From: Candidatus Gottesmanbacteria bacterium
GTDB taxonomy: Bacteria > Patescibacteriota > Microgenomatia > UBA10105 > UBA927
Length of the DNA: 64,000 nt
Reading direction: 5' to 3'
NCBI GenBank assembly: GCA_903821745.1
Contig: CAIJMI010000004.1
Coordinates: 152,404-216,403 of the forward strand
Part shown: positions 1-64,000 of the stretch, one piece after another
How positions within the stretch are numbered: position 1 is the stretch's first letter
Layout: every line of letters begins with the position of its first letter
Translations under genes and position numbers: made by a program
Notes under the pieces: generated by a model
Told to the model about the DNA's origin: nothing
The model's input: the letters and a program-made list of their open reading frames with translations, nothing else
The model's database searches: none

Positions 1-44
1 TGTTACTGTATCAAAATATTACTTGGAAAAAGCTTAGAATTTTA

Positions 45-1112
45 TTATTTAATCGGTAATAAAATCGTAAATGTCGTGCCTTTTCCTAATACACTTTCTA
101 CTGTTATTTTTCCTTGGTGTTGTGCGATGATTTGTTGTGCGATGGATAGACCTAGTCCATATCCACCGATGCCGGTTTTAGATCGTGAGTTATCTCCACG
201 ATAGAAACGTTCAAATATATGAGCGATAGCTGAGGTTTCAATACCAATCCCAGTGTCTTTAATCAGGAGACACGCAGCACCATTTTGTGATAAAAGCTTT
301 ATTTCGATTGAACCGTTGTCTTTATTGTATTTAATTGCATTATCCAAAAAGTTATTGATCATTTCCCTCAAACCATCAACATTTCCGTGTATTGTTATTG
401 GTGTCGTTTTGCATGAAACGGTAATATGGTGAACCTCGGCTTTTGGTGTCATTCTTTTTACGCAGCCCTGCACCAATTCGTCAATACGAATATCACTGAA
501 ACTTTGTTTATCTATTGTTCTTGAATATTTTTCAATGGTAAGCAAATTATTCGTAAGCGTTTCTAAACTGTTGACGTCATCCAAATTGCTTATGAGGATT
601 TGTTTCATTTGTTTATATGGAATTGGTCCCATTTTTAGGGTTACCTCAATTGCGGTTTTGAGTGTTGTGAGAGGGGTTCTGAGTTCATGCGAAGCATTTG
701 CAACAAATTTCTTTTGGTCATCAATCATTTGTTCAATTGGTAAAAGCGTTTTGCCAGCTAATATATAGGAGGCAAAAGCAGAGAGTCCTAATACAAGAAT
801 ATTTGCAAGAAATAAATAGAGAAGGAGTTGATTTCGACTAGCAAGATATTCTTGTTGAATTTGTGCATTGAAGGGTGGATCTACAAGCTCGGGTTGTAGA
901 TCTTTTGGGTCAGGGAGTGGTTTAGGAAGCACAATTTTTAGTTGGTCAGCAACAATTTTTTGTTGTTCCCGCCGTGCGCTTCGAAGTAGTTCAGCGTTTA
1001 GCGATGAATAGACAACACCACTAAAAATAAACGATACGATCATAAGAATCATGACGTACCAGAGTGTGAGTTTTATTCTTGCTTGTTGGAACTGATTATT
1101 CATGTGTATCAA
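45..1112 (-). CDS. Two-component sensor histidine kinase
   Basis: N-terminal TM segments. H-box ASHELRTPLT, N-box DNAIKY, G-boxes DTGIGI and GYGLGLSIA (HisKA plus HATPase_c). 4-codon overlap with the downstream response regulator. Confidence 0.85.
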   Translation of the reverse strand: MIHMNNQFQQARIKLTLWYVMILMIVSFIFSGVVYSSLNAELLRSARREQQKIVADQLKIVLPKPLPDPKDLQPELVDPPFNAQIQQEYLASRNQLLLYLFLANILVLGLSAFASYILAGKTLLPIEQMIDDQKKFVANASHELRTPLTTLKTAIEVTLKMGPIPYKQMKQILISNLDDVNSLETLTNNLLTIEKYSRTIDKQSFSDIRIDELVQGCVKRMTPKAEVHHITVSCKTTPITIHGNVDGLREMINNFLDNAIKYNKDNGSIEIKLLSQNGAACLLIKDTGIGIETSAIAHIFERFYRGDNSRSKTGIGGYGLGLSIAQQIIAQHQGKITVESVLGKGTTFTILLPIK

Positions 1113-1794
1113 TTTTATATCCGAAACCTCGGACTGTATGAATAAGCGGCTTCAAAGAGGGAAATGGTTTATCTATTTTTTCTCGTAAATAGTTAATATA
1201 TACTTCTACCGTATTTGGTAGGATATCATCTTCATAGCTCCAAATATTCTGAATTATTTCATCTTTATTTTTTACATCTCCTTTGTGTTTGAGTAAGAAC
1301 TCAAGGAGCGCATATTCTCTTTTTGAAAGTGAAATTTTTATCTTTACTCTCTTTACTTCTCGTTTTATTGTGTTCAGCGTTAGATTACCAAGTTTTAAAA
1401 CCCCATCAGTTTGTTGTTTTGGTCTTCTTGATAGCGCTCGTATACGAGCTACCAATTCCGCAAAAACGAATGGTTTAATGAGATAATCATCTGCTCCGGC
1501 ATTAAGACATTCAACTTTATCATCCGTTGCCCCTTTGGCGGTAAGAACGAGTATGGGAGTGTGTATATCTTTTTTTCGGAGATCTCTTAAAAGTTCCAAG
1601 CCTGGTATCTTTGGCAACATAAGATCAATGATTATAACGTCGTATGGTTCAGATGAGGCTAAATCAAATCCTTCTTCTCCATCGAAGGCAAGGTCAACCG
1701 ACCAGGATTCCAGTTCCAAACCGGTTTTGATGAACTGCGCTATTTTATGCTCGTCTTCCACAACGAGAATCTTCATATTATCTGTATTATACAA
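1096..1794 (-). CDS. OmpR-family response regulator (receiver plus winged-helix)
   Basis: Receiver motifs (DVIIIDLMLP, LTAKG) and a C-terminal winged-helix trans_reg_C domain (VRGFGYKI). Confidence 0.9.
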   Translation of the reverse strand: MYNTDNMKILVVEDEHKIAQFIKTGLELESWSVDLAFDGEEGFDLASSEPYDVIIIDLMLPKIPGLELLRDLRKKDIHTPILVLTAKGATDDKVECLNAGADDYLIKPFVFAELVARIRALSRRPKQQTDGVLKLGNLTLNTIKREVKRVKIKISLSKREYALLEFLLKHKGDVKNKDEIIQNIWSYEDDILPNTVEVYINYLREKIDKPFPSLKPLIHTVRGFGYKIDTHE

Positions 1795-1953
1795 AAGTAA
1801 ATCTTGGAAGGAGCTTAAAGAATTATGAAAAAAATCACTAGTCTAAATGGAGAGTAAATAGGTTCGAACTTCGTCCATTGCGTGGAGCAAGGTTTTTTAG
1901 CTTCAGTTTTTCCTCATACCACAAAGTATTTTCGAACTTGATATAATTCGTAT

Positions 1954-2508
1954 ATGGTCGGGCAAGTAATTTTTGAAGGGAAAACAAAACAAGATAAGCA
2001 GTATGTAATTCGTTATCCTCAAGAGGGCGACGCGCAGGCAATGTGCGATTACATTAATGAACTTTCTCAAGAGCACACATACATTCGTTTTCAAGGAGAA
2101 ACAGTTTCTTTAGAAGATGAAACAAAGTATTTACAAGAGCAGCTTGAGAAAATAAGAAAGAATAAAACAGTTCAACTCCTCGTTATTTGCGAAGGTAAAA
2201 TTATGGGAATTTCTGCCATTGATTTAAAAGACAAAACAGAAAGTCATGAAGGTGTTTTCGGTATCTCATTAGCCAAAGATATTCGAGGAGAAGGTATTGG
2301 AAAGATACTAATGAAATTAACCATCGAAGAAGCCGAAAAACACTTATCTGAACTTCGCCTTATCACACTTGGCGTGTTTGGAGATAACCAGCTTGCTTTT
2401 AAGATGTATGAAGACTTCGACTTTCAGGAATATGGAAGACTACCAGGAGGCTCACTACATGATGGTAATTATGTTGACCACGTATATATGTATAAGAAAA
2501 TTCGTTAA
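1954..2508 (+). CDS. GNAT family N-acetyltransferase
   Basis: Acetyl-CoA-binding motif region (IRGEGIGKILM), 184 aa. Confidence 0.7.
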   Translation: MVGQVIFEGKTKQDKQYVIRYPQEGDAQAMCDYINELSQEHTYIRFQGETVSLEDETKYLQEQLEKIRKNKTVQLLVICEGKIMGISAIDLKDKTESHEGVFGISLAKDIRGEGIGKILMKLTIEEAEKHLSELRLITLGVFGDNQLAFKMYEDFDFQEYGRLPGGSLHDGNYVDHVYMYKKIR

Positions 2509-2708
2509 TTAATGCTTGCAAGGAGCTTCTGTGTCTGTTGCATAACTACTTCAGGATAATCAACGCTTGAGATAATTTGCTGGGAGAAATCGTCCCATTG
2601 AGCGAGCAAGTGATATTTTAGAGCGTATTAACAATCTAAACCACTAATTAAACCATAAGCGTTTAAGCCTTCTTATCTAATTTTACTATAGTTTGGTATA
2701 CTAAATTC

Positions 2709-3296
2709 ATGCGCCGTAAACGACGTATATATGTATCGCACCATTTGCACAAATGGAAATATAAAAATATAACTCTTGCCACTTTTGGTATTCTTTTAGC
2801 AGTTGTTCTTTCTCAAATCGAAGCGTTTCATACATTTCTTATGCACATTGGAGGATTTGGTTATATAGGGGCATTTATTGCAGGGATGTTATTTGTATCA
2901 ACATTTACTGTAGCGACGAGCGCCCTCGTGTTATTAACCCTTGCTGAAACGTTATCACCAATTGAAATTGGGTTAATAGCCGGGCTTGGAGCAGTTGTTG
3001 GTGATTTAACTATTTTTCATTTTATAAAGGATAATTTAACTTCGGAAATAGAGCAGATATTTAATCATTTTGATAAGAAAAAACATCTCAAACATCTCTT
3101 TCATACAAAATATTTCAACTGGATGCTTCCTGTGTTTGGGGCAATTATTATTGCATCACCACTCCCTGATGAATTAGGGGTAAGTTTAATGGGATTATCT
3201 CAAATGAATACAACGCGATTTATTATTCTATCGTATATTCTTAACTCCTTGGGAATATTTGTTGTAGTATCAGCATCAATATTTATTAAACCATAA
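2709..3296 (+). CDS. Integral membrane protein (possibly DedA/YqaA-like)
   Basis: 4-5 hydrophobic helices; ends 4 nt before the P-type ATPase start. Confidence 0.45.
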   Translation: MRRKRRIYVSHHLHKWKYKNITLATFGILLAVVLSQIEAFHTFLMHIGGFGYIGAFIAGMLFVSTFTVATSALVLLTLAETLSPIEIGLIAGLGAVVGDLTIFHFIKDNLTSEIEQIFNHFDKKKHLKHLFHTKYFNWMLPVFGAIIIASPLPDELGVSLMGLSQMNTTRFIILSYILNSLGIFVVVSASIFIKP

Positions 3297-3301
3297 TATA
3301 T

Positions 3302-5743
3302 ATGTTTGAAGAGGAACAAGGGCTTTCTAAAAATGAAGTAATTCAAAGGCAACAGCTTGATGGTCTCAATGTACTACCCGAAAAAACACCTCCAAGTAAG
3401 TTTTCTATCTTTATTAATCAATTAAAAAGCCCGCTAGTCTATATTCTTCTGATTGCCTCGTTTATAACAATTGCGATAGGACATATCACTGACGCGATCA
3501 TTATTTTTATTGCAGTATTTATTAATACTGTGCTTGGATACATTCAAGAACAACGTGCTTCAAACGCGCTCCTTGCGCTGAAAAAGTATGTTACCCACAC
3601 AACGACCGTTATTCGGGAAGGAAAACGGATAAAGGTTCACACAACACATATTGTTCCCGGGGACGTTGTGGTGTTAGAACAAGGTGAAAATGTCCCAGCT
3701 GATGGAATACTTCTTTTTGCGAACCGACTATATATAGATGAATCCATTTTAACCGGTGAGAGTATTCCTGTAGGAAAGAGTAAAGATCAGACGGTATCTA
3801 TGGGTACTATTATTGCTTCAGGACAAGGAAGAATTCAGGTTGAAGCAATTGGAGGAAAGACGAAGATGGGTGCAATAGCCACACAGATTCAACAGGACGA
3901 GGAACAAACGCCTCTTCAACGGCAGTTGCAGAAGTTTAGTAAACAACTTGTTGTGGTTATAACTGTTCTTACAGCATTTGTTTTTTTCCTTGGTGTTTTT
4001 TATCAATTTAGTTTAACTGAAATATTTATTACCTCTGTTGCGCTTGCCGTATCAAGTATTCCCGAAGGGTTGTTAGTATCTCTTACGGTTGTACTTGCTA
4101 TTGGTATGCAAAAAATAGTCAAACATAGAGGGTTGGTACGGAAATTATCAGCTGCAGAGACACTCGGAGGAATCACTGTTATATGTGTTGATAAAACTGG
4201 TACGTTAACACAGGGAAAAATGGAAGTAACTGATCATATTGGTGACGTCAAAGAATTGGCACAGCAGGTGCTCCTTGCCAACGATTTAGATGATCCGATG
4301 GTTATAGCTGCATTTACCTGGGGAAGAACAATTATTCAGGATTTTATATCAGAGCATGCTCGACTTGACAGCATTCCATTTTCTCCAAAAGAGCGCTTCT
4401 TTATTAGTCTTCATGTATGGAACAAAAAAACAAACATGGTGTTTGTTAATGGTGCACCAGAGCAACTTCTTTCTTGGTCAACAGTTTCAGAAGAGGAGCA
4501 AAAAGAAATCAGTGCTGCTATCGAAGCACTTACAAAACAAGGAAAAAGACTTATCGGTTTTGCACGAAAAGAAGTAGATCATACGAAAAAAACGTTAGAG
4601 CATACCGATGCAAAGGAAAAGTTAACATGGGTAGGACTACTAGCGTTTTCAGACCCCGTGCGATTAGGGGTAAAAGAGGCGTTAGATGAAGCAAAAACTG
4701 CGGGTATAAGAACAATTGTTATAACAGGAGATTATCCAAAAACATCAGAATTTGTCCTTGCTGAACTCGGGATGCCGGTTCATAGTGATGAGGTTGTCAT
4801 AGGAGAACAACTTGAAAAAATGAATTCAGAAGAGTTGATAGACGCAGTTAAGAGCGCTCGATTATTTGCCCGAACTACCCCAGGCCAAAAACTGCTGATT
4901 GTCGAAGCGTTAAAAAAGAACGGGGAAATAGTCGCAATGATGGGTGATGGCGTTAATGATGCACCCGCGCTTCACAAAGCAGACATCGGTATTGTTGTCG
5001 GGGACGCAACTGATGTGGCAAAAGAATCAGCTGACCTTGTTCTTCTTGATTCAAATTTTTCAACAATAATCAGGGCTATAGAAGAGGGGAGATCGATGTT
5101 TGAGAATATACGAAAGATAATCCTATATCTTATGAGCGACGCCTTTGCAGAGATACTTGTAGTCGTCGGGAGTATTATATTATATTTACCTCTCCCTGTT
5201 ACTGCAGTACAGATTTTGTGGATTAATCTGGTTTCTGATGGTTTTCCGGATCTTTCTTTAACAGTTGACCCTAAACGGAAGGATATTATGAGGGAACACC
5301 CGAGAAATCCTCATGAGCGGTTGGTCAACAGGTGGATGATGATACTTATCGGAACGGTAAGTGTTGTTGCGGGCGTGCTAGCGTTAGGATCATTTGTTGT
5401 TTTATACAAAACATCAGGGGATATACTGCTTGCAAGGTCATTTACATTTATTGTTCTTGGTCTAAATTCTCTAGCGTATGTATTTTCAGTCAGAACGCTC
5501 ATGACACCTTTTTGGAAGAGCCGGCTTTTTGTTAACAAGTGGTTACTTGCAGCGGTGTGTGCCGGATTTGTTTTACAATGGATTCCATTTTCCACCCCTG
5601 TTCTCCGTCAATTTTTTGGATTAACCCAGATTCCCATTTCATACTGGATCATGGCAATAGCCTTTTCTGTAATCATGTTTATGATAATAGAAATGTTCAA
5701 GTTAGTGTATCGTTTTCGGAAATCAATAAAATTCTTAAATTAA
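3302..5743 (+). CDS. P2-type cation-transporting P-type ATPase (Ca2+/Mg2+-type)
   Basis: TGES actuator loop, PEGL motif in TM4, phosphorylation site DKTGTLT, hinge GDGVNDAPAL. 813 aa with about 10 TM segments. Confidence 0.9.
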   Translation: MFEEEQGLSKNEVIQRQQLDGLNVLPEKTPPSKFSIFINQLKSPLVYILLIASFITIAIGHITDAIIIFIAVFINTVLGYIQEQRASNALLALKKYVTHTTTVIREGKRIKVHTTHIVPGDVVVLEQGENVPADGILLFANRLYIDESILTGESIPVGKSKDQTVSMGTIIASGQGRIQVEAIGGKTKMGAIATQIQQDEEQTPLQRQLQKFSKQLVVVITVLTAFVFFLGVFYQFSLTEIFITSVALAVSSIPEGLLVSLTVVLAIGMQKIVKHRGLVRKLSAAETLGGITVICVDKTGTLTQGKMEVTDHIGDVKELAQQVLLANDLDDPMVIAAFTWGRTIIQDFISEHARLDSIPFSPKERFFISLHVWNKKTNMVFVNGAPEQLLSWSTVSEEEQKEISAAIEALTKQGKRLIGFARKEVDHTKKTLEHTDAKEKLTWVGLLAFSDPVRLGVKEALDEAKTAGIRTIVITGDYPKTSEFVLAELGMPVHSDEVVIGEQLEKMNSEELIDAVKSARLFARTTPGQKLLIVEALKKNGEIVAMMGDGVNDAPALHKADIGIVVGDATDVAKESADLVLLDSNFSTIIRAIEEGRSMFENIRKIILYLMSDAFAEILVVVGSIILYLPLPVTAVQILWINLVSDGFPDLSLTVDPKRKDIMREHPRNPHERLVNRWMMILIGTVSVVAGVLALGSFVVLYKTSGDILLARSFTFIVLGLNSLAYVFSVRTLMTPFWKSRLFVNKWLLAAVCAGFVLQWIPFSTPVLRQFFGLTQIPISYWIMAIAFSVIMFMIIEMFKLVYRFRKSIKFLN

Positions 5744-5945
5744 GCATAAGCAAATAGCTATTCTCAGAAGTAAGGAAGTAGATTCGAATTGCGTCACTGA
5801 AAATCAAAAAGATTTCCAGTGTAAACCATTGCGTGGAGCCGGAGTTTTTCGCTTCAAATTATCACAAATGAAGTAACCTCGAAAGGACGTTCGAACCCAA
5901 TGAAAAAAATTTCAATCTTCAGTTGTATTACTCATAGAAAGAGAG

Positions 5946-6326
5946 GTGAATTACATGAATAAAAAAACAATCATTGCATTAAGTATCGCATCTGTTGTTC
6001 TTGGAGGTATTTTTACTTTTCCAAAGATAGCAGAAGCATATAAAGGAAATCCTACAGTCAAAGGACCATATTACACAGAAGAACGTCATGAGGCTATGGA
6101 AAAAGCGTTTGAAACAAAAGATTATAACGCTTGGAAAAACCTTATGCAGGGAAAAGGTCGAGTAACTCAAGTTATCAATCAGGATAATTTTGCGAAATTT
6201 GCCCAAGCACACGAACTTGCTGAAGCAGGAAAACTGGAAGAAGCTGCTGCAATTCGAAAAGAATTAGGATTAGGTTTACATAATGGATCTGGTCAAGGAA
6301 TGGGAATGGGACGATGGAGTAAGTGA
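5946..6326 (+). CDS. Small secreted protein, unknown function
   Basis: N-terminal signal peptide (AEA-YKG) and a Gly-rich C-terminal tail. Likely true ATG at 5955 with an upstream GAGAGG. Confidence 0.5.
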   Translation: MNYMNKKTIIALSIASVVLGGIFTFPKIAEAYKGNPTVKGPYYTEERHEAMEKAFETKDYNAWKNLMQGKGRVTQVINQDNFAKFAQAHELAEAGKLEEAAAIRKELGLGLHNGSGQGMGMGRWSK

Positions 6327-6413
6327 CTTTACTTTATAGGTCACAAACGCTTCCCCGTCAATATGACGGGGTTTGGCGTAGGAAAACCCAGGGAAAGAAA
6401 TATGGAGCGGTAG

Positions 6414-6983
6414 TTGTATTACAATTGTGATATGCCGGGAACCAAGACACTATCAGATGAAGAACTGGTTATCCATATTCGGACAAAAGAAAAAGAACGG
6501 TTTACATATATTGTAGAGCGGTATAAAGACAAGCTGTTGCGATATGCTACATACTTAATTCATGATGAACAGAAAGCGATGGATGTTGTTCAAGACGCAT
6601 TCATTAAAGCGTATGAGAATCTCAACGGGTTTGATGTAAGAAAAAAGTTTTCGAGTTGGATATATCGCATTGTTCATAATGAAGCAATGAACAGTGTTAA
6701 AAAATACCATAAGGAAACGCCATTTCTTCCAAACGTGGATTTTCAAAGTGATGAAAATATAGAACATGATTTTACGAGAAAAGAAATTATTGAAAACGCA
6801 CAATCATGTCTTGATGGAATGCCCGTATTGTACAGTGAGCCTTTAACTTTGTATTATTTAGATGAAAAGTCATATGAAGAAATTAGCGATATATTACGGA
6901 TTCCCATGGGTACCGTTGCAACGAGGGTGAGTCGTGCAAAAAAACTCATGAAAGCACTATGTCAAAAATCAAAAAAGATATAA
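6414..6983 (+). CDS. ECF-subfamily sigma-70 factor
   Basis: Sigma region 2 (VQDAFIKAYENL, WIYRIVHNEAMN) and region 4 HTH (SYEEISDILRIPMGTVATRVSRA). Probable start at M6432. Confidence 0.85.
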   Translation: MYYNCDMPGTKTLSDEELVIHIRTKEKERFTYIVERYKDKLLRYATYLIHDEQKAMDVVQDAFIKAYENLNGFDVRKKFSSWIYRIVHNEAMNSVKKYHKETPFLPNVDFQSDENIEHDFTRKEIIENAQSCLDGMPVLYSEPLTLYYLDEKSYEEISDILRIPMGTVATRVSRAKKLMKALCQKSKKI

Positions 6984-7447
6984 CAAATGACGTTATGTCC
7001 CGTATTAAACGGGAACATATCACAATGAAACCCAGATGGTATTTTATCGTAGGATCGATTGCGATGGTGTTAGGAATCGTCGGATTAAGTATTGTCTCAA
7101 TATTTTTTGTTAATATTATTGTTTTTTCACTCCGAACGCATGGACCGATGGGGGCTGTTCGGTATCAGCAACTGCTCTCAAGTTTTCCTTGGTGGGCACC
7201 AATGTTAGTGGTTATTGGATTAGGATTTGGGATATGGATGCTGAAAAAATATGATTTTTCATATAGGAAGAATTTTCTGCTAGTTATACTAGGATTTATC
7301 GCTGCAATAATAATTTCAGGCATATTGATTGACTATCTTGGAATTAATACATTTTTATCTCATCAAGGTAAAATGAAGAGATTATATCAACGGATTCAAA
7401 ATCAAGATACGTTAAATATAAAAGGAGGTCGCTATCAGCAAAAATAA
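6959..7447 (+). CDS. Membrane protein, candidate anti-sigma factor
   Basis: Overlaps the sigma gene by 25 nt; 3-4 TM helices; position typical for an anti-sigma factor. Confidence 0.4.
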   Translation: MSKIKKDITNDVMSRIKREHITMKPRWYFIVGSIAMVLGIVGLSIVSIFFVNIIVFSLRTHGPMGAVRYQQLLSSFPWWAPMLVVIGLGFGIWMLKKYDFSYRKNFLLVILGFIAAIIISGILIDYLGINTFLSHQGKMKRLYQRIQNQDTLNIKGGRYQQK

Positions 7448-7478
7448 AATTTGTAGTAAAGTTGTATGATAAATCTAT

Positions 7479-8129
7479 ATGAAAAATAAAGGAATGAAAA
7501 CTATGAAAAAAACGTTACTTATGTATATAGGGATAGCGTTGTTGGTAGGCATTGTTGGTGGGTATGCGATATTTCAATTTAGTGGAAGTACCAAGAATTT
7601 TTTTACACAACAAACAAACAGGATGGGTCGTGGATTTGTCGGAAGCATAGGGCAAGGAAAGAGTGGTCAAAAAAATGGGACGTGTATGGTCGATGAATTA
7701 CTCACAGAAGAAACAAAGGATACAGTAAGTAATCTTTCAGTTAATGCACAAAAAGCTCTTGAAGATGCAATCAATGATGAATATAAGGCCTTTTCGACAT
7801 ACCAAGCAGTCATTAATAAATTAGGCCCAGTTCGTCCTTTTTCAATGATCATACGAGCAGAAGAACAGCACATAGCCTTATTAAAAGCTTTGTTTGATAA
7901 ATATGGAATTAAAATTCCTGTTAACTCGTGGATTGGGACGATTACGGCGCCAGTAACACTTAAAGAAGCATGTCAAATGGGTGTTGACGCAGAAATTGCA
8001 AACGCGAATTTATACAAGATTCAATTGTTGTCTATAGTAAAAAACAATACTGATATTTTAGCTGTTTTTATGAATTTGATGAATGCGTCAGAACAAAAAC
8101 ATTTGGTTGCGTTTGAGCGATGTAATTAA
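7479..8129 (+). CDS. Ferritin-like DUF2202 family protein (membrane-anchored)
   Basis: N-terminal TM; paired EEQH-type ferritin-like helices (AINDEYKAFSTYQ and IRAEEQHIALLKALF). Confidence 0.55.
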   Translation: MKNKGMKTMKKTLLMYIGIALLVGIVGGYAIFQFSGSTKNFFTQQTNRMGRGFVGSIGQGKSGQKNGTCMVDELLTEETKDTVSNLSVNAQKALEDAINDEYKAFSTYQAVINKLGPVRPFSMIIRAEEQHIALLKALFDKYGIKIPVNSWIGTITAPVTLKEACQMGVDAEIANANLYKIQLLSIVKNNTDILAVFMNLMNASEQKHLVAFERCN

Positions 8130-8163
8130 CTTTTTATAAATACAAAATAGTCAAAAATTATTT

Positions 8164-8868
8164 TTGGAGGTAACTATGAAAAAAATTATGTTGAGTATCA
8201 TGATGTTCATTCTCGTAGCACCAGTAATGGCGGCACAAAATAATGGAGTCGGTTTGCAAACAGGAAGTGGTTCTCAACAGACTGTTGTTTCTCCAACAAA
8301 AGCAGTTGTTCCGTCAAAAACGATTTCTCCGACAGGAAATCGAGTGCAAAATCAAGTTCAAACACAAAATCAAGGTGAAGATTCACAAATTCAAGTGGGT
8401 ACACAAGAAAATCTTGGATCAGAAGTTGGAAACAGCATGGATTCACGAAGCGAAACCGCCATTAAACATATGAGTGAAGTAGCAAAACAAGTGCAAGGTA
8501 TACTACAACTGAAAATTTCAGGCGGAATTGGTGATCAGGTTAGAATAGTAGCTAGAGAGCAAACTCAAGCACAAGACAAGATTCAAGAGAACATGACAAA
8601 AATGGAAAGTAAAAATCCTCTACTTAAAAAGCTGTTTGGACCAGACTACAATTCTATCAAGGCATTAAATCAGTTAATTGAAGAAAATAACACGCGGATT
8701 CAACAACTTGAAGAATTATTAATTCAAGTACAGAATTACTCTGATAAAACACAAATTCAAGAAACAATTCAATCTATTATAAATCAAAACACTGCGCTTC
8801 AGGAGCGAATACAAGCTGAGACACAAATTGGAAGTCTTTTCGGATGGTTTGTAAGGTTTTTTAACTGA
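8164..8868 (+). CDS. Secreted Gln-rich coiled-coil protein, unknown function
   Basis: Signal peptide, Q/N-rich low-complexity region and a C-terminal heptad coiled coil. Confidence 0.45.
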   Translation: MEVTMKKIMLSIMMFILVAPVMAAQNNGVGLQTGSGSQQTVVSPTKAVVPSKTISPTGNRVQNQVQTQNQGEDSQIQVGTQENLGSEVGNSMDSRSETAIKHMSEVAKQVQGILQLKISGGIGDQVRIVAREQTQAQDKIQENMTKMESKNPLLKKLFGPDYNSIKALNQLIEENNTRIQQLEELLIQVQNYSDKTQIQETIQSIINQNTALQERIQAETQIGSLFGWFVRFFN

Positions 8869-8903
8869 TAAGAGAGAATAAGTCACCGTCATACAGTAGT
8901 TTC

Positions 8904-8931
8904 TTGACAATATATTAGAATATGCTAATAT
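8904..8931 (+). promoter_or_regulatory. Sigma-70-like promoter (TTGACA, 16 nt, TGcTAATAT extended -10) for arsR; predicts a leaderless mRNA
   Basis: TTGACA at 8904-8909, TG at 8923-8924 and TAATAT at 8926-8931. The ORF ATG at 8938 falls at the predicted transcription start. Confidence 0.4.
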
Positions 8932-8937
8932 ATATGC

Positions 8938-9204
8938 ATGGCACGTAATGTTTATTTAGTGTTCGGTAATAAGATACGAACAAAATTAGTTCTGTGTCTT
9001 TCTAAAGAACCAAAGAATGTTACTGGCCTTATTCATACTTGCAATCTTTCGCAATCTGCGGTTTCTCAACACCTTGCTAAGTTAAAAAAATCAGGTATCG
9101 TCGAAATAAAAAAGGAAGGAAAAGAGATATGGTATTCACTAAAGCATAAGAAAGCGGCTGATATTAGTCGATTATTAGTATCGTTAGAACAGGAGGTTCT
9201 ATGA
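8938..9204 (+). CDS. ArsR/SmtB-family transcriptional regulator
   Basis: HTH motif LSQSAVSQHLAKLKKSGIV; 88 aa. Confidence 0.8.
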   Translation: MARNVYLVFGNKIRTKLVLCLSKEPKNVTGLIHTCNLSQSAVSQHLAKLKKSGIVEIKKEGKEIWYSLKHKKAADISRLLVSLEQEVL

Positions 9205-9455
9205 ATTATTCCAATGTAAAAGTATACGCTACGACAACATGTCCATACTGCACTATGGTTGCTGATTGGTTGAAAAGTAAAAATGTCACTTTTGATAAAG
9301 TGCTTGTTGATCAAGATCAACAAGCTGCAAATGAAATGATTCAAAAGACTGGTCAGATGGGGGTTCCAGTGATAGAAATTGGATATGCTGACAGAAAATC
9401 AGAATTTATTGTCGGATTTAACCAACCACAATTAGCATACATGCTGGGAGTATAA
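9201..9455 (+). CDS. Glutaredoxin-like protein (NrdH/YruB-like)
   Basis: CPYC active site near the N-terminus and a thioredoxin fold of the right size; ATGA overlap with arsR. Confidence 0.75.
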   Translation: MNYSNVKVYATTTCPYCTMVADWLKSKNVTFDKVLVDQDQQAANEMIQKTGQMGVPVIEIGYADRKSEFIVGFNQPQLAYMLGV

Positions 9456-9593
9456 TATTTATGAACCACTGCCTTTGAATTTAATCAGTTAAATGGTTAC
9501 GTTTAAAGATTTAGAAAATATTAGAATGGGTTAGAACGTTCTCTATAGGTGAGCCCGATATATCACTCAATAGTCACCTGATAGAATATAAAT

Positions 9594-9983
9594 GTGATGA
9601 AAAAAAATAACAAAAAACTATTATTTTGGATGCCAAGGATATTAGGAATAATATTTATTCTTTTCTTAATGATGTTTTCTTTAGATGTTTTTGAATTAAG
9701 ATTAACTGGGTGGCAGATAGTTATGGGTTTGTTGATGCATAATATTCCTACATTATTTTTATTAATTATTTTGATAATTTCATGGAAGCATGAAATAGTA
9801 GGAGGAATTGTTTTTATCCTTGCAGGAGTATTCTATATTATCATGTTAACCATGCAGCCTACATTTGAATGGTACATGTTGGCTTGGTCAGCAATAATTG
9901 CTGGCCCATCATTGCTTACTGGTGTATTATTTTTTATAAATTGGCGTAAAAAACGCCATTATAGAATTGAATTAAAAAAATAG
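9594..9983 (+). CDS. Integral membrane protein, unknown function
   Basis: Four hydrophobic helices. Confidence 0.45.
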   Translation: MMKKNNKKLLFWMPRILGIIFILFLMMFSLDVFELRLTGWQIVMGLLMHNIPTLFLLIILIISWKHEIVGGIVFILAGVFYIIMLTMQPTFEWYMLAWSAIIAGPSLLTGVLFFINWRKKRHYRIELKK

Positions 9984-10027
9984 CGAACGCCACCAATTAT
10001 TCGGTGCAAACTTGATATAATGAACTT

Positions 10028-10333
10028 ATGTCTAAGAATCCGTTTATTAATGCCTTCAGTGCTGCGATTTATATCATTTTTGTTGTTACCGTTATGACTT
10101 TCGTAACACAACCTTTAAAGACTAAGCCAGATACTTTCTTTGCCCCCATCACATTGTTATCTATGCTTACCCTTTCTGTCACTGTAATGGCATTTTTATT
10201 TTTTTATCAACCCCTCCAACTATTTATTGATGGAAAGAAAAAGGAATCAATTAACCTATTCATTAAGACCGTTGGTGTATTTGCAGCAATTACATTGCTG
10301 ATTTTATTTCTGCTTTTTTTAGGTCTTATTTAA
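10028..10333 (+). CDS. Integral membrane protein, unknown function
   Basis: Three hydrophobic helices. Confidence 0.45.
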   Translation: MSKNPFINAFSAAIYIIFVVTVMTFVTQPLKTKPDTFFAPITLLSMLTLSVTVMAFLFFYQPLQLFIDGKKKESINLFIKTVGVFAAITLLILFLLFLGLI

Positions 10334-10499
10334 TTTAAAGTAATTGCTAACACCACTGACGGAACCGGAAAAATGCAGTTCTATGGAATGGTTTCCGATA
10401 GATAAATTTCCAAAAAAACTATTCCATATATTAAAGAAGTAATTACGCATTTTAAAAAATCGGAATTTTTTTCTGAGTTTGGCTGGAAGAAATAAGACA

Positions 10500-10928
10500 C
10501 TAATGATATTTTTCTTTAAATTCGTCAAACCAATCAATGGGTGCCTGAGTCTCTGTTTCCCCATTATAATTAACTAGAATTTCTTCGTCTTTTTTAATAT
10601 TGGAGGTTGCTCGATAAATCATGGTTTTTGCTTGGAAGTCTTGTTCCCATGTAGCATTAGGAGTGAATGAATGGTTATATATGGAGCCATATCCTAAAAC
10701 CATGACACCACATCGAGTACTTGTCCATGGATATAAATAATAGGCAAAAATAGTGTGTTCAGAGTGTGTTCGTTCTTTGGGGGAAAGATAGACAACAGGA
10801 GAAGTTTCGATAATTTCTCCCTTTTTAAAATTTTTGGCTGCGAAGACTCCACGCCCTTTGTGTTCAGTGTTTTTTATGACAACTGATGGAGCGAAAATAA
10901 TTGGTAAATGATTAGAGCCAATGGACAT
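10500..10928 (-). CDS. SET-domain protein (putative lysine methyltransferase)
   Basis: GRGVFA...KGE, NHS..PN and EEILVNY signature motifs of the SET domain. Confidence 0.8.
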   Translation of the reverse strand: MSIGSNHLPIIFAPSVVIKNTEHKGRGVFAAKNFKKGEIIETSPVVYLSPKERTHSEHTIFAYYLYPWTSTRCGVMVLGYGSIYNHSFTPNATWEQDFQAKTMIYRATSNIKKDEEILVNYNGETETQAPIDWFDEFKEKYH

Positions 10929-11403
10929 AAGTACAACCTGTTGCTTGTTTCTTTTCTCTATCCCATCCTGCGGTTGAACATTTTTTCATTTTTTTGCCTG
11001 AAACCGTGGTATACAATACTAATTTTGCTCCGCATTCTGGACATTCTTCATCAAGAGGTTCTGTTGTTCCATTAATCCATTCGACATAGTCACATCCTAT
11101 TACCTGTTTTTTTGTTGCATCCCATCCACCGGTTGAACATTTTTTCATCTTTTTTCCGAATCGTGTCATCGTTAGAACAAGTGAAGCGCCGCATTTTGGA
11201 CATGTTTCATCTAACGTTTGTGGCTCAAAAGGAAGCCATAAAACAAAATCGCATCCATCGATTTTTTTTGTTTCAGCATTCCACATCCCCGCGGTGCAGC
11301 GGCGTAATTTTTTACCAGAGCTCGTGATAACAACTTCACCGAGCTTACTTCCACATTTTGGACAAATTTCTTGATTTTCATTTGAGACAGATGGTGTATT
11401 CAT
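10912..11403 (-). CDS. Triple topoisomerase-type C4 zinc-ribbon protein (YrdD-like)
   Basis: Three tandem repeats of about 50 aa, CP(K/E)CG...GKK...C..G.W...K...GC.YV.W, four Cys each (zf-C4_Topoisom-like). 17-nt overlap with the SET gene. Confidence 0.7.
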   Translation of the reverse strand: MNTPSVSNENQEICPKCGSKLGEVVITSSGKKLRRCTAGMWNAETKKIDGCDFVLWLPFEPQTLDETCPKCGASLVLTMTRFGKKMKKCSTGGWDATKKQVIGCDYVEWINGTTEPLDEECPECGAKLVLYTTVSGKKMKKCSTAGWDREKKQATGCTYVHWL

Positions 11404-11496
11404 ATTTTCATACTATAGCACGGATATTTGAAAATATGTATGGAGGAAAATATTTTTCAAGGGAGCTGATATACTTAAATAAGTATTGATCTGCCT

Positions 11497-13344
11497 ATGA
11501 AAATAAATGTTTCCATTATTGCACTGTTAGCGATCTTACTTGTTTTTCAATACGGAAAATTTTTTCCTGAACCTATAATTCATCCGTATCTTCTTGCAAT
11601 TGGAATCCTTGCAACGATTCCAGTATTTTTAAACGCAGTAAAATCAATGCTGCAAAAAAAAATATCTGTTGACCTTCTCGCATCAATTACACTAGTGGTC
11701 TCAATGATCAAAGGAGAATGGGTATCTGTAGGGTTCATTAATCTTATGATTACATCAGCCAGAATTTTTGGAACATATACGGAAGGAAAAGCAAAATCTG
11801 CCATTAAGGGATTGTTAAAACTTCGTCCTGACAATGTACGAATTAAACAAAAAGACGGCATTGTTGTTAGGCACATTAATGAGGTCACCATTGGAGATAT
11901 CGTTGTCGTCGAATCAGGGGAACGTATCCCTATTGATGGGAGTGTTATCCAAGGAGAGGGATCGATTAATCAGTCATCTCTCACAGGTGAATCACTTCCT
12001 ATTGAAAAACATGAAGGGGATACATTGTTAAGTTCAACACTTGTTGAATCAGGAATATTTCTTATCCGTACTGAAAAAATTGGAAAAGATACTACATTCG
12101 AAAAAATAATTGCACTCGTCGAACAGGCACAATCTGGAAAAGGTTTAATACAAACTATGGTAAATACGTTTTCCTCATGGTATATCCTTCTCACATTACT
12201 TGGCTCTTTGTCTCTCTATTTTATTTCTCATGATACTAATCTCGTCCTGAGTGTGCTTTTAGTAACCTGCGCTGATGATATTGCTGTTGCGGTTCCTATG
12301 GCATTTTATGCAGCAATTGCATATGCCGCGAAGCGGGGCATCATTATCAAGGGGGGACAATATTTAGAAGGATTAACACGGGTAAAAATGGTAGTTGTGG
12401 ATAAAACCGGTACATTAACGCGAGGCAATATTGCAGTTAGCAAAGTATATCCGTTCGGGCAATATTCAGAACAACAAGTTGTAAGTTATGCGGCTATCGC
12501 AGCGAGCATGTCACAGCACCCGATTTCGAAAGCTATTCTTTTGTATGCTCAAAAGAAACATATTGAAATTAAACAGCCTGAAATATTTGATGAGCATCCT
12601 GGGAAGGGGGTAATGGCAGTATTTCACCATCAACATATAATAGTTGGAAATAAAAAATTGTTGCTAGATAAGCATATAACTATTTCCTATGAGCAAATGC
12701 AACAATACAATAAAAGTAGTAATGCAGGATATTCTGTGTTATTTGTCGGTTATGATGGAACATGTATTGGAAATATTGTGTTAAGCGATGAGGTTCGTCC
12801 AGAAATTCGGACAACGATTCAATCTTTGAAACATTTTGGTATTCGAAATATTGTTATGTTAACAGGGGATAATGAAAAAGTTGCAAGCCATGTGATGGAA
12901 CAAACAGGAATTACTGCGTATCATGCGAATTTATTACCGGAAGATAAAGTTGCATTTATAAAATCTCATAAAGGGGGACGTCATCTTGTCGCAATGGTTG
13001 GGGATGGTGTAAATGATGCAGCTGCTCTTGCCGCCTCTGATATCGGCATTGCAATGGGAACAATCGGAACTGATGCAGCCATCGAATCTTCAGACATTGC
13101 ACTTATGCATGATAATCTACAAAAAATTCCAGAGGTAATCGCAATTGGTAGACACGTTGTAAAGATTGCTCATCAAAATTTTATTATTTGGGGGGTAGTA
13201 AATTGTATTGGTTTAGTTCTCGTATTTACAAGAGTTATTGGTCCAGCAGAGGCAGCTGCGTTTAATTTTGTGACGGACTTCTTTCCACTGATGAATTCTA
13301 TGCGACTTTTCCGTCGACAGTCTTTTGATCGTGTGATAGGATAA
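11497..13344 (+). CDS. P-type ATPase, minimal P1B-like architecture, specificity unclear
   Basis: TGES actuator, DKTGTLT, GDGVNDAAAL; six TM core. Lacks an N-terminal metal-binding domain. The TM motif reads CADD where CPC is expected. Confidence 0.8.
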   Translation: MKINVSIIALLAILLVFQYGKFFPEPIIHPYLLAIGILATIPVFLNAVKSMLQKKISVDLLASITLVVSMIKGEWVSVGFINLMITSARIFGTYTEGKAKSAIKGLLKLRPDNVRIKQKDGIVVRHINEVTIGDIVVVESGERIPIDGSVIQGEGSINQSSLTGESLPIEKHEGDTLLSSTLVESGIFLIRTEKIGKDTTFEKIIALVEQAQSGKGLIQTMVNTFSSWYILLTLLGSLSLYFISHDTNLVLSVLLVTCADDIAVAVPMAFYAAIAYAAKRGIIIKGGQYLEGLTRVKMVVVDKTGTLTRGNIAVSKVYPFGQYSEQQVVSYAAIAASMSQHPISKAILLYAQKKHIEIKQPEIFDEHPGKGVMAVFHHQHIIVGNKKLLLDKHITISYEQMQQYNKSSNAGYSVLFVGYDGTCIGNIVLSDEVRPEIRTTIQSLKHFGIRNIVMLTGDNEKVASHVMEQTGITAYHANLLPEDKVAFIKSHKGGRHLVAMVGDGVNDAAALAASDIGIAMGTIGTDAAIESSDIALMHDNLQKIPEVIAIGRHVVKIAHQNFIIWGVVNCIGLVLVFTRVIGPAEAAAFNFVTDFFPLMNSMRLFRRQSFDRVIG

Positions 13345-13355
13345 AGGCCACCGTT

Positions 13356-13961
13356 ATGATTACCGAACTTATCTTTGATGTTGAGACAAAAAAATTATTC
13401 AGCGATATTACAACTGATGATCCGGCTGACCTTGAAGTGTCAGTTGTTTCTGTATACAAAAGAAAATTAAATACTCTGTTTGAAGAGATAGAAGGGGAAA
13501 TGCGAAGTTTTTGGGAACAGGATTTTTCTTCCATGTGGCCATGGTTTTCTGAAGCAGATAGAATTATTGGATTTAACTCTTTAAAATTTGATGTTCCGGC
13601 GCTTCGACCATATGCGCCACTCACATTGTCAGCTCTTCCTCATTTTGACATTATGGAACTTGTGAGACAAAAAACAGGACGACGAATTGGATTAAGTGCT
13701 CTTGCAAAAGAAACGTTGGGAGATGATAAAACAGATGTCGGCACAAACGCAGTTTTATATTGGGCAAAGGGTGATTCAGTAAGTCTTCAAAAGCTCAAAA
13801 CGTACTGTGAAGCCGACGTTGCATTAACGCGGGACTTATATGATTTTGGAAGAAAAAATAAACAACTAAAGTTTCGGGATAAATGGAATAATATTGCAAC
13901 AATTGATATCGATTTTTCGTATCCAATTAAAAAAGAAGAACCGCAGATAGGATTATTTTAG
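13356..13961 (+). CDS. RNase H-like / DEDD 3'-5' exonuclease domain protein
   Basis: Exo I FDVET, Exo II GFNSLKFDVP, Exo III YCEADVALTRDLY. Confidence 0.6.
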   Translation: MITELIFDVETKKLFSDITTDDPADLEVSVVSVYKRKLNTLFEEIEGEMRSFWEQDFSSMWPWFSEADRIIGFNSLKFDVPALRPYAPLTLSALPHFDIMELVRQKTGRRIGLSALAKETLGDDKTDVGTNAVLYWAKGDSVSLQKLKTYCEADVALTRDLYDFGRKNKQLKFRDKWNNIATIDIDFSYPIKKEEPQIGLF

Positions 13962-13977
13962 CTTTATAAAGGAAATT

Positions 13978-14983
13978 ATGCATACGTCTCTTCCTTCAGG
14001 AACCAAAAAACGCTTTTTTAATAATGTTTTTTTTATTGGTTTGATCAGCTTTTTTTGGTGGCATTAGCCAGGATATTTTTGTTCCCGTTTTGCCATTATA
14101 TTTGGCAAATGGGCTCCGTTTTATTGATGGAGTTGGAAAAGGGATCAAAGATTCTCCAAAAGATGCGTTGATTGCTGAATCCACAGAAGGAAAAACCCGT
14201 GGGAAAGGATTTGGTATTGTTCGTGCTCTCGATACATTTGGTTCTGTAGTGGGTCCATTGCTATTATTTGTGTTGTTATATGTTTTACGAAATAACACAT
14301 TACAATATCATTACATATTCATTATTACGGCAGTGCCATTGGTTTTCACTTTAGGTATTTTAAAATTTTTTGTGAAAGAAGCGGAGATACCAAAAATCGT
14401 TGTTACAGATCAAACAACATCCGCATTGCCGATAAAATATTATATATTCTTTGGCATTGTATTGTTTTTTTCTTTAGGAAATGCTTCCGATACGTTTCTT
14501 ATCCTTCGAGCGCAAAATGTTTGCGTAAGTCTGCTAAGCATTCCGCTTGTATATGCATTATTTAATGCAGTGTATGCGTCGGCATCAATTCCCTTGGGAA
14601 GCCTGTCGGATAAGATTGGAAGGGAAAAAGTGATTTTATTTGGATGGATTGCATATGCCGTTGCGTATTTCGGTTTTACTAAAGCGCAAACATCTCTTGC
14701 TATTTGGTTTTTATTTGCATTTTATGGAATTTATTACGCAACGACAGAGGGGGTAGTGAAAGCATTTATAGCGGATCTCGTTCTATCTGGTCATCGGGGA
14801 AAAGCATATGGAATATATAACGCGTTGATTGGTTTAATTACATTACCTGCAAGTTTTATTGCTGGATTATTGTGGGATAAGATTTCCCCAGCAACCCCAT
14901 TTTATTTTACCTCAGGAATTGCATGTATTTCCATAGTCAGCCTTTTTATTTTTATGAAAGCGTTTAGTAGAAAATTAAGATAA
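13978..14983 (+). pseudogene. MFS transporter gene interrupted by a +1 frameshift in a T7 homopolymer
   Basis: ATG 13978 encodes MHTSLPSGTKKRFFNNVFFIGLISFF, then stops. After the T run at 14050-14056 the +1 frame continues GGISQDIFVPVLPLYLANGL... through about 11 TM helices to 14983. Removing one T restores a single MFS ORF. Confidence 0.6.
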
Positions 14984-15724
14984 TTTTTTTGCACGAATTG
15001 CGAGAAATAGAGGAAATTCACTTCGACTTCTATTTTCCATTTTCGCAGTATTCCCAACACTCGTTTTATCTGATATCCATTCCTCTATTTTTTCTATAAC
15101 AAATCCAGACTGTTCAAGCCACGCGCTATAGGAAGATAGAGGATAATGAAATGTCCATGTCGTTGTTTTTTGTGTTTGTCCAGGATGCATCGATATGGGG
15201 ATTTCGAGAGGAGAAAGATATCTATTTATTCTTCTGTATTGGAGTTTACTTTCTTTATCAACTTCCCATCCTGATTGTCGAGGTATTCTAAAACACGGAT
15301 GATTTATAACAAAGACAAATATACCTTTTGGTTCCAAATAGTGGAATGTATATCGTAATACGAGAGATATATTTTTGATATTATCTAGTGTCAGAATACA
15401 TACAGCATGTGAAAAAGTGTTCTGTAAATGAAGTGGTGTTGTAATATCACCAGTTATATATGTATGTTTCGTATTTTTATCGCGTTTTTTGGCAGAAGCG
15501 ATAAGCGATGGGGAGAGATCAACGCCAACATAAGGAATTGCCGGAGGGATCGCTCGGGCAAAAATTCCTTGACCACATCCTAAATCAAGAAGTGTGGATG
15601 TAGATGAAAGTGACAACAAAGTGATTGTTTTTGGGGTAACAATATTTTTATGTGTCCAGTCACCGGAATCCCCAAGCTTTTTGTCATACCATGAATGAAC
15701 AGATTGCCAGGATGAAGTCATCAT
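14975..15724 (-). CDS. Class I SAM-dependent methyltransferase
   Basis: Motif I LLDLGCGQGIFA. Confidence 0.7.
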   Translation of the reverse strand: MMTSSWQSVHSWYDKKLGDSGDWTHKNIVTPKTITLLSLSSTSTLLDLGCGQGIFARAIPPAIPYVGVDLSPSLIASAKKRDKNTKHTYITGDITTPLHLQNTFSHAVCILTLDNIKNISLVLRYTFHYLEPKGIFVFVINHPCFRIPRQSGWEVDKESKLQYRRINRYLSPLEIPISMHPGQTQKTTTWTFHYPLSSYSAWLEQSGFVIEKIEEWISDKTSVGNTAKMENRSRSEFPLFLAIRAKKLS

Positions 15725-16515
15725 AAAAGTTTTTGTATTGCAGGGAGCATTTTAAGAGTTGCATCAACACCTAGTTGAATAGTTGGTCCCCCATGAACAG
15801 ATTCCGTAATATTTTTTGGGGTTACGAGTGGTTCAATAACAATATCTGCGGATTTTACATTCTCTTTAGCAAGGCTGTACCGTAAGCTATTCATTGTTGA
15901 CCACGCAATAGATAATGCTGATGGCTGATTTTGTTGTTGATTTGCTTCTTTGTTGATAAGATGCGCATCACAGCTCACTGCAATGATGATATCAGCGCCC
16001 ATCTTTTTGACAACTCGTACTGGAACGGGTAATGAAGTTCCTCCATCCATTAAATAAGCGTTGCCAATTTTAATAGGCTGAAAAAGTAAAGGAACGGAAC
16101 TACTTGCTCGCATCGCAGTAAGGAGGTCTCCATGAGTGATGATAACAGGTTCACCAGTTGCAATATCCGTAGCAACTGCAGCAAAGGGAGTTACAAGAGA
16201 TTCTATGGTTCGTTTACCTATATAATGTTGTAAAAACTCAATTGCGCGTTGCCCTTTGTTAATACCTGAAGAGAACGCTGCATCTGTGAGAATCCAAGCT
16301 AAATCTCGATATCCAAATGCTTCAACGATTGTTTCAATTTTGCCAATATCCTGAAGCGCTATAAAGGAGCCACCAATAACAGAACCTGCACTGGTTCCTG
16401 CAATAATATCGATGGGAATATGATGTGCAAGTAGTGTTTTGATAACGCCAATATGGACAAGTCCGCGTACACCACCACTTCCCAAGGCTAACCCCACTTT
16501 TTTTTGTTTTGCCAT
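15721..16515 (-). CDS. Patatin-like phospholipase
   Basis: GSGGVRG oxyanion motif, GTSAG nucleophile elbow, DGG catalytic Asp motif. Confidence 0.85.
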   Translation of the reverse strand: MAKQKKVGLALGSGGVRGLVHIGVIKTLLAHHIPIDIIAGTSAGSVIGGSFIALQDIGKIETIVEAFGYRDLAWILTDAAFSSGINKGQRAIEFLQHYIGKRTIESLVTPFAAVATDIATGEPVIITHGDLLTAMRASSSVPLLFQPIKIGNAYLMDGGTSLPVPVRVVKKMGADIIIAVSCDAHLINKEANQQQNQPSALSIAWSTMNSLRYSLAKENVKSADIVIEPLVTPKNITESVHGGPTIQLGVDATLKMLPAIQKLL

Positions 16516-16532
16516 ATTGATAGTATAACAAT

Positions 16533-16973
16533 TTGTACGAGGTATATCGATTGAACTATACTCGAATTATTATGAAACATATATTGGTCCTTTTTCTTAT
16601 CATATGTGGTATATTGTGGATGGTAACAACTCCAATTATTGCACTTAATCCAGGGGATATTGTTCCTATACAACAGAATATTCAGTTAACCCTGCTAACA
16701 AATACGCCCACTCCAACAATCACAACATTTCCACCAATTAAAAAACTTCCGATAGATATTCAATTAGTTATAACGAATACACCAACACTTACGGTTACAC
16801 CAACGATTGGTGTAACACCTACAACAACGGCTGTGGCAAGCCCGACGTTAACAACATCTCGTACGGAAAACCAAATTACGAAAAATGAGGCAACGGATAC
16901 AGCAACAAAAACAGTGTCTTCAAAAGACAAAATATTAGTAGAAATAATGGTCGTCTTGGTTATTTTATCATGA
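16533..16973 (+). CDS. Thr/Pro-rich secreted or membrane protein
   Basis: N-terminal TM/signal, then a T/P-rich mucin-like low-complexity region. Confidence 0.4.
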   Translation: MYEVYRLNYTRIIMKHILVLFLIICGILWMVTTPIIALNPGDIVPIQQNIQLTLLTNTPTPTITTFPPIKKLPIDIQLVITNTPTLTVTPTIGVTPTTTAVASPTLTTSRTENQITKNEATDTATKTVSSKDKILVEIMVVLVILS

Positions 16974-17030
16974 TAGCAATAGGTTGGCCAAAGATAAAAG
17001 CATGGCTTCATAAAAAAACGGAATAATAAT

Positions 17031-17804
17031 TTATCGAAGAATAAAGCAAAAGAAGAGTCCTGCGAGAGTAATCCTGTAGAGGGCAAATGGTAAAAATGTA
17101 TGCTGCTTTACAAATTGAAGAAATAGTTTTATTGCAAATAACGCTGTTATAAACGCGGTGACTAATCCAATAAGCAGAATGGGAATAGTTGTTGTATTAA
17201 AAGCGAATGGCGTTTTAATGATATCAAGTCCGACAGCAGCGACCATGGTGGGAATGGCAAGAAGAAAAGAAAATTCAACAGCAATTTCTCGAGATAACCC
17301 GGAAATTAGACCGGAAAATATTGACGCTGCTGATCGTGATACGCCTGGAACCATGGAAAGAGTCTGTCCAAGACCGATAGCCATAGCCTGCATAGGTGTA
17401 ATGCCTTCGAGGGTGGTGGTCTTTGCTGGACGATTTTTTACGAACTGTTCCATGAGTAAAAATGCAATTCCTCCAATGGTAAGAGACCAAACGACAATAA
17501 ATGCGTTTCCCAGAAGAAAATGTTTTACTATTTTATATAAGAGATATCCGATAATACCGGTCGGAATAAATGCATAAAGAAGCGGTTTCCAAAGAAATTG
17601 TTTAGATAGTAACGTATGTATATATGAAACTACAACGGCGGCGATAGCGCCGAGTTGGATAATAATTTCAAATGACGTAAGAAAATCTGTTTGAGGAATG
17701 GAAAGAAGTTTTCCTGCAAGAATCATATGACCTGTTGAGGAGATTGGTAAAAACTCTGTGATTCCCTCGATAAGTCCAAGAAGGAGTGCATGAGTGATGT
17801 TCAT
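17031..17804 (-). CDS. uppP: Undecaprenyl-diphosphate phosphatase (BacA/UppP)
   Basis: Characteristic N-terminus (GLIEGITEFLPISSTGH) and PGVSRS motif; eight TM helices. Confidence 0.9.
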   Translation of the reverse strand: MNITHALLLGLIEGITEFLPISSTGHMILAGKLLSIPQTDFLTSFEIIIQLGAIAAVVVSYIHTLLSKQFLWKPLLYAFIPTGIIGYLLYKIVKHFLLGNAFIVVWSLTIGGIAFLLMEQFVKNRPAKTTTLEGITPMQAMAIGLGQTLSMVPGVSRSAASIFSGLISGLSREIAVEFSFLLAIPTMVAAVGLDIIKTPFAFNTTTIPILLIGLVTAFITALFAIKLFLQFVKQHTFLPFALYRITLAGLFFCFILR

Positions 17805-17809
17805 AAAAA

Positions 17810-18004
17810 TTATTTCGCTATTTCGATAACGTTATTTGGACAAGCAGCAGCAGCTTCAGTCGCAAGTTTTTTGTCTTCTTCGGTATACGTAGTATCTTCT
17901 CTTTTCAGAGTAACGATTCCTGTATAAAGGGAAAAAAGTTCTGGTGCGATTGATGCACACATACCGCAGGATAAACATTTTTCCGTGTGAATTGTAATTT
18001 TCAT
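17810..18004 (-). CDS. 4Fe-4S ferredoxin
   Basis: CLSCGMC...CP cysteine cluster; 64 aa. Confidence 0.75.
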   Translation of the reverse strand: MKITIHTEKCLSCGMCASIAPELFSLYTGIVTLKREDTTYTEEDKKLATEAAAACPNNVIEIAK

Positions 18005-18013
18005 AAAATCTCC

Positions 18014-18430
18014 TTATATCTTAATTTTGTACCGCTTAATATTTGTCGCTCCGTTTGTCAGTTGAGAAGTAATGGTGAGTGTTGCGCCAGTTATGTTGTA
18101 ATGCGGGGTACAGACACCCTTACTGCATGTTCCAAAATATAAGTCTCTGGAATCAGATATTAAACCCGTTGTTTGTACTGTTCCCATGACACCTTGCGCG
18201 ACGCCATTTGCCATGTAGCTTAACTCATAAGAAACTTTTTTTACTGTTCCTAAATTTTGAAATGTAACAATAACACTATTGGTTAGACGGGATAATTTTG
18301 CTGATGAATAAGAGACTGAAGGTGTACTCGCTGGTCCAATTTTTTTTACCCGTAATTTTGCAGCACATACTGGAGATGCAAAAAGAAGTAAAAATACAAT
18401 AGCAAATATGATCTGACTGGCGCATTTCAT
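18014..18430 (-). CDS. Secreted hypothetical protein
   Basis: Signal peptide; beta-rich Ser/Thr-rich composition. Confidence 0.4.
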   Translation of the reverse strand: MKCASQIIFAIVFLLLFASPVCAAKLRVKKIGPASTPSVSYSSAKLSRLTNSVIVTFQNLGTVKKVSYELSYMANGVAQGVMGTVQTTGLISDSRDLYFGTCSKGVCTPHYNITGATLTITSQLTNGATNIKRYKIKI

Positions 18431-18453
18431 ATGTCGTATTATATACCCGAGGT

Positions 18454-19092
18454 GTGAAATTTGGTAGAATAAGGGAGATGAAAAGGAAAATAATTATTGT
18501 AGGAGCAATCATTGCAATAGTTTTGATCGGAAGCGGTGTTTATATGTTTCGTGATAAACTTTTTAAAAAACAGAATCCTAGTGTTTTACAAGTGGTTAAG
18601 GAGGAAAAGATAGAAATGGTGACATGGGATGACCCTGCGGGATTTTCTTTTCAATATCCCAAAGAAATCACTATAAATAAACATGATGAAGATATGGAAA
18701 ATTATGCTCATCTTGAACTAACGGTCTCGTCTCACACAGGGCGATTGATCATATGGGCAAAAGATACGACATATAGTGATATTGCTACATGGATAAAAAA
18801 AGACGTGACACTAAAAGATGCGGTAGTCATCGATACAATCATCGGCGGAAAACCAGCAAAAAAAATTATTCTTACGACACCAGCAAAAAAATTGATAGCA
18901 GGCACCGTTGATGATCAAATATTATTTACCATTGAAGCAGAGCTAGCAGAAGGTGATCTATATTGGCAAAAAATATATGATTCTATAGTTCAAAGTTTTA
19001 CGTTTACATCTACTTCAGGCAATGATAGCACTGCGGAATCTTTCGTCGAAGACACAGGTCCTGTCGTTGATGAAGAGGAAGTGTTAGAATAA
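18454..19092 (+). CDS. Membrane-anchored hypothetical protein
   Basis: Single N-terminal TM; acidic C-terminus. Confidence 0.45.
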   Translation: MKFGRIREMKRKIIIVGAIIAIVLIGSGVYMFRDKLFKKQNPSVLQVVKEEKIEMVTWDDPAGFSFQYPKEITINKHDEDMENYAHLELTVSSHTGRLIIWAKDTTYSDIATWIKKDVTLKDAVVIDTIIGGKPAKKIILTTPAKKLIAGTVDDQILFTIEAELAEGDLYWQKIYDSIVQSFTFTSTSGNDSTAESFVEDTGPVVDEEEVLE

Positions 19093-19115
19093 TTCCTTGA
19101 AAGGAAAATAAGGTT

Positions 19116-19367
19116 ATGAATCTTTTTATTGGAAATTTACCATATACAATGGATAGCACCAAACTTGCTGACGTTTTTGGCCAAGCGGGAAAAATTATAT
19201 CCGCAAAAGTGATAGCAGATAAATATTCAGGAAGATCACGAGGATTTGGATTCGTCGAGATGAGTTCGGAAGAAGAAACCAAAAAAGCAATTGAACTGTT
19301 CAATGGAACTGCTGTTGATGGAAGACCACTTGTTGTGAATGTCGCAAAAACCTCAAATAAAGAATGA
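19116..19367 (+). CDS. RRM-type RNA-binding protein
   Basis: RNP-2 LFIGNL and RNP-1 RGFGFVEM. Confidence 0.85.
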   Translation: MNLFIGNLPYTMDSTKLADVFGQAGKIISAKVIADKYSGRSRGFGFVEMSSEEETKKAIELFNGTAVDGRPLVVNVAKTSNKE

Positions 19368-19372
19368 TGAAG

Positions 19373-21469
19373 TTAGGGTGCAGGAGTTGGAGTTGGTGTT
19401 GGTAACGCTTGACATCGTCCACCTCTAGGTTCAGTTCCTCGTATAAAATATTCTGGTCTACCAAAATAACAGGGGATGGACACTATGGTTTCACTCCGTT
19501 CAGGAATTTCGTCCTGTTTATCTTTAAGAATTTCAACCATAATATCATGCCAGATCGGCGCTGCACCAGTGATACCGGAGGAAAGGTATGGATTCATTGG
19601 TGTATTGTCATTATTTCCTACCCAAACAGTTGTAACGTACGAAGGAGTATATCCAATGGTCCAATTATCGCGCTTGTCATTGGTTGTACCGGTTTTTACG
19701 GACACTGTTTTTCCTGGAATAACGAGTTCTGAATTCGGTCCAAACGCGTTCGTTCTCGCAACATTATCGCTGAGAATATTTCCCATAATCCAAGAAACAT
19801 CTGGTTTTATTGCCTGTACCCCGAGTTGTGGGGAATTTCGTTCATACACTTTGCCGGTGTAGTCGGTTACTTCCAATATTGGAATGAGATCTTGCCGTAT
19901 GCCGTTATTTGCAAGTGTTCCGAATACTTTTGCCATATCAAGCATCGTGACATCTGCTCCGCCTAGAGTGATGGATAAACCGTAATTGGATGCATCGGCC
20001 CAGGATTCAATTCCCATTGCTTTTCCTTTCGAAAAAATTGCCGTAACGCCGAGTTTTGCTGCAAGTTTTACAGCAGGAATATTATAAGAATTTGCGAGTG
20101 CATAGCGAAGCGGTGTCGCCCCATGAAATTTTCCATCATAGTTAACAGGCATATATGCAGGGTTATTTGGAATGGTATATGAAACAGGTGAGTCATCAAG
20201 AATAGAAGCTGTGGTAAATCCGTTTTCAAGTGCAAGTGCATAGGTAACAACTTTAATGGAGGATCCAGGTTGACGAAGTGCTGTGGTGACATTAACATTG
20301 CCGTCATGTTCATTGTCAAAGTAGTTTTTGCTTCCAACCATTGCAAGGATTTCACCATTTTTAGGATTGGTAACAAGAGCTGCACCATTCCCAACTTGTA
20401 AATTAGAAAGAGCATCAACATTTGAAGTGACGATATCTTGGACTTTTTCTTGAAGCGTCACATCGAGAGATGTGATAACACGAAGACCTCCATGTTCCAC
20501 ACGTCTTGCACCATACCGTTTTTCCAATATGTCCTTAATATACATAACGAAATGCGGAGCACGTATAGAAACGTTTGGTGTAGCAAAATGAATGGTTTCT
20601 GTATATGCTACCTGCGCTTCATCTTTGGTAATATATCCATCTTCCACCATGCGTCGAAGTACTTCTGCCTGGCGGTCAAATGCCTTTTGAGGGTTTGCTC
20701 CAAAAGGAGAATAATCTGTTGGCGCGGCAGGAAGACCGGCAAGTAAGGCAATTTCACCAAGTGATAATTCAGACAGAGGTTTATTAAAGTATGTTTGACT
20801 TGCTGAATCTACGCCCCAAGCTGTACCCCCATATGGGACTTGGTTTAAATACATTTCGAGGATTTCATCTTTTGAATACATACGTTCAGCCCAGTACGCC
20901 AAAATAATTTCTTTAATTTTTCGAGTTATGGAGATTTCCGGCGAAAGGAGTGCTGATTTAATTAGTTGTTGGGTAATCGTGGAACCGCCTTGTATGTGAT
21001 GATTGAATAGTGTTTCTGTTGCAGCTCGGCTTATTCCTTTTAGCGAAAAACCATTGTGTTTATAAAAATCTCTATCTTCGATAGCGATGGTTGCTTGTCG
21101 AAGCCGTTTTGGGATTTGTGCGAGAGGAATGGGTGTTCGGTTTTGGTCTGCATAGATTTCATAGAGAAGCGCCCCATTTCTGTCGAGAATTTTTGTTGAC
21201 ACCTCGAGATCTCTTCTGGAAAGCATGGTTGGATTTGGAAGGCTTCGAAGCCATTGATAAGTGATATACGGAAGAAAAACACAAACAATCGTTATCAGCA
21301 TCCCTAAAAAAAAAGATTTCAAGCTAAAACTTGAAATATCCATTCGGGCACGCGTTAAAATACGGGCAATAGGTGTTTTCATGATGCAAAAAAAATTAGG
21401 AAACAAAGAACAAAGAGAAGAAATAAAGAGTTTAAAAGGATTTTTTTCGGGAGCGTGCAAACGGGCCAT
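19373..21469 (-). CDS. Class A penicillin-binding protein (transglycosylase plus transpeptidase)
   Basis: GT51 motifs (EDRDFYKHNG, GGSTITQQL), transpeptidase SxxK/SxN/KTGT (KTGTTND), C-terminal PTPTPTPAP tail. True start probably near 21382 (MKTPIARIL). Confidence 0.85.
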   Translation of the reverse strand: MARLHAPEKNPFKLFISSLCSLFPNFFCIMKTPIARILTRARMDISSFSLKSFFLGMLITIVCVFLPYITYQWLRSLPNPTMLSRRDLEVSTKILDRNGALLYEIYADQNRTPIPLAQIPKRLRQATIAIEDRDFYKHNGFSLKGISRAATETLFNHHIQGGSTITQQLIKSALLSPEISITRKIKEIILAYWAERMYSKDEILEMYLNQVPYGGTAWGVDSASQTYFNKPLSELSLGEIALLAGLPAAPTDYSPFGANPQKAFDRQAEVLRRMVEDGYITKDEAQVAYTETIHFATPNVSIRAPHFVMYIKDILEKRYGARRVEHGGLRVITSLDVTLQEKVQDIVTSNVDALSNLQVGNGAALVTNPKNGEILAMVGSKNYFDNEHDGNVNVTTALRQPGSSIKVVTYALALENGFTTASILDDSPVSYTIPNNPAYMPVNYDGKFHGATPLRYALANSYNIPAVKLAAKLGVTAIFSKGKAMGIESWADASNYGLSITLGGADVTMLDMAKVFGTLANNGIRQDLIPILEVTDYTGKVYERNSPQLGVQAIKPDVSWIMGNILSDNVARTNAFGPNSELVIPGKTVSVKTGTTNDKRDNWTIGYTPSYVTTVWVGNNDNTPMNPYLSSGITGAAPIWHDIMVEILKDKQDEIPERSETIVSIPCYFGRPEYFIRGTEPRGGRCQALPTPTPTPAP

Positions 21470-21534
21470 ATTATTCTTGAGTTATATCATAGGGGCAAAA
21501 AAAAACAAGAAGGTAATTTGAGTATCTTATAATA

Positions 21535-23928
21535 TTATTTTACGAAAACTGCTTTATTATCTGCGTGCTGACAGTCAATGCAATAGGTCGACATGGCATC
21601 TTTCAGTATTTGTTTTTCTTTTACCTCCGTGTTATCTGTAACTCCAGGAGCAGCCAAATCGCCGGTTGTCTTATCAAGAACAACAGCTTGTTTTAAATTT
21701 TCTCGTTCTGTTGGAACAGTACCTTTGATGAAATATTCAAATCGTGTTGCACAGCCTTTATCATCGCCATCTGAGTTTGGAGGAAGAAGCCCGGACGTTG
21801 TACAAATTTGTGCGCCAACAATCCCCTCTGGTTGCTTTGGCCATATATCTGATTTTCCAAGAAGTGCGCGTCGCATGAGTATATTCCAAATGGGCGCTGC
21901 TCCCGTGACCCCTGAAACAAGATAACGATTCATTGGCGAATTATCATTATTTCCAACCCACGTTGCAACGAGCATATTTGGCGTATACCCAATAGTCCAG
22001 TTGTCCCGCAAGTCATCAGTTGTTCCTGTTTTAACGGATACCGTATGTCCGGGGATAATAAGAGAGGAACTTGGGCCGAATGCATCTTGTCTGGCATTGT
22101 TATCAAGAAGAATATGGGAAATCAGAAATGTTGTTTCGGGAGATAAAACACGCGTTCCTTTTAACAAAAGTTGTGATGGGATGTCTTTGTCTAGATTTGG
22201 ATCTGTATATTCATCCAAGATTTTTCCATTTCGGTCTAACACTTTGCGGATAGCAACGAGATCTTTTTTGATGCCGCCGTTTGCAAAGACACCAAATGCT
22301 GTTGCCATATCGACCATTCGAACTTCGCCACCACCAAGAGTGAGGGACAGTCCATAATTATCCGGATTTTGTATCGTACTCAATCCAAATGCACTAGCTG
22401 ATGCAACCATATCCCGAACGGTATTGATATAGAGCATTTTAACAGCAGGAATATTATAGGAATTTCCAAGTGCGAATCGAAGTTGTACAGGTCCATGGAA
22501 TTTCCCGTCATAATTTTTGGGACAATACGCAGCCTGATTGGTAACCCCAAAACAAGTGGGAATATCAAGAAACATTGTTGCAGGAGTGACGAGTTTTCGT
22601 TCGATGCCGATGGCATAATTTATAGGTTTGATTGATGAGCCAGGTTGACGGAGCGCGGTGGTGACGTTAAATCCTCCTGAAGGCGTAGCAAAATAATCAA
22701 CCGATCCCACCATAGAAAGAATTTCTCCTGTAGCAGGATTGGTGATCAGTGCCGCACCATTGGTGACGTGCGTTGTTGCAAGGTCAACGACTTCTGCGGC
22801 AACGGTTGCTTGCGCATATTCCTGGAGATCCGCATCAAGTGTGGTGTAGACTTTTAATCCACCTCGTTCCACCATTTGTTCCCCATATTTTTCAACGAGT
22901 TGTTCTTTTACATACATAACAAAATGTGGGGCTTTAATATTGGTGGGTTTCGTAAAAACAAGTGGTGTGTTTACCGCTGACTCTTGTTGGTCTTTAGAAA
23001 TATATCCATCTTCCATCATTCGTCGAAGAACCTCTTTTTGCCGCTGGATTGCAAGATCAGGATTGTTCCCAAATGGAGAATACAATGTTGGTGCTTGGGG
23101 AAGTCCTGCAAGCAGAGCCGCTTCAGCAAGGGTCAGGTCTTTAACTGATTTCCCAAAATATTTTTCAGAAGCGGTACTTATACCCCATGCGGTCCCTCCA
23201 TAGGGAACTTGATTAAGATACATTTCAAGAATTTTGTCCTTGGAGTACGCGGTTTCTACCCAATAAGATAAAATAATCTCTTTTATTTTTCTGGTGATGG
23301 TCCGTTGCGGAGTTAACAGTGCTGATTTAACCAGTTGTTGGGTAATCGTAGATCCTCCTTGGAGTTGTTTTCCAAGAATAGTAGCTGAAATAGCACGAAG
23401 CATTCCACCAATGGGGTTAATGGCACCATGGTGATAAAAATCTTTGTCTTCAATGGAAATGGTTGCTTCCTGAACGTATTTTGGAATGTCAGAAAGCGGT
23501 ACTAGGGAACGGTTTTGATCAGTAAATATGTCAAATAATAATATGCCATTTCGGTCATAAATTTTGGTTGCAAGAGGAACGTCATACACGCCAAGTTTAG
23601 TTGGTGATGGGAGGTCTTTTAAGATTGTAAAATATCCGACCAAAATAAATGTGAGCGGAAGGAGCCAAAATGCATATGCACGATGGCACCAAAGAGTCCG
23701 GATAAATTTTTTAATCTGTGTCTTCATTGTCTTTCTATTATAATAGAAGAGACAAAAAAATGTGTATGGATACAGCAATGTGTGTTTCCTCTTGGGCGTT
23801 TCTTCCTGATAAACAGGAAAAACAGACCTATCTTGTTTCAGAATTTCAGTCTGAATTTTTTTCTTTTGTCTATGGCGCATCCTTAAACTATGGATATATT
23901 GCTGCAAAGGTCGCTGCAGATACAACAA
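21535..23928 (-). CDS. Class A penicillin-binding protein, second paralog
   Basis: EDKDFYHHG, GGSTITQQL, KTGTTDD; true start probably near 23727 (MKTQIKKF). Confidence 0.85.
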   Translation of the reverse strand: MLYLQRPLQQYIHSLRMRHRQKKKIQTEILKQDRSVFPVYQEETPKRKHTLLYPYTFFCLFYYNRKTMKTQIKKFIRTLWCHRAYAFWLLPLTFILVGYFTILKDLPSPTKLGVYDVPLATKIYDRNGILLFDIFTDQNRSLVPLSDIPKYVQEATISIEDKDFYHHGAINPIGGMLRAISATILGKQLQGGSTITQQLVKSALLTPQRTITRKIKEIILSYWVETAYSKDKILEMYLNQVPYGGTAWGISTASEKYFGKSVKDLTLAEAALLAGLPQAPTLYSPFGNNPDLAIQRQKEVLRRMMEDGYISKDQQESAVNTPLVFTKPTNIKAPHFVMYVKEQLVEKYGEQMVERGGLKVYTTLDADLQEYAQATVAAEVVDLATTHVTNGAALITNPATGEILSMVGSVDYFATPSGGFNVTTALRQPGSSIKPINYAIGIERKLVTPATMFLDIPTCFGVTNQAAYCPKNYDGKFHGPVQLRFALGNSYNIPAVKMLYINTVRDMVASASAFGLSTIQNPDNYGLSLTLGGGEVRMVDMATAFGVFANGGIKKDLVAIRKVLDRNGKILDEYTDPNLDKDIPSQLLLKGTRVLSPETTFLISHILLDNNARQDAFGPSSSLIIPGHTVSVKTGTTDDLRDNWTIGYTPNMLVATWVGNNDNSPMNRYLVSGVTGAAPIWNILMRRALLGKSDIWPKQPEGIVGAQICTTSGLLPPNSDGDDKGCATRFEYFIKGTVPTERENLKQAVVLDKTTGDLAAPGVTDNTEVKEKQILKDAMSTYCIDCQHADNKAVFVK

Positions 23929-24392
23929 TATGGGGATATCAAGAAATTCGACGTCGTCAGTGTTATTGGTTGGACAAGAAAAAATTAATGGAACGCATTA
24001 TTCGGACAACAAATATTTCCCTGTGGCAAAAACATAAAGATAAATTGTATCAAAAAGGATTATGGGTAGATGGAGTATGCTGTATTTTAGGAGAAAAAAC
24101 TGCATGGATTGGACTATTTGGTGAAGCAAGTGTTGTAGAAATTCGTAAAAGTGGTGAAGAACGGAGTATGGGAACAATTAATGAAGATGGAGAAAACTCA
24201 AGGAAAAAACTTGGAGCGGATCGATATAGTATTGATATACAAATTGCGTCGTTTCCTTTTGAACAAGGGGATACATTTCTCTTTGCGATTGGAAAAAGTG
24301 CATCATATTCAAATGAATTACTCCATTTACTTTTCCAAGAGAAGGAAATAAATAAAGAGGGAGATGGAGTATTTTTTCTAAAACACATATAG
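23760..24392 (+). CDS. Hypothetical protein (weak PP2C-like resemblance)
   Basis: No confident motif. Sits between the PBP pair and pgk. Start set at ATG 23760 rather than the overlapping upstream start. Confidence 0.3.
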   Translation: MCMDTAMCVSSWAFLPDKQEKQTYLVSEFQSEFFSFVYGASLNYGYIAAKVAADTTIWGYQEIRRRQCYWLDKKKLMERIIRTTNISLWQKHKDKLYQKGLWVDGVCCILGEKTAWIGLFGEASVVEIRKSGEERSMGTINEDGENSRKKLGADRYSIDIQIASFPFEQGDTFLFAIGKSASYSNELLHLLFQEKEINKEGDGVFFLKHI

Positions 24393-24402
24393 TAGTAGAT
24401 AT

Positions 24403-25434
24403 ATGACAGCAACAAATACACCTCATCTTCGTCCTATTTCAGAGATTTCTCCAAAAAGCACCGTGCTTCTCAGAATGGATCTGGATGTTCCGATGGAAAA
24501 TGAAAAAGTTGTTGATGCGGATAGACTCATAAAATCTATACCAACAATTCAGGAATTGCTTGAAAAGCAATGTAAAATTATTATTCTTGGTCATATGGGA
24601 AGGCCAAAAGGCATCGACCCAAAATACTCTCTCAAACCGGTATTTACCGAACTGCTTACTCTTTTAAAAACTGACGTTCCCGCAACTTTTGTTGAAGATG
24701 TGGAAAACGAATCGATAATCGAAGCAGCAATCAATGATAATACCTTGGTGTGTTTAGAAAATTTACGGTTTTATAAGGGGGAAGAAACAAATAATCCTCA
24801 ATTTTTGGTAAGTCTTGTTAAAAAAGCTTCCTGGTTTGTTAATGACGCATTTGCCGTTGCGCATCGGCGTCATAGCTCCATTATGCTTTTTCAAAGTATG
24901 CAAACAGCATACGGCATTGCATTTATCGACGAGGTGACAAAAATTATGAAAGTGATTCATGATCCAGGACGTCCATTAACCATTGTACTTGGCGGAGCAA
25001 AAGAAGATAAACTTTCATATCTTGAGGGGCTTGAGAAAATTGCCGACCATATTTTACTCGGTGGAAAATTACCAACATATCTGAAGGATAAAGAACTCCT
25101 ATTGCAACATGCCAAATATTGCATCGCGTCGTTGACAGCAAATACATTTGATATTAATGCCGACGACATTGCAGCATTTACTGCTATTCTTTCGGTGTCA
25201 AAAACGATTGTTTGGGCTGGTGCGATGGGGATGTTTGAAAATCCGGAATATCAAAAAGGAACAGTTGCAATAGCAAAAGCGGTCGTTGCAAGCGGTGCAT
25301 ATACGATACTTGCAGGAGGTGATACAGAAAGTTCAGTTTCAAATCTTGGAGAAGAAAAGAAAATTAATTTAATTGCATCTGGAGGAGGAGTAATGCTCGA
25401 ACTTCTTACCAAAGGAACACTTCCTGCTTGGTGA
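24403..25434 (+). CDS. pgk: Phosphoglycerate kinase
   Basis: RMDLDVP N-terminal motif and the C-terminal ASGGGVMLELL region. Confidence 0.85.
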   Translation: MTATNTPHLRPISEISPKSTVLLRMDLDVPMENEKVVDADRLIKSIPTIQELLEKQCKIIILGHMGRPKGIDPKYSLKPVFTELLTLLKTDVPATFVEDVENESIIEAAINDNTLVCLENLRFYKGEETNNPQFLVSLVKKASWFVNDAFAVAHRRHSSIMLFQSMQTAYGIAFIDEVTKIMKVIHDPGRPLTIVLGGAKEDKLSYLEGLEKIADHILLGGKLPTYLKDKELLLQHAKYCIASLTANTFDINADDIAAFTAILSVSKTIVWAGAMGMFENPEYQKGTVAIAKAVVASGAYTILAGGDTESSVSNLGEEKKINLIASGGGVMLELLTKGTLPAW

Positions 25435-25458
25435 GTTTTAGCGGTATACTAGAAATAT

Positions 25459-26499
25459 ATGAACAAAAAAGTACGCGTTGGTATTAATGGATTTGGAAGA
25501 ATTGGAACAGTGGTGCTTCGAGCAATTTTAAAAGAGCAATATGATGTAGAAGTAGCAGCTATTAATACCCGCGGAAATCTGGACGCAGAAGGGATTGCCA
25601 TGCAGTTCAAGTATGATTCTGTGTATGGCAGAATGCCAATGCATATTGGGTGGCATGAACCAACCAAAGCGTCTGAAATTGGAATTTTGGAAATAGGATC
25701 AACAGAAATTCCACTTCTTGGCCAAGAAGATCCAATAAAAATTGCGTGGGGTGAGTATGGCGTTGATGTCGTACTAGAATGTACGGGAAAATTTACGGAC
25801 GGAAAAGCAATGGGGCATATGCAGGGAGGAGCAAAAAAAGTTATCATTTCTGCTCCTTGTAAAGATGCACATATCCCAACCTATATATTAGGAGTGAATG
25901 AAGATGACTATCACGGAGAAGCCCTTATTTCTAATGGTTCTTGTACAACAAATTGTGTTGCCCCAATTGTGAAGCTCATTGATGAAAAAATCGGATTTCA
26001 GGAAGGAGTATTAACAACGATTCATGCATATACAACAAATCAGAATATTGTGGATGGAACTGGGAAAGACCCGCGACGAGCACGAGCTGGAGCGGTAAAC
26101 ATTGTGCCAACGGCAACAGGAGCAGCAGAGGCAGTCGTTGCTGCATATCCAAAAGTGAAAGGGAGATTTGCAGGATCTGCAATTCGCGTCCCGGTTATCT
26201 GTGGATCCTATTCAGATTTGACATTTAAAATGATTCGAAAAACAACGATTGATGAAGTGAATGCGATTTTTGAAGAAGCATGTATGTCTCCAAAGCTTGT
26301 CGGAAAAATGAAAATTTCCTATGACGCACTCGTATCGTCGGACATCATTGGAGATAACGCATCTTGTGTAGTAGATTCACGAATGACCAAGGTGATATCA
26401 GATGATATGATTTCAATAGGAGCGTGGTATGACAATGAGTATGGATATTCCTGCAGGTTAGTGGAACTTGCTATGTTTATCCATGACTTCAATTCATAA
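25459..26499 (+). CDS. gap: Glyceraldehyde-3-phosphate dehydrogenase
   Basis: INGFGRIG NAD-binding motif and SNGSCTTNC active-site region. Confidence 0.92.
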   Translation: MNKKVRVGINGFGRIGTVVLRAILKEQYDVEVAAINTRGNLDAEGIAMQFKYDSVYGRMPMHIGWHEPTKASEIGILEIGSTEIPLLGQEDPIKIAWGEYGVDVVLECTGKFTDGKAMGHMQGGAKKVIISAPCKDAHIPTYILGVNEDDYHGEALISNGSCTTNCVAPIVKLIDEKIGFQEGVLTTIHAYTTNQNIVDGTGKDPRRARAGAVNIVPTATGAAEAVVAAYPKVKGRFAGSAIRVPVICGSYSDLTFKMIRKTTIDEVNAIFEEACMSPKLVGKMKISYDALVSSDIIGDNASCVVDSRMTKVISDDMISIGAWYDNEYGYSCRLVELAMFIHDFNS

Positions 26500-27067
26500 A
26501 GTATTTTCTGACAAAGCGAATTTGGTCATCTGTATATCCTAAACTGGAAAGTAGTTCTTGGATCTCGGATTTTGATTTTCCTTCACTTTGCATACTTTTT
26601 GTTATGCTCATGATCATTTCCGTTGGTTCATACGGAAACAAAATCCATTTTGTGGTATTTTGTGCAAAAAAATCCGGTCGAAATGTGGAATGCGGTTTAA
26701 AAAACATCGTCACTACTTTAATACTTGCTGGTTTAAACCGTTTAAGATATTTTGTTGCCCGGATGAGCGTTTTTCCGGAATCCGCAACATCATCAACAAG
26801 AAGCACATGTTTTCCATTAATACGTGTTTTTAGCGGTTCCGTAATAGTCAGCTCTCCCTGAGTCTTAATGTCGGTATAACTTTGAATGGTAAAGGTCGCA
26901 ACAGGAATTCGAAGAAAATCAGATAAAATATGACCAAGCGTTAATCCGCCACGGGATATGGCTACGATCTGGTTCACTTCAGCATTATGTTGCAGAATGG
27001 TTGCAGCAATCTTTCTTGCTAAATCATGATATGTTATCCAGGTAAGGGGAAGGTATTGTATATTCAT
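26489..27067 (-). CDS. Purine phosphoribosyltransferase (HPRT-like) with C-terminal extension
   Basis: PRPP-binding motif VLLVDDVADSGKTL; convergent 11-nt overlap with the gap stop. Confidence 0.7.
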   Translation of the reverse strand: MNIQYLPLTWITYHDLARKIAATILQHNAEVNQIVAISRGGLTLGHILSDFLRIPVATFTIQSYTDIKTQGELTITEPLKTRINGKHVLLVDDVADSGKTLIRATKYLKRFKPASIKVVTMFFKPHSTFRPDFFAQNTTKWILFPYEPTEMIMSITKSMQSEGKSKSEIQELLSSLGYTDDQIRFVRKYFMN

Positions 27068-27097
27068 ACTCCCAAGTATCTCGCATAGGCTTGACGG

Positions 27098-27739
27098 TTG
27101 TCAATTGCGTTCTATAATAGTGACATGAATACCTCAAACAGTTTAGCAAAACTTAAATATTCAAGCATTGCCATTTCCGGTAGGCCGGGAGCGGGAAGAT
27201 CAACACTCCTTAAAAATTTAAAAGGCATCGTGGAGCCTTTGGGTTGGGAAACGTTTTCCGGCGGTGATTGGGCAAGAAAATTTGCAATTGAAACGGGAAA
27301 ACACGACGCAAAAGACCAAACACATCATAAAGCAACGGATTATGGAGATGAAGTTGATCATCAAATCGATGCAGCAATGCGAGAAAAATTAACAAATCCT
27401 GATACACACGTTGCGGTTGAATCCTGGATTGCAGGATGGAATATGCGCAAGCTTCCACATGTGTTAAAAGTATTATTGATGGTTGACGATTCTCTTCGTA
27501 TTGATCGGGTGGTAAACCGCGATAATTTATCAGTTGAAGAAGCAAAGAAACATTTACGGGAACGGGAAGAAGCAAATTTGGAAAAATGGAAACGCATGTA
27601 TGGAGTGACCGATTTTTGGGATCCAAAATATTATGATCTTATTATTAATACGTATTCTCATGGACCGAAAGAAACGCTCGATCTTGTTCTTCAGGCACTC
27701 GGATACTTCAAAGCCAATGGGCAGCCGAAGGAAGGATAA
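27098..27739 (+). CDS. P-loop kinase, cytidylate kinase-like
   Basis: Walker A ISGRPGAGRSTL; size and layout of an archaeal-type CMP kinase. Confidence 0.55.
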   Translation: MSIAFYNSDMNTSNSLAKLKYSSIAISGRPGAGRSTLLKNLKGIVEPLGWETFSGGDWARKFAIETGKHDAKDQTHHKATDYGDEVDHQIDAAMREKLTNPDTHVAVESWIAGWNMRKLPHVLKVLLMVDDSLRIDRVVNRDNLSVEEAKKHLREREEANLEKWKRMYGVTDFWDPKYYDLIINTYSHGPKETLDLVLQALGYFKANGQPKEG

Positions 27740-27742
27740 CAC

Positions 27743-28318
27743 ATGATTCCAACAGTGGCACAAGCAAAAGCACTATGGCAAACATATCATCTGCCAATAA
27801 CTAAACAACACCACAGTTTACTTGTTGCACTTGTTTCCCGCACATTTGCCGTGTACCTTGAACGGTATACAGACATCCGAATACAAAAAGACCTCTTATT
27901 TGTTGGTGCGCTCCTTCATGATATCGATAAAAAAATGCCGAATCTTCCGGGAGAAACGCATCCTGATGTTGTCGTTCGTGTACTGAGTGATCTTGGATAC
28001 AAGGAAGTAGCAGTACTTGTGAAAACACATCCGTTACACGCGATTCTTGATGAGCAAATTGCACCAAAAGAATGGGAGGAAAAATTATTATTCTTGGCAG
28101 ACAAGATGACTAAATATGACGTGATAACTGTTGATGAGCGGTTTAGACTTTGGAATGATGAATATCTTCCTATCAAAGATCAACGGATACTTGACGCAGC
28201 GTATCCAAAAGTAAAACGGTTAGAACAAGAAGTATTTCATCTTGCACACCTTACATCTGAAGAAGTGATAAAAATTGTTAAAAACGATATACTACACCAA
28301 GAGGGGGACATACTATGA
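27743..28318 (+). CDS. HD-domain phosphohydrolase
   Basis: H...HDIDK metal-binding motif; 4 nt after the kinase gene. Confidence 0.7.
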   Translation: MIPTVAQAKALWQTYHLPITKQHHSLLVALVSRTFAVYLERYTDIRIQKDLLFVGALLHDIDKKMPNLPGETHPDVVVRVLSDLGYKEVAVLVKTHPLHAILDEQIAPKEWEEKLLFLADKMTKYDVITVDERFRLWNDEYLPIKDQRILDAAYPKVKRLEQEVFHLAHLTSEEVIKIVKNDILHQEGDIL

Positions 28319-28869
28319 AACAACGAATACTTTTTGTGTGTTCTATTTGTCTATTTCTTTTTGCAGGGTTTTGGCACACGGTCGTTGCAGTAAATAGCCC
28401 CGCAGTAGTGACAGCTTCTATGCCAGTAGTAAAAATTGAATATGCGCTCCCGTATCCTGGTATTCTACCTGATCATCCCTTATATATAGTGAAACGTCTT
28501 CGGGATTATATTTTGGAACGCGTTATTGTGGAACCGGTGCGAAAAGGAGAATTCTATATTCTGCAAGGGGATAAACGATTGCAAATGGGTATGACACTGA
28601 TTGATACGGGAAAGTTTTCCATTGGAGAAAGCACCATTTCCAAAGCAGAAAAATACATGGAACAGTCAGTAACGGTTTTAGTATCCTATCAGGTAACCAA
28701 ATCGATGGTTCCAACAAATATTGCTGATAGACTGAAGATTTCACTTTCGAAACACGAAGAGGTAATTACCGCGATGTTGACAAAAGTGCCAGATGCACAG
28801 AAAAATGGGTTAACAGAATCATTAACACGGGTAAAACAACTTCAAGAAGAAGCAAAAAAGTTACGGTAA
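28315..28869 (+). CDS. Secreted hypothetical protein
   Basis: Signal peptide; C-terminal coiled coil. Confidence 0.4.
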   Translation: MKQRILFVCSICLFLFAGFWHTVVAVNSPAVVTASMPVVKIEYALPYPGILPDHPLYIVKRLRDYILERVIVEPVRKGEFYILQGDKRLQMGMTLIDTGKFSIGESTISKAEKYMEQSVTVLVSYQVTKSMVPTNIADRLKISLSKHEEVITAMLTKVPDAQKNGLTESLTRVKQLQEEAKKLR

Positions 28870-28997
28870 TGCGATAAGGTTCACAGATTGAACACATCAA
28901 AGAGGTTTATCCCCGATATATTCCGTACTATTTCCTCATGGGTATGAGTTTACGGCTAGGAAAAAATATTGACTGGTTCTGATATAGAAAATCTCTC

Positions 28998-29026
28998 TTG
29001 ACCCCCTGTAATTAGTGTTTTACTAT
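28998..29026 (+). promoter_or_regulatory. Sigma-70-like promoter of the nrdR-nrdJ operon (TTGACC, 17 nt, TACTAT)
   Basis: -35 at 28998-29003 and -10 at 29021-29026. Confidence 0.45.
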
Positions 29027-29034
29027 CATTGAGT

Positions 29035-29050
29035 CCACCATATATAGCGT
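29035..29050 (+). promoter_or_regulatory. Candidate NrdR box (operator)
   Basis: CCACCATATATAGCGT matches 13 of 16 positions of the NrdR-box palindrome acaCwAtATaTwGtgt as I recall it. It lies just downstream of the -10 and upstream of the nrdR start. Confidence 0.45.
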
Positions 29051-29064
29051 TTTGTTTTTCACAT

Positions 29065-29511
29065 ATGAAATGTCCGTATTGCGATTCAAAAGATACTGAA
29101 GTACTTGAGACACGTGATAGCGAAGATCTTACCGTAACCCGTCGTCGTCGTAACTGCCCGAAATGTGAAAAACGGTTCACCACCTATGAACGGGTTGAGC
29201 ACGTTCCAATTACTGTCATTAAAAAAGATAACAGACGGGAAACATTTGACCGGGAAAAGTTAAGTCGCGGTATTTGGCGCGCAAGTGGAAAAACAACACT
29301 GTCAGCTGCCGACGTTGCAAGAGTCGTTGATGAAGTAGAACGGGAAATAATCAGCGGTGATACAAATGAAGTGACAAGTAATACAATAGGAATCCTGGTT
29401 GCAAAACGATTAAAAAAATTAGATAAAATTGCATACATTCGATTTTCGAGCGTATTTAAGCAATTTGTCGATATCGAAGACTTGGCAAAGGAAGTAAAAA
29501 AAATTTCTTAA
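29065..29511 (+). CDS. nrdR: Transcriptional repressor NrdR
   Basis: MKCPYC...CPKC zinc ribbon plus an ATP-cone domain. Start at ATG 29065, not the upstream extension. Confidence 0.9.
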   Translation: MKCPYCDSKDTEVLETRDSEDLTVTRRRRNCPKCEKRFTTYERVEHVPITVIKKDNRRETFDREKLSRGIWRASGKTTLSAADVARVVDEVEREIISGDTNEVTSNTIGILVAKRLKKLDKIAYIRFSSVFKQFVDIEDLAKEVKKIS

Positions 29512-29535
29512 ATAAATTTAAGGAGGTGTTTCTTT

Positions 29536-31962
29536 ATGGAACTTACTGGTATTCGTAGCAAAGTATTTTTAGATCGCTATGCATTGAAAGACGAAACGGG
29601 AGCTCCTATTGAGAAAACACCGGAAGACATGTGGCACCGCGTTGCTCATGCTGTCGCCAAAATGGAACCAGCAGATCACCGGATGCATTGGGAAGAAAAG
29701 TTCTATGATATCATGCAAGATTTTGTGTTTGTTCCGGGGGGCCGAATTTTATCAGGCGCTGGAACCGGATATAAAGTAACCTTTTATAATTGTTTTGTCA
29801 TTCCCTCACCAAAAGATTCCCGAGGTGGCATTCTCTCAACACTCTCAAACATGGTAGAAATTATGGCCCGTGGTGGAGGCGTTGGTATTAATCTTTCAAC
29901 GCTTCGTCCACGAGGATCGAGAGTGAAGAAAGTCAATGGATTTTCTTCAGGACCGATTAATTGGGCAGAACTGTTTTCTGTTGCAACAAAAGACATTATT
30001 CAACAAGGGGGAACCCGACGAGGAGCACTTATGCTCATGCTTTGGGATTGGCATCCGGATATAGAAGAATTTATAACGGTCAAACAGGACCTTACTAAAA
30101 TTAATGGTGCAAATTTATCCGTCTGTGTGTCTGATGCATTTATGGAAGCAGTTAAAAATGATGCAGATTGGAATTTGATATTTCCGGATACCCAGGACCC
30201 TGATTATGACACAAAATGGGACGGATATATGCCCAACTGGATTGCGCTCGGTAAAACGCCAAAAATTATTAAAACCGTTAAAGCACGGGATTTGTGGGAC
30301 ATGATTGCAAAAGCTGCATGGGCAAGTGCAGAGCCGGGTGTAGTGTTCATGGAACGGTACAACAAACAATTTAATAATTATTATTATGAATTCGTAAACT
30401 GTGTTAATCCGTGCGGCGAAGAAGGATTGCCATATTGGGGAGTTTGTAATCTGTGTTCTATTAATTTGGCAGCGCTTGTCAAAGAAGACGGCACCATGAA
30501 TTATGAACGGCTGGCGGAAGTTGCAAAAATTGGCGTCCGATTTCAGGATAATGTCGTTGATGCCGATGTCTATATTTTTGATGAAATTAAAAAAGTACAG
30601 CTTGAAGGAGAACGTCGTATTGGTCTTGGGACCATGGGACTGGGTGATGCCCTCATTAAGATGAAAATTCGATACGGGTCGAAAGAAAGTTTGGAAGTGA
30701 TCGATAAAATATATAAAACGATTCGCGACGCTGCATATGAATCATCCATTTTGCTCGCAAAAGAAAAAGGGGCATTTCCAAAAATTGATAAAGCAAAGCA
30801 TGTTGTAGGGTATTTCTGTAACCAACTTCCCGAAAACTTAAAAAAGAAAATGAAGAAATATGGGGTAAGAAATTCACTACTGTTGCAGCAAGCTCCAACA
30901 GGTTCAACATCCATGTTATCCGGTGTTTCAAGTGGTATTGAGCCGGTCTATGAGTTTGAATATATGCGGCACGATAGACTTGGTGATCATATTATTCGAC
31001 ATGAACTCTATGATGCATGGTTTGAACAATTTAAAGCAGAAAATGGCAGAGAGCCAACGCGGGAAGATCGACCAGATTATTTTGCATCAGCAAATGATTT
31101 AACGCCGGAAAATCATGTGGAAGTGCAAGCAGCAATTCAAAAATATGTTGACGCGTCCATTAGTAAAACAGTAAATGCGCCAAATGTGCATACGGTTGAA
31201 GATGTAAAACGTATTTATACACTTGCGTATGATCTTGGATGTAAAGGAATTGCCTACATGCGCGAAGGAAGCAGACAAGGAGTGTTAATGCGAAAAGAAG
31301 AGTCAAAAAAGGAAGAGATAAAACAAGAAATAATGAATGCACCAGAGGTCAAACCGCGTCCAGATATCGTGCATGGGTCAACGTACAGAGCGGAGACACC
31401 CGTTGGACAAGCCTATGTGACCGTGAATACCAACGGAGGAAATCAGCCAATAGAAGTCTTTATAAACGTTGGAAAAGCAGGAAGTGATGTGACTGCCATG
31501 GCTGAGGCAATGGGACGGCTTATTTCGTTGACGCTTCGCATGGCCTCACCAATTCCGCCAATTGAACGTGCGCGGAAAGTTGCAGCAGAGCTTATTGGTA
31601 TCGGAGGCGCACGGTCCTTGGGATTTGGTGAAAATCGTGTTCGAAGTCTTCCTGATGCAGTGGCAAAGGTGATCGATCGTCATTTTGGATTTTTTGCAAA
31701 ACACCGACTTGATGCTGCGGCAACAGAACCAGACCGGGTAACGGTGGAAAAAGGAAATGAAACAGATGAAAAGAAAAATGGGGAAGACATTAAGGCACTG
31801 CTTGCAAAAATGGGTGCAACACCAACATCAGCAGTTGCAGTTGCTGAGGAAAAAGAGCATCGGATGGTGACGGTAGATCTGTGTCCAAAATGCGGAGAGG
31901 GAACGCTCGTTTTTGAGGAATCATGTAAAAAATGTTACAACTGCGGATATAGCGAATGTTAA
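29536..31962 (+). CDS. nrdJ: Class II adenosylcobalamin-dependent ribonucleotide reductase
   Basis: Monomeric NrdJ-like active-site and allosteric regions; C-terminal zinc ribbon CPKCGEG...CKKCYNCGYSEC. AGGAGG 8 nt upstream. Confidence 0.9.
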   Translation: MELTGIRSKVFLDRYALKDETGAPIEKTPEDMWHRVAHAVAKMEPADHRMHWEEKFYDIMQDFVFVPGGRILSGAGTGYKVTFYNCFVIPSPKDSRGGILSTLSNMVEIMARGGGVGINLSTLRPRGSRVKKVNGFSSGPINWAELFSVATKDIIQQGGTRRGALMLMLWDWHPDIEEFITVKQDLTKINGANLSVCVSDAFMEAVKNDADWNLIFPDTQDPDYDTKWDGYMPNWIALGKTPKIIKTVKARDLWDMIAKAAWASAEPGVVFMERYNKQFNNYYYEFVNCVNPCGEEGLPYWGVCNLCSINLAALVKEDGTMNYERLAEVAKIGVRFQDNVVDADVYIFDEIKKVQLEGERRIGLGTMGLGDALIKMKIRYGSKESLEVIDKIYKTIRDAAYESSILLAKEKGAFPKIDKAKHVVGYFCNQLPENLKKKMKKYGVRNSLLLQQAPTGSTSMLSGVSSGIEPVYEFEYMRHDRLGDHIIRHELYDAWFEQFKAENGREPTREDRPDYFASANDLTPENHVEVQAAIQKYVDASISKTVNAPNVHTVEDVKRIYTLAYDLGCKGIAYMREGSRQGVLMRKEESKKEEIKQEIMNAPEVKPRPDIVHGSTYRAETPVGQAYVTVNTNGGNQPIEVFINVGKAGSDVTAMAEAMGRLISLTLRMASPIPPIERARKVAAELIGIGGARSLGFGENRVRSLPDAVAKVIDRHFGFFAKHRLDAAATEPDRVTVEKGNETDEKKNGEDIKALLAKMGATPTSAVAVAEEKEHRMVTVDLCPKCGEGTLVFEESCKKCYNCGYSEC

Positions 31963-31965
31963 TCT

Positions 31966-32538
31966 ATGCCAGTGTATACACGAACGGGTGATGATGGAAC
32001 AACTGCACTGTTTGGAGGAAAACGCATCTTAAAATGTGAAGAACTCGTTGATGTGTATGGTTCCATTGATGAACTCAATAGCTGGATCGGCGTTCTTCTT
32101 GCAACAGACAAGAATCAAAGGGACAAGCAATTGTTTCTTGCAATACAACAAGATTTGTTTTTGATCGGCAGTGTACTTGCAGGATGGAAGGGTGATATTT
32201 CTCCACTTGGTAAGCGAATTTTAGAAATGGAACAGCATATCGATGCAATTGAAACAAAAGTGCCGAAAATCACAAATTTTATTCTTCCCGGTGGATCAAA
32301 GAGTGCATCGTATGTTCATGTAGTAAGAAGTATTACTCGACGTGTTGAACGGCAAATGGTTGCATTATTTGCAAAGGAAAAGAGTAGTACAGTACCTGAT
32401 AAAAATAATCAACGAAAAATGATTACGTATATCAATCGTTTGTCTGACTTGTTATTTATGATGGCAAGAGGTATAAATAAGACAGTTGGTATCAAAGAAG
32501 TTGTATGGAAAGGGATATCAACAAAGAGTAAAGAGTAG
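31966..32538 (+). CDS. PduO-type ATP:cob(I)alamin adenosyltransferase
   Basis: MPVYTRTGDDGTT signature N-terminus; 4 nt after the nrdJ stop. Confidence 0.85.
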   Translation: MPVYTRTGDDGTTALFGGKRILKCEELVDVYGSIDELNSWIGVLLATDKNQRDKQLFLAIQQDLFLIGSVLAGWKGDISPLGKRILEMEQHIDAIETKVPKITNFILPGGSKSASYVHVVRSITRRVERQMVALFAKEKSSTVPDKNNQRKMITYINRLSDLLFMMARGINKTVGIKEVVWKGISTKSKE

Positions 32539-32614
32539 AGGAAGGTTGTGTAACTCAATCACTGTGCCGCAACGGTAAAGTCCGGAACTCTTCTTTACCT
32601 ATCCCGAGCAGGAG
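32537..32614 (+). promoter_or_regulatory. Conserved riboswitch-like 5' leader, copy 1 (candidate cobalamin-responsive element)
   Basis: Duplicated about 1 kb downstream. Contains CACUG, a UGCCG-CAA-CGGUA hairpin, AAGUCCGGAA, and an ACUC tract complementary to the GGAG Shine-Dalgarno. Confidence 0.35.
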
Positions 32615-32623
32615 TATTTTTTT

Positions 32624-33061
32624 GTGGAAAGAAACAATATGAAAACAAAAATGAATGCACGAACCATTATTCTTATTATCATGTGTGTCGTGTTGGGTGT
32701 GTTGTTTGTCCGAAATGGACTCGAAGTAAAACGAATACAACAACATCCAATAGAACGGACAACAAACAAACCAGAAGTTGTAGTGACCATCAATAATGGA
32801 GCTTCGCTTATCACGGAAACCATCTCAGCAGGAACACCGTTTGAAGCATTATCCGTTCTCGCAGAAAAAAAACAACTACCATTAACAACAAAACAATATG
32901 ATTTTGGTGTATTTGTCAGTGGTATTGGAGATGTTCTGACTACAAAGGAATTTGGATGGATTTATTATGTGAATAATAAATCAGGTGACGTCGCCGCTGA
33001 TAAATACGAGTTACATAATGGAGATCAAGTTGAATGGAAGTTTGAAAAATCAATTTTTTGA
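32624..33061 (+). CDS. DUF4430 (transcobalamin-like C-terminal domain) membrane-anchored protein
   Basis: N-terminal TM; C-terminal GWIYYVNNKSGDVAADKYELHNGDQVEWKFEK resembles the transcobalamin-like beta-domain. GTG start 12 nt after GGAG. Confidence 0.55.
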   Translation: MERNNMKTKMNARTIILIIMCVVLGVLFVRNGLEVKRIQQHPIERTTNKPEVVVTINNGASLITETISAGTPFEALSVLAEKKQLPLTTKQYDFGVFVSGIGDVLTTKEFGWIYYVNNKSGDVAADKYELHNGDQVEWKFEKSIF

Positions 33062-33582
33062 TACTTATGGAGATGATTACATTTACACTGATTGGTATTC
33101 TTTCAAGACTTGTGCCGCATATTCCAAACATGACTGCAGTGGGAGGTGCATCACTGTTTATGGGTGCAAAATTTGGTGTAAAGAAAAGCATGATCGTACT
33201 TTTTTTAACTATGCTGGCGACTGATAGTGTGAAAGGACTGCATTCTGTGATGTGGGCAACGTACGGATCATTGGTTCTTGCTATTTTGATCGGTAAATAT
33301 ATGGCATCAAAAAAAAATGCAGGGTGGATTATCGGAGGAACGCTGTTGTCTTCTATTTTGTTTTTTATCATTACAAATTTTGCTGTATGGCTTGCCCCGA
33401 ATTTTATGTACGCAAAAACCCTTTCAGGACTTGTGGACTGCTACATGATGGCAGTTCCATTTTTCAAAAATTCTCTCGCTGGCGATTTGATGTATTCAAG
33501 TATTTTTTTTGGTGGATACGCATTCGTTGCATCCATTAAACAAAAGATGATGATGTGTCAGGTCGGCCATAAAAACATATAA
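33058..33582 (+). CDS. Small polytopic membrane protein, ECF S-component/BtuM-like candidate vitamin transporter
   Basis: 174 aa with about six TM helices; 4-nt overlap with the DUF4430 gene. Confidence 0.4.
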   Translation: MILMEMITFTLIGILSRLVPHIPNMTAVGGASLFMGAKFGVKKSMIVLFLTMLATDSVKGLHSVMWATYGSLVLAILIGKYMASKKNAGWIIGGTLLSSILFFIITNFAVWLAPNFMYAKTLSGLVDCYMMAVPFFKNSLAGDLMYSSIFFGGYAFVASIKQKMMMCQVGHKNI

Positions 33583-33586
33583 AGGA

Positions 33587-33666
33587 AGAGGAAGGTTGTG
33601 TAACTCAACCACTGTGCCGCAACGGTAAAGTCCGATACTCCCCTTTATATTTTCCCGAGCAGGAGG
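33587..33666 (+). promoter_or_regulatory. Conserved riboswitch-like 5' leader, copy 2
   Basis: Shares a 22-nt block (1 mismatch), an identical 25-nt block and an identical CCCGAGCAGGAG block with copy 1. GGAGG lies 7 nt before ATG 33673. Confidence 0.35.
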
Positions 33667-33672
33667 TCCATC

Positions 33673-35301
33673 ATGTATTGCGTACCAGAAAAAGAAATTT
33701 CTCTTCTTACCTATAAAGATAAATATTCCACACTTCAAGAGATACATCCTGAATGGACGTCGCATGAACTTCGTTTAACAAGCGCCAGTGAACTCCGCTC
33801 CCAATTTCAGGCTGATCGTGAAACGGCTGCAAGAGAAAATTTAGGGTTGCCGATGATTGAAGTTCCAGAGGCAACATTTACTCTTACTGATGAAGGAACA
33901 GTCTGGTACCCAAACTATGGGAGTGGTGTTGGACTTGTTGAGTTGAGTGAACGACAAAAAAGGTTGCGGCCTGAGCATTATTCACCGGAAGAACACACCA
34001 TTTCATTATTAATAGAAGAACAATTTAAGCATGGAGCAACAGAAGTAGTAACAAGTTATGGAGATAGGGATGTGGTGATTATGAAGTATGATCCAAAAAC
34101 AAAAAAGGGGAAAACGGAGGTTATCAATACCGCGGTTGTAATGGAAAATGAATATAAACCCATGCAAGAATTTATCTCTGAACATTTTCCAAAATTAGAA
34201 TCAGTGCCCGTAACAAAAAGCATTTTTTTGTTTGCCGATAAAAAACTAATTGTTGAACATGCAACGGAAATAGTTCAACAAATGGTAAGAAAATCTGCTC
34301 GTATACATCAACTGCCATATGCTGAAAAAAGACAGAGAATAGCTATCACAGACCAGAAACAGGAATACCCCTATCTTCCGCCATTTATGAGCCATGATAT
34401 TTCTAAGACACATCATGAGGATATGATGCCTGTTGTAGAAACACAGCACTATCAGAGGTTGGATAGCAAACATGTGCAACAGAAAGAACAAACCATAGAA
34501 CGAGTTAAAGACCTCGTTCACAAGGACCAACAGAAGCAACGTATCATATCGTCCATTGAAGTGTCTCAAAAACCGGTGTTGGTGTTTCAATTTTCAAAAA
34601 AAACGGACGAGTATACAAAACAAATAAAACCATCCGTGACGGTCTATATGAGCGACCCAATCGTGGAAAATCAAATCGCGCGCCATATTTTGAAGAATGA
34701 CAAAATTGTTCCGTCGATGCAGCTAAAAGAGAATGATCCGCTGCCTGTGTTTTTGGAGAAGCCAAAACAAAAAGATGAACAAGCAATCACATGGGACAAT
34801 AGAGACCTAAAAGAAACGAAAGAAGAACCACATATAATGGTTGATGCACGTATAAAACAGAATGTTGTCATTGAACAAACGATCGAAGAATATTTTGAAA
34901 CTGGAGATACAAAAGAATCTATCGTGAAAATAGAACCAGCTGTTATTCGTTCTCTGTACGCGCCGTATATGTCTGAAATACCGTTTTTCGTTGATAAAAG
35001 ATCGGGTGTCATATCGGAAATTCAGAAGTTGTGTTGGATTTGTCCGTTAGTAGAGACAATGGATCAGCCTGAAATGTTGGAAGTGGAGATACCGAAAGAT
35101 CAAAATCAACGGTTATATAATTTATTACATTTCCTACAAAAGATTGTAAAAAAACAATTTGGTGAAGATCATATTAGACAGAGAACAATACAGGTCGTGA
35201 ACGCAGATGAATCAGATCGAGTGCGTGATGAAATTACATATTATCTAACACTCTTGGAAGAAAAGAATATGCGAATGCATATGTATGCGTTCGTGAACTG
35301 A
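33673..35301 (+). CDS. Large soluble hypothetical protein (542 aa)
   Basis: No TM and no recognisable motif; charged Lys/Glu/Gln-rich composition. Confidence 0.5.
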   Translation: MYCVPEKEISLLTYKDKYSTLQEIHPEWTSHELRLTSASELRSQFQADRETAARENLGLPMIEVPEATFTLTDEGTVWYPNYGSGVGLVELSERQKRLRPEHYSPEEHTISLLIEEQFKHGATEVVTSYGDRDVVIMKYDPKTKKGKTEVINTAVVMENEYKPMQEFISEHFPKLESVPVTKSIFLFADKKLIVEHATEIVQQMVRKSARIHQLPYAEKRQRIAITDQKQEYPYLPPFMSHDISKTHHEDMMPVVETQHYQRLDSKHVQQKEQTIERVKDLVHKDQQKQRIISSIEVSQKPVLVFQFSKKTDEYTKQIKPSVTVYMSDPIVENQIARHILKNDKIVPSMQLKENDPLPVFLEKPKQKDEQAITWDNRDLKETKEEPHIMVDARIKQNVVIEQTIEEYFETGDTKESIVKIEPAVIRSLYAPYMSEIPFFVDKRSGVISEIQKLCWICPLVETMDQPEMLEVEIPKDQNQRLYNLLHFLQKIVKKQFGEDHIRQRTIQVVNADESDRVRDEITYYLTLLEEKNMRMHMYAFVN

Positions 35302-35313
35302 ACCAGGTGTGAT

Positions 35314-35718
35314 ATGATAAAGCATATGAATACCCTGCCTACTATGGGCACTACTCCCAGTTCTATTTCAACACCTCCGCAGGCAGTTGGAAATATAGGA
35401 AAAGAAACAGAAATACCATCGTCCTCAAGTCAAGAAACGCCGATTCAAGACCTTGGAAAAGAAATGGAATTACCGAAAGAAGTGATGTCCGCAGGAGTAT
35501 CCATGCAGCCAACAATTATTTCTATTCCTCCACCAGTTGTGCAGCTTGGAGTTAAACCAGCTGGACAAAATGCTCCCACTATTTCGACAGGAGCAATTTC
35601 AATGATTCTGACGGATGAACAAATCGCACAAGGACTCCATTCGAGTATCTCAAATTCGATAAGGTGGCTCGCCGAATGGTGTCGCCATAAACTAAAAGTG
35701 CTGCACATTGTACAATAA
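35314..35718 (+). CDS. Pro/Ser/Thr-rich hypothetical protein
   Basis: 134 aa, low complexity. Confidence 0.35.
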   Translation: MIKHMNTLPTMGTTPSSISTPPQAVGNIGKETEIPSSSSQETPIQDLGKEMELPKEVMSAGVSMQPTIISIPPPVVQLGVKPAGQNAPTISTGAISMILTDEQIAQGLHSSISNSIRWLAEWCRHKLKVLHIVQ

Positions 35719-38071
35719 GCATATGTCGACGGAATTGACTGATATTATCGGAAAAGCAGAAGTATTCGGAATGAATGTGCTTCTTCTTGTTTTATTTCTT
35801 GGTGCCTTTTTTGGGCTATGTTACGTTGCATTTCTTTTATGGAAATACCGAAATCGGGAAGCACGGTCGTTGTCATATGTACTGCTGCAAATAGCAGTGC
35901 CACGAGAAAATGAAATTAAAATCGATGCGGCAGAACAAATGTTTTCCAGTTTGTATGGCATATTTAATAATAAATGGTGGGCATTTGTAAAACCGCAGGA
36001 TCATATTTCATTTGAAATTGTGGCAAAACGGGAAGATATCCGTTTTTATGTGTCTGTCCCAAAAAACATAAAAGACCTCGTTGAAAAACAAATCAACGGT
36101 GCATATCCCGGAGCTGATATTAAAGAAGTAGAGGAATACTCTATTTTTTCTGAAAAAGGGAAAGTGTCATTTGCGGCGCTACGGCTTCGTTATGCTAGTC
36201 ATTATCCAATTAGAAACTATCGTGATTTACCAACAGATGCACTTTCGCTTGTGACGTCAGTGCTTGCTAAGATGAGCGAAGGGGAAGGAGCGGTTATCCA
36301 GCTTTTGATTCAGCCGACAGGTGACAAATGGAAACGAGTGGGACGGTCATACATTTCCAAAATAAAGAAAGATGAAGCAAATCCAGAAAAAGCAAATTTT
36401 AAAATTAATCAAAAATCTTTGGAAGCAATTGAAACAAAAATTCAAAAACCTGGATTTAACAGCGTCATCCGTATTGTTGTTTCATCGACAACCAAGGATC
36501 AGGCTGATCAGCATCTAAAAAATATTCTTGCAGCATTCGAACAATTTTCATCAGACAATAATTCATTCTGGGAGATAAAATTTCCAATTAAACATCTATT
36601 TCTTACTGATTTTATATACCGCTATTTTCCAGTTGTGAATTTACCACTTCTCCGACAATTTAGTGTACTAAACAGTGATGAACTGGCAAGTATTTTCCAT
36701 TTACCGAATAAAACAATAGAAACGCCGCACATCTTTTGGTTGAACGCAAAGCGCGCGCCTGCTCCAATGCTCATTCCTGAATCAGGATTATTTTTAGGCA
36801 TGTCAAAATACCGTGGTGTGGAGCGTCCGATTTTTATCGGAGATGATGACAGACGGCGTCACATGTATGTCATTGGAAAAACCGGTACAGGAAAGTCGCA
36901 ACTTCTGGAAGAAATGGTCATGCAGGATATTAATGCAGGAAAGGGGGTTGCTGTTATTGATCCCCACGGAGATTTGATTTCAGGAATTTTGAATCGTATG
37001 CCAGTTTCGAGAGCTGAAGATGTAATTGTGTTTGATCCTTCTGATACTGAGAGACCGATGGGACTGAATATGCTTGAGGCAAAAACAGAGGAACAAAAAC
37101 ATTTTGTTGTCACATCAATCGTCGGCCTTATGTATAAATTGTACGACCCAATGAAAACAGGAATTATCGGTCCTCGGTTTGAACATGCAATTAGAAATGC
37201 CATGCTTACTGTCATGGCAGAGCCTGGAAATACGTTTGTTGAAGTGGTTCGTGTATTAACAGATCCTGCATTTGTGCAAGAGTTATTGCCGAAAGTTAAT
37301 GACCCAATGATTAGACGGTATTGGACAGATCAAATTGCTCAAACTGCCGACTTTCATAAGTCAGAAGTTTTGGATTATATCGTTTCAAAATTCGGTCGGT
37401 TTGTTACAAATAAATTAATGCGGAATATCATTGGGCAATCCGTGTCTTCATTTGATTTTAGAAAAGTGATGGATGAAGGAAAAATTCTTCTGGTGAATTT
37501 GGCAAAAGGAAAACTTGGAGAAGAAAACAGTAACTTTTTGGGATTGATTCTCGTTCCCCGTATTCTTGTTGCCGCAATGAGCAGACAGGAAATGCCAGAA
37601 GAAGACCGGCGGGATTTTTATCTTTATGTCGACGAGTTTCAAAACTTTGCAACTCCAGACTTTGCGCAGATTCTTTCCGAGGCTCGGAAGTACAGACTCA
37701 ATTTAACCGTTGCCAACCAATTTATTGGTCAAATGGAAGAGGAAGTGAAGAATGCAGTATTCGGGAACGTCGGTACGCTAATTTCATTCCGTGTTGGTGT
37801 GACGGATGCAAACTATTTGCAGCATGAATATCAACCGACGTTTAACGAATCAGATCTTATCAATATTGATAAATACAATTCGTATGTAAAAACAATTGTG
37901 AAGAATGAACCAATGAAACCATTTTCCATTGATTTAACGAAAGATATGAATCAAATTGTTCAAGCAAGAAATCCTCAAATTGCAAAAGCAATCATTCAAC
38001 TGTCACGGTTAAAATATGGAAGAAGCAAAGAGTTGGTAGAGGCGGAAATTTCACAGCGCGCGAGATTGTAA
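35708..38071 (+). CDS. Membrane-anchored P-loop ATPase of the VirB4/VirD4/TraG/HerA (FtsK-HerA) superfamily
   Basis: N-terminal TM helix. Walker A IGKTGTGKSQ about 380 aa in, Walker B LYVDEFQNF, and an ARKYRLNLTVANQ arginine-finger region as in VirB4/TraC-type ATPases. Confidence 0.7.
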   Translation: MYNKHMSTELTDIIGKAEVFGMNVLLLVLFLGAFFGLCYVAFLLWKYRNREARSLSYVLLQIAVPRENEIKIDAAEQMFSSLYGIFNNKWWAFVKPQDHISFEIVAKREDIRFYVSVPKNIKDLVEKQINGAYPGADIKEVEEYSIFSEKGKVSFAALRLRYASHYPIRNYRDLPTDALSLVTSVLAKMSEGEGAVIQLLIQPTGDKWKRVGRSYISKIKKDEANPEKANFKINQKSLEAIETKIQKPGFNSVIRIVVSSTTKDQADQHLKNILAAFEQFSSDNNSFWEIKFPIKHLFLTDFIYRYFPVVNLPLLRQFSVLNSDELASIFHLPNKTIETPHIFWLNAKRAPAPMLIPESGLFLGMSKYRGVERPIFIGDDDRRRHMYVIGKTGTGKSQLLEEMVMQDINAGKGVAVIDPHGDLISGILNRMPVSRAEDVIVFDPSDTERPMGLNMLEAKTEEQKHFVVTSIVGLMYKLYDPMKTGIIGPRFEHAIRNAMLTVMAEPGNTFVEVVRVLTDPAFVQELLPKVNDPMIRRYWTDQIAQTADFHKSEVLDYIVSKFGRFVTNKLMRNIIGQSVSSFDFRKVMDEGKILLVNLAKGKLGEENSNFLGLILVPRILVAAMSRQEMPEEDRRDFYLYVDEFQNFATPDFAQILSEARKYRLNLTVANQFIGQMEEEVKNAVFGNVGTLISFRVGVTDANYLQHEYQPTFNESDLINIDKYNSYVKTIVKNEPMKPFSIDLTKDMNQIVQARNPQIAKAIIQLSRLKYGRSKELVEAEISQRARL

Positions 38072-38132
38072 AAAATACCCTCTTTACATTCTTTATAATT
38101 GCTATACACTCTTGAAGTATTGACAAAAAAGT

Positions 38133-39539
38133 ATGGACCAACAAGAAGAACCTTCCTGCACTACCGCGATTGTTAAACGTCACGAAAAAGTCGTCTACAT
38201 TTTTAATCTTTCAGAAGATGTTTGGCCTTTTATTAAGGCAATGTCTGATCCGCATGAGCGGCAATTTGAAATTGATTGGAATGCAAATCTTGCTGAACGT
38301 GATCTTCTTTCAATTGCTGAAGAAAATGAAGCAATATTTATCAGTCCTCATCCAATCAAAGATTCTTTTCTTTCATATTACCAACAGGTATTTGGTACAA
38401 AACATATTCAAATTTTGGTTCCAAAAACACACACCGGTGAAATTTGTGAAGACATTATCAATGATAATGATCTCGTTGAGGAACTAATTAAAGCAGCAAA
38501 TTCAGTTAAAAAATTAACACTCATCAGCTATTCAACGAGTCCGCAATTTCTACATCTTGTTTCAAAACTTCAAAAAAAAGGAATTACTGTGTATACCCCA
38601 GAATCTCCTGAAGTTCCAAGTGCATGGACCGTTAATTTCTATGGGAGCAAATCTGGTATCAGGCAGCTTGCACAAAAAAGCGGTGCCATAGAGCCGGATT
38701 TTAAAATAGCGGATGGTCTTATTTGTTCTTCTATCTATGATGCGGCAATGATTGCTGCACATAAGTATATAAAAGAAGGCGGTGTCGTTATTAAAACGAA
38801 TAAAGGACATTCCGGTGCAGGAGTACTTTTGTTACGTCCAGGAGATCTTCCGAATGAATATGATGCATGTGAAAAAGCAATTCATACAATGTTGAAAAAA
38901 GATAAATATTGGGAAGAATTTCCTATCGTTATCGAAGATCTGTTAAATGTAAATCCTGCAGTTGGTGGAGGATTTCCGGATGTTGAATTTAAAATTCAAA
39001 AATCAGGAAAAATTGAACTCTTATACTACTGCGCAATGCGGGTGGACAGAAGCGGGATCTATAAAGGACAGGAAATGCATGAATCAGTTCTTCCAGAACG
39101 GTTAGCCGCACGAATTGTTGATACAGGATTTTTTATTGGTGAGCAATATGCTGCTGCAGGATATCGGGGATATTTTGACGTTGATTTTGTTGCAGCAAAA
39201 AATGGAGAAATTTATGTAACAGAATCCAATGCTCGTCGAACAGGAGGAACCCACGTCTATAAAACTGCGATGAATCTTATTGGCAAAGAGTTTATGACTG
39301 ATTCCTATACACTTTCCAATAACGATTATTCCTTACCGAAAGGAAAAAAACCTTCTCTTGAGGAAGTGATACAGGTATTAACGCCAGTTCTGTTTGATAA
39401 AAAAACAAAAGAGGGTGTTGTCCTTGCGTCATCCAATTTACTTGAACAAGGGAAATTTGCATATATCATTTTTGGTAAAAATGAAAAACGCTCGCTCGAA
39501 ATAGAAGCAGAAATGGAAAAACTTCTTTTGAAGCTTTAG
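38133..39539 (+). CDS. ATP-grasp fold enzyme, unknown substrate
   Basis: KTNKGHSGAGV and ESNARRTGGTH ATP-grasp motifs. Confidence 0.55.
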   Translation: MDQQEEPSCTTAIVKRHEKVVYIFNLSEDVWPFIKAMSDPHERQFEIDWNANLAERDLLSIAEENEAIFISPHPIKDSFLSYYQQVFGTKHIQILVPKTHTGEICEDIINDNDLVEELIKAANSVKKLTLISYSTSPQFLHLVSKLQKKGITVYTPESPEVPSAWTVNFYGSKSGIRQLAQKSGAIEPDFKIADGLICSSIYDAAMIAAHKYIKEGGVVIKTNKGHSGAGVLLLRPGDLPNEYDACEKAIHTMLKKDKYWEEFPIVIEDLLNVNPAVGGGFPDVEFKIQKSGKIELLYYCAMRVDRSGIYKGQEMHESVLPERLAARIVDTGFFIGEQYAAAGYRGYFDVDFVAAKNGEIYVTESNARRTGGTHVYKTAMNLIGKEFMTDSYTLSNNDYSLPKGKKPSLEEVIQVLTPVLFDKKTKEGVVLASSNLLEQGKFAYIIFGKNEKRSLEIEAEMEKLLLKL

Positions 39540-39553
39540 TAATTTCCGTACTA

Positions 39554-40276
39554 TTGACTACCATTTGTGAAGATTGTTATCATGTAAGCATGTCTAGGCT
39601 ATCTGATCATGAAAAAGCGTTAGACTTACGTCGTAAAGGAAAAAGTTATTCGCAAATAAAGGAAACCTTGGGAATAAGTAAAAGCACTCTAAGTGATTGG
39701 TTACGTAATTATCCTCTGTCTAAAGAGCAAATGTATCTCCTTACAGGGAAAAGTGAGCAAAAAATTGAGCGATATAGGGAAACTCGATTACGAATAAAAA
39801 ATGAAAAATTTTCTATTGTGGTTGAGAATGAAAAGCATAAAATATTGCCAATTTCATTAAAAGAAATATTTATGGCTGGATTATTTCTTTATTGGGGGGA
39901 GGGCACGAAAGGGTCAAATTGCACTGTTAGTGTAAGCAATACAGATTATAGAGTAATAGATTATTTTGTTCATTGGCTAGAGGTTTGTTTTTTAGTGCCA
40001 AGAAAAAAAATAAAAATTAGTTTGCAACTATATAGCGATATGAATATAAATAGTGCAATAAATTTTTGGAAAAAGACATTACATATGTCATCGAAACAAT
40101 TTATAAAACCATATATTAAAAAGAGTATACAAAAGACAATAAATCAAAAAAATGGATATGGTCACGGAACATGTCAGGCATACATATATGACGTGAAGAT
40201 AAAAACACGGATAATGGCAGGATTTGAGGTCATATATAAAGAACTAGAAGAATATAAGAAGAAAACATATAATTAG
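39554..40276 (+). CDS. HTH domain protein with a single LAGLIDADG-like motif (candidate homing-endonuclease-like protein)
   Basis: N-terminal resolvase-like HTH (KSYSQIKETLGISKSTLSDWL); central MAGLFLYWGEGTKGS matches the LAGLIDADG motif. Confidence 0.45.
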   Translation: MTTICEDCYHVSMSRLSDHEKALDLRRKGKSYSQIKETLGISKSTLSDWLRNYPLSKEQMYLLTGKSEQKIERYRETRLRIKNEKFSIVVENEKHKILPISLKEIFMAGLFLYWGEGTKGSNCTVSVSNTDYRVIDYFVHWLEVCFLVPRKKIKISLQLYSDMNINSAINFWKKTLHMSSKQFIKPYIKKSIQKTINQKNGYGHGTCQAYIYDVKIKTRIMAGFEVIYKELEEYKKKTYN

Positions 40277-40284
40277 CAAGTAGA

Positions 40285-40356
40285 GCGCCCGTAGCTCAGC
40301 GGTAGAGCGCATGTCTTATAAACATGAGGTACTTGGATCGTCACCAAGCGGGCGCA
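40285..40356 (+). tRNA. tRNA-Ile (anticodon UAU), 72 nt, no encoded CCA
   Basis: Manual cloverleaf: acceptor GCGCCCG/CGGGCGC, D-arm GCTC-AGCGGTA-GAGC, anticodon stem CATGT/ACATG, loop CTTATAA, T-arm CTTGG-ATCGTCA-CCAAG, discriminator A. Confidence 0.8.
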
Positions 40357-40357
40357 C

Positions 40358-40885
40358 ATGGAACAAGTCATTTTAGTGGATGAAAATAATAATGAAATTG
40401 GTACTGCTGATAAGAAAACAGTACATACTACAACAACGCCGCTTCATCGTGCATTTTCACTGTTTATATTTAACGAAAAAAAACAATTACTTGTAACGAA
40501 ACGTGCTGCAAAGAAAAAAACATTTCCCAGCGTATGGACAAATAGTGTCTGCGGTCATGTATCACCAGGAGAAGAGACGATTGATGCAGCAATCCGGCGA
40601 AGTCAGGAAGAACTTCACATGGAAGTAGGACATGTTCACGAAGTATCCCCATACCGTTATCGTTTTGCTGATAAAAATGGCATTGTTGAAAATGAGATTT
40701 GCCCAATTTTTATTGGATTTACACATGTAGGTCCAATAGTAAATAAAAATGAAGTAGAGGATTGGAAATGGATTGATTGGAAAGAATTTATACAAATAAT
40801 TCAAGAACAACCTGGAACATATTCTCCCTGGAGTGAAGAAGAGGCAATTATACTTCAACGGATAAATCCGGAATTGCTTGGATAG
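40358..40885 (+). CDS. idi: Isopentenyl-diphosphate delta-isomerase, type 1 (Nudix fold)
   Basis: LHRAFS..F and TNSVCGH conserved regions align to E. coli Idi. Confidence 0.85.
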   Translation: MEQVILVDENNNEIGTADKKTVHTTTTPLHRAFSLFIFNEKKQLLVTKRAAKKKTFPSVWTNSVCGHVSPGEETIDAAIRRSQEELHMEVGHVHEVSPYRYRFADKNGIVENEICPIFIGFTHVGPIVNKNEVEDWKWIDWKEFIQIIQEQPGTYSPWSEEEAIILQRINPELLG

Positions 40886-41846
40886 TATGCCAATCTACAG
40901 ATTCTCCTTTAAAATACGCATACGATCCAATGTATGCAGCATTATCCGTGCACAGCGAAACGGGCGGACAAAAGAATGGAATATCACTCTGTTGGAATTT
41001 TTCCCGTAATCGTACATTTGCAGCAACGCCCCCACCGATACATATGGATTGTGCGTCATATAGTTCTGCTGCTTGGAGTGTTTTTGTTACAAGGACATCA
41101 GTAATGGATTCCTGTACTTCATATGCAAGTTCTCCGATGACTTTTTCATTAAATTCCGGAAGCCCTTTTTGTTTGATTACTTCCCGTAATATAGCTGTTT
41201 TAAGTCCGGAAAAAGAAAAATTTAATGTGTCATCATGAAGAAGCGGTCTTGGCAACTTTATTTTTGATTTTTTTCCTGCGGATTTTTGAATGGCAAGCCC
41301 CCCCTGTGAACCAAATCCTAAAAGTCGGGCCGCTTTATCAAATGCTTCACCTGCTGCATCATCCACCGTTCCGCCAAGCCAGGTAAGGTCTTTTTTATTT
41401 TTCATGAGAAATAATTCCGTGTGTCCGCCTGATACCACAAGCCCAATGGCCGGAAAAAGAATTGCGTGCTTTTCAGGCTGTTCAAGATAATTTGCGTAAA
41501 GATGTGCCAGAACATGATTGACTGGAATGAGTGGTTTGTTTGTGACAAAGGCAATTGTTTTTGCTGCTTCAACACCGATGAGCAGTGAACCAATTAGCCC
41601 TGGTCCGATGGTAACGGCAATCGCATCAATAGATTCATAACTTTGGTTTGCAGCAGTAAGTGCTTCAGTGATGACTGGTAATATACATTTTAACTGTTCT
41701 CGTGATACAACTTCAGGAACAATACCGCCGTATTTTTCATGCATGGCAGATGATGTAGCAATAATATTGCTTACAATTTTTGTGCCGTCTTGAATGACTG
41801 CTGCACTGGTTTCATCACAACTTGTTTCAATTGCTAAGATATTCAT
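40848..41846 (-). CDS. tsaD: tRNA N6-adenosine threonylcarbamoyltransferase TsaD
   Basis: MNILAIETSCDETS N-terminus; Kae1/YgjD motifs HMEAH-like and GGVAAN. Start trimmed to ATG 41846. Confidence 0.85.
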   Translation of the reverse strand: MNILAIETSCDETSAAVIQDGTKIVSNIIATSSAMHEKYGGIVPEVVSREQLKCILPVITEALTAANQSYESIDAIAVTIGPGLIGSLLIGVEAAKTIAFVTNKPLIPVNHVLAHLYANYLEQPEKHAILFPAIGLVVSGGHTELFLMKNKKDLTWLGGTVDDAAGEAFDKAARLLGFGSQGGLAIQKSAGKKSKIKLPRPLLHDDTLNFSFSGLKTAILREVIKQKGLPEFNEKVIGELAYEVQESITDVLVTKTLQAAELYDAQSICIGGGVAANVRLREKFQQSDIPFFCPPVSLCTDNAAYIGSYAYFKGESVDWHTIQAIPDLSVEV

Positions 41847-42997
41847 GTATGTGTTTGTTTTTTTAATTGTACTAATATGGCAATTCTTGGTAAGTAGAAT
41901 ACTTGAGAAATCAGCAATGCTATTGCAGGTGATGTCCAATCTGCAACAGCTCCAAGAAAGATAGAAAATATGCCAAAAACAATACTTCCAGCAAATGAGA
42001 CGATGGAGGAAAGAGTTGCTCGTTCATGTTCGGTAAATTCTTTGTGCATTAACGCATTGGAAGCAACACCAGTTGCACCAAATAGAAAGGATGTAGATGA
42101 CATAAGAACGGGGGATGCGACAGTTGGAAAAACAAGTGAGACGACGTTAATAACGCGGTTAATGATCGTATCAAATAACATAAGATTTAAACCGCCAAAT
42201 TTTTTAATTAATTTCCCTGCATACCAATAACTGATTCCGCCTCCTGCAAATGACAGGGCTTTTGAGATACCGATTGCCCATGTTGGCCACAATGTGGCAA
42301 TGAATGCCGATTTAAATTGGAACCCTGATTCGCCGACACCAAATCCAATAATCTCATCAAGACTGAGAAGCCGTAGATTTTTGTTGTGCCATATGTGTTT
42401 TATGGAACCCACAAGATGAGCATAGATATTCGTTGACATAGAAGCCTGTGTTTTTGGTTCTCTGACATATAAAGAAAGGAGAAGACAGATGACTTGCGGA
42501 ATAACGGATAGCCACATAACCCAGGAAAAAGAAAAGTAGGCAATAACACTTCCTATAACCGTACCAATGGTTAATGCTGCTTGAAACATTGCGCTCACCT
42601 TTCCAAGATAATGGTCATAGGTATCTACTTTTTTTAAATCACGAAGAGAATCATGCAGGAGTGCATCATTATTGCCACTATAGAATGCTCGACTGACTCC
42701 TTCAAAAATTGCACCAATTGCAAGAAAGACATAGGTTCCACCTATGGCATAACAGATAACGCTTAAAACTGCAGCACACGCTCCTGCAGTCATTGTTTTT
42801 CTCCGTCCAATTTTGTCTGAAAGAATACCAGTTGGAACTTCAAAAAAGGCAGACGATAGCATGGCCATGCTAAAAAGGCTCATTGCAAGTGCATATGAAC
42901 CAGTGATTTTTGCAAAATACAGAATTAAAATTGCACTATAAAAATTAAAATCTGTAAAGAAGTTAAATAGTGCAAGTAGCTTGATATTGCGCCCCAT
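41843..42997 (-). CDS. MFS transporter
   Basis: Twelve TM helices; GxLaDrxGrR-like motif (LSDKIGRRK). Confidence 0.8.
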   Translation of the reverse strand: MGRNIKLLALFNFFTDFNFYSAILILYFAKITGSYALAMSLFSMAMLSSAFFEVPTGILSDKIGRRKTMTAGACAAVLSVICYAIGGTYVFLAIGAIFEGVSRAFYSGNNDALLHDSLRDLKKVDTYDHYLGKVSAMFQAALTIGTVIGSVIAYFSFSWVMWLSVIPQVICLLLSLYVREPKTQASMSTNIYAHLVGSIKHIWHNKNLRLLSLDEIIGFGVGESGFQFKSAFIATLWPTWAIGISKALSFAGGGISYWYAGKLIKKFGGLNLMLFDTIINRVINVVSLVFPTVASPVLMSSTSFLFGATGVASNALMHKEFTEHERATLSSIVSFAGSIVFGIFSIFLGAVADWTSPAIALLISQVFYLPRIAILVQLKKQTHT

Positions 42998-43011
42998 ATA
43001 TCATTCCTATT

Positions 43012-43428
43012 CTACTCGAGATTAAGGAGTTTTGCGAGCGTTGAGGTGGAGTGGGTGGAAAGATGTGGAATAATAACAGCCTCTGCACCAAGTTGTTCTG
43101 TTTGTTTCATTTTCTTTTCAAGTATCGAATCACCCTCCGTTAATGCAATCGCATCAGGGTTAATTGTTTTTACTGCGTCAAAATATTCTGCGTCACTATT
43201 CATTGGTGGAAGCGCTATGACTTCATCAACCATGCGGAGTGCTTCAAGCATTTTTTTCCGTTGTTTTTGGGTGTGAAACGGCCGTCCTGCGCCTTTTAAT
43301 CGTTTAATGGTTTCATCAGATTCAAGCATCACAATTAATTTGTCACCATGTTTTTTTGCTGCTTCCAAAAAAGAAATATGACCAAAATGAATAAAATCAA
43401 AACATCCTCCAACAAGTATGGTTTTCAT
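43012..43428 (-). CDS. Cytidylyltransferase-like nucleotidyltransferase
   Basis: GGCFDFIHFGHISFL HxGH-type motif. Confidence 0.65.
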   Translation of the reverse strand: MKTILVGGCFDFIHFGHISFLEAAKKHGDKLIVMLESDETIKRLKGAGRPFHTQKQRKKMLEALRMVDEVIALPPMNSDAEYFDAVKTINPDAIALTEGDSILEKKMKQTEQLGAEAVIIPHLSTHSTSTLAKLLNLE

Positions 43429-44840
43429 TGTTTTGTCCCCCGTAAAAAGACTGCCTGCCAGGGTTGATAATTGGATACAAAGATTTGATCAATGGTCCGT
43501 TCACCATTTTTTGTTACCCGATATTCAAAAGATGCTTTTGCACCCCATGCATCAAAGTCTACCTGTTTGATGGTACCGACGGAAAGCGTTGGATCATCTT
43601 GATACAAAGTTGGTGGAGGTGGTGTAATACCTGAAAGTGTCTGATTAAGAATTTCAGCCTTTCTTCCGTCAGAAACACCATATAAATCAAATGTCAGAGT
43701 GAGGTTGTTTGTGTCTGTTTTTGTTTGAATGAGAATATATGCTTGCGTATCGTTTATAAATTTTAAATCATTACTTGGATCAAATACAGTTGCATCGAGG
43801 CCTGGTTTAAAACCGCCTTCTTCATAATAATGAACGCGGTACGAATGTGCATGGCGTTCAATTATTGGAAGTCCAGCATTGAGGGCGGCACGGAACAAGG
43901 TTGTTGAAACTTGACATACACCGCCTCCATCCCCAAGAACGGTTCTGCCATCCTTAATAATATATGCAGATTGATATCCTGTTGCTGCGGATATGTCACC
44001 AACAGTTTTATTAAATGAAAACGTTTCACCTGGCGCAATAAGGACACCATTTAATTTTGCGGCAGCAAGCGCAACATTGTGAATACGTCCCGGTATGGAT
44101 CCTGCAAATTCTGAGTACCCGGTACTGATTTTTTCTCTAATACCGAAGGAATTTGCTTGTTTTGTTGAAACAACAGGTGTAATTGTGTCAACGGGAATGG
44201 ATAATGTAACACGATTAGAATTTTTTTTGACTGCATCAATCAGAAGTTGTCCAAACAAATCTCGAAGTTGTTTTTCATTTACGCGTCTGCCTTCCTGCGA
44301 AGGTTTAAAAGAAATCACTTTTCCTTTCGTAAATTGAAACAGTGCATTTTCAACCGGAATATTAATGATTGCCGATACGGAAGCAATAGTATTGGTAAGC
44401 GCATCCTCATTCCATTCAAATGCAGGAGGGAGGTTGATCGGTTGGTTTCCGTAGCGCTCACGGAGATTGCTTGTAAAATGAGAAGATCGACCCACAAGTA
44501 ATGCTTGTGTTGCTGAAAGGGTGGCATTATATCCCAGGTGAAGATCTGTTCCTGATATCGTGGCAATGGTATTTTCAAATCGGAGTTCAAATTGAACATT
44601 TGAAAGGGTAGTATTTTTACGTAGCCAGTAAGTTTCTATTTCTTGCTGCGTTTTTCCGCCAAATGCTATCGAATCAATAAACACCTGTGGATATGCACGA
44701 TGTGCATATGCCTGTTCAAAATAGACAAAAAAGCTGGTTATACTGCCAAAAGCAAATATAAGTAGAGATATACATATCCAAAGAATTTTTTTATGTATGG
44801 GCTTGTTGTTTCTGAGAGCCATGATATGATTATTGTACAA
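43425..44840 (-). CDS. VanW/YoaR-family protein
   Basis: N-terminal TM; VanW domain GDGGGVCQVSTTLF. Confidence 0.75.
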   Translation of the reverse strand: MYNNHIMALRNNKPIHKKILWICISLLIFAFGSITSFFVYFEQAYAHRAYPQVFIDSIAFGGKTQQEIETYWLRKNTTLSNVQFELRFENTIATISGTDLHLGYNATLSATQALLVGRSSHFTSNLRERYGNQPINLPPAFEWNEDALTNTIASVSAIINIPVENALFQFTKGKVISFKPSQEGRRVNEKQLRDLFGQLLIDAVKKNSNRVTLSIPVDTITPVVSTKQANSFGIREKISTGYSEFAGSIPGRIHNVALAAAKLNGVLIAPGETFSFNKTVGDISAATGYQSAYIIKDGRTVLGDGGGVCQVSTTLFRAALNAGLPIIERHAHSYRVHYYEEGGFKPGLDATVFDPSNDLKFINDTQAYILIQTKTDTNNLTLTFDLYGVSDGRKAEILNQTLSGITPPPPTLYQDDPTLSVGTIKQVDFDAWGAKASFEYRVTKNGERTIDQIFVSNYQPWQAVFLRGTKQ

Positions 44841-44845
44841 GATTT

Positions 44846-46345
44846 ATGATAACGCCACCATCAAGCACAGAATCACCGCCGCAGCCACCATCTCCACAGG
44901 GATCTATCTCATTTGGAACACCGACGATGGCACCGACGCCGGAACCAGTTATACCACCAAGCAATGATCCGGTGCTGTCACCAACACCACCGATATTAAC
45001 AACACCAGCGGTAATGACCCCATCAAATCCATGGCCAAAACGATTGTTGGCAATTGCACTTGTTCTTATTCTGGTTATGGTTGGAATTTTTGGAGGAAAA
45101 TATATATATTCCATGATTAATGCCTCCAAGCAGGTAACGCTGACCTATTGGGGATTATGGGAAAATGAAGCGGTTATTCAGCCTGCCATTGCAGCATTTG
45201 AAGCAAAAAATCCAAAAATTAAAATTCAATATGTGAAACAATCACAAAAACAATATCGAGAGCGGTTACAAGCTGCGATTGATCGCGGTGAGGGACCAGA
45301 TATCTTTCGGTTTCATAATACGTGGGTTCCGATGATTTACAATCAGTTATCTCCAGTTCCAGCGACTGTGATGACGCCTGCAGTATTTAAAAGCGCATTC
45401 TATCCTGTGGCATCTGCAGATCTTGTTGCGGGAGAAGCAATTTATGGTATACCACTCATGATTGACGGATTAGGTCTATATTATAATGAAGAATTATTTG
45501 CAAAAGCTGGGATTACAGCACCTCCATCTACATGGGAAGAACTCTTAACAATGATTCCAAAAATTGCAAAATTTGAAGGAACAAGTTTTGCAGTATCCGC
45601 CATCGCGCTTGGAACAACGAATAATGTGGAAAATTATTCCGATATTTTTGCAACAATGTTGATGCAAAATGGCGCTGATGTGACAAATCCAACATCAAAA
45701 GAAGCGGAAGAGGCATTGACGTTCTATCAAAAATTTGCGACACCGCAGGATTCTATATATACCTGGAATGAAACCATGGATAATTCCATATATGCATTCG
45801 CGATGGGAAAAGTAGCCATGATTCTGGCGCCATCCTGGCGTGCATTCGATATTCAAGATATTAATCCAAGTCTCCGATTTAAAATTGCACCTATTCCTCA
45901 ACTTCCAGGAAATACGGTCAATTGGGCAAGTTATTGGGTAGAAGGAGTATCAAATAAAAGTCAATATACAAAGCAGGCATGGGAATTTGTGCAATACCTT
46001 ACCAGTAAAGAAGGCGCAACGCTCATGTATAGTGAAGAACAAAAATCTCGGAAATTGTTTGGAGAACCGTACGCACTGGTTGAACTCGGATTAACACTCA
46101 AAGATGATCCGTACGTCGGAGCATATATTCAAGAAGCTCCTACAGCAAAATCATTTCCCCTTGCCTCTCGGACATTTGATAACGGGTTGAACGATAAACT
46201 CATTACATATTTACAGGATGCCATTAATGGAAAATCAACAGGATCTTCTGAAGTAGAGCGGCTGCAGACAATGGCAGCCGGATTTAAGCAGGTGTTTACG
46301 ACATACGGACTTGTTACAAATACTGCCCCACAACCGACACCGTAA
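44846..46345 (+). CDS. ABC transporter extracellular solute-binding protein (family 1)
   Basis: Sugar-type SBP fold. True start probably MTPSNPWPKRLL near 45008, giving an N-terminal signal anchor. Confidence 0.75.
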   Translation: MITPPSSTESPPQPPSPQGSISFGTPTMAPTPEPVIPPSNDPVLSPTPPILTTPAVMTPSNPWPKRLLAIALVLILVMVGIFGGKYIYSMINASKQVTLTYWGLWENEAVIQPAIAAFEAKNPKIKIQYVKQSQKQYRERLQAAIDRGEGPDIFRFHNTWVPMIYNQLSPVPATVMTPAVFKSAFYPVASADLVAGEAIYGIPLMIDGLGLYYNEELFAKAGITAPPSTWEELLTMIPKIAKFEGTSFAVSAIALGTTNNVENYSDIFATMLMQNGADVTNPTSKEAEEALTFYQKFATPQDSIYTWNETMDNSIYAFAMGKVAMILAPSWRAFDIQDINPSLRFKIAPIPQLPGNTVNWASYWVEGVSNKSQYTKQAWEFVQYLTSKEGATLMYSEEQKSRKLFGEPYALVELGLTLKDDPYVGAYIQEAPTAKSFPLASRTFDNGLNDKLITYLQDAINGKSTGSSEVERLQTMAAGFKQVFTTYGLVTNTAPQPTP

Positions 46346-47217
46346 TGTTGTCACTCAAAAGAGGTATATTCCATGCACTCGTGTACGCTGATATTTTTCA
46401 ATATCCAATGACGGTTCAAGAGGTACTTCGTTGGATTCCGACAGAAAAACCTATTGCGAAAAGAACAATCCAAAAAGCAGTGCAGCAATTGGTTCATGAA
46501 GAATCTATTAGCTTCACTGCGCCGTTTCTCGTATTAAAAAAAAACACCCCGAATATCGGTCTTCATGCAGAGCGGTTAGTGCACAGCCAAAAAAAATGGA
46601 AGAATGCATATTGTGTCGCAAAAATTTTGCGGTGCATCCCTACGATTTTGTTTGTTGGAGTAACAGGTAGTTTGGCAATGAATAATGCTGGTGCGGAAGA
46701 TGATATAGATTTTTGTATTGTTGCAGCGAAGGGGACAGTATGGATTACCCGATTTCTTACAACCATTACTGTTGAGCTTGTGGCAAAACGTCGTCATCCG
46801 GGATCAATAAATATTCAAGACACGATCTGTTTAAATATGTTTTTGTCTGAAGATTCGTTAAAGACGGAAAAAGCTGAACAAGATGTCTATATCGCTCATG
46901 AAGTTATACAAATGGTTCCGATGTGGGAGCGAAAAGGTATTGAAAAACGGTTTCTTAGTGTAAATTCATGGGTAAAAAAGTATTATTACCATGCATATCA
47001 GGAGCGATTGGCATTACGAGTACAACGAGTTAAGAGAAAACCATTCTGGGAAAAAGTATTACGTTTTTTGGAAGGACCAGTAAGAACAATTCAGCTTCGG
47101 TATATGGCAAAAAGGAGAACGACAGAGGTGGTAACAAAGCAGATTATTCGATTTCACCCGAAAGATATGCGTCACTTTGTGCTTTTCACACTTGACAAGA
47201 AACTCCATCGAATTTAA
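46345..47217 (+). CDS. Nucleotidyltransferase-domain protein (Pol-beta-like minimal NTase)
   Basis: GVTGSLAMNNAGAEDDIDFCIV, the G[ST]...D.D motif. Confidence 0.5.
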   Translation: MLSLKRGIFHALVYADIFQYPMTVQEVLRWIPTEKPIAKRTIQKAVQQLVHEESISFTAPFLVLKKNTPNIGLHAERLVHSQKKWKNAYCVAKILRCIPTILFVGVTGSLAMNNAGAEDDIDFCIVAAKGTVWITRFLTTITVELVAKRRHPGSINIQDTICLNMFLSEDSLKTEKAEQDVYIAHEVIQMVPMWERKGIEKRFLSVNSWVKKYYYHAYQERLALRVQRVKRKPFWEKVLRFLEGPVRTIQLRYMAKRRTTEVVTKQIIRFHPKDMRHFVLFTLDKKLHRI

Positions 47218-47218
47218 A

Positions 47219-47245
47219 ATAGCAGTCACTTAAAAAGAGTGCCAA
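47219..47245 (+). promoter_or_regulatory. CIRCE-like inverted repeat (HrcA operator) upstream of groES
   Basis: ATAGCAGTC-N9-GAGTGCCAA against consensus TTAGCACTC-N9-GAGTGCTAA. Confidence 0.55.
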
Positions 47246-47271
47246 CATATTACTGTTTAAAGGAGGAATAT

Positions 47272-49223
<1,952 letters not shown>

Positions 49224-49242
49224 AAAATAAGAGTAATAAATC

Positions 49243-49268
49243 AAAAACCCCGGGAGACCGGGGTTTTT
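49243..49268 (+). terminator. Rho-independent terminator after groEL
   Basis: CCCCGG-GAGA-CCGGGG hairpin followed by TTTTT. Confidence 0.7.
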
Positions 49269-49290
49269 GGTATATAATGGCTGTATTACT

Positions 49291-49923
49291 ATGACGGACT
49301 ATCTTGATGAAACCATTGATCTTTATAATTCCCTTGCTGACAGTTATGCAAAGCAAGTTCAAGACCGTGGACCATTCATGCAAAGGAAAAAATTTGTATC
49401 CATGCTTCCGCCAGGAGCAAAAATTCTTGATGTCGGATGCGGGTCAGGGAGAGACTGTAAATTTTTTAGCCAAGAAGGATTTAAAGTGACAGGAATTGAT
49501 CGTTCAGAAAAACTTTTAGAGATTGCAAGAATTGCAGCACCGCGGGCTAAATTTTACAGCGCAGATATACGGCATCTTTCCTTTGAAAAAAATATGTTTG
49601 ATGGAATTTGGTCCTGTGCATCCATAGTTCATATTAGTCATAACGAAATGCAACAAGTATTCAACTCTTTTTATTCAATACTGAAACCTCAGGGTGTTTT
49701 GTATATTCATGCAAAAAAAGGTGAGGGAGAAGGATATTTGGAAGAACCAAGTATACCGGGAAAACAACGCTTTTATTCCCTTTTTACGACTTCCTTGTTG
49801 AAAAAATATTGTGAAACTGCAGGGTTTTCTGAGATTGAGGTTATTGATATAGGATTTACAGAGGCGTATGCTAATGGGAAATATTCAAAAGAATGGGTGG
49901 ATTGTTTCGCAACAAAAGTATGA
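49291..49923 (+). CDS. Class I SAM-dependent methyltransferase
   Basis: Motif I LDVGCGSGRD; start trimmed to MTDYLDE, downstream of the terminator. Confidence 0.7.
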   Translation: MTDYLDETIDLYNSLADSYAKQVQDRGPFMQRKKFVSMLPPGAKILDVGCGSGRDCKFFSQEGFKVTGIDRSEKLLEIARIAAPRAKFYSADIRHLSFEKNMFDGIWSCASIVHISHNEMQQVFNSFYSILKPQGVLYIHAKKGEGEGYLEEPSIPGKQRFYSLFTTSLLKKYCETAGFSEIEVIDIGFTEAYANGKYSKEWVDCFATKV

Positions 49924-50798
49924 AAAAATATTTCATTGCAGAATGTATTACAAAAGATGATCTGATTCATCAGGGGTTGTATTTTGAACCCACTAAGAAA
50001 TCAGATACGGCTATTTTGTATGTTCATGGGCTCTCAAGTGTATTTCATGGGCATATGGCAACCTGTGACGCATTTGCTGACATGTGTAAAGACAAAGGGT
50101 TTGGATTTGCATCATTTAACAATAGAGGATTTTGTTTAATCTCCGGTATTCAGAAAAAAGACCCAACAGCATTAACTGGTATCGGTCATATTCCAGGAGG
50201 AGCAGGACAGGAAATCTTTGAAGATTGTGTCTTGGATATTGATGGAGGGGTAACATTTTTAGTTCAGCAAGGATATTCCAAAATAGTGTTAGTTGGCCGT
50301 TCAACAGGAGCAAACAAAGCATGTTTTTATGCAGGGACCGTTGATGATCCACGGGTGATCGGTGTGGTATTAAATTCAGCAGTCAGTGATAGGCTGGAAA
50401 AAACACCTGAAGAAATTGCAAAAACGCTTCCACTCATGAAGAAAAAAATCGAAGAAGGAAAAGAACATGAGCTTTTGGTTGGATACAGTTTTTTCCCAAT
50501 GACGCCGAAACGATATATTTCGTTATATGAAAAGGGTACAAAAGAAGATGTTTTTGATTATGGGGATGAAAAACCAAAGATGACTGTATATTCCCAAATT
50601 AAAAAACCATTGTTTGTTGTGATGGGAGAAAATGATGAACATATTGATCGGCCGGTGAAGGATATCATGAAGGTATTTGAAGGAAAAACAACAAGTAAAA
50701 ATTATAAAAGCATGATTGTTCCTGGTGCCATCCACGGATTTGAAGGGAAGGAACGGGAGCTTGCAACATATATCGGCGAATGGATCACCACTATTTGA
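49920..50798 (+). CDS. Alpha/beta hydrolase
   Basis: Nucleophile elbow GRSTGAN; ATGA overlap with the previous gene. Confidence 0.65.
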   Translation: MKKYFIAECITKDDLIHQGLYFEPTKKSDTAILYVHGLSSVFHGHMATCDAFADMCKDKGFGFASFNNRGFCLISGIQKKDPTALTGIGHIPGGAGQEIFEDCVLDIDGGVTFLVQQGYSKIVLVGRSTGANKACFYAGTVDDPRVIGVVLNSAVSDRLEKTPEEIAKTLPLMKKKIEEGKEHELLVGYSFFPMTPKRYISLYEKGTKEDVFDYGDEKPKMTVYSQIKKPLFVVMGENDEHIDRPVKDIMKVFEGKTTSKNYKSMIVPGAIHGFEGKERELATYIGEWITTI

Positions 50799-50846
50799 TA
50801 ATTTTGGTTGATTGTCGCGTCTCCCTATGCTAGTATCGATGATACC

Positions 50847-51773
50847 ATGAAGCAGAAAATCTTCTTTCTCATCGGAATCCTTGTTTTTGTTGCTCTCATT
50901 ATCGGCGTTATTAAAATGGTGTTGGGCAAATCTTCGAAACAAGGGGATTTACGGGTAGAAAGTAATCCTGTAGCAAGTGTATTTTTGGACAATAAACATA
51001 TTGGAAGAACGCCAATCGGAGAAACATCATATAAACTTGATCCTGGTGAATACACGTTAAAAATCGTTCCAGATTCCGGTTCAACACAATTTGCCAGCTG
51101 GACAGGGAAAATAACGATTGGACCGAATTTGTTAACGTATGTCAAAGCGGACATGTCCGAATCAGAACTGTCAACCGCTGTTGATGTGTTGTGGTTGGAA
51201 AAAATGAGTGGGAAAAAATCGGAGGTTTCGGTAACCACTATGCCTGACAGTGCAACCGTTATGATTGATGATGAAACAAAAGGTATGACACCAATCATTA
51301 TTCCTGACATCACTCCTGGAAATCATGTGATAACGATTACCTCACAGGGGTTTCTGACTCGAACAATGAAAGTGCAATTAACCCCAGGATATCGGCTCAT
51401 TGCAGCACTCAAGCTGGCGCTAACATCAGCTAAATCGGTAACACTAACACCCGAAGCATCTTCATCAGCATCGACAGTCAAAACAGCAACACCTTCAGGA
51501 ACAATTAAACCAACCCCCAAAACAACACCACTTACGAGTCTTCAGGATCCGGTAAAACCCTATGCGCTGATTAAAGATACGCCAACGGGGTATTTGAATG
51601 TTCGGATGGGGCCAGTGAAAACAGCGACCAAAACAGCTGAGGTGAAACCAGGAGAAAAATATTCTTACGACAAAACAGAAACAGACACGGCAAGTACGGT
51701 TTGGTACGAAATTAAAAAAGATGGTGTTGTCTTAGGATGGATTTCAGGACAATACGTTGAGAACGTCGAGTAA
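50847..51773 (+). CDS. PEGA-domain membrane-anchored protein with C-terminal SH3b-like domain
   Basis: N-terminal TM; two PEGA-like repeats (GRTPIGE..Y.L..G.Y.L); T/P-rich linker; bacterial SH3-like C-terminus. Confidence 0.5.
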   Translation: MKQKIFFLIGILVFVALIIGVIKMVLGKSSKQGDLRVESNPVASVFLDNKHIGRTPIGETSYKLDPGEYTLKIVPDSGSTQFASWTGKITIGPNLLTYVKADMSESELSTAVDVLWLEKMSGKKSEVSVTTMPDSATVMIDDETKGMTPIIIPDITPGNHVITITSQGFLTRTMKVQLTPGYRLIAALKLALTSAKSVTLTPEASSSASTVKTATPSGTIKPTPKTTPLTSLQDPVKPYALIKDTPTGYLNVRMGPVKTATKTAEVKPGEKYSYDKTETDTASTVWYEIKKDGVVLGWISGQYVENVE

Positions 51774-51775
51774 AG

Positions 51776-52714
51776 TTATCCTCCAATGCCGTAGATGACA
51801 AGAAGGACGGAACCAACCCACAAAAGAATTGTTGTTAACAGGGGAATATCTGATGTTAATATTTTTTCCGGTGATTCACCTTTTCCTTCATAAATAAGCT
51901 GCATATAGCGCATAATTCCATACAACACAAAGGGAATGGTGATCATCATCCATTTTCGATCCGGAAGCCCTACGCCAAAATCTTCATAATTTTTAAAGAA
52001 AAATCCCAAATTAGACGGTTTCTCAAGAAAGGTGTAATAGGCATAGGTGATAAACGTGGAATTGGCAAACATAGCAGTATAGGTATCAAGTAACTTTTCT
52101 GAATAATGCGATAAACTGTCTCTCGTATCTTTTGGAACAATACCCTGATACCCCTGAATTAAGGTTAGCTCTGCTCTCCGTTTTCCCGTTGCTAAGAAGA
52201 GGGCCAGTGAAAATGCAGCAAGGGCAAGCCAGACGGAAATATGATATCCCGTTGCAGCTTCACCTGCATAAACGCGGATAAAATACGCTGCTGTGATTGC
52301 CAGAATATCGATAACGACAATATGTTTTAACACTAAAGAGTATCCATATTGCAGACAAATAAAGCCGATGGATAATAGTAAAAAGGTCGTTCCAAGAGAT
52401 GCAGCTATTATCATGCCAATGATAAATAGACCAAGGGACGTAAAAAGTGCAATTGGAACAGGGAGTTTTCCACTCGCAATTGGGCGAAACTTTTTAAATG
52501 GATGTTTTCTGTCTTTTGCTGCATCCAAAATATCATTGATAATATAGCTGGATGAAGAAAAACAGCAGAGTGCAATAAATGCCCAAAGGGATGGAACAAA
52601 AAAAGCAGGCTGGAAAAATTTACCTGTAAAAAGAATCGGCGTAAACACCGCAACATTTTTCAACCATTGTCTTGGTCTTGTGGTTTTGAAAATTGCGAAA
52701 AGAAGTTGACCCAT
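51776..52714 (-). CDS. UbiA-family prenyltransferase (decaprenyl-phosphate phosphoribosyltransferase-like)
   Basis: TTRPRQWLKN N-terminus and NDxxD-type motif IINDILDAAKDRKHP. The longer ORF extension to 52894 is probably not translated. Confidence 0.7.
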   Translation of the reverse strand: MGQLLFAIFKTTRPRQWLKNVAVFTPILFTGKFFQPAFFVPSLWAFIALCCFSSSSYIINDILDAAKDRKHPFKKFRPIASGKLPVPIALFTSLGLFIIGMIIAASLGTTFLLLSIGFICLQYGYSLVLKHIVVIDILAITAAYFIRVYAGEAATGYHISVWLALAAFSLALFLATGKRRAELTLIQGYQGIVPKDTRDSLSHYSEKLLDTYTAMFANSTFITYAYYTFLEKPSNLGFFFKNYEDFGVGLPDRKWMMITIPFVLYGIMRYMQLIYEGKGESPEKILTSDIPLLTTILLWVGSVLLVIYGIGG

Positions 52715-53751
52715 AAGAAAAAGCCTCCTATAGCAACCGCAATCAAAAATAATGCAAATATTTTTTGTCTGCTGTTGATAACGAGTGCGATCACTCCCAG
52801 TATAGCGGAGACCCCCCAGTAAAACAATGCAATTCTTCGTTTTCCCCATCCTGCATCCATAAGAACGTGATGAAGATGCTTTCTGTCTGCCCAAACGGGT
52901 GACTTCCCTTTTGCAACACGCCGAAGAAGGGTATACACCGCATCAACCGTTGGAATACCAAGAACTAAAAGTGCCGTACCCAATTTTCCATAAGATAAAA
53001 TTGCAAGAAGTCCCAGAAGAAATCCTGCAAGTGTTTTTCCACTGTAGCCTGGCATAATTTTTTGCGGATAAAAATTCCAAGGTAAAAATCCGGCATATGC
53101 ACCGGATACGATAAAGGCAAAAACAGTTATTGGGATTTGTGACGGATCATTAATACTATACCGTAAAGAAAGAATGCCAATGATGCCGGCACTAATGGAA
53201 ACAAATCCCGGCATTTGTCCTTCAACTCCTGCAGACCATCCGACAATATTAGTTGTCCACATAAGCCATAAAAATGCAGTAATTGCTGACCAGACAAGGA
53301 GCGAATGCGTACCGAAAAACTGGATGGTGATGCGAAGCGTATCAAGATGCAGAAGTCCTCCAGTAATGGGATTGGTAATATACGGTACGCCTGCACCCGC
53401 AAGAATGGCAATGCCGATTGCAAGGGAATTGGTAAGGATACGGATATATGGGCTGATATCCTTTTTATCGTCAAGAAGTCCAACGACCGTAAAAATAATA
53501 CAAGAGATGGTAATACCAATAAAGAGTTTATTTAATGGTAGAAAGATAAGAGAAACAGCTAAAATACCTATGACAATGGCAAGTCCTCCTGCGCGAGGGA
53601 TGATACCGACATGGGTATTGGCTGGATGAATCCGTTTTTTTGGATCATCCACTAATCCATATCGTTTGGCGAACCAGATCATAAATGGCGTTATTCCCAT
53701 TGTGGTTGCGGTGGCAAGAAGAAATGGGATAAAAATATTTTGTACCCACAT
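52660..53751 (-). CDS. Glycosyltransferase family 4 polyprenyl-phosphate sugar-1-phosphate transferase (WecA/MraY family)
   Basis: DD motif (LLDDKKD); about 10 TM helices. Confidence 0.75.
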   Translation of the reverse strand: MWVQNIFIPFLLATATTMGITPFMIWFAKRYGLVDDPKKRIHPANTHVGIIPRAGGLAIVIGILAVSLIFLPLNKLFIGITISCIIFTVVGLLDDKKDISPYIRILTNSLAIGIAILAGAGVPYITNPITGGLLHLDTLRITIQFFGTHSLLVWSAITAFLWLMWTTNIVGWSAGVEGQMPGFVSISAGIIGILSLRYSINDPSQIPITVFAFIVSGAYAGFLPWNFYPQKIMPGYSGKTLAGFLLGLLAILSYGKLGTALLVLGIPTVDAVYTLLRRVAKGKSPVWADRKHLHHVLMDAGWGKRRIALFYWGVSAILGVIALVINSRQKIFALFLIAVAIGGFFLWVNFFSQFSKPQDQDNG

Positions 53752-53755
53752 ATGT

Positions 53756-54148
53756 TTAAATGACCATCGTAATAATTTTAACGAGTGTGATGGTCGAAAG
53801 AATGCTTATGACAAGAGAGCTAAGTGTAAGGGTTTGAGAAAAAACGAGATATTCATTCGTTAGGATTGAGGCAATAGAGATATTAATACCGGTAATAACA
53901 AGGGATGATGCAGGAAGAAGAAAAAGCCAGAATGGAGGAGCTAATCGTTCAGCTCCCCACGGTTTGGAATACCACAAGGGTACAATGGGTGGAAGTTTTT
54001 GCCAAAAGATAATGATACCAAGAACACTTATTGTACATAACAATAACGTGAACTTTGTTGCAAGAGAAATAATTCTATTTTGTGAAAGTATTTTCCATGA
54101 GGCGATGAGTGTGCGCCATTGATTGTGTATAACGGCAAGGAATTTCAT
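53756..54148 (-). CDS. Small integral membrane protein
   Basis: 3-4 TM helices within the glycan cluster. Confidence 0.4.
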   Translation of the reverse strand: MKFLAVIHNQWRTLIASWKILSQNRIISLATKFTLLLCTISVLGIIIFWQKLPPIVPLWYSKPWGAERLAPPFWLFLLPASSLVITGINISIASILTNEYLVFSQTLTLSSLVISILSTITLVKIITMVI

Positions 54149-54156
54149 AAGAATCG

Positions 54157-55488
54157 TTATTTTTTTACTCCTTTGGTGAGTGGCAATTCATAGGTAATGG
54201 AATAGGTTCCATCTCCATGTACCATAAATGTTCGGATTGGATAGGAAGGAAGTTGATTTGCTATATGTTTTGCATCAAGTACTGCATCACCGATAAACCA
54301 AGGAAACACCGCGCCTTTTGGGTTATAAAAATAAACCCGATTTCTGTTTTTTGCATAATACATCGTTTCAAGAAAGATAATCGGATTATCTGCAAATATA
54401 ACGTCCTGTGGTTCAATGAGGGTATTAATTTCTTGCATTGGTGTACGAAGATCCATTTTACTGTGTTTGTCTGAATACCACATACTAAAACCAAACGTGT
54501 AAGAAAAAATTGCAATCGCGAACATCCATTGGACAATTTTCATTTTGAATGAAGAAATTGCGTAGCCAATCAGAAACACTTCTGCAATAGTTACCGGAAT
54601 ACAATATCGATTCACAAAGATAGGTTTAATAAAGGAAACGCCGATGACAAGAATAAGGGGAATATATACAAAACCTAAAAATAATGTCGAATGTTTTCGG
54701 TTCGATTTTGGTATAAACGCCACAAAAGACAAGATTAAAAGAATGATAGACATCCATCGGGTGGTAGTCCATAAATACCCTGGCGTCCCTTCGTACCCGG
54801 TATACATGTTTCCAAGTACGGAGAAAATGAGATGAAAATCAACAGCAAAATACCATGAATAGTTAAATTTATGTGCAACAAAAAGAAAGCGGATAATCCA
54901 CGGTAAGATCGCCAGAGTAAATAGCAAAATGGATCGAATTATGGGGTCTTTAAAGAAAGTTTTTCGTTGAAACAATGTTTTGAAATGAATAATTCCGTAG
55001 TGAAGTAAACAAACAAATGGAATCATGCCAGCATAGAGGTGTGTGTAAAATCCCAATATTGCACCGATGGCAAATAGTTTCCAGTTTTGTTTAAGATATC
55101 CATAGATAGTGAGCGTGGTAAAAAAGATATACCATCCATATGCGCGCGCCTCAAGTGCGTAATAGAGAAGCATGGGGTTAAAAAAGAACAATAATGGGAT
55201 GAGCCATTGTATCCATTTTTTAGAAAATAAGTGCTCTGCAAGTAAAATAACGAGAATTGTTGCCAGTGCAAATCCGATAAACGATAGTGACCGAACAGCT
55301 ATTTCACTTTGTCCAAATAGTTTCAGCCAAAAATGGAGGAGGATGTAATAGAGCGGTGGATCAAATGAAGAATTTTGGAGAATCCAAGCCAGTGGTCGTG
55401 ATGCAAAGAGCACAGAAAATGCTTCGTCCCGCCAAAAACTTTGTATAAAATAAAACAATGGTGAGTGCGTTAATATATACGTGAACAT
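54157..55488 (-). CDS. GT-C fold glycosyltransferase (ArnT/PMT-like, families 39/83)
   Basis: First-loop DE motif (FWRDEAFSV); about 12 TM helices. Confidence 0.6.
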   Translation of the reverse strand: MFTYILTHSPLFYFIQSFWRDEAFSVLFASRPLAWILQNSSFDPPLYYILLHFWLKLFGQSEIAVRSLSFIGFALATILVILLAEHLFSKKWIQWLIPLLFFFNPMLLYYALEARAYGWYIFFTTLTIYGYLKQNWKLFAIGAILGFYTHLYAGMIPFVCLLHYGIIHFKTLFQRKTFFKDPIIRSILLFTLAILPWIIRFLFVAHKFNYSWYFAVDFHLIFSVLGNMYTGYEGTPGYLWTTTRWMSIILLILSFVAFIPKSNRKHSTLFLGFVYIPLILVIGVSFIKPIFVNRYCIPVTIAEVFLIGYAISSFKMKIVQWMFAIAIFSYTFGFSMWYSDKHSKMDLRTPMQEINTLIEPQDVIFADNPIIFLETMYYAKNRNRVYFYNPKGAVFPWFIGDAVLDAKHIANQLPSYPIRTFMVHGDGTYSITYELPLTKGVKK

Positions 55489-55497
55489 GCAATTCTA

Positions 55498-56976
55498 TTA
55501 TACCTTTTCTGTTACACGATATTCCAATCGTTTTCCAAGCATGAGTCTTGTATGCGCATCGAGTCCTGGTAGTGCAGAAAGAAAGAACGAGATGATCGGT
55601 AGCGTAAACCATTGTAAATACAAAAATGGGAGTTTCCATGAAGCATAGTCTTTCGGTTTTGGTGGTCGAATGCGCCAATCAATAATAAAAACGATAATTA
55701 AAAAGATGGTCGAAAGGGTAAGAATGCCCGATGAAAGTTGAGCAAGATTGTGACCAAGAACGGTTCTTCCAAATACAGGATTGATCAGTGGAGGAATTGT
55801 GCTTCCTAGGGTAAGCAAAAACCAATTTGCGGGCCAAAAGACATGATGTTCTAAGATCATAAAAACCCGTCGGAATCGGTCAGAAAATGGAATTTCTGTA
55901 TGTAAAAATGCATTTCGAATAACAAACGGAACATCGGAAACACCCCACGCCCACCGTTTGGACTGCTCATATTGATTTACAATGGTTTTGACGAAACTAT
56001 GACTTTCTGCAGCATCCACAAGAATGGGAAGAAAAATGCTTTCGGTGTGGGTGAGATGGCCTTTGGCAAAATATACTTTGAAGAATAAATGGTAGTCCTC
56101 CGGGATAACGTCAACGTCCCAATACCCAACATCAATAATGGTTTTAAGTGAGAGAGAATACGTTGAAAAATTGATAAATCGTGATTGTTGGGATAAAAGA
56201 GCAAGGTTCCAAATGCTATTGATGGTGTTAAACCATTTATTTGGTATTGGAATACGCCAGATATTTGAGTAAAAAAGAATAGCGCCTTGATAAAAATGAA
56301 ACGTATTCTTGTCATCAGTTAAAAATTTATATGAAAGGTATGAAAAATACTTCGGATGAATCATGGCGTCTGCGTCACAGGAGGTTATAGTGGTAAACGC
56401 AGGGTCTACCAAGTCTTTGGTTTGTTTCACTACTTCTTTTGCCGCCCATGCCATGTTGGAAGATTTTCCCATCACTTCACCTGGGGTGAGGGGGTGGTTG
56501 GTGATAATAAATCCGCCAAATTTATGTTCATATTCCTTTTTCAGCAAAGCGCCCGTTTCATTAGCACTGGTGTCTTTGGCTTCCGTTGCAAGGACGATAA
56601 TCAGTTTTTCTTTTGGTATATCCTGAAGACACAAATTATCAAACGTTCGGCGTAAAATATGAATCGGTTCTTTATATTCAGGAATGATCACAATATGTTT
56701 GATTGCTGCAAACGTTTTAAGTGTCTTTGCTTTTTTGAGCCAGTCAACTTTGATATGCGCCTGCATGGTTAGGTATGACCGGATTGCCGAGTAGGCAAGT
56801 GTAAAGGATTTGTAAAACCAGTAAACGTCAAACGTGATAATAAGGTATGCAACGAGTGCTGGATGCCAGAACGAAAGCCATAATGGCATCGTGATTAATA
56901 CCCATGATGTTAAAGGGATTGAAAATTCCAATAACCGCTGCATTCTGTTTGGATAGAGAAGAAACAATCGGCGCAT
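55498..56976 (-). CDS. Processive family-2 glycosyltransferase (cellulose/chitin-synthase-like) with flanking TM helices
   Basis: D, DxD (CDADA) and QSKRW (QxxRW) motifs. Confidence 0.75.
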   Translation of the reverse strand: MRRLFLLYPNRMQRLLEFSIPLTSWVLITMPLWLSFWHPALVAYLIITFDVYWFYKSFTLAYSAIRSYLTMQAHIKVDWLKKAKTLKTFAAIKHIVIIPEYKEPIHILRRTFDNLCLQDIPKEKLIIVLATEAKDTSANETGALLKKEYEHKFGGFIITNHPLTPGEVMGKSSNMAWAAKEVVKQTKDLVDPAFTTITSCDADAMIHPKYFSYLSYKFLTDDKNTFHFYQGAILFYSNIWRIPIPNKWFNTINSIWNLALLSQQSRFINFSTYSLSLKTIIDVGYWDVDVIPEDYHLFFKVYFAKGHLTHTESIFLPILVDAAESHSFVKTIVNQYEQSKRWAWGVSDVPFVIRNAFLHTEIPFSDRFRRVFMILEHHVFWPANWFLLTLGSTIPPLINPVFGRTVLGHNLAQLSSGILTLSTIFLIIVFIIDWRIRPPKPKDYASWKLPFLYLQWFTLPIISFFLSALPGLDAHTRLMLGKRLEYRVTEKV

Positions 56977-57001
56977 AAAGACAAGCTAAGTATACCATTT
57001 T

Positions 57002-57697
57002 TTACCGAATATCAGGAAATCCGACTTTGTCACCTCGATGCAGGACAAAATAGATGAAAAATGCTTTGAGTCCCCGAAAAATATATTTGTATCCTTCATC
57101 GCCACGTCGGCCAGAGCTGATGACAATAAGTCGAGGTAAGTAAAGCACGCGTCCAACTTTTCGGAGTCTGTGTGCCATTTCCACATCTTCCGCAATTTTA
57201 AAATCCACCGGAAATCCTCCTGCTTCGTTAGCTTTTGCTCGTATAAATGAGATATTTTGTCCCGCTGCCATGTAAATACCAAACCAATAGAGAATCTGAT
57301 TGATAAATGGTTGGAGTACATTAATGATCAAGCGATAGAAAAATCTTCCATCTTTTACCCTAAATGAACCAAAAGCTCCCGATACTCCAGGTTTAGAAAG
57401 CGCAGTTTCAATTTGTGTAAGCCAATCTTTAGGGACAATGGTGTCAGCATCTGTATATGCAACGAAATCTCCTTTGGCAATTGCCAGTCCCTGTTGTCTT
57501 GCAAATCCGATGACGCGATGGGGAACCGTAATCACGATAGCGCCTAGTTTTTTTGAAACGTCTGCTGTTTTATCTATTGATCCTCCGTCAACAACAATAA
57601 TTTCATCCGGTTTTCTATCAAGTTCTAGTAGTGATTTAATAGTTCGTGGAAGTAAAACTTCTTCATTATATGCGGGAATGACAACAGAAATTTTCAT
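57002..57697 (-). CDS. Family-2 glycosyltransferase, polyprenyl-phosphate hexose synthase-like (DPM1-like)
   Basis: VVIPAYNEE, DGGSIDKT and YTDADT motifs. Confidence 0.8.
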   Translation of the reverse strand: MKISVVIPAYNEEVLLPRTIKSLLELDRKPDEIIVVDGGSIDKTADVSKKLGAIVITVPHRVIGFARQQGLAIAKGDFVAYTDADTIVPKDWLTQIETALSKPGVSGAFGSFRVKDGRFFYRLIINVLQPFINQILYWFGIYMAAGQNISFIRAKANEAGGFPVDFKIAEDVEMAHRLRKVGRVLYLPRLIVISSGRRGDEGYKYIFRGLKAFFIYFVLHRGDKVGFPDIR

Positions 57698-57705
57698 ACT
57701 TTTTA

Positions 57706-58470
57706 TTATATCGTAAAAAGTGTTTGTGCATTATATGTTGTTGCTTCTTCAATGTCTTTGACGTCTTTATTTTGTAACTTTGCAATTGCTTGGGCGATTA
57801 AAGGAATATATTTTGGTTCTTCACGTTCTCCACGGTGACCTTCTGGTGGTAAGTACGGGGAATCCGTTTCAAGAAGCAAACGATCAAGGGGAATTGAAGG
57901 CATTACCATTGCAAGTTGTTTGGAATAGGTTGCGTTACCGTCAAGACCAATATAAAAACCTCTGTCAGTAATATTTCGTATGTCTTCAAGTCCTCCGCTA
58001 AAACAATGAAATACCCCCCGTGGAAGTGCGGGGAGTTGATCAAGAACATTGAAAATATCGGCAAACGCGTCGCGAGAATGAATAATAACGGGTAAGTTAA
58101 ATTCAAGTGCAATATGAAGTTGAGTATCAAACAGTCCTATCTGTTCATTTTTTTTTCCGACCGCATCAAATCCTTTATACGAATGATAATCGAGGCCGCA
58201 TTCACCGATAGCGATTGTCTCATTGGTCATGATTTTTACAATATCTTTTCGTTCTAATTTATTACCCGCATTGTATGGATGAATACCGACGGAGGCATAA
58301 ATAACACCGGGATTTTGAAGAGCCAGCTCTGCAGCACTTAACGAAGTTTTTATATCATCTCCTGGGTTAATAAATTTTTTCACTCCGGCTTTTTTTGCGT
58401 TGCCAATAACCATTGCCCGATCTTCATCAAAATTTGAGAAGTTTAAATGACAGTGTGTGTCGATATACAT
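57706..58470 (-). CDS. TatD-family metal-dependent hydrolase
   Basis: N-terminal DTHCHL and conserved His/Glu/Asp residues. Confidence 0.85.
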   Translation of the reverse strand: MYIDTHCHLNFSNFDEDRAMVIGNAKKAGVKKFINPGDDIKTSLSAAELALQNPGVIYASVGIHPYNAGNKLERKDIVKIMTNETIAIGECGLDYHSYKGFDAVGKKNEQIGLFDTQLHIALEFNLPVIIHSRDAFADIFNVLDQLPALPRGVFHCFSGGLEDIRNITDRGFYIGLDGNATYSKQLAMVMPSIPLDRLLLETDSPYLPPEGHRGEREEPKYIPLIAQAIAKLQNKDVKDIEEATTYNAQTLFTI

Positions 58471-58481
58471 ACCTTAATATA

Positions 58482-59909
58482 TTATGGTAATCGCGGAAAT
58501 AACGGTGGTAGTGATGCAATGGTTGGCCCTGCAAATTGCGTTAATATTCGTTCTGCAGTTTCTGGAAGAAACGGTTGAAGAAGTATTGCAATTGTTTGAA
58601 TTTGTTGTACTGCATCGATAAGAATGGGAGTCCGATCAGGTTCAGACAATCTCCATGGTTCTTTGTCATTGATCAATTTATCGCAGATCTTTATTTTTTC
58701 CCACACAAATCCCAGCGCATCGTTGAGTTGAAATTCGTCAATCATCTTTTTGTATTCGTCTTTGAATACATCTTTAAATGTTGTTGTATTTTTCCCGTAC
58801 GTTACGGTTCCAGAAAGTTTTGCAACACGTGATGTAAGATTTCCAAGCCCGTTTGCTAAATCTGCGTTATACAGCTCTTTAAATCGCCGTTCAGAAAAAT
58901 CTCCATCCGCAAACGTTGGAAGTTCCTTTAAGAAATAATAGCGTAAACTTTCTGCACCGTATTTTGAAATGAGTGCAGTTGGGTCAACAATGTTACCAAC
59001 GGTTTTACTCATCTTTTGTCCATCAACGGTAAAGTATCCATGGACAAGAATAGTTTTTGGAAGTGAAAGTCCTGCAGAGAGTAAAAACGCCGGCCAGTAG
59101 ATAGCATGAAACCGCGCAATCCCTTTTCCAATGACGTGGACATCTGCCGGCCACCATTTTTTGTATGACGTTTCGTCCCATCCAAATCCAATTCCTGACT
59201 GATAAATATTTAACGCATCAAACCACACATACATCCGTTGTGTGTCATCTCCAGGAATAGGAACACCCCAGTTTTTTGCTCGTTCGTTACTTCTTGAGAT
59301 GCTGATATCTTGAAGTGGTTGTTTTAAGAAAGAAAGCATTTCATTCTTTTTTGTTTCCGGAACGATCTTTATCGTATCTGAAGATATGAGATCGATGAGT
59401 TGTTGTTGATAGGAAGAAAGTTTGAAGAAATAATTTTCTTCTTTTACGAGTTCCAATTTTTTTCCCGGATGTTCAAAACATTCTCCGTTCTCATTTAACT
59501 CATCTTTGGTGTAATACTGTTCACATCCGACACAATACAATCCTTCATAAGATTTTTTATAGATATCATGTTCACATAACTTCCAAAGTTTTTGACTTGC
59601 ACTGTAGTGATGTTCCTGATCGCTTCCTTTTTGGAATATGTCAAATTGAACATGAAGCTGTTGAGCTAATTGTTTAAATAACTCTGAATTTTTATCAATA
59701 AATTCTTGAAGTGGTATACCTGCCTTTTCCGCCGCCTGCACGTTTTTGAGCGCATTTTCATCACCACCTGATAAAAGACAGGTTTCATCTCCAAGGAGTC
59801 GGTGAATGCGGGCAACGGTATCAGCCTGTACAAATTCCAATGCGTGGCCCACATGCGGTGTAGCATTGACGTAGGGAATTGCTGTAGTGATATAGAATTT
59901 GTTTGCCAT
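58482..59909 (-). CDS. metG: Methionyl-tRNA synthetase (short form, no C-terminal appended domain)
   Basis: HIGH (PHVGHALE), KMSKT and a CVGCEQYY zinc knuckle. Confidence 0.88.
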   Translation of the reverse strand: MANKFYITTAIPYVNATPHVGHALEFVQADTVARIHRLLGDETCLLSGGDENALKNVQAAEKAGIPLQEFIDKNSELFKQLAQQLHVQFDIFQKGSDQEHHYSASQKLWKLCEHDIYKKSYEGLYCVGCEQYYTKDELNENGECFEHPGKKLELVKEENYFFKLSSYQQQLIDLISSDTIKIVPETKKNEMLSFLKQPLQDISISRSNERAKNWGVPIPGDDTQRMYVWFDALNIYQSGIGFGWDETSYKKWWPADVHVIGKGIARFHAIYWPAFLLSAGLSLPKTILVHGYFTVDGQKMSKTVGNIVDPTALISKYGAESLRYYFLKELPTFADGDFSERRFKELYNADLANGLGNLTSRVAKLSGTVTYGKNTTTFKDVFKDEYKKMIDEFQLNDALGFVWEKIKICDKLINDKEPWRLSEPDRTPILIDAVQQIQTIAILLQPFLPETAERILTQFAGPTIASLPPLFPRLP

Positions 59910-59931
59910 AGCTCATATTATACATTTTTAC

Positions 59932-60273
59932 TCATGTTTTTGGTGAAGAGGTAGAGTGGGAGAAAAGGCGAAGTATAGAGAGACAACAGATAAAAAGAAG
60001 AATTCCATAGATTGGGTGACGAAGATTAAAGGAGCGAAGAAGAAAATACATCACGATGCTGCCAGAAACAATAAGGGACTGTTTTAAATCCGCAAAAATA
60101 TAAAGACAGAGAGTAATGCTAAGGCCAAACAAAAAAGTATAAAACAAAATAAAACGAACAAAGGTATCAGGAGGAAAGGAAACGATAAACCAGGAAAGAA
60201 TGGAAAGGAAGACAACGGCAAGAAGTAAAAAACCGATATTTCGTTTCTTCGTAAAAAACTCACGCATACTCAT
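59932..60273 (-). CDS. Small membrane protein
   Basis: Three TM helices; start trimmed to avoid a divergent overlap with rmuC. Confidence 0.4.
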   Translation of the reverse strand: MSMREFFTKKRNIGFLLLAVVFLSILSWFIVSFPPDTFVRFILFYTFLFGLSITLCLYIFADLKQSLIVSGSIVMYFLLRSFNLRHPIYGILLFICCLSILRLFSHSTSSPKT

Positions 60274-60316
60274 ATTGTAACGTGAACGGGGCAATGTTAG
60301 AATAGCCCTTACGAAT

Positions 60317-61336
60317 ATGGATACACTGCCAATCCTCATCATTGTCCTCATTTTAGGAATTATTTTTATTGTCTATATTTTAAAAACCGAACTATCAAAG
60401 CTTCAAAAGCCGACTGAAAACGCAGCACTAACGCAATGGCTGCAATCTATGCAGGCAACGATTGAGCACACAAATAAAACACTTAATGAAGCAATGCGCG
60501 GTCAAACAGGGGACGTATCACGACTGTTACAGGCAAACTCGAGAGAACTGAATGAACGGTTGGATGCAGCAACACATGTCATTGGCGATTTGAAACGGAA
60601 TTTAGGGGAGATGTCAGAAGTTGGAAAAGGTATCAGGAGTCTCCAAGAATTTTTGCAGTCACCGAAACTTCGGGGAAATATTGGTGAGCAAGTATTATCA
60701 GATATGATCGGTCAGACATTTCCAAAAAACGCCTTTCATTTACAATACAGCTTTCGTTCAGGACAAAAAGTTGATGCCGTGTTAAAAACGGATGCAGGAC
60801 TTCTCTGTATTGATTCAAAATTTCCGATGGAAAATTTTGCCCTTATGCATAATGGGGAAACCGAAAAAAATCGCGCTGACGCAAAAAAGGATTTTATCAG
60901 TGATGTGAAAAAACATATCACCGATATTGCGAAAAAATATATTTTGCCAGAAGAAGGGACCATGGATTTTGCGCTCATGTATATTCCGTCGGAATCTGTC
61001 TATTACGATATTGTGAATAATGAAGCGCTTATGGAAATAGCACGAAATGCTCGTGTATATTGTGTCTCCCCAAATACGCTCTATGCACATTTACAGGTAC
61101 TCCTTCTTTCCTTTCAAGGAAAAGAAATGGAAAACAGGACGAAAGATATATTTCGGCTTCTCCGAGCAGTGCAGAAAGACTATGAAAAAATTGACGAACA
61201 TTTAGGAACGCTTGGCAAACACGTGACAAATGCGTACAACAGTATGAACAGTGTTTCTTCTGGATTTGCAAGCCTCGGACAAAAGCTTTCCAGGTCAAAA
61301 GAAATAGACGCGCCTGAAGAAAAGAAGCTCGCGTGA
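60317..61336 (+). CDS. rmuC: DNA recombination protein RmuC
   Basis: N-terminal TM, coiled coil and a C-terminal RmuC nuclease-like domain. Confidence 0.8.
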   Translation: MDTLPILIIVLILGIIFIVYILKTELSKLQKPTENAALTQWLQSMQATIEHTNKTLNEAMRGQTGDVSRLLQANSRELNERLDAATHVIGDLKRNLGEMSEVGKGIRSLQEFLQSPKLRGNIGEQVLSDMIGQTFPKNAFHLQYSFRSGQKVDAVLKTDAGLLCIDSKFPMENFALMHNGETEKNRADAKKDFISDVKKHITDIAKKYILPEEGTMDFALMYIPSESVYYDIVNNEALMEIARNARVYCVSPNTLYAHLQVLLLSFQGKEMENRTKDIFRLLRAVQKDYEKIDEHLGTLGKHVTNAYNSMNSVSSGFASLGQKLSRSKEIDAPEEKKLA

Positions 61337-61349
61337 TATACTTTCTATC

Positions 61350-62606
61350 ATGCTCCACCAAGTAAAACATAAGATTGCGAGTTTCCTTCCGGCTTTAAAA
61401 TCACCAAATTACCGGTTATTTTTTATTGGTCAAGGAATCTCATTGGTCGGATCTTGGATGCAGTCAGTTGCAGAACAATGGTTAGTGTATCCTGTTTTAA
61501 CTTCAAACAAATCACTTCTTGGAATAATTAGTGCCGTAAATATGGTTCCCACGCTTATTTTTGTATTGTTTGCCGGAGTGCTGGTAGATCGCATGAATAA
61601 ACGGAAAATGTTTATTGCATTTCAAATTGTGTATTCAGTTGTCGCATTTGCACTGTATATTTTAATTGTGACAAAACACATTCAACTCTGGCACATATTC
61701 GGTGCGGCAATTGTCGGAGGAACTATTTTTGCCTTTGAAAACCCAACACGTCAAACATTTATGATGGAGTTGGTGGAGAAAAAATATTTACCTTCCGCAA
61801 TGTCACTTTCCTCAGCACTGTTTAATAGTGCACGTGCCATAGGTCCAGCCGTTGCTGGAATTGTGATTGCTACACTTGGAATTGCTCCTGCGTATTTATT
61901 AAACAGCATTAGCTTTTTTGCAGTTATCACCAGCCTGTTTTTAATGAAGTTTCCACCTGTTATTCCTGAAAATAAACCGGGCGCACCATTTTTCTCCGGG
62001 TTGAAAGAAGGGATAGGGTATATTAAACAAAATAAAATTTATGTAGCGATTCTTGCAATCGTTGGAACCATGACATTTTTTTCCTGGCCCGGATCAACCC
62101 TCCAACCGGTATTTGCACATGACATTTTTAAAAAAGGTGAAGTGGGATTTGGTTTTATTCAAAGTACTTTTGGAATTGGAGCTATGATTGGAGGATTAAC
62201 ATTCGGAAAAATTTTTGAGAAGTTAAAAAGAAAACATAGATTATTGTTTTTAGCCGTTGGTATAACTGTTATTACCATGATGGGCTATGCATGGGCACCG
62301 TGGTTTTGGTTTGCACTTGTTATGCAGGGAATATCTGGATGGGCAATATCGACAGTATATGCAATTTGTGGAACTCTGATGATCATTGCGGTTCCCGGAG
62401 AGCTCCGTGGGAGAGTCTCCAGTATTTATACGTTTGTCTTCATGGGGTGTATGCCGTTCGGAGCAATTCTAGCAAGCGTATTTGTTATCAGCTTGGGTCC
62501 AAGACTGATTGTTACGTTGTGTGCAATAAGTATTGGTATGGTCATAAGTACGTTTGTACTTTTAATGAAGGGTAAGTTTCAAGCAAAAATTGCGACGATG
62601 GTATAA
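61350..62606 (+). CDS. MFS transporter
   Basis: Twelve TM helices; DRMNKRK motif. Confidence 0.8.
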   Translation: MLHQVKHKIASFLPALKSPNYRLFFIGQGISLVGSWMQSVAEQWLVYPVLTSNKSLLGIISAVNMVPTLIFVLFAGVLVDRMNKRKMFIAFQIVYSVVAFALYILIVTKHIQLWHIFGAAIVGGTIFAFENPTRQTFMMELVEKKYLPSAMSLSSALFNSARAIGPAVAGIVIATLGIAPAYLLNSISFFAVITSLFLMKFPPVIPENKPGAPFFSGLKEGIGYIKQNKIYVAILAIVGTMTFFSWPGSTLQPVFAHDIFKKGEVGFGFIQSTFGIGAMIGGLTFGKIFEKLKRKHRLLFLAVGITVITMMGYAWAPWFWFALVMQGISGWAISTVYAICGTLMIIAVPGELRGRVSSIYTFVFMGCMPFGAILASVFVISLGPRLIVTLCAISIGMVISTFVLLMKGKFQAKIATMV

Positions 62607-62617
62607 TAGCGATATTA

Positions 62618-64000
62618 ATGAAGCAGACATCTTCTGATAAAAGAATTTTAAACACAGAACAGAAAAAAGCAGTAACCTTTGGGAAAGGCCCACTCCTTAT
62701 TATTGCTGGCGCTGGCACTGGGAAAACAACAGTCATTTCAGAGCGTATTCAGTATCTCATTGCTTCTACAAAAGCATTGCCTCAGGAAATTTTGGCACTC
62801 ACCTTTACAGAAAAAGCCTCACGGGAAATGGAAGAGCGTGTGGATTTAACTATGCCGTATGGAACGACACAAATGTGGATCTCAACATTTCATGCATTCT
62901 GTGATCGAATATTGAAAAATGAAAGTCTAGCCATTGGGTTAAACCCAAATTTTAAACTCATGGGAGAAGCGGAAAGTATCCAATTTTTTACCCACCATTT
63001 ATTTGAATTTGAACTGTCATATTTTCGTCCACTCGGAAATCCAACGAAATTCGTTTCCGGTATTTTGCAGCATTTTTCAAGACTGAAAGATGAAGATGTA
63101 AGTCCCGAACAATATATGCATTGGGTGAAAAAAGGTGAAAAGACTGCAAAAAGTCCGGAAGAACGGGAAGAGAATAATAAATATCTGGAACTTGCAAAAG
63201 CGTATTTAAAATATGAAGAGCTCAAAATAAAAGAAGGACGTGCTGATTACGGAGATCTTATTGCGAATACCTTAAAAGTATTTAGGACCCGCAAAAAAAT
63301 TTTATCCCAATATCAAAAACAATTTAAATATATTCTCATTGATGAATTTCAGGATACCAACTTTGCACAAAATGAACTTGCCGTTCTTCTAGCAGGAACA
63401 AAACAAAATATTACCGTGGTTGGGGATGATGATCAGGCGATATATCGTTGGCGCGGTGCTGCAATTTCAAATATCGTTCAATTTCGAAAACATTTCAAGA
63501 AAGCGAAAATTGTTGTTTTAACAAAAAATTACCGTTCAACGCAGGAGATACTAAACCGCTCCTATGATTTGATACAACATAATAATCCAGACAGGTTAGA
63601 GGTTGTTGAAAAAATAAATAAACGGCTGGAATGCACAAGAAGAGTAAACGGGCAAAGTGTTGTGGTATTAAATGCAGAACGCGTTGAGGACGAAGCAGAG
63701 TTGGTAGCAAAGGAAATTGTAAAACTTAATAAAGATAATCTATCGTGGAAAGATATTGCCATTTTAGTCCGCGCAAACGCGCACGCAGAACCGTTCGTTC
63801 GGGCGCTCACCAGGGCCGGTATTCCACTACAATTTTTAGGTCCAGGTCAATTGTTTCGGCAGCCGGAGGTAAAGGATATCATTGCATATTTGAAACTACT
63901 GTATAACATTCATGACAGTGTCTCTATGTACCGCGTCCTTACGATGGATATCTTTAGTGTTTCACCAAGGGATGTAGCTGAAATTGTGTCTTGTGCCAAA
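62618..64000 (+). CDS. UvrD/PcrA/Rep-family DNA helicase (N-terminal part, runs off the window)
   Basis: Walker A AGAGTGKTT, motifs Ia and II (DEFQD), GDDDQAIYRWRGA. No stop codon before position 64000. Confidence 0.85.
   Translation, partial: MKQTSSDKRILNTEQKKAVTFGKGPLLIIAGAGTGKTTVISERIQYLIASTKALPQEILALTFTEKASREMEERVDLTMPYGTTQMWISTFHAFCDRILKNESLAIGLNPNFKLMGEAESIQFFTHHLFEFELSYFRPLGNPTKFVSGILQHFSRLKDEDVSPEQYMHWVKKGEKTAKSPEEREENNKYLELAKAYLKYEELKIKEGRADYGDLIANTLKVFRTRKKILSQYQKQFKYILIDEFQDTNFAQNELAVLLAGTKQNITVVGDDDQAIYRWRGAAISNIVQFRKHFKKAKIVVLTKNYRSTQEILNRSYDLIQHNNPDRLEVVEKINKRLECTRRVNGQSVVVLNAERVEDEAELVAKEIVKLNKDNLSWKDIAILVRANAHAEPFVRALTRAGIPLQFLGPGQLFRQPEVKDIIAYLKLLYNIHDSVSMYRVLTMDIFSVSPRDVAEIVSCAK

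Follow-up and report, generated by a model that had tools for sequence, protein, structure and literature searches.

Genes for the coupling proteins (T4CPs) of type IV secretion systems (T4SSs) are often encoded far from virB4. A survey of Patescibacteria counted 5,713 VirD4-like genes in 2,918 genomes, 148 of them near virB4, and reported the T4SS of S. epibionticum, but not its VirD4-like gene, to be essential; the T4CP homologues were suggested to be perhaps exapted for other functions (Quinonero-Coronel et al. 2025, Microb Genom; PMC12102498). Architecture, partner or genomic context of the orphan genes were not part of that study. The described systems closest to the ATPase analyzed here are TrwB (R388), VirD4, TraD and DotL/IcmO with two TM helices, VirB4/TrwK as the T4SS ATPase with N- and C-terminal domains, and FtsK/SpoIIIE of the same superfamily, with four TM helices in FtsK.

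We analyzed a 64,000-nt stretch of DNA (the window), which belongs to the chromosome of a small, Gottesmanbacteria-like (Microgenomates) Patescibacteria genome. The four open reading frames named in a first-pass annotation were all present and co-directional on the + strand: p542 (33673-35301, 542 aa), p134 (35314..35718, 134 aa), a P-loop ATPase of the VirD4/VirB4 clade (35708..38071, 787 aa if read from TTG) and an ATP-grasp ligase (38133..39539, 468 aa). Paralogues of these genes were not found within the window. Spacers of 12 nt or less had been claimed throughout, which is correct for p542 and p134 (12 nt) but not for the ATPase and the ATP-grasp gene, separated by 61 nt. A 10-nt overlap between p134 and the ATPase (10-11 nt in our hands) exists only with the TTG start; gene calls in relatives begin at the equivalent of ATG 35723, the probable start (782 aa), which leaves 4 nt after the p134 stop codon. 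From the first-pass interpretation the riboswitch, the class of the ATPase, the absence of a T4SS and the uncharacterized nature of p542 and p134 could be retained, but not the idea of a single system. Linkage is layered, and the ATP-grasp gene, p542 with its riboswitch, and p134 with the ATPase each have their own distribution: the first two are each found elsewhere without the ATPase, and the p134-ATPase pair without p542 in most lineages. We therefore favor, with a probability of roughly 0.6, the reading that the block consists of three unrelated units of different evolutionary age, juxtaposed in an ordinary, vertically inherited housekeeping stretch.

Block and flanks are kept in identical order in three related genomes (L001-L003), with PGK, GAPDH, NrdR, NrdJ, NUDIX and TsaD genes around the block, and GC and tetranucleotide composition of the block is unremarkable. 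These data bear on the suggestion that the block is a decayed integrative or conjugative element beside a tRNA gene. A VirD4-like ATPase without its apparatus would fit such an origin, as would the tyrosine recombinases that adjoin the ATPase in other lineages and, on the 3' side, tRNA-Ile(UAU) (40285-40357; ARAGORN, Rfam) and a variable gene outside the block for a 240-aa HTH protein (39554..40276, + strand). The latter, missing in L001 and L003 and replaced by a GIY-YIG gene in L002, had been described as HTH-LAGLIDADG-like; only HTH_23 and HTH_3 were matched in the Pfam search, and the LAGLIDADG part of that description was not confirmed. Shared synteny, ordinary composition and vertical conservation of the ATPase (42-93% identity in comparisons that span every class of Patescibacteria) refute the element origin. 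The recombinases are, moreover, orthologous XerC/D/A-like proteins whose divergence follows that of the ATPase, and neither a relaxase nor components of a T4SS apparatus were found among the larger ORFs of the window, as had been noted before. We consider it extremely improbable that the block is the remnant of such an element.

The ATPase is composed of a hydrophobic anchor (aa ~20-46), a DUF8128 domain (aa ~57-330) and a motor (aa ~360-700; AF2 pLDDT 50-77) with an all-alpha insertion (aa 461-589). The single N-terminal hydrophobic segment and the previously quoted motifs were all recovered: IGKTGTGKSQ (aa 389-398, with the Walker A GKTGTGKS at nt 36875-36898), LYVDEFQNF (aa 639-647, the Walker B at nt 37622-37648) and ARKYRLNLTVANQ (aa 659-671). 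Pfam gathering scores were passed for TrwB_AAD_bind, T4SS-DNA_transf, DUF87 and TraG-D_C, and the nearest solved relatives were TrwB, DotL and TrwK/VirB4, with Cag-beta among the structural neighbors. The earlier description of a membrane-anchored protein that belongs within the FtsK-HerA superfamily to its VirB4/VirD4 branch was thereby borne out. By homology, the protein would form a membrane-bound hexameric translocase. Comparison with EccE, a membrane component of type VII (ESX) secretion, gave only 10-13% identity, and other ESX components are absent.

Like the orphan T4CP homologues, the ATPase matches VirD4/TraD/TrwB profiles and is chromosomal, far from virB4 and widespread in Patescibacteria; it almost certainly corresponds to one of them and is among the 5,713 hits of that survey (PMC12102498). 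Our analysis adds the DUF8128 N-domain with its fold neighbors, a small partner that can be fused to the ATPase, an extreme degree of conservation, two kinds of neighborhood (Xer/DivIC and NrdJ/PduO), and tandem paralogues that some lineages carry. The NCBIfam equivalog cut-offs of T4CPs are far off (56.8 vs 366 bits). With FtsK/SpoIIIE the ATPase has in common a membrane-anchored motor and a housekeeping context, which is indeed conserved, but orthology was contradicted by both sequence and fold: one anchor segment is present instead of four TM helices, the Pfam FtsK_SpoIIIE profile gave no match, no FtsK chain appeared among the PDB sequence and fold matches, no gamma domain was detected, and a query with the E. 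coli FtsK motor (an approximate sequence) did not match either. TM7x has an annotated ftsK, so that a canonical FtsK may coexist with an ATPase of this family.

The ATPase occurs in at least 597 species representatives at 42-78% identity. In comparisons with NrdJ from the same loci, identities were 77-78% for the ATPase vs 69-77% for NrdJ in L005-L008 and 66-67% vs 56-57% in L012 and L017; by this measure the ATPase is extremely conserved, at least on the level of NrdJ, and the p134-ATPase pair is ancient and spans Patescibacteria. Among the neighbors of the ATPase are a Xer-type recombinase (36 loci) and DivIC (29 loci), neither of them being present in the window, and NrdJ and PduO lie upstream in 18 and 20 loci, respectively. 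As judged from gene neighborhood, we tentatively assign to the ATPase, as the likeliest option, a core role in the cell cycle in which it would move DNA or nucleoprotein at the membrane, tied to dNTP supply, Xer recombination and division. The T4CP/VirB4-like rather than FtsK-like character of the motor and the ftsK of TM7x speak against this role.

Less likely than this cell-cycle function, and on balance doubtful, is a role as T4CP, in which the ATPase would be the substrate receptor of the essential patescibacterial T4SS and p134 its adaptor or membrane tether. This alternative concerns the mechanism of the second unit only and fits the composite layout. The best sequence families (TraD/VirD4/TrwB/DotL) and the structural neighbors (TrwK/VirB4, TrwB, DotL, Cag-beta) point in its direction, and so does the fact that Patescibacteria have a conserved T4SS with most T4CP genes away from virB4 (PMC12102498). 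However, T4SS genes adjoin the ATPase neither in the window nor at a single one of 84 loci, the recurrent neighbors being Xer and DivIC instead, and the t4cp of S. epibionticum, a putative orthologue, is non-essential although the T4SS is essential (PMC12102498). Conservation at or above the NrdJ level would also be unusual for a substrate receptor, and one hydrophobic segment followed by the ~270-aa DUF8128 domain differs from the two-TM N-terminus of VirD4/TrwB. Phylum-wide, near-universal and extreme conservation in fixed housekeeping synteny is the opposite of patchy, fast-turnover defense islands and argues against an anti-phage or conflict NTPase system built from a HerA/FtsK-type ATPase and accessory proteins, as had been considered earlier. 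PADLOC returned only generic HerA/mad8 similarity, confined to the motor domain, no match for the other four proteins and no partner genes; a nuclease, SIR2 or methylase partner was not present. A defense function thus has next to no probability.

The small partner p134, described before as P/S/T-rich, has a disordered, Pro/Ser/Thr-rich N-part, which recalls the FtsK linker, just as the Xer and DivIC neighbors of the ATPase recall FtsK. Behind the N-part, the amphipathic helix SIRWLAEWCRHKLKVL (aa ~108-131, nt 35635-35706) is conserved and has a hydrophobic moment of 0.57. Of the 84 loci, 38 have a member of the p134 family directly ahead of the ATPase, across classes, and in most lineages the pair occurs without p542. 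In two lineages (L063, L064) p134 is fused in-frame to the ATPase and takes the place of the hydrophobic anchor. We envisage that p134 would sit at the cytoplasmic face as partner of the ATPase and that its amphipathic, Trp-rich helix could stand in for the anchor in the fused form.

Upstream of the block lies a B12 neighborhood headed by NrdJ, the class II (AdoCbl-dependent) ribonucleotide reductase (29536..31962, + strand), as the B12-using enzyme; its orthologues in L001-L003 contain Ribonuc_red_lgN/lgC and TSCPD domains. It is followed by a PduO-type ATP:cob(I)alamin adenosyltransferase (31966..32538, + strand; Pfam Cob_adeno_trans, E 8.8e-50) and by a first AdoCbl-II riboswitch (32528..32598, + strand; Rfam RF01689, 39.0 bits vs a gathering score of 36.5), with a DUF4430 gene (32624-33061; Pfam 1.1e-13) and a DUF6580 gene (33058-33582; Pfam 2.7e-40) as its targets, both candidates for B12 uptake. 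The Rfam search over the whole window placed a second aptamer of the same family in front of p542 (33569..33648, + strand; 42.6 bits vs 36.5, E 7.6e-07), and hence the leader that had been called riboswitch-like is real and of a ligand-sensing type. The two copies have 79 of 108 aligned columns in common, and the MFE fold of copy 2 recovers P1 and the internal hairpins. The 3' tail CCCGAGCAGGAGG is conserved between the two copies of the window and also in L001, L002, L003 and L008; within it, a Shine-Dalgarno sequence AGGAGG (33661..33666, + strand) lies 6 nt before the p542 ATG; from this arrangement, copy 2 is read as a translational expression platform. Aptamers ahead of p542 homologues scored above the Rfam gathering score in L001, L003, L008, L085, L086 and L087, and were recognized by core motif or alignment only in L002, L004 and L088. 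From the riboswitch class we infer that adenosylcobalamin bound to the aptamer would occlude the Shine-Dalgarno sequence and leave p542 untranslated. The protein would thus be made under B12 scarcity, alongside the riboswitch-controlled DUF4430 and DUF6580 uptake genes, and would serve NrdJ, the sole visible B12 consumer.

p542 consists of an N-domain of ~200 aa conserved across the family alignment (aa 1-205, nt 33673-34287), a disordered, hypervariable middle part (aa 207-399) and a C-domain (aa 410-542). It has no hydrophobic segment, and its AF2 model, confident only in part like that of the ATPase, reaches a mean pLDDT of 53. Neither p542 nor p134 matched Pfam, NCBIfam or PADLOC, in line with the earlier statement that both are without recognizable domain, and for p542 PDB gave no match either. 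p542 is a soluble, half-disordered, fast-evolving protein of an undescribed family (127 representatives, clustered at 50% identity), which is limited to this lineage and has no known fold relative; the N-domain was seen only where the ATPase of the locus is at least 77% identical to that of the window. The family is nearly always found behind a cobalamin riboswitch, beside NrdJ, PduO or B12-uptake genes. The locus resembles known AdoCbl-II riboswitches and B12 regulons in its above-gathering aptamer in a 5' leader, the Shine-Dalgarno sequence in the 3' tail and the adjacency of riboswitch-controlled genes to B12-uptake (DUF4430, DUF6580) and B12-using (NrdJ, PduO) genes, whereas p542 falls outside the classes of transport, biosynthesis and B12-independent isozymes. 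We cautiously suggest that p542 serves to acquire or handle B12, or else that it belongs to a B12-starvation response.

More than 12 loci repeat one arrangement, a riboswitch, then a large variable protein, a small protein and the ATPase, which together with the tight spacing would fit co-transcription. An intrinsic terminator belongs to the riboswitch directly ahead of the gene string in L007 and would govern everything downstream; given gaps of 12 nt and 4 nt, recurrent order and this terminator, p542 and the ATPase may be functionally connected. The same observations underlie the view that all four co-directional genes form one B12-regulated operon for a new translocation or secretion module, in which p542, and perhaps p134, would regulate the ATPase, serve it as adaptor or be its substrate. 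Production would then occur only under B12 limitation, and one of the components would be modified by the ATP-grasp enzyme. Riboswitch, p542-family protein, small protein and ATPase are found together in L001-L006, L008, L086, L088 and L089; in L012 the NrdJ-PduO genes, a small gene and the ATPase overlap as one riboswitch-headed B12 operon; and most p542-family members terminate in a Trp-rich hydrophobic helix resembling that of p134. In most lineages, however, neither p542 nor a riboswitch accompanies the p134-ATPase pair. L087 has a riboswitch and p542 but no ATPase, the surroundings being RecA and RNase Y, and a toxin cassette sits between p542 and p134 in L085. The SD-type platform in the window acts directly on p542 alone, and the ATP-grasp gene is unlinked elsewhere. 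The B12-regulated transport or secretion module proposed at first thus survives only as an improbable, minority reading beside the composite one.

Downstream of the ATPase, the presence of an ATP-grasp ligase was borne out by a Pre-ATP-grasp domain (Pfam PreAtp-grasp). In domain order and sequence the protein resembles the amide ligases PGM1, BesA and LdmS: PDB matches were PGM1 3wvq (8.9e-08), the ATP-grasp peptide ligase 8ynd and BesA 8yi6, while NCBIfam matches to BesA and LdmS were weak and missed all equivalog cut-offs. The 61-nt gap contains a promoter-like site (38083-38110), and the gene is probably transcribed separately. We regard it as a metabolic gene in its own right, in this lineage no more than a neighbor of the p134-ATPase pair. 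Linkage to the ATPase was seen only in Gottesmanbacteria loci, whereas in L090 and L091 the gene stands, without the ATPase, beside the recurrent arginase-family partner that is lacking in the window.

The block at 33673-39539 comprises four co-directional plus-strand genes, whose ORF coordinates confirmed the placement in the first-pass annotation: p542 (33673-35301, 542 aa), p134 (35314-35718, 134 aa), the ATPase gene (35708-38071, 787 aa counted from a TTG start) and the ATP-grasp ligase gene (38133-39539, 468 aa). The operon-like spacing claimed there, with spacers of 12 nt or less or a 10-nt overlap, does not extend to the ATPase/ATP-grasp junction, where a gap of 61 nt contains a promoter-like site. 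The p134/ATPase overlap is present solely with the TTG start; ATPase gene calls in relatives begin at an ATG equivalent to 35723, 4 nt past the p134 stop. On the 5' side lie genes for a class II (AdoCbl-dependent) ribonucleotide reductase (NrdJ) and a PduO-type adenosyltransferase, a first riboswitch, and DUF4430 and DUF6580 genes, the latter two being candidate B12 uptake genes. An HTH gene, tRNA-Ile(UAU), a NUDIX gene and TsaD follow on the 3' side, and the remaining window genes encode PBPs, P-type ATPases, GroEL, MetRS and the like. Neither type IV secretion system (T4SS) genes, looked for among the larger ORFs, nor a relaxase were found in the window, as noted at first pass; VirB4 and paralogues of any block gene were not found there either.

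Two readings proposed for this block, a remnant of an integrative element and a defence-like NTPase system, are effectively excluded. Three related MAGs (Gottesmanbacteria / Microgenomates) share the order PGK, GAPDH, ..., NrdR, NrdJ, PduO, DUF4430, DUF6580, p542, p130, ATPase, ATP-grasp, NUDIX, TsaD, with the HTH gene as the sole variable element, and because of this common order the locus is no island. Composition is ordinary as well (GC 0.382 in the block vs 0.385 in the window; tetranucleotide usage at rank 31 of 59 sliding windows), Pfam and NCBIfam revealed no integrase or relaxase in the block, and the phylum-wide conservation of the ATPase likewise contradicts a mobile origin. With respect to defence, PADLOC gave only generic matches to the ATPase domain (mad8, 1.3e-16); the four neighbouring proteins had no match, and the partner genes that define MADS mad8 or HerA-based systems are missing from the locus. 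The locus should be annotated neither as a mobile element nor as a secretion island or defence system.

The linkage of the block genes was then followed by tblastn of the window proteins against 84 loci. Linkage of the ATP-grasp gene with the ATPase gene is confined to Gottesmanbacteria, and that of p542 to the closest relatives, whereas about 20 Microgenomates loci again have NrdJ and PduO 5' of the ATPase gene. One four-gene system is not supported, because the linkage of ATP-grasp, p542 and p134-ATPase differs by lineage. A single translocation module of the block genes, under the B12 control that the leader of p542 would provide, appears rather improbable on the same grounds. The adjacency of p542 and the ATPase gene stems from both adjoining NrdJ/PduO in this lineage. 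In locus L012 the riboswitch, DUF4430, DUF6580, PduO, a small gene and the ATPase gene overlap one by one, a string that resembles a single operon. Conservation of the ATPase equals or exceeds that of NrdJ (77-78% vs 69-77% identity in L005-L008; 66-67% vs 56-57% in L012 and L017), and the least conserved gene of the region is p542, at 34-46%.

The ATP-grasp ligase, correctly placed after the ATPase at first pass, is linked to it only in Gottesmanbacteria, and we regard it as an independent metabolic gene. It contains pre-ATP-grasp and ATP-grasp domains like characterised ligases, although the Pfam PreAtp-grasp match is marginal (27.7 vs 27.5) and NCBIfam equivalog cut-offs were not reached. 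Its closest characterised relatives in the PDB, PGM1 (8.9e-08), 8ynd (3.1e-07) and BesA (1.6e-06), are peptide and amino-acid ligases. The 847 homologues come almost entirely from Patescibacteria; one is a Wirthbacteria protein. On a Wirthbacteria contig and a 751-kb contig (L090 832-3129, L091 6100-8455), homologues of 59-60% identity lie beside an arginase/agmatinase-family gene and not beside the ATPase gene, which hints at a guanidino-compound or arginine-related substrate; the window contains no arginase gene.

As judged from profile, PDB and fold matches, the ATPase belongs to the VirD4/VirB4 clade, although its N-terminal half is unusual, and is not an FtsK orthologue. The three motifs quoted at first pass are present at aa 389-398, 639-647 and 659-671, no Walker A or B residue varies among 28 diverse homologues, and the P-loop nucleotide-binding domain (NBD) passes the type IV coupling protein (T4CP) profiles of Pfam (TrwB_AAD_bind 31.2 vs 20.5, T4SS-DNA_transf 30.7 vs 20.1, TraG-D_C 24.9 vs 22) as well as the gathering score of DUF87. 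All NCBIfam equivalog cut-offs were missed by far (best TIGR03743, 56.8 vs 366 bits). Among PDB sequences TrwB (5.6e-07) and, with a 28-sequence profile, DotL (2.7e-07) matched, with no FtsK chain at E<=1. The AF2 model consists of a long N-terminal helix, a confident domain at aa ~57-330 (pLDDT 80-93), which corresponds to PF26449 DUF8128 as precomputed at the N-terminus of orthologues, and a motor modelled with lower confidence (pLDDT 50-77), which is interrupted by an all-alpha insertion (aa 461-589); the modest motor confidence probably reflects an input alignment of >=62% identity. Foldseek placed full-length TrwK/VirB4 first (E 2e-12 over ~750 columns, TM 0.26), then TrwB (E ~1e-08, ~330 columns), followed by HerA, DotL and Cag-beta. 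Neither sequence nor fold searches detected an FtsK_SpoIIIE motor (alpha-beta) with a gamma winged-helix domain, and FtsK was not among the fold neighbours. Thus, the possibility that the ATPase is simply an FtsK/SpoIIIE orthologue in a conserved housekeeping context was borne out for the context, which is conserved and housekeeping, but not for the orthology. A tblastn search with an approximate E. coli FtsK motor sequence gave nothing in 1.23 Mb of window and loci and is uninformative, as only ~1% of each genome was sampled. Literature searches yielded nothing on FtsK in Patescibacteria except an ftsK annotation in TM7x (TM7x_00370), and the main text of the Cell 2023 Tn-seq paper mentions neither FtsK nor VirD4.

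The ATPase also differs from T4CPs at its N-terminus: these have a two-helix transmembrane domain directly before the NBD, whereas the ATPase has a single hydrophobic segment at aa ~20-46, in line with the one helix predicted earlier, followed by the ~270-aa DUF8128 domain. More than 7,900 homologues were found, the best 120 at 76-93% identity, and a species-representative scan yielded at least 597 loci at 42-78% in Gottesman-, Levy-, Roizman-, Curtiss-, Woese-, Davies-, Shapiro-, Collier-, Dojka-, WWE3, Sacchari-, Doudna- and Berkelbacteria. The genomes of Patescibacteria are tiny, and the group accounts for much of bacterial diversity. An ATPase kept at 42-93% identity across them is likely central to their biology, and its architecture of anchor, DUF8128 and VirD4/VirB4-type motor offers a testable handle on it.

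A second such handle is the small partner p134, regarded as obligatory and backed by gene fusions. In an iterative profile search of the 84 loci, seeded with the last 65 p134 residues, family members were detected in 38 loci: immediately 5' of the ATPase gene in 35, ~0.8 kb 5' of it in L040, and fused to it in L063 and L064. Their signature is "...LPLTDDQIAQGLH.SI..S.RWLAEWC.R.LK"; weaker versions were recognised by eye in Dojka- and Saccharibacteria-labelled loci. The two fusion proteins lack the hydrophobic anchor of the ATPase and carry in its place, in-frame with DUF8128, a Pro-rich region and the Trp-rich helix, which suggests that this helix stands in for a membrane element or anchor. 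It has a hydrophobic moment of 0.57, the same value as for the membrane-targeting helix of FtsA, and we infer a membrane role. The fusion argues that p134 and the ATPase act together at the cytoplasmic membrane face. p134 and the ATPase are a single ancient unit, a domesticated motor of VirD4/VirB4 type whose partner and N-domain are both new; together they would form a membrane-bound hexamer.

To see what accompanies this unit, all ORFs neighbouring the ATPase gene were clustered and representatives annotated. The commonest conserved neighbour was a XerC/D/A-like tyrosine recombinase (36 loci, convergent, 0.1-3.8 kb 3'), followed by DivIC in 29 loci, divergent from Xer; SpoIID, SmpB and bPH-domain genes were rarer. 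Since Xer and ATPase diverge in step between lineages (37-56% and 45-66% identity, respectively), the Xer neighbours are orthologous housekeeping recombinases and not phage integrases. From Gottesmanbacteria to Dojkabacteria, Xer and DivIC form a conserved divergent pair just 3' of the ATPase gene (L008, L012, L019, L037, L045, L066, L072; e.g. L012 10139-11389), which is absent from the 64-kb window. A T4SS component was found beside the ATPase gene in none of the loci examined, nor were virB3/virB6/virB8-type genes among the neighbours. T4CPs are encoded with, or functionally tied to, a T4SS and/or a relaxase, and neither occurs in the window or among the recurrent neighbours in 84 loci. A function as T4SS coupling protein, possibly at a distance, is a somewhat less likely alternative to the cell-cycle role proposed below.

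The literature reports orphan T4CPs in Patescibacteria in agreement with our data, roughly two homologues per genome, without analysis of gene context (Quinonero-Coronel et al., PMC12102498). In L083 (6956-14293) and L084 (6917-15545), two T4CP-like paralogues of ~850 and ~1000 aa stand in tandem, separated by a small ORF and a Sigma70_r4 + HARE-HTH protein, which agrees with about two homologues per genome. Such orphans have so far been unexplained hits. The Xer/DivIC/NrdJ neighbourhood hints at a DNA or cell-cycle role rather than conjugation. Based on this neighbourhood, the housekeeping-level conservation and the non-essential T4CP of S. epibionticum (PMC12102498), we tentatively propose, with a probability of about 0.4, that the ATPase would have as its core job the transport of DNA or nucleoprotein within the cell cycle.

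The leader ahead of p542, described as riboswitch-like and two-copy, was identified as a genuine cobalamin riboswitch. Both window copies pass the gathering score of the AdoCbl-II covariance model (Rfam RF01689, 36.5): copy 1 (32528-32598) with 39.0 and copy 2 (33569-33648) with 42.6 bits, and 79/108 aligned columns are identical between them. The conserved 3' tail CCCGAGCAGGAG closes both copies and, in copy 2, supplies the Shine-Dalgarno (SD) sequence AGGAGG (33661-33666), 6 nt 5' of the p542 ATG, so that the 5' leader carries its own coupled expression platform. MFE folding gave a z-score of -0.35 (not significant); the predicted riboswitch rests on covariance-model score and conservation, not on thermodynamics. 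In L007 (4401-4536) the orthologous riboswitch instead uses an intrinsic terminator (CTTCTCG-ATT-CGAGAAG + T7) that immediately precedes the ATG, and expression platforms thus differ between orthologous loci, the window (33569-33672) being of SD type. Binding of AdoCbl to the window aptamer might occlude the SD, in which case p542 would be made only under B12 scarcity.

The aptamer lies directly 5' of a p542-family gene according to Rfam in the window, L001, L003, L008, L085, L086 and L087, and by alignment or core motif in L002 and L004; L088 has the core motif 5' of a homologue at a contig edge, L005 has it just ahead of a family member and L006 further upstream, ahead of DUF4430. In L087 riboswitch and p542-family gene are flanked by RecA/RecX/RNase Y/HU on one side and by unrelated genes on the other; p134 and the ATPase gene are both missing. 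As the aptamer precedes family members across loci including this one, the riboswitch-p542 pairing is the invariant. p542 is thus a B12-regulon gene of an undescribed family.

From 8 homologues in a first search, this family grew to 127 members (102 at E<=1e-10) in a profile search of 1.84 billion cluster representatives. Most members are 500-830 aa long and have in common an N-terminal core of ~200 residues, followed by a hypervariable middle that is predicted to be disordered. Only about 30 members have the C-domain of the window type; the terminus of most others reads "W.LL.IIWYLA.IREQG...IFA". As stated at first pass, p542 has no recognisable domain: Pfam, NCBIfam, PADLOC, PDB sequences and PDB folds gave no relative, a relaxed Pfam scan of 34 members and the family profile against PDB sequences gave nothing significant, and the recommended Foldseek search with the AF2 model returned at best weak PAS, roadblock and longin-like folds (E 0.2-1), none of which we claim. 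The first eight residues (33673-33696), MYC(V/I)PEKE, are invariant in 8/8 close homologues of 40-56% overall identity; these codons may belong to the expression platform and thus be under RNA-level constraint.

The organisms are unable to make B12 and depend on their hosts for it. Tentatively, p542 could help in B12 acquisition or handling, or in adaptation to B12 starvation; with it the B12 regulon gains a fast-evolving protein family not described before, and its role could reveal how these epibionts handle vitamin limitation. We consider it very unlikely that p542 is a starvation factor acting on the p134-ATPase machine. The ATPase would then be a Patescibacteria-wide translocase of T4CP/VirB4 ancestry in chromosome segregation or cell division; loss of AdoCbl, and hence of NrdJ-dependent dNTP synthesis, would make the riboswitch free p542 translation, and the C-terminal helix of p542 would dock on the membrane-bound ATPase complex to restrain or redirect DNA translocation or division. 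If true, ultra-small epibiotic bacteria would have built a vitamin-sensing cell-cycle checkpoint from a domesticated conjugation motor.

Two riboswitch-associated proteins were not detected as p542-family members by an improved N-domain HMM. The 662-aa protein of L007 has only a C-terminal motif in common with L005, L006 and L008. The 482-aa protein of the Levybacteria locus L031 (4633-6207) carries a zinc ribbon at its C-terminus and lies behind a second cobalamin aptamer core; it occupies the position of p542 before the small gene and the ATPase gene. L085 has a GNAT gene 5' of its p542-family member and a cassette 3' of it (3925-5597), between p542-family and p134-like genes, that encodes a 269-aa protein, a 194-aa CDI_toxin_EC869-like protein and a 94-aa ORF, possibly an immunity gene. 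This insertion suggests that the p542/p134 junction tolerates accessory cassettes.

ARAGORN located the tRNA-Ile with UAU anticodon, an unusual bacterial route for AUA decoding, at 40285-40357; many related loci (L001-L003, L005-L008, L012, L031, L089) likewise have a tRNA at the equivalent site, 3' of the ATPase or ATP-grasp gene. The 240-aa HTH gene beside it (39554-40276) was found as described earlier, its LAGLIDADG assignment being unconfirmed by Pfam. It is missing in L001 and L003, is replaced by a 78-aa GIY-YIG gene in L002, and has homologues of 42-47% identity in the corresponding place in L007, L020 and L089; the gene resembles a mobile one of homing-endonuclease type. Finally, the NrdJ orthologue of L008 (79-3651) measures 1190 aa compared with the usual ~808 aa, owing to an intein-like insertion of ~380 aa behind the conserved 'VNCVNPC' motif.

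Follow-up and report, generated by a model that had tools for sequence, protein, structure and literature searches.

A tRNA-Ile(UAU) gene with an A54/U58 T-loop in a Microgenomates-type Patescibacterium

How is the codon AUA read in this genome, and can a tRNA that departs from some of the most constant nucleotides of its class be the molecule that reads it? The window (the whole 64-kb stretch of DNA analyzed here; GC content ~38%) contains a single tRNA gene, called by ARAGORN as tRNA-Ile(tat) at 40285-40357 (+). The near-universal U54/A58 and R15/Y48 pairs are both absent from it and are replaced by A54/U58 and G15/A48. Our analysis supports, with a probability of roughly 0.8, the view that this is a functional, vertically inherited tRNA-Ile(UAU) that serves as AUA decoder in a Microgenomates-type Patescibacterium and carries a clade-specific alternative elbow.

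The gene, its fold and its predicted identity

The gene and the positions discussed below are as follows.

40285..40356, + strand: tRNA-Ile(UAU) gene, 72 nt, positions 1-73 without residue 17 (ARAGORN, Rfam, minimum free energy [MFE] fold)
40299, + strand: G15, 5' partner of the non-standard Levitt pair G15/A48 (sequence)
40317..40319, + strand: anticodon U34 A35 U36, reading AUA (ARAGORN, Rfam, sequence)
40331, + strand: A48, 3' partner of G15, in the variable loop AGGUA (sequence)
40337..40343, + strand: T-loop AUCGUCA, with A54 (40337), U58 (40341) and the purine A60 (40343) (sequence)

The cloverleaf and UAU anticodon proposed in a first-pass annotation of this DNA are borne out by three methods: ARAGORN calls the same anticodon, within the loop CUUAUAA; Rfam model RF00005 aligns at full length (model positions 1-71) to 40285-40356 with 62.5 bits (E = 3.7e-11), far above its gathering score of 29; and the MFE structure is itself a cloverleaf (-27.7 kcal/mol, z = -2.63). 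The acceptor stem is GCGCCCG/CGGGCGC and the T-stem CUUGG/CCAAG. Smaller details given earlier also match the sequence, namely G18 G19 (in the D-loop AGCGGUA), U33 and A37 (followed by A38), the discriminator A73, and the absence of an encoded CCA, the bases after A73 being CAU.

The T-loop runs A54 U55 C56 G57 U58 C59 A60, and the earlier reading of exchanged bases at 54 and 58, with G53-C61, C56 and purine 57 kept, is confirmed directly; G18 G19 and U55 are likewise retained in the elbow. Two features of the molecule had been passed over, the G15/A48 Levitt pair and the purine at position 60.

The identity set of E. coli tRNA-Ile, reportedly defined by Nureki et al. in 1994, consists of A73, A37, A38, C4-G69, U12-A23 and C29-G41. 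The window tRNA has A73, A37, A38, C4-G69 and U12-A23, and its 29-41 pair is U-A rather than C29-G41, so that the Ile-like character suggested before is supported at the level of sequence. Isoleucyl-tRNA synthetase (IleRS) would charge the tRNA through A73, A37/A38, C4-G69 and U12-A23, and U34 would pair with the A of AUA, giving a direct reading of the codon. No IleRS gene was found in the window or among the Patescibacteria loci retrieved for comparison (designated below by L numbers).

Conservation, AUA decoding and locus context

A family alignment of 87 distinct 72-nt tRNA-Ile(UAU) sequences has 99.4% of its stem cells paired, against 29.5-41.3% in a control in which the 3' partners were slid by 1-3 columns, and double (compensatory) changes occur at 17 of the 22 stem pairs. 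The nearest relatives by tRNA sequence belong to metagenome-assembled genomes (MAGs) labelled Microgenomates or Patescibacteria. A54/U58 defines a clade made up of the window tRNA, L074 and L083 (from genomes), and L217 and L244 (from metagenomes); all five keep UAU, and their T-loops are AUCGUCA or AUCGUCC. Pairing within this clade is maintained through substitution: pair 2-71 is C-G or G-C, pair 3-70 is G-C or A-U, pairs 27-43 to 29-41 are CAU/AUG or GUU/AAC, and pairs 49-65 to 51-63 vary by compensatory changes. In L074 and L217 the proteins encoded on either side of the tRNA share only 51-93% identity with their window counterparts, indicating that A54/U58 has been kept over substantial divergence. 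The window tRNA is thus an intact cloverleaf under purifying selection, native and conserved.

The codon itself is in regular use. AUA accounts for 240 of 13,929 codons in 33 window genes (17.2 per 1000, or 20% of Ile codons), and among 139 orthologous partners of ATA, 76 are ATT, ATA or ATC and 5 are ATG, with Val or Leu codons the next commonest. Because ATA aligns with Ile codons, AUA specifies isoleucine and needs a decoder.

The first-pass annotation had described a genomic UAU tRNA-Ile as uncommon. This holds for cultured bacteria, for which the tRNAscan-SE 2.0 paper (PMC8450103) records tRNA-Ile(UAU) in 17 genomes belonging to Bifidobacterium, Mycoplasma and Neorickettsia, and does not hold for the host phylum. 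A one-genome-per-species scan for the tRNA-Ile(UAU) pattern (D-arm plus CTTATAA) returned at least 120 loci; among those listed, at least 62 bear Patescibacteria lineage names and at least 23 are 'uncultured Gammaproteobacteria/Pseudomonadales' TPA assemblies, the others listed being at least 9 unnamed bacterial MAGs, at least 12 Streptomyces, at least 3 Firmicutes, at least 4 archaea and at least 7 others. UAU tRNA-Ile is commonplace across Patescibacteria, rather than rare. Within the literature searched, no publication connected the candidate phyla radiation with UAU tRNA-Ile, with lysidine or with TilS.

The usual bacterial system for AUA, tRNA-Ile2(CAU) with TilS, serves the same codon; with UAU encoded in the window tRNA, the modification of C34 on which that system relies is not needed. 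Loss of tilS, which the first-pass annotation offered as one implication of the UAU anticodon beside a dual strategy, should nevertheless not be assumed, since Southlakia epibionticum, a cultured Saccharibacterium whose gene table includes only one tRNA-Ile, encodes TilS (SEML1_0730) beside FtsH (PMC10633639 supplement); together with the UAU tRNAs, this indicates that both AUA systems coexist within the phylum. A regular-expression search for SGGxDS found no PP-loop ORF in the 64-kb window, its 10-kb extensions contain none either, and a Pfam scan of 20 window ORFs found neither TilS nor FtsH. A tblastn search of ~1 Mb of related loci with an approximate E. coli TilS probe gave no match, a result that is uninformative because only ~1 match would be expected even with tilS in every genome. 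The extension to the left of the window contains one tRNA, a canonical tRNA-Asn, and the extension to the right contains none.

Three ORFs lie close to the tRNA.

39554..40276, + strand: ORF with a helix-turn-helix (HTH) domain, between an ATP-grasp gene and the tRNA (Pfam HTH_23)
40358..40885, + strand: NUDIX-family ORF, 175 aa (Pfam NUDIX, 4.2e-20), given for context only
40848..41939, - strand: ORF for TsaD, the t6A37 enzyme (Pfam TsaD, 4.2e-83), convergent with idi and called as 332 aa

The NUDIX ORF (40358..40885) is one that we take, from its resemblance to E. coli Idi, to be a probable IPP isomerase. Housekeeping functions predominate around the tRNA (a type IV secretion system [T4SS]-coupling-like ATPase, ATP-grasp, NUDIX/Idi, TsaD and a major facilitator superfamily [MFS] transporter), and further neighbors in the window are a cytidylyltransferase, a VanW-like protein, a solute-binding protein and GroES/GroEL. 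The order T4SS-like ATPase, ATP-grasp, tRNA, idi, TsaD, MFS is common to the window and L074, where the ORF map lacks the HTH ORF. L074 is labelled 'uncultured Gammaproteobacteria', which is implausible.

The idi ATG begins 1 nt past the 3' end of the tRNA; conserved punctuation between tRNA and mRNA at this point was considered and dropped as a general feature, because the L074 spacer is 24 nt. The proximity of TsaD, placed 0.5 kb away in the first-pass annotation, is correct as a distance (the ORF ends 492 nt downstream of the tRNA, on the other strand) and its synteny with the tRNA is kept in L074. TsaD is a universal enzyme, and since the gene is also on the opposite strand its nearness carries no information. 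A meaningful adjacency was therefore dropped, L083 also having no TsaD-sized ORF beside the orthologous tRNA (the ORFs there are unannotated); the adjacency is incidental.

These observations bear on three other accounts of the gene. A decaying, non-functional copy or an assembly artefact might be suspected from three deviations (54, 58 and 48) from near-universal nucleotides in one molecule; yet the stems are perfect at 62.5 bits, the same deviations recur in four independent assemblies together with compensatory stem changes, and AUA is heavily used while ARAGORN finds no other decoder for it in the window, making this account extremely improbable. Hardly any weight can be given either to a codon reassignment in which this AUA-reading tRNA would accept an amino acid other than Ile, such as the Met of many mitochondria. 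Reading of AUG as well as AUA by U34 is conceivable in principle, but the orthologous partners of ATA include 76 Ile codons and only 5 ATG, and the Ile identity features A73, A37, A38, C4-G69 and U12-A23 are present. Pseudogene, assembly artefact and codon reassignment are effectively excluded. Acquisition from a phage or mobile element, with the tRNA not being the native AUA decoder, is somewhat less remote and still very unlikely: A54/U58 is abundant in viral contigs, an HTH gene lies directly upstream with a T4SS-coupling-protein-like ATPase nearby, and phage tRNA-Ile(GAU) share the 72-nt architecture and G15/G48 with A60. Against this, the D-arm and the CUUGG/CCAAG T-stem match canonical-loop copies from Levy-, Roizman- and Gottesmanbacteria, the locus sits among housekeeping genes in an order shared with L074, the flanks scanned contain no integrase or phage genes, and the tRNA stands single in 64 kb rather than in an array.

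The alternative elbow

Within the 87-member tRNA-Ile(UAU) family, positions 54/58 are U/A in 79 sequences, A/U in 6 and another combination in 2, with no single-sided intermediate. The exchange is absent from the other tRNAs compared on this contig and in L083: tRNA-Asn(GUU) on the same contig has the canonical T-loop UUCGAAU, and in L083 both tRNA-Trp and one of two tRNA-CAU have canonical loops of the UUCRA type, while the other, initiator-like tRNA-CAU (UGCGACU) keeps U54/A58. A54/U58 therefore belongs to tRNA-Ile(UAU) and not to the organism, and a lineage-wide swap across tRNAs, raised in the first-pass annotation, does not occur. L047, whose own tRNA-Ile(UAU) has a canonical T-loop, contains a non-initiator tRNA-CAU with the loop AUCGUGC, and the near-identical tRNA of L068 has UUCGAUC; by this comparison the L047 tRNA-CAU is a second, independent swap inside Patescibacteria.

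A general pattern (D-arm plus G53-A54-U55-C56-G57-U58) applied to metagenomes and viral contigs identified well-formed A54/U58 tRNAs of many isotypes, at least 142 metagenomic and at least 188 viral. Base combinations at 54/58 in sets unselected for the T-loop are listed next; the counts take related sequences as independent, and D-arm ascertainment of several sets favors Ile, Met, Lys, Asn and Thr tRNAs.

Viral tRNAs beside a canonical match (n = 380): U/A 363, A/U 8, A/A 3, other 6
Metagenome-locus tRNAs outside the pattern (n = 440): U/A 396, A/U 23, A/A 10, other 11 (including U/U 1)
Patescibacteria-rich loci, tRNAs other than Ile(UAU) (n = 138): U/A 132, A/U 1, A/A 0, other 5

In the viral baseline U58 stands opposite A54 in 8 of 8 cases (Fisher p = 1.6e-14, with relatedness ignored). 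By these counts no other departure from U54/A58 is as common as A54/U58, which makes up ~2% of phage tRNAs and behaves as a pair. The compensatory nature attributed to it earlier is upheld, U58 occurring almost only with A54 and the swap being inherited in the orthologue clade.

Cultured phages also supply named examples: a tRNA-Met of Providencia phage PSTCR6 (MW057858.1 148700-148771; AUCGUUC) and a tRNA-Lys of Aeromonas phage PX29 (GU396103.1 95770-95845; AUCAUAC). A megablast comparison of two metagenomic tRNA arrays with isolated phages gave nothing useful; a short tRNA query did match. Single tRNA-CAU genes with the loops AUCGUGC, AUCGUGA or AUCGUGG make up two large families, which include a gene from a human-gut contig. 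The motif TAnnTTTG, which corresponds to the Bacteroides-type -7 promoter element, lies 20-45 nt upstream in 19 of 21 of these genes, against 2% of control windows, and on the strength of this motif the genes are probably Bacteroidota tRNA-Met. An enrichment of AUN-box tRNAs in the arrays was suggestive only (6 Ile-GAU observed, 2.9 expected) and is not claimed, being confounded by the D-arm search pattern. A54/U58 is not unique to the window, since tRNAs of phages, of the Bacteroidota type and of other Patescibacteria have it too; no description of this T-loop class was found in the literature searched, though it is present in public genomes.

Changes at positions 60 and 48 accompany the swap. 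Position 48 is a purine in all five members of the orthologue clade (A in the window, G in the other four), whereas family members with U54/A58 or C54/A58 have C48 in 80 of 81 cases and U48 in 1 of 81; the one A54/U58 family member outside the clade, which comes from the phage-like array L224, has C48. Position 60 is A in the window, L074 and L217 and C in L083 and L244. The wider comparison is as follows, the numbers being distinct sequences rather than independent events, and in part D-arm-ascertained.

Purine 48 among G15 tRNAs: A54/U58 25/201, U54/A58 32/911 (p = 3e-6)
Purine 60: A54/U58 97/237 (41%), U54/A58 43/1546 (2.8%)
R15/R48 together with R60: A54/U58 29/32, U54/A58 0/47

Among the 25 A54/U58 tRNAs with G15/R48, 17 are tRNA-Ile, either GAU from phage arrays or UAU from Patescibacteria, and the window tRNA has the full set of A54/U58, A60 and G15/A48. 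Positions 54/58, 60 and 48 thus tend to change together in these sequences, an observation short of a proven rule. The combination of A54/U58, R60 and a purine-purine 15/48 would represent a recurrent natural solution, apparently arisen independently in other tRNAs.

The simplest form of A54/U58 would be reverse-Hoogsteen A-U pairing in which the two strands have traded roles; the swap is non-isosteric if each strand keeps its own edge. A54-U58 could still stack on G53-C61 and shape the bulge at 59-60, and residues 60 and 48 may adjust the junction with the tRNA core. Counting against this view, an in vivo selection by Zagryadskaya et al. in 2003 is said to have recovered U54-A58, G54-A58 and G54-G58, with A54-U58 absent. 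From the identity of the bases alone, the window tRNA is unable to carry m5U54 or m1A58.

This last property raises the question of whether the elbow (A54/U58 with A60 and R48) has been selected as a signal and not just tolerated, hiding the tRNA from factors that read U54/A58 (TrmA/TrmFO, TrmI, possibly TruB, and T-loop-directed toxins) or marking it for a partner. The maintenance of the swap among relatives with 51-93% identical proteins, the coordinated changes at 60 and 48, and the chemical preclusion of m5U54 and m1A58 by A54 and U58 are all consistent with selection. So is the prevalence of A54/U58 in phage tRNAs, the group in which it is most frequent (~2% unselected, up to 6 of 9 in array L143) and which might plausibly be evading host factors. 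However, the window revealed no partner protein or nuclease; many isotypes (Met, Ile, Lys, Asn, Asp, His, Gly and others) from unrelated hosts carry the swap, a distribution that structural neutrality would fit equally well; and within one genome only some tRNAs are swapped, by no consistent rule. A selected signal is accordingly an unlikely, though not a negligible, interpretation. The same low probability attaches to its most specific form, in which A54/U58 with R60 and often R15/R48 would be a distinct initiator-like elbow, selected to escape U54/A58-dependent modification or surveillance and marking the sole TilS-independent AUA decoder. Were this so, the elbow would have arisen several times over, with Patescibacteria, Bacteroidota and phages as its hosts and tRNA-Ile and tRNA-Met as its main carriers, and the escape would be from m5U54, m1A58, possibly Psi55, or T-loop-directed nucleases.

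Significance and relation to known systems

For a functional, vertically inherited tRNA-Ile(UAU), the implications concern both decoding and structure. Direct AUA decoding by UAU, until now presented as an oddity seen in a handful of reduced genomes, is common across Patescibacteria, making the phylum a natural system for studying how U34 avoids AUG. The 54-58 pair, treated as a near-invariant U-A, has a natural swapped form, clearly covarying and linked to changes at 60 and 48, and because cultured phages, and probably Bacteroidota, carry the swap, the rules that govern T-loop structure can be tested directly in existing organisms. For genome annotation, tRNAs with A54/U58 should not be flagged as pseudogenes.

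The closest known decoders are the tRNAIle3 of Mycoplasma mobile, Bifidobacterium and Neorickettsia, which resemble the window tRNA in encoding UAU, in reading AUA without lysidine chemistry and in having A37, A38 and A73; in M. mobile, U34 is unmodified and the IleRS is adapted (PMC3575796). The window gene differs from the M. mobile type in coming from a phylum in which UAU is widespread, not sporadic, and in carrying A54/U58. Within Patescibacteria, it shares with other members of the tRNA-Ile(UAU) family (for example L047, L013, L025 and L108) the 72-nt architecture without an encoded CCA, the D-arm GUAGCUCAG(C/U)GGUAGAGC, the loop CUUAUAA and, often, the T-stem CUUGG/CCAAG. The T-loops of those members are canonical or have C55, with U54/A58, C48 and Y60, whereas the window clade has A54/U58 and R48.

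Other A54/U58 tRNAs, of the phage and Bacteroidota types, share the loop A-U-C-R-U-N-N with G53-C61, U55, C56 and R57, and frequently a purine 60; they differ in anticodon and host, and most keep G15-C48. Eukaryotic initiator tRNAs have an elbow with A54/A58 and A60, and eukaryotic tRNA-Ala(AGC) combines R15/A48, A54/A58 and purine 60, a combination reported absent from bacteria (PMC7912444, PMC7566577). The window tRNA is like these in having A54 in place of U54, with purine 60 and a purine-purine 15/48, and unlike them in being bacterial and having no extra D-loop residue. A54 and A60 are shared with the initiators and the A54/A58 pairing is not: with U at position 58, the window tRNA has a swapped A-U rather than the long purine-purine pair of the eukaryotic elbows. 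Nothing in the window tRNA is categorically new; it is an AUA decoder of the known tRNA-Ile(UAU) kind, in a recurrent minority class of T-loop.

Gene neighborhood of the window tRNA

39554-40276, + strand, HTH-domain ORF flanked by the ATP-grasp gene and the tRNA
40356-40360, + strand, tRNA/idi junction
32528-32598, + strand, first AdoCbl-II riboswitch aptamer (39.0 bits)
33569-33648, + strand, second AdoCbl-II riboswitch aptamer (42.6 bits)

The HTH-domain ORF looks like an insertion, because it is missing from the syntenic relative L074. The ATG of idi, a NUDIX-family ORF, starts 1 nt past the 3′-terminal base of the tRNA (versus a spacer of 24 nt in L074); a ribosome-binding site therefore cannot fit outside the tRNA. 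Both riboswitch aptamers lie shortly downstream of genes for a ribonucleotide reductase of class II (B12-type) and an adenosyltransferase of the PduO type. Of the two aptamers, the first is upstream of DUF4430 and DUF6580 genes and the second upstream of an unannotated 542-aa ORF (33673-35301).

Elbow variation and taxonomic labels in Patescibacteria

U55 is regarded as a "universal" T-loop residue of tRNA. C55 replaces it in many Patescibacteria tRNAs, with T-loops UCCGAUC, UCCGAAU, or UCCGAUU; it occurs in 20 of 87 distinct tRNA-Ile(UAU) sequences among the matches listed, and also in Gly, Arg, Val, and Thr tRNAs (loci of the one-genome-per-species scan including L005, L013, L025, L028, L040, L041, L054, L068, L073, L076, L079, L108, L114, and L120). 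Other Patescibacteria tRNAs (Cys, Leu, Phe, and Gly) have G55, in UGCAAGU or UGCGAUU loops.

Initiator-like tRNA-CAU genes, from the same scan

L012 5873-5942
L026 4752-4821
L036 1792-1861
L083 4176-4246
L047 3382-3450
L068 2682-2750
L103 722-791

These genes begin CGCGGGGUAGUGUACAGUGCAC; their short D-loop, which lacks the G18 G19 doublet, and their aberrant T-loops (CGCAACU, UGCGACU, or UUUCGAU) suggest that the elbow of the Patescibacteria initiator tRNA is remodelled.

At least 23 third-party (TPA) metagenome-assembled genomes titled "uncultured Gammaproteobacteria" or "Pseudomonadales" (L008, L010, L012, L020, L047, L074, L088, and L120 among them) hold the kind of tRNA-Ile(UAU) common in Patescibacteria, and one, L074, is additionally syntenic with the window. 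The labels look wrong.

A54/U58 and related elbows in phages and probable Bacteroidota

Among the metagenome loci matched by the A54/U58 tRNA pattern (L125-L244), the swapped pair is carried by widespread single-copy tRNA-CAU genes. Two families begin GGCGAGG and GGCGGGA (e.g., L179 5996-6070); in 19 of 21 cases among the matches listed, they are preceded by TAnnTTTG, the Bacteroides-type promoter motif. A third family, GGGCCCAUAGCUCAGCUGGUUAGAGCACCUGACUCAUAAUCAGG (L145, L173, L215, L237, and L238), is Ile2-like and resembles E. coli tRNA-Ile2. Given the promoter motif and the Ile2-like family, A54/U58 may be the norm in Bacteroidota for tRNA-Met and tRNA-Ile2.

A metagenomic tRNA array (L143; 4,092 nt) has A54/U58 in six of its nine tRNAs (Val, three Thr, Lys, and Gly), so the variant is near array-wide in some phages.

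Unusual tRNAs of phages and phage-like arrays

L134 1181-1275, 95-nt UAU-anticodon tRNA
L148 459-553, the same
L171 1080-1174, the same
L208 1604-1698, the same
L486 3080-3155, tRNA-Asp of Acinetobacter phage AB1I1M-1 (OQ627712.1)

The 95-nt tRNA has the class II shape, its variable arm being long, and its T-loop is AUCGUAA; it turns up repeatedly in tRNA arrays that are GC-rich and phage-like. An AUA-reading tRNA of Leu or Ser shape would be odd. The phage tRNA-Asp combines A15/A48 with T-loop AUCGAAA (A54/A58/A60), and AUCGAAA or AUCGAUA loops are also found in several metagenomic tRNA arrays. Combinations of the type A15/A48 plus A54/A58/A60 have been reported as unseen in bacterial tRNAs (PMC7912444; PMC7566577); the elbow of the phage tRNA-Asp matches the one that tRNA-Ala and initiator tRNA of eukaryotes are reported to have.

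Follow-up and report, generated by a model that had tools for sequence, protein, structure and literature searches.

Gottesmanbacteria and other Microgenomates of the candidate phyla radiation (CPR) carry a conserved set of glycan genes, comprising a five-gene core and one optional glycosyltransferase, which may provide an envelope polymer made by a membrane synthase and decorated with a pentofuranose outside the membrane. We assign this reading a probability of about 0.45. Although the enzyme types are all known, their combination has not previously been reported from these uncultured, ultra-small bacteria. Pentofuranose systems pairing a polyprenyl-phosphate phosphoribosyltransferase (DPPR) with a GT-C glycosyltransferase were already described in 2024 (PMC11127046), and systems made up of a DPPR-type synthase, a flippase and a GT-C have been described as widespread (Kelly et al. 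2024, PMC11127046).

Gene layout and conservation of the cluster

The host genome belongs to Gottesmanbacteria (Microgenomates, CPR), and the window, i.e. the whole 64-kb stretch of DNA analysed, contains six co-directional open reading frames on the minus strand. A preliminary description had proposed these six genes and viewed them as a polyprenyl-phosphate-based glycan cluster; the genes are present and the assignment is supported. The features are as follows.

57002-57697, minus strand: GT2, 231 aa, accessory soluble glycosyltransferase with GT-A fold (PF00535)
55498-56976, minus strand: GT2L, 492 aa, membrane-embedded cellulose/hyaluronan-synthase-like GT2 (PF13632)
54157-55488, minus strand: GT-C fold glycosyltransferase, membrane protein, 443 aa
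53756-54148, minus strand: small membrane protein, 130 aa, with three hydrophobic segments (from hydropathy)
52660-53751, minus strand: GT4, WecA/TagO-like polyprenyl-phosphate HexNAc-1-phosphate transferase (PNPT), 363 aa (PF00953, Glycos_transf_4)
51776-52714, minus strand: DPPR/PPPRS-type polyprenyl-phosphate 5-phosphoribosyltransferase of the UbiA superfamily, 312 aa (NF008978)
52660-52714, minus strand: 55-nt overlap of the GT4 3' end and the DPPR 5' end (sequence read)
50808-51773, plus strand: PEGA/SH3 membrane-anchored protein, convergent neighbour (Pfam PEGA and SH3_3)

Judged by their hundreds to thousands of homologues each, the cluster reading frames are real genes and not chance. 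The DPPR gene starts at the ATG at 52714, with an AGGAGG motif 10 nt upstream, and a longer TTG-initiated frame reaching to 52894 was rejected as the UbiA gene. The resulting spacing of -55 nt between GT4 and DPPR recurs in 74 of 78 related loci and in independent gene calls, and the reading frames of the GT-C and the small membrane protein overlap by 4 nt in 36 of 75 loci. Upstream, TatD, MetRS and another small membrane protein join the glycan genes in an unbroken block with gaps of 8-25 nt; promoter and terminator scans gave results no better than shuffled sequence. The window also encodes UppP and two class A penicillin-binding proteins (PBPs), indicating that a polyprenyl carrier cycle exists.

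The core, in the order GT2L, GT-C, small membrane protein, GT4 and DPPR, was complete and in order in all 72 related loci compared, while the 231-aa GT2 is dispensable, being carried by 29 of the 72. Median identities of GT2L (68%), DPPR (70%) and GT4 (63%) show that these proteins are conserved like MetRS (65%). In loci from other Patescibacteria (L103-L105; GT2L identity 41-45%), the five-gene order survives despite changed flanks, with an unrelated PMT_2-type GT-C occupying the GT-C slot. Five loci have an opposite-strand gene inserted between TatD and the glycan genes, and the glycan genes themselves are never split. However, the upstream MetRS, TatD and RmuC genes are equally syntenic, and gene order thus partly reflects general genome collinearity. 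The PEGA/SH3 protein combines a pair of PEGA domains and an SH3 domain with a linker rich in Ser, Thr and Pro. Its gene lies downstream of DPPR in 82 of the 84 related loci and, in every case where it was listed, on the opposite strand; we regard it as context and as a possible protein acceptor.

Family assignment of the encoded proteins

As anticipated in the preliminary description, the UbiA member is, on sequence grounds, a DPPR homologue. It scores 209.2 bits against NCBIfam NF008978 (cut-off 207) and at most 42 bits against other prenyltransferase families, and it matches Rv3806c (PDB 8j8j) over its full length (E 1.7e-30). In a neighbour-joining tree it falls inside the DPPR clade (100/100), apart from E. 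coli UbiA, MenA and CyoE. All 11 substrate-contacting residues of Rv3806c, covering PRPP and phosphoribose contacts, are retained: R13, K19, Y57, N60, D64, K74, R77, Q122, Y125, K130 and Y144 correspond to Rv3806c R22, K28, Y70, N73, D77, K87, R90, Q135, Y138, K143 and Y157, respectively. Score, tree and contacts together rule out assignment as MenA, UbiA or heme O synthase. The expectation that a DPPR would be unusual outside Actinobacteria did not hold, as homologues are common there, occurring on replicons of Rhizobium, Lactococcus, Bacteroidota, cyanobacteria, Legionella and haloarchaea; CPR proteins already carry the DPPR name at NCBI.

Based on its motifs and predicted structure, GT2L is cellulose/hyaluronan-synthase-like. 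It has D201xD203, E293-D294, Q338xxR341W342-A-x-G (Q338-S-K-R341-W342) and Y486-R-V-T-E-K491, the motif roles being taken from PMC10592267, and these are conserved in 123 family members down to 28% identity. The D, DxD and QSKRW motifs reported earlier are accordingly present and invariant, with QxxRW retained on alignment. Neither of the two outcomes that the preliminary description named as refuting it, a UbiA member grouping with menaquinone or heme prenyltransferases and a GT2 without QxxRW, was thus obtained. The predicted model is of moderate quality overall (pLDDT 67), and its C-terminal membrane part is poorly modelled, which leaves a translocation channel putative; its Foldseek matches are PcManGT (best), CvHAS, XlHAS1 and BcsA, in line with a synthase-like fold, and its architecture of two N-terminal and several C-terminal helices is unlike that of GtrB or DPM1. 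GT2L homologues stand alone in a Chloroflexota metagenome-assembled genome (MAG), a Pseudoclavibacter MAG and one further non-CPR MAG, showing that the synthase does not need the other cluster genes. Next to the Chloroflexota homologue lies a gene for a GH18 glycoside hydrolase, as would suit an enzyme that makes a polymer.

As had been suggested, the 443-aa protein belongs to the GT-C class; it carries an invariant W19-R-D21-E22 (DE) motif close to its N terminus and a small alpha/beta domain at its C terminus. Its family also stands beside DPPR in haloarchaea, there without GT2L, and on a distant CPR contig (L101) it directly follows GT2L with no adjacent DPPR. These two independent linkages point to the GT-C as the hub of the set. 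The small membrane protein has a conserved loop, L52-P-P-x-V-P-L-W-Y-S-x-P-W-G65, extracytoplasmic by predicted topology. It gave no significant match in Pfam, NCBIfam or PDB, placing it outside described families, and was found in 79 related loci; it is retained with GT4 and DPPR in L103-L105, and all three are missing in L101.

The earlier WecA-like designation of GT4 agrees with its sequence, which scores 73 bits against PF00953, matches TIGR02380 (WecA) over the full length (E 4e-25, compared with only 1e-8 for MraY) and is 29% identical to E. coli WecA. GT4 keeps D94-D95 and H292-L-H-H295, and its central motif is atypical, with NIVGWSAGVEG in place of NxxNxxDGxDG and the first Asp missing. 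The 231-aa GT2 had been labelled DPM1-like, a name we do not retain: the protein scores 100.6 bits against PF00535, its best NCBIfam match is TIGR04283 (101 bits, cut-off 182), and DPM/PpgS-type models give weak N-terminal matches only.

Proposed pathway and alternative explanations

We infer all steps of the mechanism from family membership. At the cytoplasmic face, DPPR would transfer ribofuranose-5-phosphate from PRPP onto the polyprenyl phosphate carrier, after which a phosphatase would take off the 5-phosphate and the lipid-linked ribofuranose would cross the membrane. Following the logic of three-component pentofuranose systems, the GT-C would then attach the pentofuranose to an extracytoplasmic acceptor, and the small three-helix protein is the sole candidate for the missing third component, as a flippase or accessory subunit. 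The most likely acceptor would be the polymer from the adjacent GT2L, predicted to act as an inverting synthase that builds a beta-glycan from UDP-sugars and probably exports it as well. GT4 may make polyprenyl-PP-HexNAc, either as a linkage unit or as a primer for the polymer, as in synthase-dependent O-antigens, where WbbF offers a precedent for a synthase acting on a WecA-made primer (PMC2841628). Where present, the 231-aa GT2 would add a further sugar.

Partner functions were searched for in the window and around 84 related loci (approximately 20 kb each, within 10 kb). No DprE1 homologue was found in this material, and for DprE2 it yielded two weak SDR matches only; this lack of epimerase genes nearby favours ribofuranose over arabinofuranose as the sugar. 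The window and the flanks of the 84 loci likewise contained no phosphoribose phosphatase (HAD, PAP2 or PHP), no flippase of the GtrA, MATE or EamA type and no LCP ligase homologue. The mycobacterial-style arabinan donor hinted at in the preliminary description, in which DprE1/DprE2 encoded elsewhere would yield decaprenyl-phospho-arabinose and the GT-C would be an arabinofuranosyltransferase, is most improbable on the window and loci covered; these genes adjoin DPPR in Chondrinema and Tsukamurella, and the GT-C has no sequence similarity to Tsukamurella AftA. It is also very unlikely that GT2L makes a polyprenyl-phosphate- or lipid-linked monosaccharide donor for the GT-C in the manner of GtrB, ArnC or DPM, leaving DPPR with a second donor to provide or with some other role. 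The GT2L/GT-C pairing is the most widely retained, and PcManGT, which PDB lists as a mannosyltransferase, has a synthase-like fold in minimal form and is not known to be processive; but QxxRW-A-x-G and [Y/F]xVTxK are the signature of cellulose-synthase-type enzymes, and both the helix architecture and the GH18 neighbour in Chloroflexota speak for a synthase.

Two further explanations carry somewhat more weight, yet remain unlikely. In known protein glycosylation, TfpW transfers arabinofuranose onto Pseudomonas pilin and PMTs transfer mannose onto proteins, and the GT-C could similarly place a DPPR-derived pentofuranose on Ser/Thr-rich surface proteins, such as the PEGA/SH3 neighbour or pilins, with the GT2L polymer being separate. 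However, ArnT, ALG12 and AftA, which use lipid or glycan acceptors, score almost as high against the GT-C, adjacency of the PEGA gene could reflect general synteny, and L101 pairs the GT-C directly with GT2L and has no DPPR next to them. Alternatively, and in our view doubtfully, two or three independent envelope functions could be collinear by chance in such compact genomes, i.e. a free-standing exopolysaccharide synthase, a WecA/TagO initiator for another polymer, and a DPPR and GT-C modification pair. The synteny of MetRS, TatD and RmuC, the solitary GT2L genes in other phyla, the reduced set in L101 and the sporadic small GT2 are compatible with such a composite, whereas overlapping frames link GT4 with DPPR and, likewise, the GT-C with the small protein, L103-L105 keep the order even with a replaced GT-C, and the inserted opposite-strand gene separates only TatD from the rest.

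Comparison with known systems

In Citrobacter youngae O1, ORF15 (PPPRS-PRP), ORF14 (MATE flippase) and ORF12 (GT-C/GT136) form a three-component extracytoplasmic pentofuranose system (PMC11127046). The Gottesmanbacteria cluster resembles systems of this type in combining a UbiA-type polyprenyl-phosphate phosphoribosyltransferase gene with one for a GT-C, in lacking an epimerase, which predicts ribofuranose, and in its link to a WecA-initiated glycan. It differs in having neither a PRP/HAD phosphatase domain or gene nor a MATE or GtrA flippase, in whose place stands the unclassified three-helix protein, in its coupling to a synthase-type GT2, and in its status as a class-wide chromosomal core set, as opposed to a serotype-variable add-on. 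The DPPR and GT-C pairing is also annotated in loci of Lactococcus, Chondrinema, Legionella, Tsukamurella and haloarchaea, and at the sequence level the Gottesmanbacteria GT-C shows no similarity to those next to DPPR in the first three.

The mycobacterial DPA/arabinogalactan pathway comprises WecA, GlfT1/2, Rv3806c, Rv3807c, DprE1/E2 and Aft/Emb. The same four enzyme superfamilies occur here, including a DPPR with every Rv3806c substrate contact, but DprE1/E2 and a PAP2 phosphatase are absent near the cluster, the GT2 is of the membrane synthase type rather than GlfT-like, and the GT-C is small (443 aa), without carbohydrate-binding modules and not specifically Aft/Emb-like. With the three-component GtrA/GtrB/GtrV and CsbB/GtcA/YfhO hexose systems the cluster shares the general scheme of a monosaccharide donor on a lipid, a small membrane protein and an extracytoplasmic GT-C; unlike there, the donor is made from PRPP by a UbiA-type enzyme rather than by a GtrB-type GT2, and the small protein shows no similarity to GtrA.

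Like BcsA, class I hyaluronan synthase and WbbF, GT2L has a GT-A domain between membrane helices and DxD, ED, QxxRW-A-x-G and [F/Y]xVTxK motifs, and the presence of a second, small GT2 alongside a WecA-like gene resembles WecA/WbbE/WbbF of Salmonella O:54. In contrast to these systems, there is no PilZ domain and no BcsB-like partner, the [Y]xVTxK motif is found at the very C terminus, and sequence identity to solved synthases is below phmmer detection; processivity and export are predicted.

Haloarchaeal megaplasmid cassettes (Haloterrigena, Natronococcus; from annotation only) have the order GT39-DPPR-PHP-LPG_synthase_TM-(DolP-Man GT-C)-epimerase. GT4, the synthase-type GT2L and the small protein are missing from them, and they encode in addition a PHP phosphoesterase, an epimerase and LPG_synthase_TM, a flippase-like protein. 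Their DPPR is the closest comparator among those fetched (33% identity, E 9e-52), and among DPPR-linked GT-Cs only their GT39 is homologous to the Gottesmanbacteria enzyme (profile E ~1e-32 to 1e-35).

Locus organisation and conservation

As the preliminary description had observed, six co-directional genes lie on the minus strand at 51776-57697. Gaps of 4-25 nt separate them, except for one pair that overlaps by 55 nt. Together with their neighbours, the features of the locus are:

50808-51773, plus strand: PEGA/SH3 protein gene, convergent with DPPR (2-nt gap)
51776-52714, minus strand: DPPR, the 312-aa UbiA-family member
52660-53751, minus strand: GT4, a WecA-like PNPT of 363 aa
53756-54148, minus strand: small membrane protein of 130 aa (small protein)
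54157-55488, minus strand: GT-C, 443 aa
55498-56976, minus strand: GT2L, the large GT2, 492 aa
57002-57697, minus strand: small GT2, 231 aa
57706-58470, minus strand: TatD, upstream of the glycan genes
58482-59909, minus strand: MetRS, also upstream
59932-60351, minus strand: small membrane protein upstream of MetRS (longest ORF)
60317-61336, plus strand: RmuC, divergent from the preceding ORF

The product of the convergent gene is membrane-anchored and features two PEGA domains, a Ser/Thr/Pro-rich linker and a C-terminal SH3 domain. The longest ORF at 59932-60351 overlaps RmuC by 35 nt, so an internal Met near 60270 is probably where the gene really starts; many related loci have a weakly conserved counterpart (24-66% identity) in this position. 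The named relatives closest to the encoded proteins come from Candidatus Gottesmanbacteria and the Microgenomates group (Patescibacteria/CPR), and the G+C content is ~39%. Promoter and terminator scans returned no more sites than in shuffled sequence.

By tblastn we compared 80 loci, with one genome per species, and 4 more from contig look-ups. The core order GT2L–GT-C–small protein–GT4–DPPR was present in 72/72 loci with enough sequence, with GT-C two genes away from DPPR in all 72, and the small GT2 in 29/72. Additionally, a PEGA/SH3 homologue lies downstream of DPPR in 82/84 related loci, and the 55-nt overlap of GT4 and DPPR is kept in 74/78. A scan of genome contigs with very specific peptides recovered only Gottesmanbacteria-like loci, and the wider distribution comes from the contig look-ups (ten loci). 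Three more distant Patescibacteria contigs, with GT2L 41-45% identical, keep the five-gene order with a PMT_2-type GT-C. A still more distant contig (L101, GT2L 28% identical) carries TatD–GT2L–GT-C only; its GT-C is homologous to that of the window (E 2e-36), with no adjacent small protein, GT4 or DPPR. Based on these four contigs, the small protein, which co-varies with GT4 and DPPR, travels with these two genes and not with a particular GT-C.

Median identity of homologues in related loci to the window protein
DPPR: 70%
GT2L: 68%
MetRS: 65%
GT4: 63%
TatD: 56%
GT-C: 47%
Small protein: 44%

Many of the cluster-bearing MAG records (L007-L009 and many others) carry the title 'uncultured Gammaproteobacteria bacterium'; since they are Gottesmanbacteria-like in gene content and synteny, these public titles look like mislabelling.

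Identities of the encoded proteins

DPPR scores 209.2 bits against the decaprenyl-phosphate phosphoribosyltransferase equivalog NF008978 of NCBIfam, only just above the cut-off of 207, and falls below the cut-offs of two sister DPPR models, while all other prenyltransferase families give at most 42 bits. It aligns end to end with Rv3806c of M. tuberculosis (PDB 8j8j, E 1.7e-30, residues 4-303 against 13-295). The residues of Rv3806c that hold the pyrophosphate, ribose and 5-phosphate of PRPP have been named from its structure (PMC10994848), and all 11 substrate contacts that we checked (R22, K28, Y70, N73, D77, K87, R90, Q135, Y138, K143 and Y157) are present in the window protein. Among 30 CPR homologues, 10 of the 11 contact residues are invariant and Q122 is nearly so; K19, Y57 and K74, which contact the 5-phosphate and pyrophosphate, set DPPRs apart from E. 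coli UbiA, MenA and CyoE. With these three proteins as outgroups, a neighbour-joining tree of 14 sequences placed the window protein in a monophyletic DPPR clade (100/100 bootstraps). Clustering with menaquinone or heme prenyltransferases, named in the preliminary description as the outcome contrary to its DPPR assignment, was thus not found. A MenA, UbiA or CyoE-type reading was rejected by the family scores and the tree. The predicted activity of the enzyme is the conversion of PRPP and polyprenyl phosphate to polyprenyl-P-ribose-5-P. Its gene starts at ATG 52714, with AGGAGG 10 nt before, and the public (NCBI) annotation already calls CPR proteins DPPR.

For GT-C, neither Pfam nor a sequence search of PDB gave a match. 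An AlphaFold model built with 43 homologues is confident (pLDDT 86.7, pTM 0.88), has the GT-C fold and retrieves ArnT as the top Foldseek match, in line with the ArnT/PMT-like enzyme described earlier; the fold has no specific affinity to arabinofuranosyltransferases. Residues 19-22 form an invariant W-R-D-E motif, which corresponds to the acidic catalytic motif that GT-C enzymes carry after their first helix; the role of the latter has been described (PMC11127046). The Gottesmanbacteria GT-C profile also matches the DPPR-adjacent GT39 of two haloarchaea (E 2e-32 and 8e-35), and this ties the GT-C family to DPPR independently. In other Patescibacteria with the same five-gene order, the GT-C slot is held by a PMT_2-type gene. 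The coordinates of both sets are:

L087:1682-3271 and L093:5954-7498: haloarchaeal GT39 matched, on Haloterrigena and Natronococcus megaplasmids
L103:9679-11208, L104:7640-9073 and L105:9519-11033: PMT_2-type gene in the GT-C slot

Orthology of the slot gene of L103 with the window GT-C had been expected but was not borne out by hhalign, which detected no relationship of the window profile to the L103 protein or to the Legionella GT39. The slot appears to have been refilled in these lineages by non-orthologous replacement inside a conserved cluster. No similarity was found between GT-C and three other DPPR-adjacent GT-Cs. Among the comparators fetched, haloarchaeal DPPR is closest to CPR DPPR, which together with the GT39 match hints that the DPPR/GT-C pair was shared or exchanged between CPR bacteria and haloarchaea.

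GT2L carries PF13632, and its motifs D201xD203, E293-D294, Q338xxR341W342-A-x-G and the C-terminal Y486-R-V-T-E-K491 are kept in 123 full-length members of the family, with identities as low as 28%; the QxxRW motif reported from the window is therefore invariant on the family alignment. The roles of the DxD, ED (catalytic base) and QxxRW motifs are known from cellulose synthases, where the gating-loop signature [F/Y]xVTxK contacts UDP (PMC10592267), and Y486-K491 of GT2L is this signature. A sequence search of PDB gave a marginal N-terminal match only. AF2, run with 34 closely related sequences, gave a moderate model (pLDDT 67), which Foldseek matches best to PcManGT (a membrane GT2), hyaluronan synthases (HAS) and BcsA; for HAS and BcsA the probability is 1.0 but the TM-score only 0.35-0.46, with pLDDT <50 in the C-terminal membrane region. 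This uncharacterised family is fairly small, with 1911 clusters at 50% identity; outside CPR, its members stand alone. One Chloroflexota MAG (L095:2209-5047) has a 42%-identical homologue immediately downstream of a GH18 (chitinase-family) gene, a hint that the product of the family may contain GlcNAc.

GT4 is a WecA/TagO-type PNPT, in agreement with the WecA-like initiating transferase proposed before: PF00953, the DD Mg-binding motif and the WecA-typical HxHH loop are all present, identity to E. coli WecA is 29%, and the WecA model matches over the full length with E 4e-25 against 1e-8 for MraY. Housekeeping MraY was rejected on the same scores. The canonical NxxNxxDGxDG is absent from GT4, which reads N168-I-V-G-W-S-A-G-V-E-G (residues 168-182 region); the first Asp is Ala in the window and Lys or Ser in other CPR, and the second is Glu in the window and Asp in most orthologues. 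In the small protein there are three hydrophobic segments, and its conserved loop, LPPxVPLWYSxPWG, is predicted to lie on the outer side. No usable match for it came from Pfam (E up to 10), NCBIfam or a PDB profile search, and none from BLAST against Lactococcus GtrA and Marivivens EamA.

The small GT2 is a generic GT-A protein with Pfam matches to GT2-family models alone, none membrane-associated. The best specific model, TIGR04283, has a cut-off of 182 bits and reaches only 101; PpgS gives 26 bits over residues 4-74, and DPMS (5mlz, E 7e-5) ranks behind generic GT2s. The weak, N-terminal matches to DPM/PpgS-type models do not sustain the DPM1-like polyprenyl-phosphate hexose synthase of the preliminary description, whose enzyme identities otherwise held; its views on the rarity of DPPR and on the likely sugar are revised below.

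Known DPPR systems and the proposed pathway

The preliminary description had considered DPPR unusual outside Actinobacteria, yet tblastn against plasmids and chromids turned up 96 records with homologues, among them Rhizobium, Lactococcus, Bacteroidota, cyanobacteria, Legionella and haloarchaea.

Annotated DPPR contexts
Lactococcus: GT-C–DPPR–HAD phosphatase–GtrA
Chondrinema: DPPR–DprE1–DprE2–GT39
Tsukamurella: GlfT2–PAP2–DPPR–AftA–DprE1
Legionella: DPPR–GT39 only
Haloarchaea: GT39–DPPR–PHP–LPG_synthase_TM–GT-C–epimerase

In the biochemically studied three-component systems, PPPRS uses PRPP to form undecaprenyl-P-ribofuranose, which is exported by a flippase before a GT-C adds the sugar to a finished glycan, with epimerases only where the sugar is xylo- or arabinofuranose (Kelly et al. 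2024, PMC11127046). As in these systems, the Gottesmanbacteria GT-C is encoded together with the DPPR. Their dedicated flippase is of the MATE, GtrA or SMR type; in the cluster, the family-less 130-aa three-helix protein is a candidate for this part. No homologues of DprE1, HAD, PAP2, PHP, GtrA, EamA or LCP were detected in the 64-kb window or the 84 loci (phosphatase queries: Lactococcus HAD, Tsukamurella or Marivivens PAP2 and haloarchaeal PHP), and DprE2 gave two weak SDR matches in these 85 sequences. A Pfam survey of the window's larger predicted proteins likewise found none of these partners, and no phosphoribose phosphatase, P-type ATPase hydrolase domains excluded; the phosphatase could be encoded elsewhere in the genome. 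Its absence from the cluster is not fatal, since a catalytic mutant of the C. youngae phosphatase domain retained some ribofuranose addition (PMC11127046) and Legionella has a bare DPPR–GT39 pair.

We read the cluster as a minimal, class-wide DPPR/GT-C pentofuranose module of CPR bacteria to which a synthase-type GT2 and a PNPT are joined. We infer every catalytic step of its pathway from family membership. Most plausibly, GT-C takes the lipid-linked pentofuranose derived from DPPR and places it on the product of GT2L; the enzyme pairs with DPPR in archaea and with GT2L in a distant CPR lineage, which makes it the hub. Because no epimerase is found nearby, ribofuranose would be the default sugar. 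GT4 may prime the polymer, by analogy with WecA for the WbbF synthase (PMC2841628), or make a linkage unit.

Other readings have to be weighed against this pathway. MetRS, TatD and RmuC show the same degree of synteny as the glycan genes, so gene order alone is weak evidence of shared function; a composite neighbourhood with independent functions side by side is nevertheless unlikely. Stronger evidence of shared function comes from the overlapping frames, the order kept in distant contigs and the unsplit glycan genes: in five loci an opposite-strand gene sits between TatD and the glycan genes, never within them. The arabinan-type donor suggested earlier would resemble the mycobacterial decaprenyl-phospho-arabinose pathway, which relies on the DprE1/DprE2 epimerase pair; with no DprE1 match across the window and 84 loci, ribofuranose is the likelier sugar, and a true arabinan donor with DprE1/E2 encoded elsewhere seems very improbable.

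That GT2L is a lipid-sugar synthase rather than a polymerase also seems very improbable. The lack of a phosphatase, epimerase or recognisable flippase with DPPR, together with the conserved 55-nt overlap with the PNPT gene, also allows a reading in which the 5-phosphate is retained. Ribofuranose-5-phosphate would then be put on the synthase-made glycan, or extended via its phosphate by the atypical PNPT, to give an anionic wall polymer that takes the place of teichoic acid in Microgenomates. Five genes, selected as strongly as MetRS, would form the minimal set for making it; we regard this as a long shot.

The proposed pentofuranose module with synthase-type GT2 and PNPT is compact, class-wide and strongly conserved, and its enzyme types have established assays. 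Literature searches for such a system in CPR found no describing paper. CPR bacteria live attached to other cells, and we know of almost no experimental work on their envelope; the testable prediction is a pentofuranose-decorated glycopolymer on these cells. This extends the 2024 three-component concept to an uncultured lineage and a minimal gene set, overturns no existing view, and offers two new candidates for study, the unclassified small membrane protein and the DPPR-linked GT-C family common to CPR and haloarchaea.

Other genes in the window

UppP/BacA undecaprenyl-diphosphate phosphatase and two tandem class A penicillin-binding proteins are encoded at 17031-23928 (minus strand), evidence of a polyprenyl carrier cycle and of peptidoglycan. 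A 138-aa RfaE-domain-II/TagD-like sugar-phosphate nucleotidyltransferase, below family cut-offs, lies directly downstream of a VanW/PG_binding_4 protein (43012-44840, minus strand), and the two may be another envelope-related pair. A patatin-like phospholipase is found at 15721-16515. On the plus strand, 29029-33582 encodes NrdR, a ribonucleotide reductase large subunit with a TSCPD domain, cobalamin adenosyltransferase, DUF4430 and DUF6580, which looks like a B12-dependent RNR with genes for cofactor handling or uptake. Further along, two ORFs without a family match (33673-35718) precede a VirD4/TraG-like coupling ATPase (787 aa) and an ATP-grasp-type ligase-like protein (35708-39539, plus strand). 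The sole tRNA in the 64 kb is a tRNA-Ile with anticodon TAT (40285-40357, plus strand); in most bacteria, AUA is read by a lysidine-modified CAU tRNA.
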